DNA of 64,000 bases from Sphagnum compactum (Eukaryota), in NCBI GenBank assembly GCA_965153455.1, contig OZ234494.1, positions 124,001 through 188,000 of the forward strand. Reading direction: 5' to 3'. The position numbers were made by a program, and so were the translations under genes. The notes under the pieces were generated by a model, which did not search any database, was not told the origin of the DNA, and saw only the letters and a list, made by a program, of their open reading frames with translations. Every line of letters begins with the position of its first letter. Position 1 is the first letter of the stretch. Below are positions 1 through 64,000 of the stretch, one piece after another.

Positions 1-1042
1 ACAACGGGAACATCAGATTTGTTCCTCGTACGAAGATCATCAGGTGCTAATGAATGGACGGTGCTTCCAGTTCCTTCGCCCCCATGTTTTTTCCACCTTC
101 CGGATAAACCAGTGTAGATATGTATCTCCCATCAGAAGCGACGAGATCATGTTAGGACAGAGGTTCATGCTAAAAGAAACAAAAAGACCATGTGTCTACT
201 GACAGATTGTAAGTTTCGGTGTCTCTGGACTCCAAAGGAGCTGCAGTCTCTTTGAAAAGAGGTCTTTTTAAAGCCATCCGCAAGGCCAATTTAGTTGCTT
301 GCAGGGTAACTACCACGAGCCTGTCAGGTTGCGGGTTTAAGGCAAAACAGCAATTATGCACGAGTTATATAATACCACTAGACTGAACTATAACATAATG
401 TTATTCTATTCAAGAAGAGGGTACAAGAAACACCTTGTTGGGAGGAAAGAGCGATTGATGGAGAAGCCAGAGGGTGTCAAGGGAGATGGGAATTACCAGT
501 GACAATAAGTCTTATCATTCAAGGGAGATGGAGTTCTGTCTCCTGGATTGCCTTGTCCTGGGTACGGTGAACGTGACAGCAGAGGTGGATTTGACGGAAT
601 TGGTGTTGAAGGTTCCTTTGTTGACCGCGCGTGGGCACTCTCCCTTGTGTATTTTGGGTGCACAGAAATAGTTCTCACTGACACCACCGGACTTTGACCT
701 GAGGGAACTCCCCTACTTCTCAAGATTCTCGAATTAGGCTCCTTGCATACTTAATGCCACTTGGTTAATGGAAATCAAAGTGTATTCGGTGGGTAACCCT
801 CGATGGTGGAATTCACGTCCACAACTGATTGACATTCCAATAAAGATCGGAGGCTCCAAAGACTTAATATTGGATCTGAATTTATTCTCTTCATGGTGTA
901 CCCGCCTGTTAGCATCTGACACCTCCTAATTGTCTTCAGAATATTGTTGAGGTTGCCAAAGTGAGCATTGAACCAGGTCCTGGGAGGATGTAACAAATTC
1001 CAAAGGACACTTGGCGAGTTTATTGCATTTCACTGGGTGCAG

Positions 1043-1247
1043 TTCACTGTATGGAGCACCAATATTGGCCGCAGATTTGGGAGTAGGAGCTGCTCTAGTC
1101 CTTGCCGGTATGGCAGCCGAGGGGACCGCACACATCGAAGGAGTCAGTCATGTTGACCGGGGCTACGAGAAATCGGATCACCAGTTGCATCTTCTCGGTG
1201 CATCAATTCAGAGATTGCCTTGCCTACCATTTGACCCGACGACGTAG
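1043..1247 (+). pseudogene. murA: Terminal exon of UDP-N-acetylglucosamine enolpyruvyl transferase (plastid peptidoglycan MurA), orphan/degenerate
   Basis: After acceptor TGCAG (AG at 1041-1042) it reads SLYGAPILAADLGVGAALVLAGMAAEGTAHIEGVSHVDRGYEK..LGASIQR*, matching the MurA C-terminus (DLRxGAALVLAG...HIDRGYE). The conserved DLR is DLG here, and no upstream MurA exons are recognisable in 1-1040. Confidence 0.8.
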
Positions 1248-2208
1248 TACTCTCACCTTGAATGAGAACTTTGATTCGTTGCTGGCTCTTTCCCACCTTG
1301 GTGAAATGTGAATGTTTATGTGAGTCACTCCCTCGAACGTCCAATTTCAATAGAAAATGACATGTTGAAGTCAACTTCAACCTTTTTGAATCAATAGGCT
1401 CCTTCAAGGAACGCACCTCAGACAATACTGCTGCCGGTCGTGAAGCCAGCTCATCTTTTTGCTGTACGGTCTACTAATTCTTCGAGAATTCTGTGAGGCT
1501 ATCCTATCACAAGTCAAAATTGAAGTTGCATGAGCATTCGTGATCACAACACGGTTGTGACATTCTGCGTAGTTAAGAATAACATAACCAGTAACGCCCT
1601 TTACAGTGCCAGTTATTCTGGTAACACTAACCAGCTTTTTTGAACAGTCAAGTTTGGAGTGTAAATAGAACCTTAAGGTATCGATCTGTAATAAATTGAG
1701 GCGAAGTAGAAGTTTAGCAAACTAGGAGATTGCAAGATATGAGAAAACTCTCGGAATGGAGTCACTGAAGCATCTTCAATTTACTAAGAAAGCTCCAGGT
1801 ACAAAGTGGATGAAGAAGCTGATACAGTTATGTAGTTTGCATTTCCTGGTACATGAAAGCAAAGTAGAGGGTGCATGCTCTGTGGTGAAAAAAATGTGTC
1901 TGTAATTCAAGTGCAATCCACTATTTTTCAGTCCTGCTGCTGCAGCATCGTCGGTGACCATTCCCAAAAGAATCTAGCATCAATTGGCGACAACTGTACA
2001 AATTGTAGATTTTAGGGAGGCAACCTTCTATATTTCTGGTGAATGTTTTCAAATTTCTTTTGAAAAATGGCCAAAAGAACCTCAGGAGAGAATCCACACG
2101 ATTTGTATAACATCATTGTTAAGAAAAAGATGATCTTTGAATACACGACTTGAGTGGTGAGCTGATTCCTCTGTCAATCGGAAGGTTCTTAGGCCGGTCG
2201 TCAGCTTT

Positions 2209-2328
2209 TTACTCATCAAGGTCTGAGACATTAGGTATGTACAATAATTGAATGTCAAATATTACTGGAGTACTGGGTGCTACTCTTGGTCTTCCAGCTG
2301 CAGCACCGAGTCCTTTTGGAAATGCTAG
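2209..2328 (-). pseudogene. FKBP16-3: Terminal exon of thylakoid FKBP-type PPIase (FKBP16-3-like), orphan
   Basis: After minus-strand acceptor GGCAG it reads LAFPKGLGAAAGRPRVAPSTPVIFDIQLLYIPNVSDLDE*, matching the plant FKBP16-3 C-terminus (LAFPKGL.SAPGRPRVAPNSPVIFDV.L..IP). Sequence ~110 bp upstream switches to TE-derived DNA. Confidence 0.8.
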
Positions 2329-2591
2329 CTGCCATATCAACAATGATCTCGTCATCAGTGCAGAACCAACAGATATCCACATATCGTAATCCAATTCCCC
2401 TCGATTTTCAATCCGGCATTCAGAGAAGCTCTCCATGCTGTCGCAACCCCACCTAATTTACAGTCTCCAATGGTTGAACGCTCGTTGACTTCGCGCTGGT
2501 GCGCACGAAAAAAGATGTCGACAACAACCGAAGGAGGCACGAACAATATGCCCGAAGGAGACTACCAATCGTTGGATTTACGATTACAATC

Positions 2592-3250
2592 CTAAACTCG
2601 TCTTCTACATCTATGGTCCCGCTCCAGCATTCGGATGCATGCATCCGCCAACCGTGTGAAGTTGGTAACGGACCGGTCAAAGGCGTTCAGTCCCATCCAT
2701 CGAGCCAACTCTTAGTTGCGAATGATGTTCATCAATTTCGGCATGGCCTTGCGCACGTCCGATGGGTTGCGACGCCAAACGGCCCAAAGAAGAATTCGGT
2801 ATCGTTCGCCTCGGATCTGACCCGGGCAATCGACACCGTACCTTCCTTCGTGCAACGGGACGTTGCCCAACGCCTGCCCGTTGTGCGAAAGGTGGCACTT
2901 GGGACAAACGTCGGGTGACCGGGGAATGGAATTACGACAATCCGACCTAGGATGCGATCCCAGACATTTGAAGCATCAACGACCGTCTAGCAACAACGGA
3001 CAATTTTGGCTGGGGTGACGCACGTTTCCATCACCGCCGTAAACTTAACACAGGAGACAATCGGGTTTTTCGGGAGCAGCGAATCGACGAAAATTCGTCA
3101 GGGCTGCGCGATCCTCGTTCACGAAAGAGGTGAGCGCCGTGCCATGCGCACTGAACATCGGCAACGGCGGGGGGGGTTGCTGGGACACCGCTCGCGATTG
3201 CCGCAGACAGTTGTCGCAAGGTTGTGCGGCGGGAATCAGGCTGCACCTGT
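2592..3250 (-). pseudogene. 3' end of a RecQ/telomere-linked-helicase-like gene (RecQ Zn motif plus Cys-rich tail)
   Basis: Manual minus-strand translation gives CSLIPAAQPCDNCLRQ...KPDCLLC*...HPSQNCP...*CFKCLGSHPRSDC...VCPKCHL..., with in-frame stops. Its GC-rich composition resembles 15282-17920. Confidence 0.6.
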
Positions 3251-3372
3251 TTTTTCATTGTGGAGTGGCTAGGGACAGGGGGGAACATGAAAGGGTTTTT
3301 TTTTTTTAATATGTTGAAGGGGGATGGGAGGGAGTTTTTTTTCTATGTTGAAAAGGGATGAGAGGGGTTTTT
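3250..3372 (-). repeat. Dispersed repeat, inverted copy of ~34200-34320
   Basis: Reverse complement (cccctctcatcccttttcaacatagaaaa...ctccctcccatcccccttcaacata...tgtccctagccactccacaatgaaaaaac) is nearly identical to 34200-34318. Confidence 0.85.
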
Positions 3373-4440
3373 TGAAGGTGGACATGTCCTGACCGCCAAT
3401 TGGCGCGTACAGACCTTGATCAGGATCGATCTAAAGGTCTGTAATGCCATACGACAGGTCAGGAGGTGTCCACCCACAAGAAATAAAAAACATCCATAGC
3501 TTTGAATAGAAGGAAGATGCCCTGGAAGTAAAAGAAATTTATAAGTACCAAGGTCAGTTGTGAACAACGATAAATTTTCCAACCTTGATATATGGTTAGA
3601 AAATTTGCCAAAAATATGGGGAAGATAGCAAGAAAAGATTTCGGAGTAGATATCTTTCATAAGCGCTGAGACTTTCTCCATACTACGACTTCAGTCAATC
3701 TGAATAGAATTGAGACAAACATTGACAAGTTGTCTCTGTCAGCATAGTGAAAATTTGAACTTCACATAGTCCAGCCACCAGGTGACAACTGAAAGAGAAA
3801 CATGGAACAAGAAAAGAAAAACCAGTTAACAATTCAGCACACAGAGCTTGCTAAGGTCAAGAAAGAACAATCTGATCATAGATGAGATTATGGAGCCCCA
3901 CACAATTTTCTGCAATTTCAAGTGTCCAACATCATTGTCCACAATATCTATTGCTTACACTTAGTAGATGCACTAAGGAATATACTATCCATATAAAACT
4001 TCAGCTCGGTGAATTGCCTTCTACCAACTCCACACGATAACATCCCTGTCATGAGCAACGGCAAGAATACATTTTTGATCTGCCCTTGAGGAACAAGGTG
4101 GGGGTACATTTGCAAAGAACCAGGTGGTGCTCGGAAGATGGCACTACCGGGCACCAACCTGATTTATGGAAGAACTGGTAAAAGACCCGCACATGAGATA
4201 ATAACATGCGATGGACCTGAGACATAAGACATCTGAAGGAGAAAAAAACCGTAGGTTGCCATAAAAAAGAAACAAGGAATGGAGATAAATCTAAGAAGTT
4301 TACGACCGAACCTTAAACCTTTTTAAATTTTACCCTTCCTGGTTTTTTCACAATCAGTGTTTTTGTTTATAAAACAAGAAAGTTTAGGAGCCCCCCCCAC
4401 CTTCCCCCCTTAACAAACTTGGGGTCCTTCCCTTCTTCCT

Positions 4441-4570
4441 GTTGGTCCATTGGCCTCTTTGCAATTCAACGCCTCTCTCAACTGCAGACTCTGTGGTAGT
4501 TGAGGGTTGGTCCATTGGCCTCTTTGCAATTCAACACTTCTCTCAACTGCAGACTCTGTGGTAGCTGAGG
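4441..4570 (+). repeat. 65-bp direct tandem duplication (LINE 5' region)
   Basis: gttggtccattggcctctttgcaattcaac...ctgcagactctgtggtag(t/c)tgagg at 4441-4505 and 4506-4570. Confidence 0.9.
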
Positions 4571-5119
4571 GCCGCAAAGGCGATGGGAGCTCTCTGCCTG
4601 GACACGTATCAGAGAGAACCATGATCCTGTTGTTCGATTGCTACTTTTCTTAGTCAATTCTTAAGCGCTTCCACATTCTAATGATGGAAATCTGCTCTGT
4701 TACTGCAGATCCTCAAACCACGAGGCTCGATGAATTCGTTCAGGTCTCCCGAAGGATAAGGAAAGCGGGGCGTGGCGCTCACGCTTCCTCCCCAACGGAC
4801 AGAAAGTGCTCATCAACTACCAACGGCTCTTTGGATTTTGCATCGCCCGAGCTCGGTGCAACTTCAACCAAGCTGATTGCCTCTACTCTGGGAGAGGAGA
4901 TCGGCAAGGAGGGAGGAAATGCAGGCTTGAACCAGGCGACTCCGATCGCCTCCCAAGATCGTTCAAAAGTCCAGTAGCAAGGAAAGGAGGCGAAAGCTCT
5001 TCAACCCAGGAGCTATGGCGGACCTCAAGGAGAAGCTCCTCAATGGTCATCAACGCTCATCGCTCCGTTGGACGTCGCGTCGAAGCCTCGGGAGAGCAAG
5101 ATCGAAGGTGCGGGTGGAT

Positions 5120-6123
5120 TGACGCACTCCCAAGTTCCTAGTGGACCCACTTGAGGGTCCAAGTATGTGGCAATGCGGAAGGAGTTGGAACTTGGAGCAC
5201 GCTCCCGACTTCTAGCACTAGAGGGGGGTGAGAGGGGTGTGCTAGAAGTCCCGGGATAGACTAGGAAGAATTGATAAGCTTATTCATTCACACGGGCCTG
5301 CACACAACCCACACAAAGTGGTTAGTGCATAGTTGGAGCACCTTTGGTGCTAGGACGAGCCACGGGCAACACGGACACAGAAGACTCACCACGGCCCGGA
5401 CTTGGGGGAAGCCACCACCTTCCCCCTTATAGTATACTCTGCAGCTCTCCACGGAGGCTACATCCAAATGGCTATTTTTCCCGGGACTCCCGAGTGGGAG
5501 TCCCGAAATCGCGCCAAATGGGACTCCCGCGACTTTGGAGCCCCATAACTTTGCGAGCAGACCTCGGATCGCGATGCAATCTAAAGCAAAGTTGTAGATC
5601 TCGTCGAGACCTTTCCAACGGTATGTCGCACGTCCTCTGCAGCCCAGTATTTCGGGTCGATTCCCGACTTTTAGTGGTCGGGAGTCAAACTGGCAGTTCG
5701 ACTCTCGACCCTTCTTTTGGCCATAACTTGTGTTTCAGAGATCCAAATGAGCAATGCGAGCCCATTTTAGATATCTACGTTTCAAGAGCTTTTCAATGAT
5801 ATAAAGAACGCCACAAGACGTTGAGGTTGTACCCCTGCAATTGCTCTCTGAAGTTTTGGGAGTCCACCGGGACTCCATCTCTTCAAGTGGGAGTTGCCTT
5901 GGGAGTGTGAGAGTTCACTCCCTCATACTCCCTCACACTTTCTAACACTCCCGGGAGTATGTGATGTGACTCCCGGGCTTCCTCTTGCCTTAACTCCCGG
6001 GCTTCCTCTTGGCCCGCATTCTTGCAATGCCTTTGCCTTGACTCCCGGGTTTCTTTCCTTTTTGGCCCGCAACCTTGCAACCCCCTTAGCCTTGGTCGCG
6101 AGCCCAAAGCTAGGGTTGCGACA
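5120..6123 (-). mobile_element. Solo LTR (related family) inserted in LINE ORF1
   Basis: Minus-strand termini TGTCGCAACCC...GAGTGCGTCA. Flanks TGGAT (5115-5119) and CGGAT (6124-6128) form a 5-bp TSD with one transition. Shares blocks with the 8322-9141 LTR. Confidence 0.9.
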
Positions 6124-8321
6124 CGGATCGTACACCCATCAGTACCTCGAAAAGGAGATTCTTCCCATCCCCGCAAGTCAGAAGTTCATTCTGTATCTGT
6201 TGGTCATGGAAGAAGCTCGGAGGGCTTGGACATCGCCGCTGCCAGGCAATCGAAGAGGATCGACCTCTCTGAGGCCAGGGCAAAGGCGCCAAGAATGAGG
6301 AACTCGTTGCGAAAGAATGTGACAAGCTCAGTGAACGCCCCCTCGCCCCATTCTCTGATCGTGCAACCAGGCAACGGGACAAGTGCCGCTTCCCCCGAAG
6401 AGGAAGCGGCCCAAGGCCCATCGCCAATAGATTATAGCATGGAAATAGAGGCAGATTTTCCAACAGACTTAGTGGTAGAGATGTAAGAAAGCGCGACGAA
6501 GAAAGCCAGAAGAACTATTATCGGTAGAACGCTTGGAGGCAGAGCAACATTCAAAGCACTGCTCGACTGCCTCAAGCTCCATCTCCCGGCCCCTTTCAAC
6601 TCAGTATCCCACGTCACAAGAGGATACTTCGAAATACTATTCGAGAACGAGGAAGGGGCCAAGGCCACCAGAAGACTGGCAGCAGTCGAATGGAGCGGCC
6701 TGGGCCTCTCCTTCTCTCGCTACATCCCAAATTTCGACTCAAGCTCGCAGGGGGCAGAAGCCCAACTCACACACGCGATCAAGGTCCGATTCCCTGATCT
6801 GCACGAGCAGTTCAGGAACACAAGGGCCCTGACGATCATGGCGAGTAAAATCCGGGAAGTCCTGGAAATAGAAGCTGAAGACTCCTACATCAAAAGGCCA
6901 GCGAGGCCCATGATCACCATCGAGCTCACGGATATCTCCAAGCTACCCGGATTCATTCGAATTCCGTCCATGGCGGAAGGATCAAAGCCCAGTGACACTG
7001 TGGCACAAAGACTCTTGTATTCCGGCCTGCCAAACCAGTGCAGAAAGTGTAGGAGGTTCGGCCATCATGCACGGGCCTGCACGATCAATAGGAGCAAACC
7101 GTGGGAGGGGGCGCCAGCATATCCGCCCACAAACTCTAGGAGATCAGAAGGAAAGGAGCCAGGGGGGAGAGGAATTCCCCAGCCGAACCAAGCCCAGGCC
7201 AGCAAACGACTCCAAACCCAGGGGAGGAGGAATCAAGAGCAAACCAAGGTGACTCAGAACCAAAAGGAAGATAGCAAACACGCGGATCACCCTGCTCAGA
7301 GAAACATCACCAATACCTCCGCAATTCCGCCCAACGCAGAGGCAGCAACACGGAATCGATGCCCAAAGGCCACTTCAGGGACATCGGAATCCGATCAAGA
7401 AATGAAGGAAGCTTCTGAGCTGTCAGCCCAGCCCGACAGCGAAGCCAAGACCTGTGTGGAACTCCTAGAAGAAGGGCGACAAAAATTGGACGCCATTCGG
7501 AATTACACACCAAATTTTGGAATTCAGGAACCGGCCAGCTCTCCGGCCCCGGACCCAGCCGCTCAGTCCAACCCTTTCGCTATTCTAGGAGATGACAACA
7601 GAGGAGCCGAGTCTCTAATGGAAACGCAGGAGGATTTGAAAGAGGGCTGGTCCTTCCAAGGTCGCAAGAGATTCGACCCGAAACAGACCCCACCTCGGCC
7701 AAGTATGCAACACCATTCTCCAACCCACGTCCCAACACAGGACTACACGCCAGGAAGCAGAAGGAAGAGAACCCGCTCAGAGGTTCACAACTCCTTCTTT
7801 ACCTCGCTGGGCATCCCGGTCCCCCCGGGACAAGAACACGCCAGGGCAAGAGTCTGGCCGGTCCTATCCAGGGAGAGGGATAACTAGAAGGAGATTCTGG
7901 TCAACGTAAAAAGCAACGACCCGCCAAACCTCGCACTCCACATCAGATACATGAGTGCACCTGAAGAGAAATGGACTCCGGCGTCCGCCCTCGAGGACCT
8001 ATCCAGGAACGTCGAGACTGAGCTCGAGGGAAAGATTCTCAGATTCAGTCTAAGCCTCAAGGGGCGCCTCGCCCTGGAATGGAGCTAGCAAGAAGACCAT
8101 GCCAAGGGAGGCTGGGAATGCACGATCCTAGCCCACATCAGCACTGGCCTCAGTGGCATCAGTGCACAAAAAAGAAAGAACCTCCACTGGAGGACGCTTG
8201 AATCTATGCCGAGCATGAACAATGATGTGGTCTTCACAGGCCCGGCACACAGCCTTCTGCTGAAGACTGGTCCCGCATGCATGGATCGTCAAATGCGCAA
8301 AAGCGTGTCCGCCAGTTTACT

Positions 8322-9141
8322 TGTCGCAACCCCACTTTGTCCAAGTGTGAGGGTGAAGCCCAACACTTGGAAAAGTGGGAGGTTTGGAGTCCTCCGGGAC
8401 TCCCGAATGTTCAGAGCTCGACAGCAAGGGGCAAAACACCTCGCATTGGAGTGTTCTTGGTGTCATTGAAAAGGTCTTGAAACGTAGATATCGAAAATGG
8501 CCTCGCATTGGCCATTTGGACATCTGCAGCCCAAGTTATGGGCAAAAGAAGGGCCGGGAGTCAAACTGGCAGTTTGACTCTCGACCACTAAAAGTCGGGA
8601 ATCGACCCTTTGCCGACGTCGCCTCAGGGAGTGCGACATGGCGTTGGAAAGATCTTGACGAGGGCTACAACTTTGGTTCAGACCTCGTTGCGATTGGACT
8701 TCGGAATCGGGAGTTATGACCGTTCAAAGTCCCGGGAATCCCGCCGGGACAATTTCGGGACTCCATTTTGGGAGTCCCAACAAAATGTGCCATTTGGATG
8801 TAGCCTCCGTGGTGAGCCGCAGAGATAACTATAAGGGGGAAGGTGGTGGCTTCCCCCAAGTCCGGGCCGTGGTGAGTCAAGTAGTCCGAAGTGCCCGTGG
8901 CTTGTCCCAACACCCAAGGGTGTTCCCGAATGTGAACTAACCCATTTGTGGTTGGTTTTGGATGCAGATTTGTGCGTGATCTACTAGTCCATCTTCCTAG
9001 TCTAATCCCAGGGCTTCCAACTCGACCCTCTACCCCTTTCTAGAGTTGGAAGTCGGGAGCGTGCCATTGGGTCCCCACTTTCCGCAACTTCACATTGGTG
9101 AACCCTCAAGTGGGTTCACCCCGGGACCAAGGAGCGCGTCA
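8322..9141 (+). repeat. 5' LTR
   Basis: TGTCGCAACCCCAC...GGAGCGCGTCA. About 21 substitutions versus 14462-15281 by manual count. Confidence 0.95.
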
Positions 9142-9143
9142 CG

Positions 9144-9155
9144 TGGTATCAGAGC
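9144..9155 (+). promoter_or_regulatory. Primer binding site complementary to tRNA-iMet
   Basis: TGGTATCAGAGC, 2 nt after the 5' LTR. Confidence 0.95.
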
Positions 9156-9184
9156 TCAAGGTGAAGCTCAACGACATTTTTGGG

Positions 9185-12100
9185 ATGGCACCCAAGAAGA
9201 ACCGGAAGCTAGCCCCAGAGCCTAGGTCCGAGGAGCCTGTCGATGACCTAGTAGCCCCGCCCGAATCGATTGGGGAGGAACCAAACTTCCGGGAGGACCA
9301 AGATGAGCCTGAGGTTGAACCCGAGAGTGAGGAAGAACAACGGAGCTCGGTCCTATTCACCCCAGAGCAACTTGAAGTCCTCCTCAAGATGAATAGGCCC
9401 GACTTTGGTGAGTTGGTGGCGGCCCTCAAAACGGGGGCCTCCAAAGGTGAAAGGTTTCAACCGGCCAAGCCCGGGAATTTCGATGGTGCCCGAGACCGTA
9501 AGGTGGTGGATGCTTGGCTTGCGGAAATGGATGATTATATCCATGCCACCAAGGTTGGACGGAATTCCGCCGTGGAGCTTGCCCAATCCTACTTGAAAGG
9601 CTATGCCGCCACATGGTGGCGGACGGTGAGACAAGAGGAGGGCAAGAACCATGGCTATATGTGGGAGTTTTTCAAGGATCGCATTGAGGCGGAGTTCATT
9701 CCGAGAAATTCCGATTACATTTCTAGGTGCAAACTCCGCGACCTTGTGAATGCCACAAATGAAAATTTGAGGCAATATGTGAGAGCCTATTCCGAACTCA
9801 TGTTGGAGATCCGGCACATGCACGAGTTGGATCGTGTGTGTCAATTCGTGATGGGACTTCCGACTTGGGCCAAGCGAAAGCTTGAGGAGAGTTGGCCTGC
9901 CTCATTATCCGAGGCCATCACGAAAGTGGAGAACTTCTCGGATGTGGGGCGGAGCGACAAATCCGGGTTCAAGAAGGACAACAAGTTCCTTCACAAAAAG
10001 CCGAGGCACGAGGGGGAATGGAACCGGGGACAAGGTAGCCCAACCAAGGATAAGCCAAAACAATTCCAAGGCTCGGGGTTCAAGCCAAAAGGTAGCTTCG
10101 TGAAAAAAGGGGCTCCTTTCAAAGGGAGCCAAACCAAGGGAGACTTTGGAGCAAAGCCCAAGGGTGCATGTTTCAATTGCAACGAGGTGGGGCATTACTC
10201 CAAAGATTGTCCCAAATCCAAAACGAGGGTTGGGAGCTCTAAGGTACTTGCTCTCAATGCCACTTTAGCCCAACCGGAATGCAATCGACTTATATTCTTG
10301 AAAGGGAAGATTGCTAAACGAGAAATCTTATGTCTTTTGGACACAGGGGCCTCCCACAACTTCATAACTCGGGAGGGCGCCGAAAGGATGGAGCTCCACT
10401 TGGAGGAGCTCAAGGCACCCATTGAGGTGCATTTCGCGGATGGGGTTCCCCATCCAACTACACTACAAGCAAAGGGAGTGCCTCTCCAATTGGGAAATTG
10501 GAGAGGAAAGGTGGATTTGTTGGTTTCCACCTTGGGTGGAATGGATTGCGTTCTCGGAATGGAGTTCATCACCCAAAACAATGTGCTCATAGACGGGCAC
10601 AATAGGTTGGTTAGAATCCCATCTAAAAGTGGGATTGTGCGAGTTAAGGCACATGAGTTGCCTTGTGTGGGTGGTTCAACCATCCACTTCATGTTAGGAA
10701 AAGCTTGGGAAAGAGAATGCGTGGGGGGTTTCGGCATGATGTGTGTCATGCGGGTGTTGGACGAATATGAGCCCAAGGAAGCCACCAAGTTGGTGACTTC
10801 CGCCAAGTGCATAAAGCAAGTCTTACAAGAGTTCCCGGATGTGATGCCCGAAGAGTTGCCCGAAGACTTGCCCCCGAGAAGACGCGTTGATCATGCGATT
10901 GAAGTGATACCGGGAGTGGAACCGCCCGCCAAGGCCCCATATAGAATGAGCCACGAGGAGTTGAAGGAACTCAAGGTTCAACTTGAGGAACTCCTCGCGA
11001 AAGGTTACATCAAACCAAGCAAGTCACCATATGGGGCACCCGTCCTTTTTGTTCACAAGAAGGATGGGACTTTGAGGATGTGTGTGGATTATAGAGCACT
11101 CAATAAGGCAACGGTGAAAAACCGTTATCCTTTACCTCGCATCGATGATCTATTTGACCGTCTCTCGGGAGCCAAGGTTTTTAGTAGAATTGATCTACGT
11201 TCGGGATATTACCAAATAAGGATCGCGGAAGGGGACGAAGAAAAGACCGCTTGTCGCACAAGGTATGGGTCATACGAGTTCTTGGTGATGCCCTTTGGGC
11301 TCACCAATGCACCCGCAACATTTTGCACCCTCATGAATGACATTTTCCGCGAATGGCTTGATGATTTTGTGGTCGTCTACATAGACGACATTTGGATTTA
11401 TAGTAGCTCCATGGAGGAGCATGCGGAGCACCTTCGCAAGGTGTTCCAAAGGCTAAGGGAAAATAAGTTGTATGCCAAGCTCGAGAAATGCGAATTTGGG
11501 GTGACGGAAGTGGATTTCCTTGGGCATAGGATAACTCAAGATGGTTTGATGATGGATGATCACAAGGTCAAGGCGATTTTGGATTGGGAGCCGCCTAACT
11601 CGGTTCCCGCCTTGAGATCCTTTTTAGGATTGGCCTCCTATTATCGCAAGTTCATAAAGAACTTTGCGAGAATAGCGGCCCCTTTGACAAACCTCTTGAA
11701 GAAGTCCGCCGTCACTTATGATTGGGATGAAGCATGCGACGAAGCCTTTGGAACGTTGAAGGGCATTTTGGTGAAGGCGCCGGTGTTGAAGTTGCCCGAC
11801 TTTGACAAGGAATTTGAAATCCATTCCGACGCCTCCGACTTTGCAATTGGGGGTGTCATAGTGCAAGATGGAAGACCGGTGGCCTTTGAAAGCAAGAAGT
11901 TGAGTGAGATGGAGCGAAGGTGGCCAACTCACGAGAAGGAAATGTGGGCGGTCATACATTGTCTCAAGACTTGGGGCCATTACATAGGCTCCAAAGATGT
12001 GGTGGTGTGGACCGATAATGTGACCTTGAAGTACTTCGCAACTCAACCCAAGTTGTCATCAAAACAACAAAGGTGGCAAGACACATTGGCCTTGTTCAAT

Positions 12101-13683
12101 GTGGACATCCGTCACAAGCCGGGAAAGGAGAACATAGTCCCCGATGCTTTGAGCCGGAAACACCAACTTAGAGTGGTGTATGTGGGAGAGTCTGAACTTC
12201 AAAAGGAAGTTAGATTAGCAAACCGCCGGGATGCTTTTGCCAAGGAGGTAAGGCAAAGCATCCAAAATGGAGCCAAGTCCCACTTCCACTTGAAAAATGG
12301 ATTGTTGTGGTACAAGCAAAACCGACTCTATGTGCCGGAGGGCAAAATTAGGGACACACTTTTGAAGGAATGTCACGATGGACCGCTTGCGGGCCATGGT
12401 GGTGCAAAGCGCACCACAACATTCCTAAAGAAGTCCTACTATTGGCCCAACTTGAAGGATGATGCGGAGGAGTACGTGAAGACTTGTTTAACTTGTCAAC
12501 AAAACCGGACCCTCAACAAAACCGGACCCTCAACAAGAAGCAAGCGGGTTTGTTGCAACCTTTGCCAATTCCCGAAGGGCCGTGGGAAAGTGTGTCAATG
12601 GACTTTATGGTAAGTTTGCCCCCTTCAAAGGGGTTCGATGCCATCATGGTTGTGGTGGATCGGTTTAGCAAAATGGCACACTTCATTCCCACAAAGGATG
12701 AAGCCACGGCTCAAGAGACGGGGAGGTTGTTCTTCTCCCACATTTTCAAGCATCACGGCCTTCCAAAAGACATAGTGTCGGATCGGGATCCAAAGTTCAC
12801 GAGTAAGTTTTGGAGGGCTTTGTGGAAGCGAATGGGGTCGGAACTCAAAATGAGCACTTCATTCCGCCCTCAAACCGATGGACAAACCGAGAGGGTGAAC
12901 TTGGTGATCCAATAATTCCTAAGGAATTATGTGGCGGCGGATCAACAAGATTGGGTGGATCATTTGGAGTTAGCCGAATTTTGTTACAATAACTCGGTAC
13001 ACTCCGCAACGGGATCCACCCCATTCCAAATGGTGACGGGCAAGTCACCAATTGTGCCCATGACTTGGGCCGCACAAGGACAACCTTCGATTGATGCAAG
13101 TGAGGAAGTGCCAATGGTCACACAACTTGATGAAGAAAGAAAGCGCTTGTGGGAGTTGGCAAAAGCCAACTTGGAAAAGGCGCACAAAAGGTACAAAGAT
13201 TTTGCGGACAAGTCCCGACGAGAGGTGAAGTTTCAAGAAGGAGACGAGGTGTGGTTGAACATAAAGAACTTCCGGTTGCCCGAAGGGTTAAGTCATAAGT
13301 TTATGGGCCCATATGCGGGTCCATTCAAAGTGTTGGAAAAGAAACTTTCCGACACTTATAAGTTAGAATTACCGGAAAATCTTAGAGTTCATCCCACATT
13401 TCATGTTTCCCTTTTGAAGCCGGTCTCCCGCGACGCCTCAAGGCCTAATAGAGAGCATCACTCAAGGCCTCCACCGGACTTGGTTCATAATGAACCCGAG
13501 TTTGAGGTAGAGGCCGTGCTCAAATCAAGGCAACTTAGAGGGCGAGAGCGGGAATACTTAGTTAAGTGGAAAGGCTACCATGCAATAGAGGCTTCTTGGG
13601 TGAATGAATCCGACATGGAACATGCCCAAGAAGCCATAGAAGAATTCCACACTAGATCGGCGAAGAAAAGACGTAGAACGTGA
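9185..13683 (+). pseudogene. Gag-Pol polyprotein with C-terminal chromodomain; one frameshift and one nonsense mutation
   Basis: Motifs: [14 protein letters not shown] (CCHC), [10 protein letters not shown] (protease), YIDD (RT), SDASD (RNase H), HDG..GH...C..C and SMDF (integrase), GPY/GPF, EFEVEAVL..EYLVKWKGY (chromo). A 17-bp tandem duplication at 12497-12530 shifts the frame; TAA at 12913-12915. Confidence 0.95.
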
Positions 13684-14449
13684 TGAGGACATCACCTTTC
13701 TTTTAGAGGGGGAGAATTTCATAAAATGTACCACATCAAGTTGCAAGTGAAATAAAAAGGGCTTTAAAACTTCCAAGAGATTGTATCATGAAAAATTTGT
13801 TAAGGCAAATAGGGTTGTGGCATGGACAAATAGAACTCTCTTGCGTAGGCCCAAATCAAAATCGGACTCCTACTGTGGGGTTGAGGAAACTTGGCCCCAA
13901 AAGAGGAGGCAAGCAAGGTGAGCTTGCGGGGACATGCACATGCCTTAAGTGCATCCCAAAGGGTTGGTTGGTAGTGTGGCCAACGCGGGAAGTCATGACC
14001 CCGCTCGCATACTTTAAGTGTAGTTTGGGACTTGGGTTTGGCAAACCTAAATATCCTTTCTCGTACCTTGATAAGCAAATCTTTTAGTTAAGACTTGGTT
14101 GTTGTGACCAAGGCGCGAGATAGGGAAAGGAGTCATGTCAAGTAGCTTAGGTCAAGAGTAGACTTGACTTAAGTCCTCATGAAGGGAAGGATGGAAAAAG
14201 GTTCCTCCCAAATGAGGGCTTCGTCAATTAGGCTAGTTTAGTCTTTTGACGAAGCAAAGAAAGAGGGTTCCCTACAAGACCCTCTTGGACTTGTCATGAA
14301 AGTGTTGGAAACTTGGGGACGCCTAAGTTAGCTTGAGACAAGGTCCGAGCCGCAAGAGTCGTCAAATGGCCAAGGATCCAAAAGAAAGCAATTGCAATTG
14401 TATGAAGGAAAATTCTAAGTGTCAATGAGGACATTGACCTCTTTCTTCT

Positions 14450-14461
14450 AGTGGGGGAGAG
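14450..14461 (+). promoter_or_regulatory. Polypurine tract
   Basis: AGTGGGGGAGAG immediately before the 3' LTR TG. Confidence 0.9.
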
Positions 14462-15281
14462 TGTCGCAACCCCACCTTGTCCAAGTGTGGGGGTGAAGCC
14501 CAACACTTGGAAAAGTTGGAGGTTTGGAGTCCTCCGGGACTCCTGAATGTTCAGAGCTCGACAGCAAGGCCCAAAACACCTCGCATTGGAGTGTTCTTGG
14601 TGTCATTGGAAAGGTCTTGAAACGTAGATATCGAAAATGGCCTCGCATTGACCATTTGGACATCTGCAGCCCAAGTTATGGGCAAAAGAAGGGCCGGGAG
14701 TCAAACTGGCAGTTTGACTCCCGACCACTAAAAGTCGGGAATCGACCCTTTTCCGACGTCGCCTCAGGGAGTGCGACATGGCGTTGAAAAGATCTCGACG
14801 AGGGCTACAACTTTGGTTCAGACCTCGTTGCGATTGGATTTCGGAATCGGGAGTTATGACCGTTCAAAGTCCCGAGAGTCCCGCCGGGACAATTTCGGGA
14901 CTCCATTTCGGGAGTCCCAACAAAATGTGCCATTTGGATGTAGCCTCCGTGGTGAGCCGCAGAGATAACTATAAGGGGGAAGGTGGTGGCTTCCCCCAAG
15001 TCCAGGCCGTGGTGAGTCAAGTAGTCCGAAGTGCCCGTGGCTTGTCCCAACACCCAAGGGTGTTCCCGAATGTGAACTAACCCATTTGTGGTTGGTTTTG
15101 GATGCAGATTTGTGCATGATCTACTAGTCCATCTTCCTAGTCTAATCCCGGGGCTTCCAATTCGACCCTCTACCCCTTTCTAGAGTTGGAAGTCGGGAGC
15201 GTGCCCTTGGGTCCCCACTTTCCGCAACTTCACATTGGTGAACCCTCAAGTGGGTTCACCCCGGGACCAAGGAGCGCGTCA
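14462..15281 (+). repeat. 3' LTR
   Basis: Direct repeat of 8322-9141. Confidence 0.95.
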
Positions 15282-17920
15282 TAGCACCACCGAAGTAAGC
15301 GGCCAGTGACGATAATCCGCGATCCCCAGATCGAGATTTGCGCGCTCGAGGAACGCCGTGGCCATCAAACGGGAAACATCTTCGTCGTCCATGGCGACAT
15401 CTCGTTCAATGGCCCAAAGGTCCATGTGTTGTCGGGCTGCGTCAATATTTCCGCGCAAACCCGTGTGAAGGATTGCACCGGCCTCACCAGCAACATATAT
15501 TCGATGAAGAGCGAATTGAGTTCCGGGGGTAGGAAACGGGGTATTAGTTTGACTGGCCGCCCTGTGTTGGCGCCCTTGTGGTATCTCTGGAAGGTCATGA
15601 TGGTGCCCGCGGACCAATAAAATGTCCTTTCGGAATGCTCTGTGTTGCGAAGGAGGTAGCTCCTGTACTCCTCGCCGCGAGGAGGACCGCCGGCGGTGAA
15701 ATGCATGAGCAAAAATAACAACGCGTGCATACGATCCGCCGCCTTGGCCCACATCGCCAAAGCATTCTGATTCCATGCGATGGATCGGTCGCCTTCTGTG
15801 CCTTTGACGAAAAGACCTCGGGTACGCCGATCGCTAAAAAGGTGGATGGCAAGATCTTGTCCGTGACGATGAAATTTGTTACGGGCATCTGACAAGAAAG
15901 AATACCCGACTTCGTCTTCGTTCGCCTTGTCCGCGACGTTACCCTCCGCTATCACCCGGCCGATCCAGGTTGTCTGGAGTCCTAGCAACAATTGGTTTCT
16001 CATCACCCGATTTGCCTCGCGGAGCAGTTTACCGACCAGGTTTAGTAAAGTGTCGATGGTGACGGCTTGACCATCGATCGTGCACGCCATGGGACCGATC
16101 CGAACGAGTCTTGGGATGCAGGGTTCGTCGCCCGACACCGCCCCCGCGAGGCGCATGGTCTCCCGCAGTCTACTGAACGGTGTGTCCTTGGCACTCTCAC
16201 GAACGCAAGCGAGCCACTCATCGGTTTCGCACCACGGGATGGGGGGGTGATCGGGCTGCCACATCGGACGCACCAGCTGCATGAGGATCGTGCATCTCCA
16301 CCAATACTGGAGAATGGCTATGGGACCCGACACGCGTCGAACGTGTTCGAAAGCAAGGTTGTTCGACGAAGGGTCCGACTTCAGGCTGTTCACGATCATG
16401 AACCTGATTATCGGACAACCGGTTTGGAGCCCATGTTGAACGACCGGACACGTTAGCGATCTGCAAATGTGGAGCAACATCGTGTGGATGGGAACGAGAT
16501 CTTCGTCATCCCCGTCCGCGTCTCGTCGACTTCGCATGTGAGAGATGAGATTCTCCAGCGCATCTCCGAGATCCAAATGCAAATCGCCCAGAACGTTGAC
16601 GAATGGCTCGTCATCCACTGGGGCGCTGTCCCTGGATTGGACCATCATAGTGAGCAGCTTGGTCATCAACGTACAATATCTGGTTATGGTGGATGGCACC
16701 CAAAGCTGTTTGAGCCCCACCGCGGCCAGGGGGGAATCTACCACTGAGACGACCAACCGCCTGAGATGGTATGGCACACGACCGATCATGGCCTGCGCAT
16801 TCTCCAAATACGCTCAAACCATCGAAGGCAAACGATCCAAATTGGATTCCCCGCCGATTGGGTTCGGAAGCACGCTCGCTCGCTTGATGCGGTCCAACGG
16901 CATACCTTCCGGAATGATGTGGTTGACGGCGAGCTCGTGCCAACGAGACACTCTCAGCCATGGACTCAATTCACGAATGGATGGATTTGGTGCCGCGTTC
17001 CGCACGGAACATTGGTGGGCCTGTAACGAAACGTGCACATGCTCCTTCAGATGGAGCCCTGCTGGATCGCCTTCGAGCTCCACATTTTGGTGGTCCACAC
17101 CAAAATACGCGGTGTACCCGACCTTTTTGAAAAGGCGCTGCACCTGACACGGTTGACCGTTGGCATGAACCGGTAAGAAGAAATGTTTGGCCCGACGATG
17201 ATTGCCCATAATCTTCTTGGTGGCGGAATAGTATGCACATCCTTCCGCCTCGCATCGATATCCTTTCACAACCTTTATCCCTGGGACCACCGGCAAAAGC
17301 TCCTGCCGTGGAGATGTGGTATACCTTTCCAGGCGAGGGTCTTGCAACTGGGTGAACTCGATCTCGTCGAACGACGATGCGAAATCCGTAACAGGTGGGA
17401 TCCCAGTCACGCGACGGAGGCTACCGTTGCAATGTCGTTTGGGAGCTCTCCAATTGTCGTGCCCCAATAAGTGGTTATGCACACGGCGAGCCTCGGGCTC
17501 GAGACAGACGTCGCAAACCCTGCACAACAGGAGACGAATGCCATCCGCAATGTTGAGAACCGCAAGGCCCACATCACGGAGCAATTCCGGTGTTTGTTCG
17601 ATGGGCGGCTGGATTAACATGCCCAGGGACATTGCCCTAATTTGCGCGTCGTTGTCGTCAAGATCTTGATTTAGGGCGGAATCGCTCTGTTCCGCATGTC
17701 GCACTTTGAAATGGCCCTGGAGCTTGTCACTGCGTTCAAATGTGCTCTTGCAGCCCTCCACGAGGCAAGGATATTTGCCGTCGATCGATCGATTGACAGT
17801 AATTCCACCGGTGGTGGTACGGATCTTACAAGCTGTTCGATGCACCGATCGGCGATGTCCATCGCGTTGATGAGAAGCGGCGAAACAAATGTCACACTCG
17901 GGGCATCGGAAGTCGGCCAT
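15282..17920 (-). pseudogene. 5' part of a fungal-type C2H2 / DUF3505 / YR-like RecQ (telomere-linked helicase family) gene, truncated by LTR
   Basis: Intronless GC-rich ORFs 16814-17920 and 15365-16807 are in frame and separated by one TGA. Motifs: two C2H2 fingers, LLLCRVC..H.H, GYRC..C..H..H, CQVQRLF..YFGV, SPWL..SRW, LMHFTAGGPPRGEE, RYHKG..IPRFLP..YMLLVRP, then a frameshift to LGIADYRH. Confidence 0.7.
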
Positions 17921-18089
17921 GAATATCGGTTGGTAATCGACAGATGTTTAGAGAAGGCATAAGAGTTGTGATCGACAATGTCTTAGGGCAAAACACGAAT
18001 GACTCGAGCCCAGTCAAACCAACCTGCAACCTGTAACCATAGGAAAATGCAGTTCTGATTTCAATGTACGCATTGATTTTCCCGAACAG

Positions 18090-19020
18090 AACATCTACAC
18101 AAGATCAAATTCCTGCACACACCGAAGACGTTTGGTCCGTGCACTTACCGTGTCTCAATGCCGGAATAAGGGTTCAGGCGTATATATGCATTCGAATTTG
18201 CAATGCCATCCAACCACCGTGCTCCGTGCGCCCCGTGGCCCCTTGCAAAGCATGGAAGTGTGCGAGTGGAAAGACGAAAACAACATTGATTCTATCCTCC
18301 AAATGCTCAAAGCTCTGTAAACCGATACATCCTAAACCGATGTCTGCATGCACACTGTGTTATTTTGGTGTTGGGTTGACAAACATCCGTTTTGCCGGCA
18401 CCAAGTGACTTCATTGAAACATGAAAAAATCACTGCAAAGATATCAGGTGCAATCGCACAAATTTTTCCTGCCATCTCATAATTCCATGTATGAAAAACA
18501 AGCTCAATCTTACAACCCTCTACACCATTCACACGAGAGCTCTCCGTTCCCGACGACTTTTTCACTGTGCTCCAAAGACACTGTGACAACGACCCCGAAT
18601 CAAGTTTTGAGAAGGAAACAAATGCGGATGATGGTGTATGGTTGATATTTTGATACCTATACATATTGCTCGTTGCGCTCACGCAGATGTTTGTGCAGGC
18701 ATCAGGGTTACAATTGAAAATTGAAGCTCCATATACCAATAACACCGGCTTTGTCGAATCCACCTCAATCAACCCTGCAGACACACGAAATCGAATTCTG
18801 GGTGTTGGTGATCTTACCCAACACCGACATCCCCTCAATAGGAAAGTGTTCAAATTCGTGCATACAGCCCTTAAGGTAGTTCTGCACATGTGCTTACTTG
18901 GATAAGTTCGCACATACACGGAGTTGGACTTGCGATGTGATCTGACGTCTGTGCTCCTTCTGCCTCCTCGCTCCTATAAAACAGTGAAGGGCGGGAGTTG
19001 ACGGATGAAAACAGCACAGG
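18090..19020 (+). pseudogene. Possible degenerate short-intron gene divergent from the DUF3505 gene, product unknown
   Basis: Short GT..CAG introns with CTCAC/CTGAC branch-like sites (about 18635-18698 and 18877-18984) flank open segments such as ASGLQLKIEAPYTNNTGFVESTSINPADTRNRILGVGDL. Stops occur elsewhere. Confidence 0.3.
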
Positions 19021-20810
19021 TTCCATGTGTACAACAGACTCGGAATGCACGCACTTCAAATGTTCGGGGCTGTGCAAACCAATATAGCGTGAACTAATGT
19101 TTGCACACTATGGTAATTGGGGATTGTGTGGACAAACATTCATTTCGCCCACACAGAGAACGTTTTTGAACCACCAGGAATTTCTACAGATTTATCAAGG
19201 CGGGTCATACAAGTTCTGTTGCGATCTCCCAGGGAGAACAAGTTAGAATTTGTAACACGCCGCGCGATTCACAAAAGAACTTTTTGTTCCTTAAGGTATG
19301 ATCCGCTGCACCGGAAAGCCACAACGACAACAAATGAAATTTTCGGAGGAAAACAAATGCAAATGCTGGTATGGGTCCCAGTTTTGACACCTGCGCTCGC
19401 TCCCCGCCCTCAATTAAGCTGGCATGTGTGCGAAGTGGAAAGTCTGTCATTTGTGCTATAATCCCCCCTGCGAGCATAACATGTGCAAAAAATGACAATC
19501 CAAAAGTTCGTGATTTGAAGGACGGGCGGACCTTGCGGACAAGATTATAAGATGTATCTTTGAAATTTACATGGAGCCCGATGTCAGGTTGCTCACCTTA
19601 GGAACAAGAGTTCGGTGATGTGAAGCGCTCCTGGTTGCACATTCAGAACAGCTCCTGGTTTCCAAATCACGAGATTTTGCGAGAGAAATTCCTGCTGCAC
19701 ACTAAAGAATCGGAAAAAATGAATCTCCAACCCCGTATGTTTATTCTGCGCCTCACTCCAATTTCATTATGTTTGGAAGAATTGATAAATGACATGATTA
19801 AATGTACTTGGCCTTCGTAGCACGTTGCGCAGCCTTTTATTTGCATCCATGCATATATATTATTTATCATCATAAATGAAATCTAATAAATTTTATGAAA
19901 AGGTAAATTACTTTGTGGTGGATTTGATACAATCTTGTATTCATTGATAACGCCCGGGAAACTCTTGAACGCAGTTTTAGGTGTTTAGGGTTGGCCTGTC
20001 CTGTGCACCATATATGAAGCATATTTTATAAATTTTTACATGTTCCTTCAGGTACGATCCCGTATAACGTTTCCCCGGGGGGCTATCACACATCATGTTT
20101 GGCTTATATCACGTCAAACCACACATTATAATCTTTTAAAAAAAACTTCTTTCGATGGCAAAATTTTAAAGTTCAAATTGGGGCTTAGGGTAGCACTCCA
20201 CCAAATTTTTAAATGGAAGCTCGCTCCGTGGCTCGGTAATCGACTTCCTCTTCCTATTTTTTCGCTATGCTCCACTATAGTATAACTTCACATGGTGTGG
20301 TTCGAATTATTTTATGTTTTTGTGTGCAACTTTAATAGTTACGTTTGCATTCTATTTAGCTTTTGACTACCCATCAAAATGTCGCCATTGACACAATTTT
20401 ATAGAACATTATATATAAAAATAACAAGAAACTTAAGGGCTTACAAGGGCCATTGGGAGAGGATGGAGGAGCATATGGAAATTGTGTTTTTGGGGGGTTG
20501 GGGGGGGGGTTGGGTTCATGTTAAAATTGTGGGCCATCACATAACATTTACGGACATGCATGATTCATGGCGAATTTATCTTTTGTATATTTGGAGGGAA
20601 ATAGATCCGATTCTTATTTTCATTGTTTAATAAATATTTAATTCGTCATCCATCCCAACAAACCTTTGTTATAATGAATGTTTATAGATCAAAAAGGATG
20701 TGTGATATATTAAACTTTGTGCAAGCGTGAAAACTCTAATGTAGTTTCCCAAAAATGTCATGGGGTATTTACCAATTAAAATTAACCGCGATTTGCCACG
20801 ATGACATACT

Positions 20811-20940
20811 TTAGATATGCCCTGCGGCCTTGTCATAATGTTCCTTTTCCCAAAACAACCCTAGTTATTATTTGGTTAGATATGCCCTGCGGCTTTGCCA
20901 TAATGTTCCTTTTCCCAAAACAACCCTAATTGTTATTTGG
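20811..20940 (+). repeat. 65-bp direct tandem duplication
   Basis: ttagatatgccctgcggc...cccaaaacaacccta..ttatttgg occurs twice. Confidence 0.9.
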
Positions 20941-20944
20941 TCGT

Positions 20945-22870
20945 CATAAAAAGCATTTCTTGATTTATTTTGTGATGCGGCTTGGGTTGTTCCAGACAAA
21001 TTCATATTAAATACCTCTTGTATGGTATAGATTTTTAATTTTACAAGCATATTTTCTCCCTTTTCTTCGAGTTATTTATTAATTTCCCCGGGAGAAAAGT
21101 TTGTCAACCCTAAACCCTGAAGCAAGATTTGTGGATGGGGCAGTGGTGGGTGTTGGGTCATTCAAGCCCGGGAAACAAAAAAAAAAACCCGGGAAATTTC
21201 ATAAGGCACGATTTTCTTTTCCCATTCAATCAAGCAATGAACATCCTCTGGAAGGCACGAGTCCTACAATACTCCTGCTAAAAAATGATGCAAATGATGA
21301 CGATCTTCAAACGAAATACCTCTTTACACAACATTAAATATTTATACCTGGTTAAATATATTCGTAAAACATAAATAGACAAAAAGAATCCCTAAGGGGT
21401 TCCCATGTATTTTTCAAAAATTTGAGGGGTCTCATAAAGCGGACTCTGGGCTCTCCGCGTTTACATTCGTTCGCTGAGGGAAAAAGTTCAACGATTTTAA
21501 CCGCTGGTAAAAAAAAAGACATCTTAACAAAATGAATGATTCGAGCGACGGAAAATCGAATAAGAAGAGGGCGAAAATGAGTGAGGCTTGACGAAAAATA
21601 ACAGAAGGCGACCATTCGCAAGTAGAAGAGGGAAGAGGGGGGGGCACGGCAGGGTAGGTTTAGGCTTTATATTTCTTTAGTTTCTTTTTCGGGCAACCAC
21701 GTGATTGGCCTACTCAGTATGTGTAGTTATGTACATACTACTGCCTACTTGCCAAAACCCTAAACCCTAAAACCTAGGATTTGTTTTATTGCCAATTTTG
21801 CACCTGAAATATATGGTTTCAAATTTCAACCTATTTGAAGGATTTTTCATGGAAAATAAATGGTCCCAAATTGGCCAAACTTTGTGGTAAAAAAAAGTTT
21901 ATAAAACACTGGCCAAACTTTTATGATAAGTTGTATTAGGTAGCCAATAATATTCCTTGCACAACATTAAATATTGATACCCTGTTAAACGTATTCACAA
22001 AGCATAAATAGACCCAAAAAAATCCTTGGGTGGTCCACATGTATATCTGAAACATTTGAGGGGTCCAATAAAGCGGACTTCAATAAACAATTCTTGATTC
22101 ATTTTGTGATACGGCTCAAGGTTCTCCATACAAATCCATATTATATACCTCTTTGATGGTAAAGGTTTTCAATTTGATAAGCATTGTTTTATCCATTTTC
22201 TGCGAGCTATTCTTTAATTTCCCCAGGAGAAAAGTTCGTCCACCCTGAATCCTAAAACGAGATTTGTGGCTGCTGCGCCGGTGGGTGTTGGGTCATTCAC
22301 GCCCAGGAAAATAAAAGGGGGGAAATTTTATACGGCACGAATTTTTTTTTCCTGTTTAATCAAGCAATGAACATCCTTGGTGGGCAGGAATCCTGCAATA
22401 CTCCTACTCTAAAAAGATGCAAATGATTACGATCCCAAAACAAAATATGTCCTTGCACAACATTAAATATTTATACCCTATTAAATATATTCACAAAACA
22501 TAAACAGACAAAAAAATAAAAATCCTTGGGTGGTCCACATGTATACCCGAAACATTTGAGGGGTCCAATAAAGCAGACTTTAAAAAATAATTCTTGATTA
22601 ATTTTGTGATACGGCTAAAGTTCTTCCATACAAATCCATATTATATACCTCTTTGATAATTATGTTTTATCCATTTTCTCCGACCCGTTCTTTAATTTCC
22701 CCAGGAGAAAAGTTTGTCCACCTTGAACCCTAAAACAAGATTTGTGGCTTGTGTGCCGGTGGGTGTTGGGTCATTCAAGCCCATGAAAAAAAAGGGGGGG
22801 AAATTTTATATGGCACAAATGTTTTTTCCTGTTTAACCAAGCAATGAACATCCTTGGTGGGCAGGAGTGA
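20945..22870 (+). repeat. Degenerate ~480-bp tandem repeat (about 3-4 copies, first one interrupted)
   Basis: aatttcccc(g/a)ggagaaaagtt..ggtgggtgttgggtcattca recurs at ~21081, 22216 and 22694. acaacattaaata recurs at ~21327, 21961 and 22456. Confidence 0.8.
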
Positions 22871-25800
22871 CTTGGGTGATTTTTTAGCCATTTTTCGGAC
22901 CTTTTTTGTAATGAAAATAAATAAATAACCCATATCTAGACCTAGGCCCACCCATTTTGTAAAAATGCTACAGCCCACCTCAAATGACAGTTGCCAGTAA
23001 CAATGGTAGTAAATGTTGGGGGGCCCTCCCCCCATTGGACCTATTTGAGGAACTTGTAAAGAAAAGTGAACCCTATGTACCTCAGACAAATAATGCCATG
23101 TCAATGTAAATGCCATGTCAATGTCTGCTGCTGCTAGTGCCTTGTTTATCCCCCCCCCCCATGTAGTAGGCTAAGTAGTATTCAGTTTTCTGGGCAGCTT
23201 GGTCTACAACGTTAGAGAACAACAGTATGTTAAGATCCTGTAAATAGTCGAACTGTCCCAAATCAGTACTGTGACTAGCAATCATTCACTGTGTTTGTAG
23301 TTGCTGGAAACAACTAGTTGGTCCCTTCTGGGACCTGGAGTGGAGGTAGGCCTAGCGCCCAATATTATGACAGGTATTAATATTTTTACTGTCGATGTAA
23401 CTAAGGATTTTTCATGTAATTATGACAAAATCATTCAAGTGCTGTGAAAGAAAGGCGACGAAAGAAATAAATCTTTACTTTGGAAGTGTTTGAAATGATG
23501 CCACATGGCACTCTGATAAACAAGCCAGCAGCAGCTGCAAAATCACTGGCATACACAAGTCTTCTTCACCACCTGGACGCCTTCTGCAGCTGATGTCCAC
23601 AGACATGTCTCTGATGGATTCAACTATACAAATGAGATTGGAGGGTATTTTCACAAGAGCCCTGTGAATTATATGGTCTCGGACTTATTGCGCAACTCTA
23701 ACTCACCTTTTTTTTTTTCCAAAATAAATGTTGCTGCTAGTGAGATTCGGCATGTAGGTTGAAATAGCCTGTCATTGTGCCCTCTATTAGTACCCAACAT
23801 ATTTATTCTAAAAAAATTCCCCAATAACAGGGCAACACTAGTATCAAAGCCTTGATTGTTTAGATAAAAAAATTGTGGACTCTGAGAAACTTTTCCAAAT
23901 TCCCATCTAGCAATTAAGTAGTTTCAATGATATTCAATCAACCAACAAGCACACAGTGACTTGAGAGCCTTTGGGTGAACCCAAGCTAGTCCATTTAAAT
24001 TATTTCTAAACATTACAAGTATCCCATGCTTAGACTAAATCAGGGTGTCCGAGTTCAGATTTAACATTTTTTTGGGCTTAATATGGCCACTAAGAGGGCT
24101 CATTCAAAAAGGTCAAGGTACCAACATGGGTGCCGGGTTCACCCTGGCCAACTTGTGGCCTACACTGACAACTGGTTGGTCACCTTCAGCTTCTTGAGTG
24201 AGGCAGGTTAGTGGCCAAATTAAAACCCAAGAGATGTTAGATTTGGAATCAGAGCCTGTGGTTTTGTCTAATCATGGGATATTTGTAATATTTAGAGACG
24301 ATTCAAATGATTTTTTTAATTTCGACCATGGCATCAATGTTGGTGCTCCTTCATCCAAGGCAGGTATTTATAATGTTTAGAAGCAATAATGTTTATACCA
24401 CAGTACCTTTGCAGGTGCTAATTCATCCAAACCCCTGATTGAGGCCTCTTAGTGCATATATTTAACCTGCAAAATCTTAAATTTGGACTTGACAAACCCA
24501 GCCCACTAAATATTAAAACTAGCGATACTTGTAATGTTTAGAAATGATAAAAATCAATGCTGTAATCTATCTAGAGCATCAATACCCACAATCAAATTTG
24601 GATAAGCCTTATCCAGGAAAAACATTTGCACAAAAATATATATATGAGAGTGTTGTTGCTCCAATAAAAGACAACGCCTACTGTTCAAAGTTTTCATTGT
24701 TGTTGGCACGCTCTGCATGCGCTAGCAATATATGCATATTGTTGCATTCTGGAGATCCCCATGAGGTGGGGTATTCATTAAACAATGGTGGCCACAATAT
24801 TAGCTTTGGAAAATGCAATAGAGAGCTCACCATTCTTAACCCAAATTTCAGATAAAAAAGCAAACTCTTGGCCAATAGACTTGCAGTACAACCGGTGGCG
24901 GCTTGTACCAACCACCAAGCACATTTCACTTCATTGTTCGGTAAGTGGTACGCATTGGTAGTCTACTGTAGTCAATGTTTAAAAACCCAGTCTTCAAGCC
25001 AGATGCAGATCTTCTTCCCCTCCAGCTCTGCGAGTCTGCTGGCATCATATACAGCTTTGCTTATTTACAACCCAAGAATGCATCCTGTGGCTGTTCATCC
25101 TGCAATGGTGGTTAACAGTCTTCAACATTTTTGGGATAAAAATTTGTTATGATTTTCCATTTAAGGGCATCTCTAGCGGTGCTCAGTTTGTGACCCTGAA
25201 AATATATTTATGGCATCCAAGTTTTGGTTGTTTACAATTTTTTTCAAGAATACCTATAAAACTAGCACTGAAAATGGGTGGAATGGGTGCTAATAGTGAC
25301 CCATCCGGACCAATCAAACTATCTAGCCAATCAAGAGCAGGTGTGAGGCTTTGTTGTGCCTTTTACCAGCCTCAGCAAAATGTACAAGAATGCCCGGCCA
25401 AAACCATTTTGCTGCACCAAACCAGCATGTTTTGACTTTTCTCATCTATTTTAATTTCCAGGGCACAGCGGTCGCAATAACATGGTAACCATTGTGATCG
25501 ACCGATTGGATGGGGTAGATCATTTCCAAACATCCGTGGATGTAGTGGATCATTTTCAATTGCTCGTGGACGAAAGAGATGATTTATATTCACTCCATAG
25601 GGTGGATCCTTTTTTGGTAAGGCATGGACGATGTGGATTATTTTTGGTCATCCACACATTATTGATATCACTTTTAACTGCCAGGAAAAACACCAATTGC
25701 GCAGATCATTTTCATTTTCCCCATGCCCCCTGGATCACGTCCATCGTCGATACACAACCCCAATATGGGGTAGATTATTTTTGGTCACCGATACATGGCC

Positions 25801-26152
25801 CATATTGGTATTATTTTGTATACCAGGCCTTAAGGTATGATTCGCTTGCATTTGAAAGGGACTTGAAGTCCGAATGGGTGCCAAATATGATGGCGGAACC
25901 AATGCGATTTGTTGGAATGTTGACATCATTGCCAATGAAAAGTTTACACGTCACATCAATTTTTGCCCACCCCCTTGGCCGGAGAAGATTGTGCCTACAG
26001 TAGTCTCCCGCTTAAGTATGCAACTTGAACCTACATGGTTTGTGCGTACTTAGCCAGTAGGTGCGTACTTTAGATTTGCAGCTCCCAAGTCGCTCACTTT
26101 TGGTAATCTACTTTGCAACTACACACTACCTATTGAGACAAAATCACATTAC

Positions 26153-26462
26153 CTTGTCCCTTATGGCAAGTTCGGTGAAATGTTTCCATGAAGTCTCACA
26201 AGTTAGGACACGTGGTGGACATTCCTGAAAATGTGGGACCAAATGAAAACTAGGTACATTATTGGGTGGTCCCTCCTCCCTCAGAGAGACAGAGCCACGA
26301 AAGAAAAAAACTACTTCACCTGAACTAAGTTGACATCCTGGAACTTCTCCATTTTCCTTTTTTAATTATTCCTTTGTACCGTACATTTCGAAATCTTCTC
26401 TGTGTTTGTTAATAAAGTTTTTGCAGGGTTTCACCACTTTACCTGATGTTGGGGTGATGCAC
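26153..26462 (-). other. Three tiny in-phase exons (20, 18, 72 nt) of an unidentified gene
   Basis: Segments 26443-26462, 26320-26337 and 26153-26224 are each bounded by CAG and GTAAAG/GTGAAG/GTAATG. Spliced they read GASPQHQDVNLVQECPPRVLTCETSWKHFTELAIRDK without a stop. Confidence 0.4.
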
Positions 26463-29400
26463 CTGTCGCTAAGCATTTCTATTTCTTAAGTGGGTTTTGT
26501 CTCTTCTTCTTTCTCGTTTTTCCATTTTGAGTTCTACAAAAAAGATCCCACTTGAAATCTGTGTTTTTTGGGTGCTCCATATTAAACCAGTGTTGGGCGG
26601 TTCTCTCCTTTTTCAAATAAAATAACTAGTGCGTAGGTTTGAGTACCCGGGACCCTTCACAAGCGGTTCCCAGAAAATCAAAGAACCTAATTACCTCCAA
26701 CCTAGTGTATTAAATGCTGGGTTTTAGCATTTCATACCCAGATTTATTCAAATATCCTTTCTTTACGACCTCCCTCGAATAGAGGATGGGGGGGGGGGGG
26801 GGGGTGAACAAAGGCCCAAAGATGGGATGACTTCAGGGAAGATTCCAACGTTTCGTCGGGCTTCGGTTTTGGTTTGGGTGGCGCGAGCCTCCTCAACGGC
26901 TCCCTCGGGGGAGCTTCATAAAGGAGGGTCGGGCTCTTCCACAAAAGGGGGCAGTTTTAATTCATTTCAAATATATATTTATATTCCGAGTCTTTGCAAA
27001 TTTCCCTGGTAGAAACAAGTTACATATCAGTGAAGACCTACTACCAAAAAAAGGTCCTTAAAATCAAGAGCAACTTCAATGAATTCCTGAATATTTTGCT
27101 AGCATGACCTGAAATGCAAAGCATATCCTTTTGCATGTAAAATAAATGTTGGAGGTCCATGTGTATTAAAACCTACCTTAAAAGTATCACATAAATGAAA
27201 GCTTACCTTAAAATTATTCATCCATCTAATTATCTCTCTCTCACTACTGACGTTGACAACGTATCATTCATTAGACGCAAACTCAATTGACAATCACCAT
27301 TAAAGAGGGAACTCCTAACATGAACACGTCCAGCAAAGGTGATAGGATGGGTTTCCCCATGTCCATAGACGAATGATGTAAACCCACCAAACTTTATGAC
27401 AACAGAACACAAGAAAAGAGGATGGGAGTGAAAAGAAAGAGGGTTTAGGGTCAAGTGGTCATAAAGCTCAAAGGCCCGAAAGAGGGGGGGGTGGAGGGAA
27501 CATTTTCCCTTCCATTTGACCTATACCAATATGGTTTTTCCCGTCACAAATCTGGTCAAGAGCCAAATTTGGCCTCACAAAGAGCTGGCCAAAAGCCCGT
27601 TTTGAACTACCCAGATTTGATGAGAAGCAAAGGCTTGATTGCCAACCCCCAAGCCCCTAGACGTTGCTCGATGCCAAATTTTAACACGTTTCACATTCAC
27701 TTACCATAAAACGGCACTACTCAAGAACTGGCAAGTGTAACAAAGGCAATTTATTCGTGAATGGGGTCGAAAAGGGGCCAAATAATGGGAGATGGCCAAA
27801 AGTGATGCCAATTAAACTAGCCGAAGTGGCAGTTCATAATTAACCCCAGTCCATCAGTTCAAAAAAATTTGCCCTCATCATCTCTGTGCTCCCTATGTGC
27901 GAACTCGTAAGTATTTGTTTACTTTTTCGCGGGCTTTTGATTTTTCAGCCTTTTACACCTTTCGAATGGGCAACCTCCCATCTAAGATGGCGCCAAAGGG
28001 GGGTCTGTTTTGCTGATTTGGCGCAGGTCGATTGGCCCTCACCCTTTAAAATCATTTTTCCCCCTAGGCCATGAAATCCCAGGATACCCCGCACTTTTCC
28101 GTCCAGTCAATTGCGTGCCCATTCCAGGGCACACTTACCTACCCAAATTGAATGCGAAACTATTTGAATCCCTTTTCACACGCAGCCAGCAAGGGAGATA
28201 GTAACCAACGACCTAAGAAAAGCCCATTTGTTCAGGTGCCGCCTTCTCATTGGTGCCAGTCCGGTGGACTCCTCGATCTGGAGGCGCACAACTTCTTGGC
28301 GCGTTCTCATTGGGCGATAAAATTGAACGTACAACTAAAAAGGTCAGCTACAAATGGCTAATTCGAGAGGCCAAATAACGACGTGTCAGCTCCTGTGTGG
28401 TGGGCCCAAATGGGGACAAATTTGTTGCCATGCCGGTCGGACAAAGCAGGTCCATCGGTCAATGCGCCCAGAAATGGACCGCACGAGCGAGGGCGCGGCC
28501 GCGGACGGGGGAAGTTAACGGGTTGCAAGTTTCCCGCCTCTGCTCATCACCTGCTACCCGGCACCCGTCAAGAGTCCTGGTTCAGTTAGTACCTCGTTTA
28601 GTAACTTTCGCTGGGGGATAAGTAGTAAGATAGTAAGGTACATCAAGGGGCCACGGTGAACCAGCAACTGCCAATGCAGCATGACGGATGAATGATAAGT
28701 GTTCCAGAAACAGTTTTCTGTTGGGCTCGAGTTCCACAGCTAACCATGGTAGTTAGCTCAGTTGCCCTTTTTTTTCCTACCTACCTATTAACAACCCACA
28801 AGCAGGTTGTTATTAGGTAGGTAGTAAAAACAACCCTTTCCCATGTATAAACCATCTACTCAACTAGTAATTTCCTACCTACGTACCTACCTATGTGTGA
28901 GAGCTATTTCCTACACAATTGGTTACTGAGGTGAATCCAAACGTTAACCCAATTTGAGGTTCATCCACAACTGTGTATATAACGGGCATCCAGTGGACGG
29001 TGCGCTGGTGGGCGCTCGTTCTTGTAAGGTCACGTCTGTTGTTGTGCTTCCCAAAAAATAAGAATTAAAAAAAAAAAAATTGCCAGCCCGACTTCGACAG
29101 AAGCTCCCTAATCGGGTGCGGGTTAGCTTTTCTTTCTTTATTTCCTGACAATGTTGCTTATTAATGTGTGCCACCAACGGGTTTTTTTTTTCTCTTTCCC
29201 CAAACCAACGTTTTTTTTGGGGTCAATTTTGTGACATAGCCAACCTAACCGTCATCCATAGGCGGATTTAGCCTAATTTGATTACAAGATAAATATGATA
29301 ATAGTAAAAAAACATATAATATTTTTGGCAACTTACTGGAACCACCAGACACAAAAACTTTTAACTTTAGTTAGTTTATTTAATTTTTAATTTTCGCTTT

Positions 29401-30653
29401 CTGGCTGTATTGGCCAGCAAGAAAAAGTCTGCTTTCAATAAACTTGGCCAGTTAAGTATAAGGTACATGTATACCTCACTGTACTCATAACTGTCTAGTA
29501 ACACAAGTAAACATAATTATCTAGTTTTAATTTAGTTGAGTTTGTTTGATGTGGAACTTCAAAACTTGTGGAACTTTGTGGCTTTTTTTTCCAATCCAAA
29601 AAAAATGAGAGAAAGAAATACAGAAAGAAAAAGAATTTAATTTAGGGTTTACAAACAGAAGATACAAACGTGAGGGATTCTTTTGAAAAACTTATAAAAA
29701 AACTACTATGGCTGTTTTTATTCTTTTCCAGATTTTGTGATGTAAAGAATTTGGTGAATGTTTTTCAAGAAAAGAAAAAATTGTCATATTTTACACGAAA
29801 AACACAATCATCCAAAATTCTGGTTTGAAAAATGATGTTTTTTTAATTGGAAATTAGGTGAAGTTACTACATTTCGAAATACAATTGTCCAAAAATTTAC
29901 CAGAATTATTGGTTTGAAAAAAGACTACGAGTTTTTAATAGTAAGTTAGTAAATTTTATTAAAATTAAAAATTCAATTATCAGAAATTTTAACAGCATTT
30001 TGGTTTGAAAAACGACGATGATTTTTTTGTAGCAAAATTAATCGAATTTATTACACTTTAAAAAACAATAATTATCAGTAGAGTTTACCTATTTACTGAG
30101 CATTTTTCTTTGCTGCTGGGCTTTTTCTTATCTTCTTCCAGTTCCTGCTTACGGTGTCAGAGTTCCCCCGCTTCCACACCTAGTATGTTGTGTCAGTACC
30201 GTGCACTGGCGTCCGGCAGGAATTCTTTGTCGTTGTGTGTATGTTTTGCTGTTTTGTTGGACGGACGGGAGTTGCTATTGATGTTGGTGACGGACGGATC
30301 ATCATTCGTGGAAGAAGTTCAAGCCGAAACTGCTCCACAAAAACTCCTCCGATGAAATGCAGGAATAAAAAACAAACAGATGTAAGTCGAGGAAGGAAGG
30401 AAGGAACGCAACAAAAGGGAGGAAATATTTTTGTGTTCGTTTCTTCTGTCTGTTGCTGCAAGAAACAAACAGTTTACAGTAGATGTGTTTTGTAGGGCTT
30501 CTTGACGTTCTCTGCTTTTTGTTTTGTGGGTTTCTTTTCTCGTTGTTGAAGTCTTTTTCGGTTTTTTTCGTTCCTGTTCCGGAAAGACCTCTTTCGGTTT
30601 AGCTGCTTTCTTGCCTGTCCGCCTGTGCGTGGGATTTTTGTAAGACCAAAGGA

Positions 30654-30677
30654 GAAGAAGAAGAAGAAGAAGAAGAA
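30654..30677 (+). repeat. (GAA)8 microsatellite
   Basis: Direct reading. Confidence 0.9.
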
Positions 30678-31113
30678 GCAGGAGACAAACAAAGAAGGAA
30701 ACGAAGAAGGGGGATAAAGATGGAGAGCTGAAAAGGACAAGAAACAACTCCTTGTTAAAAGGGTTGAACTGTTCCCGTCCCTGTAGCACGATTTTAGAGC
30801 GTGGAGATGTTTGAACCTCGAGAGCCGTCTGCTTTTGTGCAATGGCGGCCTCCAGATGTTTTGTCCTCTGCCGTAGTTTCCTTTCATGCAAACCTTGCTG
30901 AAACCCTGTAGATCAGACCCCTGTGGAGAGAGAGAGAGAGAGAGCATCTTGTTCAAAATTTTGTTGCAGCTCCGTGGCGCGGCTGGGATGCCTCCATAGC
31001 GATCTGAGGTGCCGTGGAAGGAGGGAGGCAGTGGAAGAAGAGCGTTGAGTTTCCAACACAAACCCAAAAAAACTAGAGTGGGATATGGTGGGGTTCGAGG
31101 TGGCGGGGGGCGA

Positions 31114-31446
31114 ATGGCGCTAGGAGACTTTGTTTTGTGTAGGCAGCGCTCCCTGGAAAGCATTTCAGGCGGCACTTTAGGTCCTGCACGGCGCTTGCCG
31201 TCAATTCCGCAGCAGCTCATGGACGACCACCTTACTGGAATCGGGCGAGTGGAGGAGGAGGAGGCACAACATACTGCTGAGGAGCAGCGCCGCTGGGGAG
31301 GAGGAGGAGTAGAGGCGGCAGCCAGCGTGCCACACTTTCCGCATAACCTCTACCTTTCTGACTTGCGGCATGATGCTGCGGAACCAGTCACGTTGGCTGG
31401 GCCGCTGGAGAGTGGCGTTGTTTCCAAGTGGAGGATGAAGGACAGA
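31114..31446 (+). pseudogene. RAPTOR: First coding exon of RAPTOR (TORC1 subunit); downstream exons not found in window
   Basis: MALGDF...FPHNLYLSDLRHDA...ESGVVSKWRMKDR|GTGAGT matches the plant RAPTOR N-terminus (MALGDL...LPQT..LCELRHDA...V.KWR.KER). The expected next exon (MKTGCVALVLCLN) is not seen. Confidence 0.8.
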
Positions 31447-32741
31447 GTGAGTCCCCACATTCCCCTATCACTGTCCTCAACCTTTCTGCATCTTTCTTGA
31501 TTAAACAGGCCTTTATTTGTTGGTCAATTGCAACCCCATCTCTTCCAATTCTCCCTCGTTGTTGTATATGAAACCTTGTTGTTGTTCTCTGTCTCTGGTT
31601 ATCTGGTTGTAAGCCTGGTATAGGCAACAAACTACATCCTCCCTCTTTCTGTCTGCTTGTTATGGGCACCTGTGCAGGAGATCTTGTATTATGCAAAGAC
31701 GACAATTGATTGGACATTGCGAAGCTGTGTCTATTTGTAAAGTTTGCCCTGCATATCTTTCTGTAGGAGTCACTCTGAAGCCATGTCTGTTGATGGCTAC
31801 CATGATGGGGAAACACTGTCTTTTGATGCCTTTTGGTTCACATGGTTGGATTTCTGTGTGAATGAGTGACCAGGTTATCTTGTGAACCAGTGTTGTAGTT
31901 TGGAAACTGTCTGCTGTATTGCAATGTGACTCCAGTTTTAATACTTCTTAATGTCGTCTTTCAGAACTAAACCCTGTTTTTATTCTGTTATTGGCCGTTT
32001 CCATGCTTGTTGCCCTCACGGAGTCTTCTAGAGAGAATAGAGCTAGACATTCATAATGTGCTCATGGGTTTGTTTTGTGTTTTGCTTCTGATAGTGCGTC
32101 AATGCAATGGAAAGGGTGAGAGCATTAAGAAAGTAGGAATCCATGAACTTGCACCACAGGTTTCTTGCCCAAATTTCCTTTCCACCCTCCATGCTCCTTC
32201 TCAAAAAACTTCCCAGTTTCTGAAAACCTTCCATCTCAGAAACTTGTTGGTTGGTGGCCTCTAGTTCCTGCTTTCACTGAGAGTTGATGTGCATGTTCCA
32301 ATCTAGCTTATGCCAATCCTCCGGAAGCAGTGTTAGCTCTGAAAAGTTGTTGTCAAGATAGTGTTGTTGCTCTTGTAGTCATTACTTTCTGACTACAGTC
32401 CAAGATGGAAAACAGGTGGTGGCGTTCTTTCGCGGAGTCTTTGATACTTGTGTATTACAGGACAATGTGTCCGAAATAGTCGAGGAAGGTGAACCTTATT
32501 CTCCTCGAGCTGCACTGGTTCTAAAATGCCGAAGTACCGGCATTTGTGAGATCGGGTGAGTATTTGTGAAACAAAACGAGGAGTTATATCTTCTTCCCTT
32601 TCTTTTATGTTCTTTCTAGAGAGTCCGCGAGTTCTTAGAAGTACATCGTGGCAATGACCTTTGCTTTGTCTTTCGAAGTCCTTGTAAATGTCCATAAATG
32701 CTTGTAAATGCTGTGTGAATGTTTGTGTGCACATGATTCTT

Positions 32742-33598
32742 GGTTTGTTCTTAATCTCATAGTTATCTTATTGCATTCACTGGTTGGTTGTCATGGTCGT
32801 CGGATGATCTTTTTTTTATAAGGATTAATTCTAGGAATCCATTTCAAGAGAAGCTGGATTACATGCACAATCTGTGAGGTTATTCGGGGAGGCCCCATGA
32901 ACATTGTTTTTGAGCTGTTTGGTTAGGCAATGTTTGTGGGGGCCGGGTTCTACTCGGTGCTCGCTGGTGATTCGGTCGGCTAATTGGTCACCGAATTGTT
33001 GGCGAACTCTTTTCTGCTGACCTCGATGCATGTAATTTAGTCACACTAAATCGATGCTCTGCTGAAATGGATTCCTGGAATTTTGTTGGACTTGTAAATG
33101 CCATGGGAATGCGTGTGTGTGTATGATTCCAGGTTTGTTCTTAATCTCATGGTTATCTTATTGCATTCACTGGTTGGTTGTCATGGTCGTCGGATGATCT
33201 TTTTTTTATAAGGATTAATTCTAGGAATCCATTTCAAGAGGAGCTGGATTACATGCACAATCTGTGAGGTTATTCGGGGAGGCCCCATGAACATTGTTTT
33301 TGAGCTGTTTGGTTAGGCAATGTTTGTGGGGGCCGGGTTTTACTCGGTGCTCGTTGGTGATTCGGTCGGCTGATTGGTCACTGAATTGTTGGCAAGCTCT
33401 CTTCTATTAACCTCGGTGCATGTAATTTAGTCACACTAAATCAATGCTTTACTAAAATGGATTCCTGGAATTTTGTCGGACCTGTAAATGCCATGTGAAT
33501 GTCTGTGAATGTCTTGTTCTTAATTTCATAATTATGTTATTGCATTTATTGGTTGGTCGTCACATTTGCCGGAAAAGAAATTTTTATAAGGAATAATA
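32742..33598 (+). repeat. ~390-bp tandem repeat, 2 near-identical copies plus a partial third
   Basis: ggtttgttcttaatctcat..ttattgcattcactggttggttgtcatggtcgtcgg at 32742 and 33132, with a degenerate start at ~33515. Confidence 0.9.
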
Positions 33599-34099
33599 TA
33601 TAATGAAAGACGTTGAGATGAAATGATCCTTTCCATCCATCCGTCCGTCCCATCGTCCATCCGTCCATCCCTTCATCCATCAATTTACATTAAATGGCGA
33701 CTGTCCTAGGCGGACAATAGAGTTTTTTTGTATATAATTACAACAGTGTCTGTGCGTCCGACGACGGTTCCGCGTTTTAATGGACTGGTGGAAAATTGGA
33801 TTCGGAAAACGGGATTCGGAAAAACGGGCGGCCAGACAGGGCAGGGTGGGGCAGGGGGCAGGGCAGGGTCTGTCTGTCCGTCTGTCTTGCAGGGCAGGGG
33901 GCAGGGCCGTGCGGGAAGGGCAGGGGCCAAATAAAGAGTAAAAGATAAGGAAAAATAAAAGGGCGGGCAGGGCAGGGCAGGGGCCAAATAAAAAGTAAAA
34001 GATAAGAAAAAATAAAACGTATAAAACTTCACAGTGGCCCAAGGTCACGGGCACCCACGGGGGACTTCAAGGTGGCCATCGGCCACGGGCACCCACTAG
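33599..34099 (+). mobile_element. Non-autonomous Helitron-like element
   Basis: 3' hairpin GTGGCC-ATC-GGCCAC followed by GGGCACCCA-CTAG|T. The interior has TCCA/TCCG and GGGCA simple repeats. Confidence 0.55.
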
Positions 34100-34124
34100 T
34101 AAGGAATAATAATCTAGAAATCTA

Positions 34125-35150
34125 TTTTCATCCCTTTTCAACATAGAAAAAAAAAAAAAACTCCCTCCCATCCCTTTTCAACATAGAAAAAAAAAAAAAA
34201 CCCCCTCTCATCCCTTTTCAACATAGAAAATAAACTCCCTCCCATCCCCCTTCAACATATTTATAAAAAAAACCCTTTCAAGTTCCCCTTGTCCCTAGCC
34301 ACTCCACAATGAAAAAACAAAATTTTAAAAAAAAAATCATCCCTTTCCCTTTCCCTTCCTCCTTCCACATGTCAAATGAAGGCAAAAAAAAACATTAACC
34401 TCCACCCCCCTCCCCCTCAACAGTAAAAAAAAGAAGAAAAAAAATCAACCTGCACCCTTTCCCCTGTCCCATAATGAATTTGTAAAAAAAAATTACCCCC
34501 GGTGAACCCCTCCTTCGAAGAAAACATTTCTAGAAACCCTAAATGTACCCCTTTCCCCCCTCCTCCTTCCACCTTTTCATACATCTGGGGAAAAGAAAAA
34601 CATTTCCAAATAAAAAATGTACCCCTTTTCCCCCTCCTCCTTCCACATTTCCAATGAAGGGAAAAAAAAAACATTCACCTCCACCCCCCTCCTCTTTACA
34701 ATAAAAAAAAGAAGAAAAAAAATCAACCTGCACCCTTTCAAGTTCCCCCGTCGCACAATGAATAGAACCCTTCACCCTGGCCCTTCTCAACAATAAAAAG
34801 TAATTTATCAAAGTTACAACCAGTAAAAAAATAACAAAAAGTAACAAAACTTACCCCTTTCAACAGTAAAAAGTAACTTACAAAACTTACCACCAGTAAA
34901 AAAAAGTAACAAAAAATGAAATAAGTCAACAAAAACAGCCACAGCATTACACTAAAACAGCCGAGCACCGCTTCCTTTTTTTCCTGGTCAAACAGCCACC
35001 AGCCACCGGCACTACATTCGTAATGCCCGGATCATACCTTAAGGCAAAAAAAAACATTAACCTCCACCCCCCTCCCCCTCAACAATAAAAAAAAAAAAAG
35101 AAAAAAAATCAACCTACACCCTTTCTCCCATCCCATAATGAATTTTGAAA
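34125..35150 (+). repeat. Degenerate array of C-tract/A-tract subrepeats
   Basis: Repeated catcccttttcaacatagaaaa, aaaaaaacattaacctccacccccc and aaaaaaatcaacctgcaccc modules. Confidence 0.75.
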
Positions 35151-35151
35151 G

Positions 35152-35901
35152 AAAAACCATGGACGGATATTTGGAATGGCTGTATGAGATTTTTATCAGC
35201 CCTGTTGGGAATCTATTGGATGACATGGAGGAAGAGGATAAATTAGTAATTGTTGCACCTGAGGTATGGCACTCAAAATCTCGGTGTGGAAGTTTGGTTT
35301 GTGTTGACTTGCTTTGACTGAGAACATGTGACACCCAAGAGATTCATGTTGTCCAATTGAAAATACATCAATGAAACAGTGAAGCCTTCCTTTCTGGTAA
35401 AAGCACTTCAAAGACTGGAGTTTGTGATCTCGTCCTTGCTAAAAGGTTTGTCCAGGTTAAAAGTCCATGAAATTGTTTAGTTCCTTTTTTATTGTTATAC
35501 ATTGTGCCCAGACATGCACAATTACATGGAATAGGAGAACCTTGTGATAGATGACATAGATCACATAGAGGGGACTAGTCCAAAGCTGGTAAACTGATCC
35601 AGAAAACTCCAACCTTTGACATCAAAAGCCCTAGCTAGAATAATCTACAGGTGAAAAAAGGACTGTGGCAGCTAGGGTGAATCTGAAAGAAAAGAACTGT
35701 ACGACTATTTCTTGAAAGTTGTGGAAGGACATACATGTGTGAATGTGCAGCCTACATTCAAGAGTGAAAAATAATGTTTCCCTACTTTCCAAACTTGTTC
35801 CTATAGGTAACTTGCTAATGTCACTTTATTCTCAAACTGCAATGTTTGTGTGTGTGCAGATACTCAGCGCAGTTCCATTTACGGCTCTGCGAAAGCCTAA
35901 T
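35152..35901 (+). pseudogene. Fragment of a paralogous CHAT gene (exon 3 end, intron, exon 4 start)
   Basis: KTMDGYLEWLYEIFISPVGNLLDDMEEEDKLVIVAPE|gt, the intron, and cag|ILSAVPFTALRKPN closely match 51797-52217, with an extra ~320-bp insertion in the intron. Confidence 0.9.
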
Positions 35902-36186
35902 GAGCAGGTTTTAGGCATGTTTAGGCATGACAACCCTCTGGGCTGGGTGGTGGCTGAGTTGATGAGTTGAGTGTAGAAAGTAATAATGTCCTTGACTATT
36001 TTGTCCCCAATAGTAATTGTGGGTTGAATTTGTGCGCCTATGTCAACAATAACTTAATGGGTGGTTCTGAAACTGTGCCAGACAACAAACTGTACCACAC
36101 TAGCAAAAACAAATCCTTTCTTCCACCCACCCACCCACCTCCCTTGACTAGCTACAAAATCATGGTGGCACACACACACACACTCA

Positions 36187-36219
<33 letters not shown>

Positions 36220-36311
36220 AAGTTTTTAAACTGGTAGTGGTCTGGCTCTTAAATCCTTCTTCAATTATGTTGAGAAGAAACCCGGAGAAGGGGAGGGAGG
36301 CAGCAGCCCCA

Positions 36312-39300
36312 TCAAACATTAAAGAAATCCAAGAAATACAAGGGTGGCAAGAAGCACCACACGATGGTGATGCAATCAACCCCAAAGATGCCTAAGTGGC
36401 ACCATTCCGCCTTAAAGGCTTGCTCAATCCTATCTTGAATACTAGGGTCCCGGGAGGATCGAAGGGAATTAATGGCCTTCCAAGTGGCCATTCCAACCTC
36501 AACGGTAGCAACCCAGGCTTGTTGAAGGATTTTCCTAGAGGAATATTGGTTATCAAAATGCTTCCGGCATCTCTCTGTCCAAAGAAAGTAGAGGATAAAA
36601 CTGCGAAGGATGTCAAGCGGTTGTCTGATGTAGGAGAAGCCTCCTACATGGTACCCTTGGACTCCAGGGGGGTCATCTTCTCTCTTGAAGACAGCTTCAC
36701 CAAGCATGACGAAAGGCCAGGAAAGAATGATGTCATTGGGCGCTCCCCATTTTTGCCATATGTGATAGAAGGCCTCCCAAGCCCGTTTGGCGCGGGGACA
36801 CTCAAGGAGACAGTGTTGAGGGGATTCAGGGGCCTCCTCAGTGCAAACCTTGCACGTGGGGAGGATCCCCATGCATTGTAACCATGTGCCAACCGGGAGA
36901 CCCCGGTTTAAAGTGAGCCATATGAGAGTGCCAACCTTCCGGGGTCGGGCGTTATGCCAGATTCTGGCAATAACTTGCGTAACGGTGGAGTTTTGCAAGT
37001 TTAACCTTTGAATGAAGGAGCAGATGTTGGCGCTATGGGTGGGTTTCCTTGCATTTCGGTAGCCCCACTTTACGGAATAGTCGAAAAAAGGAGAGTCGCC
37101 CATTTGTGAGGAGGCTTGCGAGTGCCACTCTCCTGGGTCCCAGGGAAGCCCATCAATGAAACCGGATTCGAAAATCCAAAATATGGGAAGCTTGGTGAGT
37201 GATGGGAACTCTCAGGCAACTTTATATGGGGCTCCGTGTCTTTCTTGAAAGAGGACCCTGATTGGGTGATAACCTTCAGGGGAAAGGGTTATCACTTGGG
37301 AGTTCGTAGCTCTAATGAGACCAGTGGGGGTAACCCTCTGGAATTCATTGGCTTGCACCGTGTTGGGGGTGACCGCGGTTACATGGTATATCCATTCTAG
37401 AGTGGTGTTGTTTCCGGAGTTTCTTTTGCTGATCCAGTCCCCTGCCTGAAAGCGGTTAGTGTAAGTTGCAGGATTCCATGGGATGCTCGCTATGATGATT
37501 TCTCTGTTGTTCCTGTTGGTGGCGTGGTAGGTCAACCGAAGGGCTTGGAGGCTTTTCCATGCCCTGCCCTCCTGGTCCCCAAGATCTTTGATTCGGGTGC
37601 AGCCAGAATTCGCAATGGCTCGTCCTTCATTGCGACCACTCACTCCCAGAGGGTGACCAGTCATGTTGAGGATGAGAGGGTTGCTGAAAATAGGTTGTCT
37701 GAGAACCTCCGCATGGGATGTGGGTTCAGACTTTGCTAGACCAACTCTTACGTTGAGCCAAGAGCCAAGGATGTTCTTCCAAAATGAGCATTTCAATTTT
37801 TTGAGCTTGGGGGCGGCAAAAAGTCAATTTATATCCGAGATGCTTGGCCCTTTGCCGTGCACCGAGAGATGGACTTGATCTGTTCGATGCCTTAGGATCT
37901 CTTTCCAGGGTTCTCCTCCTGGGGCAAGACCTCTCACTAAAAGTTTGGCAAGAAGTGCTTCAGATTGTGCCTTGGGGTCTATTATCCCTAGACAAGGGAA
38001 GTGTAAGAGAATCCCATTTGACCTTGGCCCGTGTATTAGAAGCCTTTCCCCCCCAAATGAAGTTTCGTACCACTCCTCTGATCTGGTTGCACATACTCGG
38101 ATTGGGGTTCCAACAGGCTGCCATATACCACATTGAGGAAAGCAATACTTGGTTGGCAACAAGAATTCTACCAGCGAGAGAGAGGTTGCACTTGCCCCAG
38201 GTGATCATCTTCCCTTTTAGGGTGAGCATGAGTTTTTCAAAATTGGCCTCGATAGGTAACCGAAAGCCTATTTGGATGCCTAAGTATCGAACCCCTTGTC
38301 CTTCAGGGATCCATCTCAGCCCAACTTCTTGTCCCCATTCCCATTCCTTTTTTTCCTTGCTGGCCCATATGGCCGCAGATTTTCCCCAATTGATTTTTGC
38401 CCCAGAAGCAAGACAGAAAAGTTCAAGTACTGCCCGAGCTTTGTTTAAGTTACTTGGGGATCCCTTAAGGTAAACTGCGGTGTCATCCGCGAAAGTTTGA
38501 TCCCGGACGCATCCCCCTTTGGGGAGGTGCATTCCCTCTATTTCGTGCTTTGGGTCGTCCAGCATATGGCCCAGAACATCCATAGCAAGAATGAACAGGT
38601 ATGGAACTAGTGGACAGCCTTGTCGGACTGACCTGGCGAGTCTGAAGTCCTCTCCAGGTTCCCCATTTACTTTAACTGATGAGGACGCGAGCCAATAGAG
38701 GGATGAGATCCATTGAATCCAGGTGGGGCAGAAACCTAGTTTGGACAAAGTTGGGAAGAGGAAGTCCCATTCAATCCTGTCATATGCTTTTTCAAAATCG
38801 AGGAGTAGGAGGACAAGGTCTTGACCGCTTTCTGGTGCCCAGACCAGAGCCTCTTGAGCCAGGAAGTTATTGTCTAGAATGTTTCTTCCTTCTACAAAAC
38901 CGGTTTGGTTTGGTCTGATCACGAGAGGAAGGAATTCTTGGATTCTTCTAGCTAAAGTTTTGGCAAGGATCTTGTATATGCTTCCCAAAAGTGTGATTGG
39001 GCGCCAATTCCCCAGTTTTGAGTGCTCCCCTGACTTGGGAATTAGGGTGATCATGCCCTTGTTAATGTATTCTGAGGTCAATCCCCGTGCTAACATGGCC
39101 TTGAAAGCTAGTAGTAGCGTGGGGGCTACCTCATTCACATATTCTTGAAAGAATTCTGTTGGGATTCCATCGTGCCTTGGGGCCTTGCCTTTGGGGAGCA
39201 AGGTGATGGCTTCCGTGATTTCTGCTAGGGATAAGGATCGGGTCATGTTGGCGTTCATGGCCTCCGTGACCCGAGTGGGGACGCTCTCCCAACATCTCTC

Positions 39301-40656
39301 TTGTGCCTTAGAGGTGCCCGGGGCATGTGTCTCTGATTCATATAGGTTGGCATAAAATCTTGTGATGTAATGAGAGAGGTCTTTCTGGTCGGAAATTGTC
39401 CCTCCATCAACCTCTAACTCCTTCAGGAGTGTCTTTTTCTTTCCGATACGATGGAAATCAAAGAAAGTTTTGGAGCAAGTGTCCCCATACCTAAACCATT
39501 TGGTCGCTGAGAGGTGACTATTACGCTCAACTGAGGCTTGGAAAACCTCTGCTAGCTTTGCTTGCGATTCGGACAGGATCTCCCGCACTTGTGCGTTAGT
39601 TGGGTCCCGCTAGAGCTGTTCCTCAGCCAGCTGGATTTTCTTTGCGTGCACTCTGACTTGCACCCCTCTCAGGCGGCGCCTTTCCTTCGCTAATCTTGTG
39701 TTACATGCCAATACTCTTCTGGTGGCGGCCTCCAACCAGGGAGCCCACTCTGAGTCGTTTAAGGGCTTGGGCAGCTCCCCTTCCCAAGCTTGTAACATTT
39801 CAGCTTTCCCTTTTTCATCTTTGAGTAGGAAAGAGTCAAAATAATGGGATAGTTTGTTAGGTATGTCAGACTGACCCCATATGGATAGGACTAAGGGAGA
39901 ATGGTCAGAGAATTTTCGGATCGAAACGGTCGCCTCAATTCTCTCGCCTTTCGAATCCAGGTCTTGGGAAACGAGGAACTTGTCTATGCGTGAGATTGCC
40001 GAGTGTGCGCCGGATCTTCCGTTGTCGAAAGTGAATTCCTTTGCGAACATTTTTCGAAAGCTGTCAAGCAACCATGCGTCCATTAAGCCGTATTGGAGTG
40101 TCAAGTGATGCCACGTAGTCGCCTCCCTTCTCTGCATCCGACGCTTACCAGCCACTCCTCCGCGCTCAGTTTCTTCCCAGTGGTTGAAATCTCCACCTAG
40201 GATGAAGTGATCGACAACTAGATTCGCTTCATTCAGCCGTTTCCACATCGACGCTCTCTCGTTTGAAAAGCAGGCGGCATAAACATTGATGATTGTCAAG
40301 GTACCAGTACCCAAGATCTGAAGAGTAATGTATTGTGCCCTGCCTTCTAAAAGAATGTCGTTGGCACTGATGAGGGGGGCAAGGGATCTGTCTACGAGAA
40401 TGGAAGTGCCCGCGCTCATTCGTTGTGAGTGCCCCATTGGTAGGCCATAGTTCCAAAAAGAAGCGCCATTCCAGAATTGGATCCTTTTTGTGGAATTAGA
40501 ACAATCTATTTCCCCCAGGTGGTGTTCCTGTAAAAGCAGTATTTGAGGGGTGGGGACCAGGGATGAGATCAAGGAGCGGATTTCTTTTTGCTTGGAGGAG
40601 TTCTTCCCTAAGCCCCTCACGTTTAAAGAGACTACCGTAAGGGGCCTCTTATTCAT
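36312..40656 (-). pseudogene. LINE ORF2: APE endonuclease, RT and zf-RVT, disrupted
   Basis: SLNVRGL, LQEHH, GGDFN, SRIDKF, SDHSP (EN); WRPITLL, LDFEKAYD, QGCPL, FADD (RT); CKVC..ESPQHCLLEC (zf-RVT). TAG at 39610 and frameshifts near 37990 and 37200. Confidence 0.93.
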
Positions 40657-42041
40657 GAGGTGGTTGGTCTAGGGCGGCTTGAGTGCCGATCGATCCCTGT
40701 GGTAGGAGGCACTTCTGGGAGCTGTCTTCATTCCGTTCCCATTCGAGCTCTTGCGAGTTGGTGATAGTGGTGGTGTTATGTATGGCCACATTGGAAGTCT
40801 GAGAACGCCCCAAATCTAGTGGCGTGAATTGCTTCTTCCGAGGCGCTTGGGGCGAGGTCTGCCGGCTGGCGGCCTTGTTTTTGTGAACTTGGCATTCTTC
40901 CCCTCCCACTCCTTTCTTTAGAAGAAGGTTCTGGGCTGGGGTGACGAATTCTATTTCGTTGTTCATGCTTGAGATTGATTTGACAGCTTTCCAGTGTAAG
41001 TGCTTTTTGTTCTGTATGCTGACGGGATTGGAGCCGATGGGGATGTGGGCAAGGATGGTACATTCAGATCCGCCCCTGTTTAGCTCCTCTTGCCAGCTCC
41101 ATTCGAGGCTGAGTTGGTCCTTCAGCAGGAGTTTATGCCGCAGAACGTTCTCCTCTAGCTCGATTGCTATGTGTTGGATCAGTTCGTCCATGGCTGATTT
41201 GGAGGACCAATCCTCTCTCCCGTCCCCTGTGATTCTGATGCCAATTGGAAGGTTGGGGAGGGCTTGGTTTCTAGAATGTATTAATACCTCCTTTTGGGGG
41301 CTTTTTTCTCTTGTGAGTACTGGCCATACCCTGGCTCTACAGAGATCCACATTGGTTGGGAGAGGGATTCCTAAGGAGGTAAAGAAAGATTGATGGAGTT
41401 TTGAATACGTCTGACCTCTTTTCCCCCTTGGGGCTATGCTTTCTCGTGTGGAAGGGTGAGGAGATTGGATGCTATCTGGGCGTATTGTGTCGACCCTTTC
41501 CTTATTCTTTTTTTTCGCCTGGAATGTCCATCCTCCCTCTATTTCTTTCGGGATTTTCCTAAGAAAATCGGAGCGCTCGTTTTCCCCGTTTAACACTTCA
41601 AAAGGGTTTTGATCAGCCCATTTTCCTCGCGCTGAGTCATTCTTCTCACCCGAGAGATTGAAACTTAATTTGGCTTTGGAGGTGTTACTCCCATCCGTGC
41701 TCTTCACCAGAGTTGTGACTTTTGAAGGGATCACGTTGAGGTTACACTCTACTTGATGAGTTAGGGAGGCTGACAACTCCCCCATTCCCTGATCTTTTCC
41801 AATTTTGGTGGGAGCATTTTGTCTTGTTTGAGTTCCTTCCGTTTGAGAAGTTGATCCAATTTCCCTAGATGAATACTTGCTCCAACTCCCCTGACTCCTC
41901 CCGTTTCTGTGAGAGTGGGTGGTGAATTGGGTGGCGGATGTATCAGTAGGGCCTCGTGCTACCCTTTCACTCCACGTTGGGGTAGTGCTTGCGGGAGCAT
42001 TCCCGTTCCAAATTGGGATTTTGGTCATTGTGCAAGTTCGG
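40649..42041 (-). pseudogene. LINE ORF1 C-terminal part
   Basis: Homologous to 6838-8321 (NPF.., GW.FQ, SFFTSLGIP, RARVWPVL, LEWSWQEE). The stop overlaps the ORF2 ATG (ATGAATAA). Confidence 0.85.
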
Positions 42042-42861
42042 TGACGCGCTCCTTGGTCCCGGGGTGAACCCACTTGAGGGTTCACCAATGTGAAGTTGCG
42101 GAAAGTGGGGACCCAAGGGCACGCTCCCGACTTCCAACTCTAGAAAGGGGTAGAGGGTCGAGTTGGAAGCCCCGGGATTAGACTAGGAAGATGGACTAGT
42201 AGATCAAGCACAAATCTGCATCCAAAACCAACCACAAATGGGTTAGTTCACATTCGGGAACACCCTTGGGTGTTGGGACAAGCCACGGGCACTTCGGACT
42301 ACTTGACTCACCACGGCCCGGACTTGGGGGAAGCCACCACCTTCCCCCTTATAGTTATCTCTGCGGCTCACCACGGAGGCTACATCCAAATGGCACATTT
42401 TGTTGGGACTCCCGAAATGGAGTCCCGAAATTGTCCCGGCGGGACTCCCGGGACTTTGAACGGTCATAACTCCCGATTCCGAAGTCCAATCGCAACGAGG
42501 TCTGAACCAAAGTTGTAGCCCTCGTCGAGATCTTTCCAACGCCATGTCGCACTCCCTGAGGCGACGTCGGCAAAGGGTCGATTCCCGACTTTTAGTGGTC
42601 GGGAGTCAAACTGCCAGTTTGACTCCCGGCCCTTCTTTTGCCCATAACTTGAGCTGCAGATGTCCAAATGGTCAATGCGAGGCCATTTTCGATATCTACG
42701 TTTCAAGACCTTTCCAATGACACCAAGAACACTCCAATGCGAGGTGTTTTGCCCCTTGCTGTCGAGCTCTGAACATTCGGGAGTCCCGGAGGACTCCAAA
42801 TCTCCAACTTTTCCAAGTGTTGGGCTTCACCCCCACACTTGGACAAGGTGGGGTTGCGACA
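42042..42861 (-). mobile_element. Solo LTR of the same family as 8322-15281, inserted in the LINE
   Basis: 820-bp inverted copy of the LTR with a perfect 5-bp TSD TTCGG (42037-42041 and 42862-42866). Confidence 0.96.
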
Positions 42862-43864
42862 TTCGGGCAATTATGTTGAGAGAGAGAGAGAGAGAGAGAG
42901 CTAGCCCACACACACACACTCAGAAAGCACACAAAATGTGGCAGATCCAACAACTTGGAAAGTCCCTTATGAACTCCATTTTCTCCTCCTGCAAAAAATT
43001 TGGATGGATGGATGGATGGATGCACAAACTTGACCAAAACAAATCCACCAAAACATTAGGTAGCTACCAAAACAGAAGAAAATACTTTTTTTATAATTTT
43101 TGTTGAATTATATATATATAAGTATTTTATTTATTATTATTATTTTTTTAAAAATTTGGGATGAAAATTAGTGTTGAAGTTTTTGGCCTTTTGTCTCAAT
43201 AATTTTGTGTAGGAGGAAAAGCTTGATGAGAAGGGAACACCTACCCACTTTTTTTTTTCTTTTTTTTTTAGGTACACATATATACTACTAAGTGAGACTT
43301 GGATGGCTTGTTTGTGCATAGGGTAATCAAAATTTTCCTTTCTCTTGCAGGCAAAAATAATAAATAAAATAAATAAAAATAAAATACCAGGTTTACAAAA
43401 CAAGCTCAATAATAATAAGCATGAGATGATTCAAATTCATTCATAAAAATTGATGTTAATTTATTGAAATAAAGTTTAGAATTTTGTGTCTATCTATCCA
43501 TTTGCATTGTTACTTAACATTTTGAACAGACAATCTATTGATACACAATTGATTTAATTCTGAAGTCATGATCTTCCTCTGTTGTACAAAATGAATGGAA
43601 ATTGTAATCAGCAAAGGTTCTGCAAAACATGCAAGTCGCCAATGTAATAAGTTGTGAAGGCTTTTAGTAAATGCTTAGACGAAGCTTGCAAGTTGCCAAT
43701 TGCCATAGTTGACTAGGAAAAAAATAATTTAAGAAATTGTGAGTCCTCTCCAAACTGTCATAATAATAACTATCTTCCTGCCACAGCTGCCCTCTTTCCA
43801 ACCTCCATTCTGAATGTACATGTATGTCACTTTTATTCTGACACCTTATGTATTACAGTTTACT

Positions 43865-44113
43865 CCCTCTGGGCTGGGTGGTGGCTGAGTTGATGAGTTG
43901 AGTGTAGAAAGTAATAATGTCCTTGACTATTTTGTCCCCAATAGTAATTGTGGGTTGAATTTGTGCGCCTATGTCAACAATAACTTAATGGGTGGTTCTG
44001 AAACTGTTCCAGACAACAAACTGTACCACACTAGCAAAAACAAATCTTTTCTTCCACCCACCCACCCACCTCCCTTGACTAGCTACAAAATCATTGTGGC
44101 ACACACACACACA

Positions 44114-44149
<36 letters not shown>

Positions 44150-47100
44150 TTTTAACTGGTAGTGGTCTGGCTCTTAAATCCTTCTTCAATTATGTTGAGA
44201 GAGAGAGAGAGAGAGAGAGCTAGCCCACACACACACACACACACACACTCAGAAAGCACACAAAATGTGGCAGATCCAGCAACTTGGAAAGTCCCTTATG
44301 AACTCCATTTTCTCCTCCTGCAAAAAATTTGGATGGATGGATGGATGGATGCACAGACTTGACCAAAACAAATCCACCAAAACATTAGGTAGCTACCAAA
44401 ACAGAAGAAAATACTTTTTTTATAATTTTTGTTGAATTATATATATATAAGTATTTTATTTTTTATTATTATTTTTAAAAAAAATTGGGATGAAAATTAG
44501 TGTTGAAGTTTTTGGCCTTTTGTCTCAATAATTTTGTGTAGGAGGAAAAGCTTGATGAGAAGGGAACACCTACCCACTTTTTCTTTTCTTTTTTTTTTAG
44601 GTACATATATTATATATATTAAAGGAAGAAAGTTCCTTCCCCTGACTCCGGACGGACAGTAGCACACTACATAGACCCCTAGAGACACGACACCCGTAGG
44701 ATGGGCCCCACCCGTGAGAGATAGGCGGATTCGTTCAGGTGTCACGTTAACGGGTGACGTGGCACGTGTAGCAAGGAGACGCAGCCGCGTCGGACTATAT
44801 GATCAATGGATTTCCATTTGGGGCATTCTGTTTCCTTTCCTTTTCTTTTCATTAGTCTTTACAATGCAACTAATCCTACCCTAACTGTCAGTTTAGGGTA
44901 CAGGAGTTAACTGACCAGATTCATGAGTTCGGAAACATTAAGTCATGATGTAAGGGCTCATCTTTGATGGAAGGCCAGAGATGCCAAAGTCACTCAGGAA
45001 TTTTGGCTTGCATTAGAGATAGGTCTAACTCCTCAATTATCACAGAGCTCATGGATGATCAAGGGGAATGCATTACTGATAGAAACAACTTGAGGATGTA
45101 TGCATACCCTACTAGGGTAGACAGGCAGATGACTGCGCACTTAGTGTATTATTAGACCATGGCACCATAGTTATCACTTGGTTGGTGGTAGAGTCTAAAG
45201 GTAATTTGTAACCCATCTATGGGCACTCCACTGAACTTTTGAATCACTCAATTCTGTTTAGATTTGTGAAAGTTATGACCCTCCAAAATAAGGGAGTCTT
45301 CCTGTTAAGAAAAGCTTTACCACACAACTACCACACCTACTTCCCAAAAAATATTCACCCTACAAAAAACCAGTAAAAAAAAATTGCTCATGCATGTACA
45401 AAATCACCAAACAGAATTACATTGAATACCAAGTTTTTTGCCATGGGAATCTCATTCAATTCTCATAAACGGTTGAAAATGTTGTTTAGTCATTGGGGTA
45501 TAGATCAACGATGATGGGGTTTAGTTTGTTTAGGGTAACTCAATTCAACCTTGAACTAGAAGTAATAATAATAATAATAATTAGGCACATTGTTGCATAT
45601 TTAAAACTATATATGAAAACTAGCACTCTAATCCTCATCCAATGACAGTGTGTGGCCCTAAACCCTAAACCAGTTCGGCCAAAAAAAAAAGGCTGATGTA
45701 AAGCCCTTGGCTACAGCCTTTACTGAAATTGGGCCTGTGCTCAGCTTCCCCTTACAGACCCCGCTATTCCAGTAAAGCCGGTGGCTATGGGCTTTACCCT
45801 ACACTTATGTTTTTGGGGGTTCAAAAATTAAATGGAAGTGGGGAAAAACAAAACAGGGGCAAAATCTTTACTAAGATGAAAGCACGGATATAATAACTGT
45901 GGTTAGGTTCTGCATTGACCTGACCATAGTTAGCGATGGCTGAATAAGCTCTCAGAGCGTTGCAATGGAGCGTTTCTTGCGCAATTGTAGACTGCATTTG
46001 CTCTCCCGCTTTTGTTGCTTGCTTTTGTGGGCTGCGTATTTGGGCATGCAAGTGTGCGGTAGAGAAATTGATCGTATATGCGGATGAGGAGGAGACGGGG
46101 GACTTCTTTGTTTCTTTGTTTCTTTCTTCTTCTTCTTCGCATTAACTACCCTGAAACCAAACCTTGAACCTATCGAAACCCTGAACCGACCAAAACAAAG
46201 GCGCAAGCCGAGGTGCAAGAACGTAACAATGGACACAGCGCACTCTTTGGTAGCCAAGCACACGAGACAGCGGAATAGGAGGCGACCGTAACGGGCTATT
46301 GGGTTCCTACAGAAGATGAAGGAGAAGCAACCAGGAGGAGGTGTAGACCAAGGGACGCCATCGCTGCCGCTGCAAACAAAGCTTCCGAGAGGCAACAGGG
46401 GTGTAAGCGCATTGACGTAGGCGACAAGGTAGCCAAAACGGTGCGATGCGTGGGAGGGAATAGAATCGACCGGTCTGGAACCGGGCGAACGGGCGGCTGT
46501 TTTGTTTGGCTGTTTTGTTTGGCTATGTGAAACTGTGCGGACGCCATTAGTTTGGAACTGTAGTTTGTAGTTGTAATTTTGTAATATGTACCGTCAAACA
46601 CACACACACCTGTGCATTAGGCACGGGGTTCACACGAGTGTAAAGGAAGGAAGTTCCTTCCCCTGATTCCGAACAGTACGGACATCTCATTTAACATCGA
46701 CTTAACTTGAAGTGTGAATGCACCATCATGGCAGCAAATGAAAATACCATCTTTTGCACTGGATGTATGTGTTGTACCCTGTACGGATGTGGTTCCCACA
46801 AGGCTTTCTTTTTAAGGATAACACAACAGATAAAATTAAATTAGTGAAAAAATAATTTAGCCAAATTTGGTTACATACTAGATATGAAAATAAAAAAAGG
46901 AAAAAAATCTTTCTATATTCTTGGCTACCCACTGGAACTTATCATCTAAATCTAACGATTTCGATTTTTTTTCTTTGAAATCTGACGAGTTTGGGCCTTT
47001 TTTTTCCGTGAAAATCCATTTGTTGTGTTGGTGGATCATGTCTTTCGGGTTGGAAAACCGCTCACTCCAAGTTCCTTCCACATTAGGTCAAAGTATGATG

Positions 47101-47795
47101 ACGCTGTTGTTCTAGCTAAGTTCTTCGTTCACAGCTTTCACTTAGAGAATAATCTATGAAATTACTTTCATTACAACTTGCTTTGATGAAAGAAGATAGC
47201 CAAAAAAAGAAAGGTCTGAGAAAAAGGAGTTAACTAATTGAAGGTTCTTAATATGAAGTGAGATAGGAGAAACAAATGGCCTTCTTTTCATTCCTTCAGC
47301 AGTTTTATGTTTAATAATCACTTACACCCAGTGTGACAGTGTGACGGTTCTTTCGTTCCTCTTGGGTTCTCAAGAATCGAAATCGAAAGGTTAAAGAACT
47401 GGAGTGAAAAATGCGAAGGATTGGGGCGAAGGGGATCGACGGATTAAAGACCCGGAGTGGGAAATGCGAAGGATCGAACGAGGGAGGCTCGACGAGTTAA
47501 AAAACCTGAGTGGAAAATGTGAAGGACGGGACGGAGGGGGTCGACGGGGTTGAACCAAACATTGTTGAAATAACACACCTGTGCATTATACTACTGAGTG
47601 AGACTTGGATGGCTTGTTTGTGCATAGGGTAATCAAAATTTTCCTTTCTCTTGCAGGCAAAAATAATAAATAAAATAAATAAAAATAAAACACCAGGTTT
47701 ACAAAACAAGCTCAATAATAATAAGCATGAGATGATTCAAATTCATTCATAAAAATTGATGTTAATTTATTGAAATAAAGTTTAGAATTTTGTGT
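43865..47795 (+). repeat. Second copy of a local segmental duplication (copy 1 = 35934-36275 plus 42868-43489)
   Basis: 43865-44610 plus 47588-47795 are nearly identical to copy 1 once the LINE (copy 1) and the Helitron-like block (copy 2) are removed. Confidence 0.9.
44610..47588 (+). mobile_element. Two tandem Helitron-like non-autonomous elements with captured DNA
   Basis: Absent from duplicate copy 1. The shared 5' motif TAAAGGAAG(A/G)AAGTTCCTTCCCCTGA occurs at ~44620 and 46641. 3' hairpin CCTGTGC-ATTAG-GCACGGG then CACACGAG|T (degenerate CTAG) at 46609-46639, with a half-hairpin again at ~47578-47588. AT-rich insertion site with no clear TSD. Confidence 0.6.
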
Positions 47796-48006
47796 TCCTT
47801 TTTCTCTTGTGTCTGTTCAAAAATCTTTTTTTTTTTTTTAATTTCTGTTTTTTGGAAAGATTTTTTGTGGGTTTTATTATTATTATTATTATTATTATGC
47901 TGATGAAAAATGACTCTGGCTGCTGGGCTTTGTTGCAAAGGAGTTTGAGTCAGTCAGTGGTCAAGCTCCTACACTACTACTTTACTTACTTCTCCCTTGT
48001 GTCATC

Positions 48007-48014
48007 TATATAAA
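48007..48014 (+). promoter_or_regulatory. Candidate TATA box of the CHAT gene
   Basis: TATATAAA ~1.3 kb upstream of the ATG. A likely 5' UTR intron ends at TTTCAG 49273. Confidence 0.3.
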
Positions 48015-49315
48015 GGAGTGATTTTCATTAGGCTTTCACTGTATTCTTCTAATCTTTTAAGTTCTTATGAAAGTTTCTCTGCTTTTGTGGTATTGAGTGC
48101 ATATAGAAGTTTTCATGCTTGTTACTTGTTGTAAGTTATAGTTTTTGTGGTTGTAGCGTTTGAAGGACCTAACCTTTGTAATATTTTAGTTAGATAATAC
48201 AATTGTTCCATTTCATCGACCTTGAGTTTCATTGCTTGCTTGTTGTATACAATAGTTTCGGGGTTCGGACGTGATAAGGGTACCTGCAGCAAGCAAGCAT
48301 CTGTGGACGGTGCAATCCCGCGTGAGCTTCTTCCAGCCTGTGGGTGCGTAGCGTTGGTACAAGTACGTAAGGGTATTGCTCGAAGATACTATCGTCAGAG
48401 CTCACGCACGCAACTGATTTTGAATTGGAGCATTACGCCTTACGCCTTCAGTTTTTCAAGGTCTTCATCTCTTGACTCTTCTCGAGCTTCTTTCAGAAAA
48501 CGGGTGCGTAATTTGGTATTGATGTCTGGGAATGGTGGAAGGACTTCTTGCATCGATTCGGACTCTGATTCTCTTGCTACGATTCCTCATCTTGTTATTG
48601 CCTTTCTACTGTCTTCCTACATAAAATTTGTGTACCCCTGAAGGATAGAGGGGCGTAGTTTGTCCTTTGCCTGGGATTCTTTGGTGTCATGAGTTAAAAC
48701 CAAGCATGATGCCAGTGAAAAGTGAAGAATAGAACTTGATGTAGGTTGTGAAACACCGGTGGTTTTGAAAATGATGCAGAAACATTGAAGAAGTCTTGGA
48801 GAAACGCATCAGAGCTAGGAGTTCATCCGATTGCATTGACAGCACCCGGAATCAACAAAAAGGAGATTACATCTGGGATCAAAGTAAGCGTCCATTGGGT
48901 ATGCTTAGTGTGCTGCCTGGTCATGCTCTGGTTGAAAATATGCACTTTGTTTAGGCCTTGGGCTGAGAAGAGTTTATGGGCATTTCCCCCACAGAACTCC
49001 ACGTCAGAACCTGTTGGGGGTGTGTGATACAGATTGTCTCCTTTTGGATGCATGTGTAAAATCGTTCTTAGATCTTGTCACAAGATGCGCAATGAGTTAT
49101 CTTGTGGATAAGGGCATTTGCAGTATAAGTAGCTCTCTCCAGCATTAGGAAGTTGCAGGGCTATTGCGCAAGTTTCAAAGTGCTTTGTCAAATTGGATTT
49201 GGTGTGGATCGGTGTTGGCTTGTTTTGTTCATACCCTCTGCCCAGTGTTTTGACACTGGAAATAAAGTTTCAGGTGACGTGCATCCAGATTTTGAACGGG
49301 TCAGTCTGCAAGAAA

Positions 49316-52300
49316 ATGGAGCTGCAATCAGACGTGGACTTTCTGGGTTTTCTGGGTTTGGGAGACTTCTCTGTGTCTGGTGAAGTTGTCAGTGTCTTCG
49401 ATAAAGATGACATTCGGAAGCACTTCGAGAATTTATGTGCAAAAGTTGGTGTGGAATGCAAGGAACATCTTTCCCGTGCACAAGCAGCTACACAAATAAG
49501 AGATTGGGATGTAGCATATTCAGAGTGGTCAAGTTGCAGAGATGCCATCTTGTGTTCAGAAGGTCTGTTAGATAGAGATGATCGGCCTTGGTTATTGGGT
49601 TGTCAAGCACTTGTGTTGGCCAATCTCTCGGCATTTCATTCAATGAATTTTGGACATGCTTTAACACATGCAATAGCAGCTTCCAAGGCACGGGATGAAG
49701 TTCAAAATGTGTTAGAAGCACTAGATTTTAAATCTTATGTGGAGCCTACTTTGTTGAAGGTGATGTACCTGTGGGCTTCAACCTCAGGTTGTGATGAAGA
49801 GGGGTTGGACCCTGATGTGAAAGCATTTGTGATTGATGCACTAAGAGATTCAGTGTCTGATTCTGAGGTCAGCAGAACACTGAAGCAGCAGTGCAAGGAT
49901 TTTGTACTCGACAAATCTGAGTCTGTAATATGGGAAGTCCAAAAATGCTTTAGCCGGAGAGAAGAGCGTTTGCGATGGGCACGTATAGGCAACGGGGTTT
50001 ACGAAGACAGGTATCCTGGCAAGGTGGATTATGTATCCAAAGCTAATGAGGCATACACATTGTTTTTGCCAGGGACTTTCGAGGAAGCTTCAAAAGTTTT
50101 TGAAGAAATAAGCTATAGTTTGGATCTGGAGCCATGGAAAGCAAACGTCAGGGAAGTTGATCCAGCAGCACGGTACTGCACTCTTGAATATGCTTTTTTT
50201 ATTCACCAGTTGCTGTGCACTTGTTATAATCAGATGGCACTTTTTCAACCATGTGGAGAAAAATACATTGGACTTGCAAGCCAGGAGACAGAGAAGTGTC
50301 AATCACTTTGGACCCAAATCAAATTGGAGAATAAAAACAAATTTTCATCTGCAAGAGAACGTCTAGCAGAAGCCATGAAGTATGCACCAAACAAGTAAAG
50401 AGAACACATACCTTACATGTCTATCATGATGTTGGTTATTTGTTGTTGTCAGTGTAGACATTATTTATCTCTATGCAAAGTGTGTGGGCATGTAAAAAGA
50501 TGGTTATAGTTTGAATTTTCTTCGATGCTTGCATTTTCATATGTATTTGGGCAGAGGCAATGACGTGCCCACCTTGGTTGCAGGTGGGAGGAACGTTATG
50601 AGAAGTGTTTTGGAACGTCTCAGGGCCAATCCATTTGGGATCACTCAGATGAGCTTCGATTTCTTAATGAATATCATACATTCTTCAAAACTCAATATAG
50701 GCAGAGCTATGAAAGTGGCTTGCCAGATGAAAGCCACTTCTCAAATGCAGAGTCATGTGCAATGAAGTTGCTGGATCCAGACTTTAAATCTCCGTTTTCT
50801 CTTTCCCATGCGCAAAATTCTACCTTCGTGAAACTGGTTCGACTGTATCATGAGAAGGACAGACAAGTTATGTTTTTGAAGCGATCTTCAAATATGGTGG
50901 ATGTAAACCCAGAGAAAACTCCCCCAATACTTCATTACGCGAGAAAGGCTATCAAGTACTATGTGGAAATATTGATCCAACAAACAAATCGCGATGATTA
51001 TTGGATAACTGCACAAGAGTTCCGTAAAGATGTATACTACATGTTGCAATTTCATAATTTTGCAGTATGGATTGCAAACCATGGTTGCACTCTTGATAGC
51101 ACATGTGACATGGAATTTCCAGGCAGGTTGCAAGAACTTTGGAACCGGTCCTTGAGGCCAGAAGGAGCAATTGCAGAGTCCTCACTGTCGCAAGAAATTT
51201 GGAAACAGTCTTTGATGTGGGCAGAATGGCGACTTGCCAAGATCATTTATTTTCAGCTTCCTCCCAACATGTCATCGGCATCTGCCATGGAGCAGCTTGG
51301 TGAGTTTGACCTTAAAGATGATGTGGCCTGGAATACTCTCAAGTCTAGTCGAGCTTCTTGCGGACCAGGTACTGTTGTACTGGAATATTTTCTCTCAGAA
51401 GGAAACGATCTCCAATTTGTTTATGTTATGACAAAGGTTTGTTCTGAACTTACACCATTTATTGTTAAGATGAAATCTTGTCAACTGCATAAACATTTGT
51501 CATGAATGTTCTTTTCAAGGGTGGAAAATTTGAGTTTCAGAAATTTTGATTATTGCTCAGAAATTTTTGGCATTCATCCTCAGGGATGAGGTCTAGGACT
51601 GTTGAGAAAAAAAAAAGTTAGGATTTCACACCTGCATGTAATGGTCTTGATTCAACCCAAAATTGCAATGTTAGGAGGATGAGGTTTTCATGCAAATCCT
51701 GAAGATAAATGAGTTCGAAGAAATTTTGCGGGACACCTTGGAACTGTTGAGAGAATTGTTTAAGAGGTTTTCTGGAGGGTCAACTGAAGATCAAAGAAAA
51801 ACCGTGGACGGATTATTGGAAACACTGTATGAGATTTTCATCAGCCCTGTTGGGAATCTATTGGATGACATGGAGAAAGAGGATAAATTGATAATTGTTG
51901 CACCTGAGGTATGACACTCAAAATCTTGGTGTGGAAGTTTGGTTTGTGTTGACTTGCTTCGACTGAGAACATGTGTCACCCAAAGAGATTCGTGTTGTCC
52001 AATTGAAAATACATCAATGGAACAGTGAAGCCTTCTTTTCGGGTAGAAGCACTTCAAGGACTGGAGTTTGTGATCTCGTCCTTGCTAACAGGTTTGTCGA
52101 GGTTAAAGTCCATGAAACTGTTTAGTTCATTTTTTATTGTCACTTTATTTCTAACTGCAACATTTGTGTGTGCAGATACTCAGCGATATTCCATTTGGAG
52201 CTCTACGAAAGCCTAATTCTCCTGTAGGAGAAGGCTACCTTATTCAGAGCCATACCATAAGTGTTACACCATCATTGCGGATGCTTGAACATTGTAACCA

Positions 52301-55300
52301 ACGTCTGAAGAAACTGGATCAAAATGTCGAACTTGTTACAAAACCTGGAACTATAGTTGCGGTTGAAGACCCAACAGACAATCTGAAGTGGGGTGGTGAA
52401 GAGGTGAACTCCATCGAGGAGTTGTTCGGTAAAGAACATGTGAAGAAGTTGGTGGGACCTGAAGCAACTCCGTCTGAAGTTTTAAAGTGGGCAAAATATC
52501 CATCAGAAAATTGTGTGAAGCAGGTGGTCTTCCACATAGCAGCACATGCCATTGGACAAGATGATGGTCGAAAGGTCAAGAAGGGTGCCATTCTACTGGC
52601 TCGACCTGCTTCATCATCTCAGCAAAATTATGGTAAGCTTGAAATCTCCGGATTGCTAGTGATGGCAAAGGCTGACATGCAAACATACTGTTACATGCAT
52701 ATGGTTCGTAGCGGAACACAAATAGTTTGCCATGTATAGTAAGAAAATTGTCAGGAGAAGAAAATGTGCAATTTTGTGGCTCCAGTTTGGAATTTAAGAG
52801 ACTCTATTCCATGAGCAGGTACTGCAAAGCAAGGAGCCATGCTTCGAGCCCAAGATGATGGAGCTCTTGACTATGATGATACCCATGATGAAACTGAACT
52901 GGGAGACTTGTTCTCCATGGTGGATGTTAAAGAAGAAACTCAGATATCAAGCCACGGTGAAGTAGGGGAGACTCACACTGCAATTGTTGTCCCAATTTCC
53001 AAACATCTAGTTGGCATGCTTAAGTCAGAAGATATCAGTGGATGTGGATTTCAATGGGAAACTCACATGGTGGTTCTAAGTGGATGTGAGACTGTAAGAG
53101 GACAAATCACAGGAGAGGGAGTTTTGAACTTGCCTCGAGCTCTAATGTTTGCAGGGGTTCCATGTGTTGTTGTCTCACAATGGAAAGTGGGCGATTCATC
53201 TACTTGTGAGTTGATGAAAGGTTTTTATCGAGAACTGAGGAATGGAAAAGATGTATCCTCGTCTTTGCGTGGCGCCATGCTTAACATGATTAAAGATGGG
53301 GCCAAAGTTCATGAATGGGCCCCCTTTGTTGTTTGTGGTTTGCCTACGGTATGCCTTCCTACAGAATTACAAGCTGAAACCTCCTCATGTAAGGGTCATG
53401 TTTGCGGGACATCAAGTGACACAAAAGTTGAAAGAAGGTGGGCCCAAATTTGCATTTCGTCTAGCTTTTGTTTCCATTAAGCTGTTGTCTACAAATGTTA
53501 CATAGCACTTGAATGTCTTACATATGGAAAATCATACATATCTAATTGAGTTGTTTATACCACTATTATGCCTTAAAATATTGTGTAAACAAAAACTTAG
53601 TGTATTAAGTGAGGGGGTTAAAAGAAAATGATTGGTTATTGCAATTAAAATTAGTGGAGTGTCGTTCCCAAAATTGTTGGTTAACCGATTTATGGGTTGG
53701 TGGGTAGATTCAAGGATGTGAAAGTGAAACCATTGGCCCTAGAAAGCAGCCATATCACTCGCGTCTTTGAACCGATACCTTCAAAAAAATCAAACCCATA
53801 CTTTGCGGAAGTAACAGTAGATGTGGTGCATGAGGATGAAGATAAGGATGACAAGGTCATTATGAGTGGGCATCAACTGCTAGATTCACATAATGGAGGA
53901 AACTCAATCAAGGTGGTTGGAAGACATGATAAGATGGGAAATGCTTATGAGTTTTTCTTCCAATCAGCAAAATGCATGAGCAAGATTGTAGGAGTGGGAT
54001 TGGAGTGGGGAAAGGTGGTTGTCTCCATAGATTTAAGAGTCAACGTGTGGTCTATAAATGAAAATGCATGGCGAGACGCATGGCACCAAGTGAAAGAAGA
54101 TGTTGTAATGTTGAGCATTGACCTTGCAAACATTAGAAAGGAAGGGCTCAACATTTACAACTTAACAGCAGAGGAAGCATCAAAGAAGTTTGGGGTTGGT
54201 GTACATCCACAGGGGCCTGATCATAATGATGGTGGAGCAAATGCATTTTTTGTTGAGGAGCAGCGAAAAGATGTTGCATTCTATCCCCTCATATGGAAGC
54301 TCGCAGATTACATGGCTTGGAATTGTAAGCAACATGCAGGATCTGAATCTAGAAACAGTGGAGCTCCCTCTTTGTCGGCAATTAGGGGAACCACAACTAG
54401 CTCTCAATCCAAAGGATCCTCATCCAATAATCAAGCTGGAGATGATGTTGTTGATAATTCTGGGGCTCCTGCAAACCTGTGTGATGTTTCCTCTAATGTT
54501 GCAATAGACCCAAAGAAGGGCAAAACCTTGATTGTAACTGTCCATCTACCCGCAGAAGAAATTTGCAACCCACAAAATATGGCTGAATCACAGTTTGATG
54601 ATCGAATCAAAACTGCATCTATCTACGCTAACTTGGAGTTTAAATTTGAGTTGCTTCAAGATGACGCAATCAGGAAAATAACGATCCAAACTCAGACACA
54701 CTGCAACCTTGGGAATAGTGAACCAGAATCCAAGGATAGAGAATACCTTGGGTATTACCAAAAGCAGATCAAAATCTCCTTGAGTTGTACTGGAAAGAAG
54801 ACTGATGGATCAAAGGCGGCACGGATTAAGGATAAAGTAACAATCCCCAATTCTGAAAATATAACAAGGAGTGAATGTCACACATACGGTAACTCAGAAT
54901 CTTGTGCCAGGCAAAAGTCTGACCAAATTACTGCAAAATTAACAGTTCCTGTGCACATGGTGAATCTTGGGACTACTATTCAAGCAGGTCGAAATCAGAC
55001 AAACACTTCGGAAAATTCTACATTACATGCAAGTACCTCTGAGGTGACTATTGCCAATTATGGATCTGGATATGAGTGGACCCAGAGGGAACAAGAAGCA
55101 TCCTGGAAGTGCAGATTTTTATCTAAGCACAAGGTCTTGGACAACATAAAGCAAGGAGATGATGGGGCCTACGAAAAGCTCGAGAGCTCTAGCATTTTTG
55201 ATACATTGTGGCCAATCATTGTATCCTCGTGGGTTAACTTAGATGATAAACATGAGGCCTGCCCCTATGAACTTAAGATTGAACGAGATATCATTTTAAT

Positions 55301-55622
55301 CCAAGATGAAATCAAACGTCGATCCATCGAAGTCATCCAAGATCATGCTCGAACATCAACATTTGTTCCAACACCAGAACCAAAGTTTCAACACTCTTGT
55401 TGCTTTTGGAAGAAAAAACAAACCCTGGCAGCTTCGCCAGAGATCATCACACAAAGTCAAAATCTGCCACAAGTGTATGAAAAAACAATGTGTGTAAACA
55501 TTGCAATGACACATGTCATACATGAATATAAGCACTTGGAACTGTGTGGTCAAGAGAACAAGGCCACTGGAATAACAATTGGTGTGCAGGATCCACCGCA
55601 AGGTAATGCAGAAACAGGATAG
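49316..55622 (+). CDS. Intact 6-exon gene (~1718 aa): helical/TPR-like N-terminus, CHAT caspase-like protease, C-terminal beta-rich putative pore-forming domain
   Basis: Exons 49316-50394, 50584-51436, 51675-51908, 52176-52632, 52819-53437 and 53708-55622. All introns are GT-AG with matching phases (2,0,0,1,2), giving 5157 nt open. CHAT motifs: VVLEYF, LYEIFISP, LIIVAPE-ILSDIPFGAL, YLIQSHTISVTPSL, EEV..I, ATPSEV, FHIAAHA, VVLSGCET, GEGVLNLPRALMFAGVPCVVVSQWKVGD, WAPFVVCG. A tiny alternative last exon at 55680-55687 is possible. Confidence 0.85.
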
Positions 55623-56347
55623 ATGTTAAGTTATATCATAATTTTGACTATTTTTAATTATACACATCTCATCTTACAGGTGTTTAGTGTACACTAATTT
55701 ATGTTGTGTAGTGGGAATGTTCATAACAATAATATTTTAGTACTTCCACCAAGCTATGGTATTTATGTTTTTTTCATGTTGTTACTATTAGTGAGCCACT
55801 TGTTGGCAAAACTGAAGTACATATGTGTTTCCTATGGTTCTAAACTTGCTCTAGTATACCATTGTGTACAATTGTGTACAATTAGAGCATTGCCAATGCT
55901 AGCAATACATTTCAATATATTATGACCAGACTCACCTAAATTGAGATTGGTGGGTCATATTTTGAGCTTAAGCAAAATTATGCTATGAGCTGTTGTCATG
56001 GGAAAATATTGGCTCGTTACCTGGCTGATACTGAAATAGGTGTAGGTTTCATTATAGTGATGATGATAGTCGGAACTGGTTTATATAGACCAGGTAGAGG
56101 GTTTTATGTTGTCACTAAGACAATTACATCATGGTCGTTGACCATGACAATTACAAATGGTCACCTGGTTGACAATTGTGCTAGAATGACCATTTTCGAC
56201 TATAATGTGCCGAAATGATGGAATTTTGGACCATTTTTTCTCGTCGTTTTCCAGAAGCTTTCTTTATTACCGAATGTATATGCTGTATATGGTTTCCTGA
56301 ATTTTCACAAAGATTTGTATTGTGATGACGTTTTTTGAACTTTGTAG

Positions 56348-56699
56348 TTGAAGAGTCGACGGGAAATGCTACTGGAGTACGTGCAGAATGTCCAACCTGA
56401 ATTCATGGAGCGCTTTATCAAGGGAGCTCCAAACCAGGTGCAGGATTTCCTCTGTTGTTTGGCCAACCAGATTGATCTTATGCATAATTCTCAGCAAGAT
56501 GTATGAATTCGCCCATGCAGAGAATGCATTGACAAACACACAAGTGCATGTTTGACTTGTAGAAAAGCCACATAAAAAGAAATATCTTGTAATCAGAAGA
56601 TGTACATTGATGTAATTGTCAAACCTTTTGCTTAAAAGCATTTTGTGTTTCTGAGAGCAGGTGGTGGAGGTGATGCGTCAGACTGTGATTTACATGCTC
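56348..56699 (+). pseudogene. Two-exon fragment of a plant DUF760 family gene
   Basis: LKSRREMLLEYVQNVQPEFMERFIKGAPNQ (56348-56437) followed by VVEVMRQTV.YML (from 56661), matching LLEYV..VQPEFME.F...AP.QVVDAMRQTV. Similarity is lost after ~56700. Confidence 0.75.
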
Positions 56700-57955
56700 T
56701 ACTTTATTCACCCCCGGAGGAGAACCCCTTTTGCTTGACAAACCTGTTACTGGATGGACATCCTCAAAAGCTGCCTTGCAGTCCAAAAGGGAAGGGCTAA
56801 CACAGGGCAAGCTGGACTCATCAATGTATAGATCAACAAGTCCAGGATTGCAGATGGAGGTGACCAGCAAACCAAGGATGAGGTAAGTAGAGTCAAGATT
56901 GGCATTCTTGACAGATGTCTTCAAAAAATCGTCTGGCATTGCAGTTCTTGAGAGAGATTGAGGCTGGTCCCTTTGCCTTGGTTGAATGAGGCTGCTGAGC
57001 ACAAGCTTGTGCATTAATTTGGACAATTATCACTGGGTGCGCTAGTGGTGAGTAGGCAAACTTGAGAGATTGTGTGGAGGAGTTGCGCAAAGTAGTGAAG
57101 GCTGCAAAGCATAATCGCCAAGCTGCAATGTGTGCTCTTGCTGAGGAACAACATCCGAGTCTTGAGCTTTTTTGTGGATTTTTTTCTATAATCTCATGGA
57201 TATTTAGGACAGAAACTTAGCCTGTCTACATCAGCTCTTCAACCTTGCTTGGTGTTCTAGGGGTGTGAGAAAAGGGTGATTGCCTTTCTTCCTGATGCTA
57301 AATGTCTAGGTGGGTGGCTTTTAGAAAGGAGTAGCAGCTGCTCTGGAGGAGGTGGTTCAGGTTTTAAAGGTGATTATTTTCCCTGGTCCTGTGGAAGCCA
57401 GTATAGATTCTGGCATATAGATTTCTCTTTGGATGCCAGTGCATGAAGAGTTTATTTTAGCTACCTGTATTCTTTGTGGGACTAGCATTTAACACTCCTT
57501 GTGCATTGTTTTGGGGCAGTAGTTCATACAGTACACTCAGATGCTTGTGTTTTGGTGATGTTGCTGAGCCAACTGTGATAGCACAAAATTCTGGAGGGAG
57601 TTGTTTCCTTGTATTTGTTTTGAAGTTGAACAGATGCTTTGTGTCTCTCAGAGCTGAATGTCTGACACTTTTGTGAGTGACTCAAGCACACTCAAGTGTC
57701 ATGTTACCTTTCGAAGTGTTGTTGTGTCTCACTTTCTAACATGGTCACCCTGCCTTGGCCAAGAACTGTACTTTGAATCCTCAGCCATTATGGTTGAGAG
57801 GAAAATGGCATAATTTGGTACAGTGGAAGGAGTGTAAGCTTCTGGGTTTTGGCACTAGATTCGCAAGCTGTCTGAAAAAAGAAAAAAGAATTGGAGCTGT
57901 ATTTGAACAATCTCTGTTAAGCTTAATCTACTCTGGTCATGGTTGTAGATCAACA

Positions 57956-60260
57956 ATGCAAGGAGTAAGAGACGTCATGCTTGGATTATGTTTGGCATTG
58001 TGTTTGGCACATTGTTGGGGGTTTCTTTGATCTTGATCTCAGGAATTGATCAGCATCTTGCATGCGGAAAGAGTTCCCTTGCTGTGCTTTGCAAATCAGG
58101 ATCAACTGTGCAAAGGCAAACACCCTTGAATTTTTGAGCGGTTGGTGACTGGGGTCGAAATGGGCTTTACAACCAGTTGCTGGTGGCAGAGCAGGTAACC
58201 TGGGGGAGTTTGTTATATGTACCATCTGAATGATGAGATTATTTTCTGTTTGCTTTTTTTTCTTTTATGTGTACTCCACTGAGTAGTGTGTTGTACACAA
58301 CAGATGGGGAATGTGGGAGTCTGACACAATGTTAACTTCATAATATCCACTGGAGACAATTGCTATGAAAATGGATTGACTGGTCCAGATGATGAACAAT
58401 TTAGCACTTCATTCTCAAATATCTACACACAGAAAAGCTTGCAGACCACTTGGTACTCAGGTAATATTGTGTTTCCAGTTGGCAGATGCCGAAGGTTGGG
58501 GATCTATGCACTGTGATTGTTTTGAATTCATGCTATAGACTGTAGGATGTCAGGACATTATTTTATGTTAAAGTGACAAACTGTACTTGCAGGATTTGGA
58601 TTCCAGTGCTGGGTAATCATGATTATCATGGGAATGTAAGTGCTCAAGTGGACCAGAAAGTTACTTTCCGTGACCCTAGGTAGAATTGCCACAGCAATTT
58701 CCAACTTATCCATGACCTTGGCAACACACCTCAAGGTATCTGCACAACATATTATGAAGTGCTTGTAGTCAGTTTATCATGGAATTGGAACTCTATTTTC
58801 GTGTCTCCACTTCACTCTGGCAGCATCTTTTTTCGTTTGTGTCACTTTAGATCATGGATTTTCAACTTTTATTGTGATATTGATTAGAATGTACTGGCTC
58901 ATCCTCAGATTGCCTTTTTTAGGGGTGACAATTTGGTTTTGGGAGATAACTAGGATCAACAGGTTTTCTTGTTAGGGTGAAAGTAGGAACTAAGCACAGG
59001 TTGTTTGTATAACCCAGTTTTGCTGTGTCCTAAGCCAGGTTGTTCTGCTGTATCTGACCTACAGGGGAAGCAGCAAAGGTGGAATTTTTCTTCATTGACA
59101 CCAACCCATTTGTAGAGGAATACGGGACAACGAAAAGCTTATATGCCTGGCAGTTGCCAATTTTTCAAAAAGATTATATTATGGAGGAGCTCATGGTGCC
59201 TGCTCTATGCATTGACTCTCATAGAGATAGATAGTGAGTTGCTACAATTGCATTTAAAGTCCTGTTGGAGGATTCTTGGTTTCGAGTTCAGCTATTAAGC
59301 ATAATCCCAGCATTGGCTGTGTATTGCAGGATTTGACAAATGCATTAACAGCTTCAACAGCCAAGTGGAAGATTGTGATTGGGCACCATACAATGTAGAG
59401 TATGGGTACTCATGGCGATACTCTGGAGCTCCTTCAAGCTGTACTTCCAATCCTCGAGGTGTGAAGTTTTATTTTCCAACATTTGTAGATGTACTGTACT
59501 GCTTTAGAGTTCTGTCATGGTCTCTCAGGTTACTGAACTGTTAGGTATCCTTTGTTGTTCTTAAGATTATTGTTGGCAATATCTCTCACTTAATTGTTTT
59601 GGTGAAGAGGACTTTCTTACTGGATTGTTCTGCATACTCTATTTATCTGCCCTCTCCAGACAAGTTTTAGATCCAAGAAATAAAGAATCATAAACCAACA
59701 TTTAATATTCAGGCCACTGAGGCAAACTAATTTCATATTGCTAAGTACATGCTTGGATTTATCTATGCATCCAGGCAAATGTTGTGGACTTGTACATAGA
59801 TGGTCATGGTCACTGCATGCAACATATCAAGTGTACTGATATGTATTTCTTGAGTGCTCTTTTTGATGTTGACACATTACGACTTCCTCCAGGAAATGCT
59901 TTTATCATTTGTTCACAATAAGTGCAACATGTAAACTTATTTGCCTGTTTCATATAAACCATAATGGTGTACTGTGACCATTTAGTACACTACAGTTTCC
60001 TTTGACAAGAAGTATCATTCTTTGGATATAGGTGTGGTGAATGCATGTGCTGTTTTTGTTGTATGCAGCCCAGTGCACTTCCTAACAAGTGGAGGTGGCT
60101 CAAAAAGCTTGGAGAGGTACCAACCACATATTAATGCAGAGGAAGATTTTAGCCTGCGATTCTACTATGATGGGGCCAGGGATTTGCAGCTGTTGCTATG
60201 CTGCCAACAGAGGTTCGCATTGATTTGTATAATATCTCAGGTCAAGTCATGTACTCAATG
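57956..60260 (+). pseudogene. Purple acid phosphatase (small PAP3/7/8/17-type) pseudogene, 7 exons
   Basis: Signal-peptide-like start, then VGDWG, STGDNCY, VLGNHDY, FFFIDTNPF, WKIVIGHH, YIDGHGHC and FLTSGGGSK. Several in-frame stops and a frameshift. Confidence 0.9.
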
Positions 60261-60712
60261 AATCTCCAGAAAATTTAATTTTACGGATGTTTCTGTAGAG
60301 ATGAGAAAATGCCAAATATATCCAGTAACTTCTCTGGATTGATGATTTCCAGATAAAACATATACAAAGTTGGGCAAAAAACAAGGTATTTTGCTCAACT
60401 ACAGGGTTCTCTTTCAGAGTGTAGATCATTTGTGTCATGATGTTGGCAGCCAATGTTTTGAGAAGACAAAGACAAGCTCAAAGCTGTGTGTCTAAGTACT
60501 TTCACAAGTAGCTTCCAAATTTATGACCCAAGTGACAGTCCCTGAGAAGAAGATGGCAACTTGATAATAGGCTACTTGTTTAGCACAACTTATGGAACAA
60601 TACACTATATTTACTGCAGTTGCAAAACACTAACTTATAGTTTTGGTTTAGCTGATGGCTTTGACATCATGAGCAGCATAGATTGCCTGATACTTTGTTG
60701 ACTGTCTGGCAG

Positions 60713-61562
60713 ATTTCAATTGTGGCTTTAATCACAATGTCAGTGTTTCTCCAGACTAAATTGCACCCAAATTCTGTAAACAGTGGGATCCTGTATATTC
60801 GTGCCATGTTCTTTGGTCTTATAAATGTCTTGTTCAACGGGTTCATGGATATGGCATTGACTGTAATGTGCCTGCCAGTATTCTACAAGCAACGGGACAT
60901 GTTCCTTTATCCAACATGGGCATTTGTACTTCCTTCCTACTTTTTACGATTGCACTTGTCCATCTTTAAAACTTTTACCTGGATGATTCTGACATACTGA
61001 AATAATGAGAAATAAGATTGGAAATGCAGGCAATGTGAAGAATAGATCTCTTACAACATCATCTGGCAGCAATCCTCAGATTCCAGAGTAGTCAATTGAA
61101 CTTAACAGTATGTCATGAACTCCCATGTCTGATTTTTTCCTAACATTGGCATGGTATTGCTACATTGCATTTATGGTGAATGACCATAAACAACAACAGT
61201 TACAGTCCATATCCATGAGGTATCTTGATTGTTTTAAGAAAATGTGATATTTCGCATAATCAACCATCTTGCAGTCATCATGCTTCAAATAGTGATAACG
61301 GCAAATCACACATAGAGATCTGAATATAACATGACTGAGTTTATAGCCTGCTTGAACTCAACCATGTCAAATGCAAATTGTGTACAGGTTGCTCTTCAGT
61401 ATGTCACGGTGATCCAGTATTTCATCAGCAGGTGCAAATTCAGACCGGTCTGATGCAGTGGCTGAAGCAGATGTACTACTGCCCAAGAAGGGAATGGTTC
61501 TACCATTTCAGCCACTGTCCATTGCTTTCAACCATATAAACTACTTTATTGACATCCCTCCT
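60713..61562 (+). pseudogene. PDR/ABCG full-size ABC transporter fragment with internal deletion
   Basis: LPVFYKQRD..YPTWAF (TMD1) joins directly to the PDR_assoc region KKGMVLPFQPLSIAFNHINYFIDIP. Stops are present and flanking exons are missing. Confidence 0.85.
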
Positions 61563-61610
61563 GTAAGCTCTGCCTTCTACACTATAAGAAGGATCTACTC
61601 GTTCCTACTA

Positions 61611-61919
61611 CCGTACCGCCGCGCTCGTTTCACACCACCCGGTGCGAAATATTTAATTTTGGACGATTTTCATTTTCGCATCGACCCACAAATAATTAAT
61701 TACAATGGTCTGTCATTTCACACTTCAATGGGTCTGCCGGAATTGGGGCGGGCCGCGGTGATAATATATATTTGAGCGTTTTGCCTTTTCGCATTTACAC
61801 CGTAGAATTAATTAATTTTGTTTGTTTCACATTTCGCACTTCCCCCCTCAGAATTTTATTTTTTTTCACAGTACCCCTAAAATAATTAATACTGGTGTGA
61901 AACGAGCGCGGCGGTACGG
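61611..61919. mobile_element. Tc1/mariner-type MITE
   Basis: Perfect 27-bp TIRs CCGTACCGCCGCGCTCGTTTCACACCA (61611-61637 and 61893-61919), flanked by TA on both sides. Confidence 0.92.
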
Positions 61920-64000
61920 TAGTTATGTTGGGGAGCAAATGTGGCTTACTGTGGGGATTTGTGTTTGGAATTTTTTTTTCCAGTTATCTTTGTGCTTTCA
62001 GTTTTTTTGCTTCAATTCTGGATTTCGATCAACCCCAATCCTCCGTTTGTTACTGTTCTCAATACCAGATGCAATGAGCCTGTTTTATAGTGAATGCAAG
62101 ATGCTTCTTCTCTTCTCTTCTCTTCTCACTTGAATGGCAATACTCCCAATGTGAACTTCACATTCATGGTTTGGGTGTCAACATAGGGATATTGTCTAGA
62201 GTTCCATTGACATTTCTAGTAATTTTGTTTTTGGTTTTGATGCAGACTGGAATTAGAGGTGTTGCTAAAACCAATCACATCTGCCAAAGAAATCCCAGGT
62301 AAATAGATGGAATTGTTAAGAAAATGAGAGCAAAAGCATCAATCTGATCACTACTTGCATGTAAGGAAGGAATAGGCTCCTAGGTCTATGGCTTGTCTTG
62401 CTTACTTTTCAACTGTGTATGCAATTCTTTCTGCTGGTGTGCTTACAGTAAAGTGTTGAAATTTTGGGTTGGGTTCAAAATTTGTGTGCATGGGACATAC
62501 ACAAAAGTCGTGGATCAAATATGGGAGCAAGGACTAAAGCAAATGAAGCGCAACCATATTCATTTTGCTACTGGTTTGCCAGAAGATAATGGTGTCATTA
62601 GTGGTATGTTCTAGTTATATTCTTGCTAACGTTTTCTGCTTCCATGTTTGTATTCCTCACAAGTGATGGGTATTGTTTGAATTGAAATTGCATTCCAGTC
62701 TTGGTCAGCTACTGGTCTAAAGTTGATGAATGGTCCATGTTGTTTTGGGGATCTGAGGATGGCAAACGACCCCTCTTTGTGGTGGCAGGTGGTGAGCACA
62801 TAGTGGCTCTATTTGACCAAGTTCCAGGCAATCAAAGCATTGTCCAGTCCTATTTGCATCTGAAGGCTGGTCCTAAGCGAATATTCAGTTGCACCTGCTG
62901 GTTGCATGATTCTGTTCTTTTTTTAGGTCATTTTATGACTAACATGGCATGCACATTAACTGTCATGGCCAATTATAGCCTCCAAGAAGGAATGCCTATG
63001 GAGGTCGATTTGGAAATAGACTTAAACCACTTTTGCTTTGCCGTCACTAGTGGATTTGGTCCAGGTGGTCACGCTGCTTTTGTTTTTGACTTTGGAAAGC
63101 GAGAAAATAAATACATATATACATAAAAAAAAACGAAAGGGAAATGGGGCTGCCCTAGTGGTAATGCCATTTTCCTTGCTTGCCTCCTACAATCTTTGTT
63201 TCCTTTTTTTTCATAAACAAAACATTTCCATCCACACCTTGGGTACATAGGCCCCACTAAGATTTAAATCCTCAAAGAATGTTGTGAACACAAACCAAAA
63301 TAAAAAAATAATACCCCACCACTTGGCCTTCAAAAAATAATTGCAATGTAAAACATAAATTACAAAACCTAGTGCTTATAAAACTAAATCTAGTTACAAC
63401 ACAAAACTAAATATCACTTTTGGTGATTCAAAAATATATACTCACTTATAATGCACAAGAATTCAAGCCCAAACACAATGTTCATATAAATTATGACATG
63501 CATAAACACACAACAATTGTAAAAAAAAAAAGGGCCAAAATGTTGAAATCTCAAATCATTGAAAGAGGTTTTGATCCCCCTTAATAAAATAATAAAAACT
63601 TGTTCACACCAAAATTGGTTCTTTAATAATCAACAATAAACCAAAGGAATTAAATTAACCCAACCGAACACCGAATTGACTATGACTTATTTAAATAAGT
63701 CACATGACACACATAATATTATTTTTTCCTTAGGATAAATTTAAGTTTTAAAAAACAAATTGCATTGTCCATTTTGATATCTTGGATGTTGGAACTAGAC
63801 CCATATTTGAAATAAATAAAAATTAGAACTAAACCTAGACCATTCCTTTAAAAATGTTAGGAACTAGAACCAAGGGTTCCCCCTAAAACCAAGGAACTAG
63901 CCAAGATTGGTTTTAAACATTTGAAGGTGTTTTCCAAAGTTTTGCAATTACACAAGATAATTGTGTGATGAACATGATATTCACATTATGATTTTAGCAT

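Follow-up and report, generated by a model that had tools for sequence, protein, structure and literature searches.

We read positions 15282..17920 of the Sphagnum compactum window (the whole stretch of DNA analysed here, 64,000 nucleotides long) as the decayed 5' part of a TLH-type (telomere-linked helicase) element, whose TLH domain is probably a very divergent catalytic domain of the tyrosine-recombinase/topoisomerase-IB kind. In our reading, the sequence of this domain would provide a set made up of Arg-I, Glu, Lys, Arg-II, His-III and Tyr, without His-II. The features on which the argument draws are, in window coordinates:

17840..17920, minus strand: start codon (ATG at 17920) and first C2H2-like finger
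17696..17773, minus strand: second C2H2-like finger, from the Cys/His pattern alone
17183..17539, minus strand: OrsD/DUF3505 zinc domain (PF12013), residues 137-255 of ORF 17947-16814
17183..17260, minus strand: third C2H2-like finger, inside the OrsD/DUF3505 domain
16940..16966, minus strand: SPWL..W motif
16814..16816, minus strand: in-frame TGA stop
15668..15703, minus strand: HFTAGGPPRGEE, proposed to be box I (Arg-I, and Glu at R+3)
15572..15583, minus strand: YHKG, proposed beta-hairpin Lys
15527..15544, minus strand: IPRFLP motif
15462..15466 (about 15464), minus strand: frameshift 1, a 1-nt deletion inside the TLH domain
15306..15323, minus strand: IADYRH, proposed Arg-II
15282..15305 (shift at about 15305), minus strand: frameshift 2, of 1 nt, right after the His codon and followed by LAAYFGGA
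15282..17920, minus strand: the whole 5' part of the TLH-type ORF, about 640 codons, a pseudogene
8322..15281, plus strand: Ty3/gypsy chromovirus truncating the TLH ORF, from Pfam matches on its own ORFs
8322-9141 and 14462-15281: LTRs of this element, 97.4% identical over 820 nt
2631..3245, minus strand: Cys-rich 3' tail of a TLH-type ORF, with three in-frame stops

All the motifs listed in the preliminary description were found again at 15282..17920, every one on the minus strand, in an intronless ORF with a G+C of 0.551 against 0.442 for the whole 64-kb window. The zinc domain was recognised by PF12013 (E 3.8e-10, 40.6 bits, cut-off 26.6), while the Pfam C2H2 models stayed under their cut-offs on the window fingers (best 21 bits vs 27), which were therefore judged from the visible Cys/His pattern. 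Sphagnum-type proteins matched the stretch with 74-94% identity and E = 0 (tblastn), a resemblance far beyond chance; P0004 and P0200 begin at the same Met as the window ORF, and the full-length relative P0155 aligned through its amino acids 3-835 to 17878-15428. These closest relatives are fragmentary, multi-copy Sphagnum proteins, followed at a distance by a protein of the liverwort Calypogeia (36% identity to the window protein) and by the named fungal proteins P0013 of Coprinopsis and P0014 of Athelia (22-24%). No longer relatives of the window protein were present among 3641 candidates, and a search seeded with the liverwort protein found nothing beyond the query and one Pisolithus protein.

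The wider family comprised 5157 clusters at E<=1e-3 and 1063 at E<=1e-30. Names were looked up for 20 family representatives and 10 Sphagnum-type clusters: in the first look-up, nine of the ten top family representatives or cluster members were named fungal proteins, the named members of the wider family were mushroom-forming fungi, and two of the fungal proteins looked up carried the annotation 'ATP-dependent DNA helicase tlh1/tlh2'. Together with the domain order, these annotations bear out the TLH-type assignment made in the preliminary description and place the window frame in the fungal family of TLH type. Full-length relatives consist of a zinc finger/OrsD region, about 600 amino acids without any Pfam match, and DEAD plus Helicase_C domains of RecQ type; in P0155 these were OrsD at 186-255, DEAD at 1049-1199 and Helicase_C at 1251-1350, with recQ_fam at E 4e-42 (Pfam/NCBIfam). 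In the Sphagnum-type P0009 the TLH-type domain is likewise joined to DEAD and Helicase_C (Pfam), and the RecQ-type core was present in Sphagnum-type P0009 and P0222 as well as in P0010 and P0155. Within the top 150 representatives, a list biased by two basidiomycete rows in the profile, 60 had a helicase; 78 had the Tyr of the TLH-type domain and no helicase, 60 of which stop less than 150 amino acids past the Tyr and only one of which has at least 400 after it. This Tyr sits a median of 145 amino acids before the helicase profile. From its position and size, we infer that the domain studied here is the published 'TLH domain', of which the window holds the first two-thirds or so, up to ...YRHLAAYFGGA. 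Its similarity to proteins annotated tlh1/tlh2 is significant.

The same order is found in fungal TLH proteins (Magnaporthe TLH1, S. pombe tlh1/tlh2, and those of Ustilago, Fusarium and Botrytis), which in the available text of their descriptions share with the present family two C2H2 motifs, DUF3505/OrsD, the TLH domain and a RecQ-type helicase; the definition given there is of two N-terminal C2H2 motifs and a TLH domain of about 250 residues immediately upstream of the helicase. In many fungi, and in a choanoflagellate, the genes lie at chromosome ends, and the subtelomeric repeats of Colletotrichum with helicase and DUF3505 represent a further close system, again as far as the available accounts go. 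Fungal TLH genes and the Sphagnum family alike occur in multiple copies, many of them truncated or broken by transposons, as published for the former. In contrast to the fungal genes, the window copy lies in a plant genome, at an interstitial, repeat-rich site with no telomere array within 64 kb, and falls into a separate clade with the liverwort protein and two further records.

The case for a recombinase-type domain starts from residue conservation, counted in 170 stored family sequences, fragments included. Arg-I was present in 156/161, the box-I Glu in 159/161, Lys in 161/163, Arg-II in 147/151, His in 148/150 and Tyr in 148/150 (97-99%), with R, K, R, H and Y all together in 137 of the 170 sequences and a family spacing of R-34-K-89-R-26-H-9-Y. 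The R...K...R(H) series to which the preliminary description drew attention forms the family's conserved core, followed in intact relatives by GH-x8-Y. Apart from this set and the box-I Glu, the TLH domain has no near-invariant polar residues, and the His-to-Tyr spacing of 9 is the same as in XerD and lambda Int.

Register was assessed with a statistic from our own script, in which a collinear chain of five blocks is scored against shuffles. Against an XerD profile built from 79 sequences, the top-scoring chain fell on R148/E151, K172, R247, H270 and Y279 (score 9.8 vs -13.9 +/- 4.5 for shuffles, z 5.3, reached by 0/300), with blocks picked around invariant residues after the resemblance had already been noticed; the box I block by itself ranked first of all offsets, at R148/E151 (z 5.35). 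A 12-sequence profile of the lambda Int family placed four of the five blocks on R212, K235, R311 and H333/Y342 (z 4.1, 0/300), with block B2 misplaced on that profile; block C is out of register. The reciprocal test led back to the same five blocks of the family (z 3.6, 0/200), none of 120 random block sets reached z 5 (maximum 4.72), and the negative-control targets gave z 1.7 and 0.4. A 150-column hhalign alignment to the lambda Int profile paired all five residues, at a probability of 1.25% and E 0.042. A protein-language-model look-up of residues 480-681, taken as a lead only, returned solely named families of recombinase type (Phage_integrase, NDC10_II, DUF3435 and ResT-TelK_cat, 0.85-0.87).

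These results sustain the part of the proposed tyrosine-recombinase resemblance that concerns conservation and register; a His-II and a significant match with standard tools are lacking. Pfam recombinase families gave no match at E<=10 in either of two sets (0/6 and 0/59 proteins), the PHROGs integrase matched 0/12 proteins, the NCBIfam recombinase models found nothing on the relatives, and the family profile retrieved no PDB chain at E<=10. Direct hhalign comparisons were equally negative for Cre (probability 0.09%) and the XerD profile (0.6%), and lambda Int alone reached 5%, onto the wrong region. This last alignment put the family motif GYSF..RN onto the arm-binding region of lambda Int, a match that was dropped, its distance to Arg-I being unfitting. 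Nor did the chain test succeed on single sequences: for Cre z was -0.3, and for lambda Int it was 0.8, a score as good being found in 56/300 shuffles. The literature, in the available text, defines the catalytic pentad as R, K, H(II), R, H/W(III) and Y. His-II of the R-K-H-R-Y pentad is absent in the family, in which the R-3 position is occupied by N, S, R, A or Q. Likewise, neither topoisomerase IB nor the telomere resolvases are known to have a His at the His-II position.

The missing His-II, the negative or insignificant outcome of every standard homology tool and the insignificant single-sequence tests would all be expected if the stretch were simply a dead fragment of a TLH-type gene with a non-recombinase domain, its R-E-K-R-H-Y pattern being due to chance or convergence. 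The domain would then be a DNA-binding or helicase-loading module, spreading only by subtelomeric recombination and segmental duplication, and the TLH literature, in its available portion, gives it no enzymatic assignment. We consider this unlikely: two recombinase-family profiles, the reciprocal test and the hhalign pairing agree on the register, the near-invariant polar residues are confined to the recombinase set and the box-I Glu, the His-to-Tyr spacing is that of XerD and lambda Int, and the named language-model matches are all recombinase-type families.

An intact copy encodes one protein of about 1650 amino acids, composed of C2H2 fingers and OrsD, a helical region, a TLH domain of about 200-250 amino acids, a RecQ-type helicase and a Cys-rich tail. 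If the recombinase reading is right, in such a protein the zinc fingers would select a DNA site, the Tyr would cut and rejoin the DNA through a covalent 3'-phosphotyrosine, and the fused 3'-5' helicase would unwind the cut DNA; cutting and unwinding together might let the TLH unit copy or move itself, in fungi to chromosome ends. Transposition of the element is plausible. More tentatively, and with distinctly less confidence than in the resemblance as such, the TLH domain may be an active tyrosine recombinase minus His-II, and TLH units, rather than being host helicase genes, would form a large superfamily of mobile elements in eukaryotes, so far undescribed, that pairs a recombinase with a RecQ helicase and homes to fungal chromosome ends, one lineage of which would have entered bryophytes (Sphagnum and a liverwort) and multiplied interstitially. 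TLH in fungi is usually regarded as a host gene, and so named in a 2025 paper; in the available text of this literature the function of the gene is stated as undetermined, and the domain has been known since 2009 without a function. A recombinase-type site, if real, would give the TLH domain a testable mechanism, covalent DNA cutting and rejoining beside a helicase, and thousands of sequence clusters would be reclassified as self-mobilising elements or chromosome-end-processing enzymes.

XerC/D, lambda Int, Cre, Flp, topoisomerase IB and the telomere resolvases have the same collinear R(xxE)...K...R(H)...GH-x8-Y as the TLH domain, and its spacings and local motif contexts resemble XerD and lambda Int in register. 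Unlike these enzymes, the TLH domain has no significant profile or HMM match, has N, S, R, A or Q in place of His-II, and is fused to a helicase. Should the recombinase reading hold, TLH would resemble Cryptons and Starship captains (DUF3435), the DNA transposons of fungi that encode a recombinase, in being eukaryotic, mostly fungal, and in having its own recombinase-type domain. Cryptons and captains keep the R-K-H-R-Y pentad, in the available text, unlike the TLH family; DUF3435 was among the language-model neighbours (0.85, a lead only), and Pfam DUF3435 had no match in the TLH relatives (6 and 59 proteins). The word 'helicase' was absent from the Crypton literature searched, and literature searches returned nothing relevant joining tyrosine recombinases with telomere-linked helicases, on Cryptons with RecQ, or on subtelomeric RecQ in fungi as a recombinase. 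As a working analogy, Helitrons (Rep/Hel) also join a tyrosine-based DNA-cutting domain to a helicase in one protein, and the TLH-bearing repeats of Colletotrichum were automatically classified as 'DHX' in the available part of their description. In the full-length relatives, no HUH Rep domain was found with Pfam, and their helicase scores as RecQ-type SF2, unlike that of Helitrons. Helitrons carry a Pif1-type helicase, and the 'DHX' label is one that we take to stand for Helitron in the Wicker TE classification.

The copy in the window itself is a dead fragment for which no function is possible, because it combines a stop, two frameshifts and the LTR cut at 15281/15282 with the loss of the His/Tyr motif and of the helicase. 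Frame damage had been put at one stop and one frameshift; the single in-frame stop was confirmed, and the frameshifts are two, each of 1 nt. Arg occupies the TGA site in 28/28 stored Sphagnum-type proteins spanning that position, and the stop probably arose by CGA>TGA. At frameshift 1 homology switches frame between 15467 and 15461, and the LAAYFGGA end after frameshift 2, the last family residues before the break, matches P0012 (amino acids 143-154) and P0222 (536-547). Only R, K and R of the proposed catalytic residues are retained, the GH...Y part being missing from 15282..17920, and no helicase segment was found anywhere in the 64-kb window; the RecQ core is missing because the copy is truncated, which reflects damage and not a different family. 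The ORF has no 3' end of its own at 15282, where the 3' LTR of the Ty3/gypsy element cuts it. This element has TG..CA ends and a primer-binding site, and no target-site duplication, its flanks (ttact / tagca) being different. Beyond the left end of the retrotransposon, at 8321, the remainder of the TLH ORF was sought and was absent; given this absence and the differing flanks, the retrotransposon is read as a recombinant that removed the middle of the TLH element.

Apart from the 5' fragment, the window contains one tail piece (26% identity to amino acids 1414-1648 of P0155, E 8e-7 against the window) and no second TLH copy. Amino acids 705-720 of P0009 are 100% identical in the tail piece, its base composition matches that of the 5' part, and both pieces may stem from one original copy. 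The only inverted or direct repeats common to the DNA upstream of the ATG and the DNA beyond the tail were chance 10-11-mers. The neighbours of the copy are interstitial repeats, the best approach to a telomere array in the window being a 21-nt match with 2 mismatches (21751-21771), and neither tRNA genes nor Rfam families were found there. An L1-type LINE with a zf-RVT domain also occurs in the window.

Elsewhere in Sphagnum the copies are numerous, diverged and fragmentary and are spread over several chromosome-sized contigs, quite other than the vertically inherited single-copy plant gene that the preliminary description had named as the opposite case. The longest stored Sphagnum-type protein has 872 amino acids, no intact copy was found among the stored Sphagnum-type proteins, and the Sphagnum family, with its many diverged copies, appears to be dead. 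Contamination by fungal DNA or a chimeric assembly might be suggested by the fungal-type family, the atypical base composition and the many near relatives from environmental contigs, and is very improbable: the ORF is cut base-exactly by an LTR whose partner, together with further related LTR pieces, lies in the same 64-kb window, as does the L1-type LINE with zf-RVT, and three Sphagnum species carry named relatives on contigs of 15.9-19.4 Mb. Since the window itself contains the junction with the LTR element, the Sphagnum copies are unlikely to be assembly contaminants.

Diverged multi-copy relatives in peat-moss chromosomes extend the host range of the TLH family to plants and provide material on which a passage of mobile DNA from fungi to bryophytes can be studied. 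A literature search on Sphagnum RecQ of fungal origin returned nothing relevant. A transfer from fungi is plausible, and taxon spread and base composition would fit a fungal origin: the only plants among the named records were Sphagnum species and one Calypogeia protein, and the element has a G+C of 0.55 and a CpG observed/expected ratio of 1.15-1.25, against a ratio of 0.54-0.70 in the surrounding plant repeats. In the tree, Sphagnum and Calypogeia form one clade with two further records (SH-aLRT 100), bryophyte monophyly is not rejected (p-AU 0.81), and the bryophyte-containing clade is placed outside, and not within, the other representatives, 151 in number. This topology, like the reported TLH genes of a choanoflagellate in the available text, would also suit a family old in eukaryotes that descended vertically into bryophytes and was lost in most plants, with no transfer from fungi. 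We regard this history as rather improbable in view of the thousands of other clusters, with named representatives that are all fungal (20 family representatives looked up), the CpG ratio of the element beside that of its plant surroundings, and the intronless ORF.

We read the feature at 15282..17920 as a minus-strand relative of the telomere-linked helicases (TLHs), a family known from fungal chromosome ends. Its parts and the adjoining insertion lie at the following window positions.

17920 (ATG) to 15282, minus strand: 5' part of the TLH-type ORF, its frame running through ORF 17947-16814 and ORF 16813-15365
16816-16814, minus strand: TGA, sole separator of these two ORFs
Residues 137-255 of the first ORF, minus strand: OrsD/DUF3505 (Pfam E 3.8e-10, above cut-off)
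Between 15467 and 15461, minus strand: first frameshift, a 1-nt deletion, where homology to relatives changes frame
15323-15306, minus strand: IADYRH, up to which homology resumes after the first frameshift
Directly after the His codon of IADYRH, minus strand: second frameshift, with a second change of frame in the homology
Ending at 15282, minus strand: LAAYFGGA, the last family-matching residues
8322-15281, plus strand: complete-looking Ty3/gypsy chromovirus with paired LTRs and coding domains
3245-2631, minus strand as for the 5' part: TLH-type 3' tail piece, Cys-rich, in one frame with three stops

The motifs named in the preliminary description were confirmed, whereas its single frameshift became two, since the homology changes frame twice. 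Three C2H2-like Cys/His patterns were visible, with Pfam C2H2 models on the window ORF staying below their cut-offs, and in the Pfam scan no family covered the second ORF (482 aa). All 28 stored Sphagnum-type proteins spanning the TGA site have Arg there, and comparison with them suggests that the stop likely arose by a CGA-to-TGA change at a CpG. The window copy, 14-26% divergent in protein from other Sphagnum copies, keeps the positions corresponding to Arg-I, Glu, Lys and Arg-II of tyrosine recombinases and lacks both the His/Tyr motif and the helicase, helicase-coding DNA being absent from the entire 64-kb window. It is a dead fragment, a TLH family member in an unexpected host and position.

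The chromovirus LTRs (8322-9141 and 14462-15281) were 97.4% identical over 820 nt, started with TG and finished with CA, and the left one was followed by tggtatcagagc, which we take to be the usual tRNA-Met primer-binding site. Between them lay gag, protease, reverse transcriptase, RNase H, integrase and chromodomain, arranged as one long gag-pol ORF (9044-12613) with the ORFs for integrase and chromodomain after it. The last TLH-type codon abuts the right LTR, and the DNA left of 8322 held no continuation of the TLH-type ORF. Because its 5-bp flanks differ (ttact versus tagca), the chromovirus probably arose by recombination between two insertions, and we infer that the middle of the TLH-type host element was lost in the exchange that made it. 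Related LTR sequence in inverted orientation was also observed at 5141-5886 (75% identity) and, in one or more pieces, at 42042-42807 (98.9% identity over 282 nt at 42042-42323).

The tail piece matched residues 1414-1648 of the stored relative P0155 (1654 aa; 26% identity, E 8e-7), and the Sphagnum-type protein P0009 ends in the same 16 residues with which the tail piece begins; the tail piece and the 5' part may be the two ends of one original copy. G+C and CpG observed/expected were 0.567 and 1.25 in the tail piece (region 2610-3254) and 0.551 and 1.15 in the 5' part (region 15282-17947), versus a G+C of 0.442 for the whole window. CpG depletion, absent from both TLH-type pieces, was present in the retrotransposon (0.70), the LINE (0.54) and the whole window (0.62); the undepleted CpG may reflect recent arrival, escape from methylation or the keeping of a donor-like composition. 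The segment 3248-3373, bordering the tail piece, recurs at 34319-34196 (93.7%), and therefore another repeat family ends at the upstream edge of the tail. Between the TLH pieces, a 466-aa ORF (6487-7887, plus strand) matched only zinc-knuckle and DUF4283 models, and these weakly (E 0.04-0.1); it perhaps represents a gag-like gene from a further plant retroelement.

TLHs are defined by two N-terminal C2H2 fingers and a TLH domain, about 250 residues long, upstream of the helicase, according to 10.1101/2024.02.27.582403 and 10.1101/2022.03.07.483234. Helicase plus DUF3505 repeats are found in each of the 24 subtelomeres of Colletotrichum higginsianum (PMC5576322), and genes with DEAD, Helicase_C and DUF3505 are reported to adjoin Fusarium subtelomeres. 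Full-length relatives consisted of OrsD, a region of about 600 aa without Pfam match, DEAD, Helicase_C and a tail of about 300 aa; the best-scoring helicase models were of the RecQ family, with P0155 reaching E 4e-42, yet below the curated cut-off. Among the best 150 representatives of 5157 clusters, a list biased toward basidiomycetes by two basidiomycete rows in the four-member family profile, 60 included the helicase and 78 had the Tyr motif without it. Sixty of these 78 ended less than 150 aa past the Tyr and only one had at least 400 aa lacking a helicase; helicase-less sequences thus mostly stop soon after the Tyr, and therefore TLH domain and helicase belong together.

The read-through protein (TGA as X) matched 13 proteins among 7499 candidates. 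Ten, all fragments, shared 74-94% identity, and two of these carry the species names Sphagnum balticum and S. troendelagicum; a 1097-aa protein of the liverwort Calypogeia fissa, with DEAD and Helicase_C, was 36% identical, and two fungal proteins from Coprinopsis and Athelia were 22-24% identical. No longer relative of the window protein was found among 3641 candidates. Ten Sphagnum-type 90% clusters had 1-46 members each, the longest listed being 872 aa, and named members lay on contigs of 15.9-19.4 Mb in S. balticum (two contigs), S. jensenii and S. troendelagicum. On these identities, the window itself probably belongs to Sphagnum or something closely related. The family profile, searched against 1.84 billion representatives, matched 5157 clusters at E<=1e-3, a number that fell to 3347 at E<=1e-10 and to 1063 at E<=1e-30. 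For ten of 20 representatives looked up, the representative or a cluster member bore an organism name, in each case a fungus (Suillus, Flammula, Grifola, Gloeophyllum, Arthromyces, Galerina, Agrocybe, Hypsizygus, Leucocoprinus and Stygiomarasmius, all Agaricomycetes), and two of the looked-up representatives or members were annotated 'ATP-dependent DNA helicase tlh1/tlh2'. In the Atlas, a protein-language-model look-up, Ascomycota was the commonest phylum among the nearest clusters.

The main interest lies in the TLH domain, which is listed without function in the TLH papers examined and carries a well-conserved, recombinase-like active-site pattern.

Conservation counted in an HMM alignment that took in all 170 stored sequences, including fragments (numbering of the stored relative P0003).
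R511: 156/161
E514: 159/161
K545: 161/163
R634: 147/151
H660: 148/150
Y669: 148/150

R, K, R, H and Y occurred all together in 137 of the 170 sequences, spaced R-34-K-89-R-26-H-9-Y; in the family alignment A3 they are invariant because its 79 rows were picked for having them. Their contexts resemble recombinase boxes (G.P.RG.E, Y.K....K.IP, Y....RP,.RH..a.f,.GHs..t....Y). Standard tools gave no significant match: no Pfam recombinase family at E<=10 in sets of six and 59 proteins, no PHROGs integrase in 12 proteins, and no PDB chain for the family profile at E<=10. Probabilities in hhalign were 0.09% for Cre, 5% for lambda Int alone (in the wrong region), 0.6% for the XerD profile and 1.25% (E 0.042) for the lambda-Int family profile, the last in a local alignment of 150 columns that paired all five residues.

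Since the standard tools were silent, we wrote a register test, in which five ungapped blocks around invariant family residues were placed at every offset on a recombinase profile and the best collinear chain was found by dynamic programming, the target's active site not being used as input; its statistic is home-made and the resemblance had been seen before its design. On the XerD profile (79 sequences: E. coli XerD and 78 of 80 loci), the optimum paired R511-R148, E514-E151, K545-K172, R634-R247, H660-H270 and Y669-Y279. Catalytic residues of XerD, lambda Int and Cre are numbered as in the literature; their motifs are visible in the sequences. The chain scored 9.8 versus -13.9 +/- 4.5 for within-block column shuffles (0/300 reaching it, z 5.3), and -22.2 on the reversed target. 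An independent lambda-Int profile (12 phage integrases) received four of five blocks on R212, K235, R311 and H333/Y342, with one misplaced (z 4.1, 0/300), and XerD blocks run over the 555-column family profile landed on precisely these five blocks of the family (z 3.6, 0/200). Unrelated control profiles gave z 1.7 and 0.4, and 120 random block sets reached z>=5 in none (maximum 4.72) and z>=4 in five; on single sequences, the chain test was insignificant (Cre z -0.3, lambda Int z 0.8). Atlas neighbours of residues 480-681 among named clusters were Phage_integrase, NDC10_II, DUF3435 and ResT-TelK_cat, all recombinase-type families, at scores of 0.85-0.87 that by the tool's own warning are leads only.

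Unlike canonical tyrosine recombinases, whose pentad R-K-H-R-Y places His-II three residues before Arg-II (PMC10104507), the family has N, S, R, A or Q there and not His. Residue 558 of P0003, in the K-[LV]-I-P-H stretch after the proposed catalytic Lys, was His in 134 of 162 sequences and Arg in the Sphagnum type; as pure speculation, this His might compensate for the lack of His-II. The tyrosine-recombinase reading of the preliminary description was partly supported, by the conserved set and the register tests, with the silence of the standard tools and the absent His-II counting against it. On these sequence comparisons, we consider it rather probable that the TLH domain is of tyrosine recombinase type, and the pattern is a testable hypothesis.

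In trees from FastTree (157 rows, 13 with <70% of columns filled being excluded) and IQ-TREE (55 selected rows), a clade with support 100 in both united three Sphagnum proteins with the Calypogeia protein and the stored relatives P0135 and P0155, and stood apart from all other representatives; the tree tool warned that long branches meet there. Bryophyte monophyly was not rejected (p-AU 0.81). Vertical descent into bryophytes, with losses, appears unlikely; the taxon spread, intronless ORF and composition fit an element that entered from outside, whether from fungi or elsewhere. The window held no second TLH-type copy.

In the openly accessible literature, we found nothing linking a tyrosine recombinase to telomere-linked helicases, nothing relevant joining tyrosine recombinases with Cryptons and RecQ, nothing on TLH in work that joins tyrosine recombinases with subtelomeric RecQ of fungi and nothing on a Sphagnum RecQ of fungal origin; tyrosine recombinase with 'tlh' returned only Vibrio haemolysin papers. 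The word 'helicase' is absent from the Crypton literature examined, as is 'recombinase' from the Fusarium TLH preprint (10.1101/2024.02.27.582403), and TLHs were still called host genes in 2025 (PMC12857005).

Elsewhere in the window, an L1-type LINE (36312-42139, minus strand) carried endonuclease, reverse transcriptase and plant-type zf-RVT in consecutive ORFs. A CHAT (caspase-like) domain was split over ORFs 52155-52739 and 52815-53480 (plus strand; E 3e-13 and 1e-29), surrounded at 49133-55622 (plus strand) by long ORFs of 421, 313 and 645 aa without family match, and this whole stretch possibly represents a single large gene that is now broken. A 390-bp tandem repeat (2.1 copies) was observed at 32701-33501, and in the adjoining kilobase (34001-35000) the G-C skew was -0.52 and a 40-bp repeat was present.
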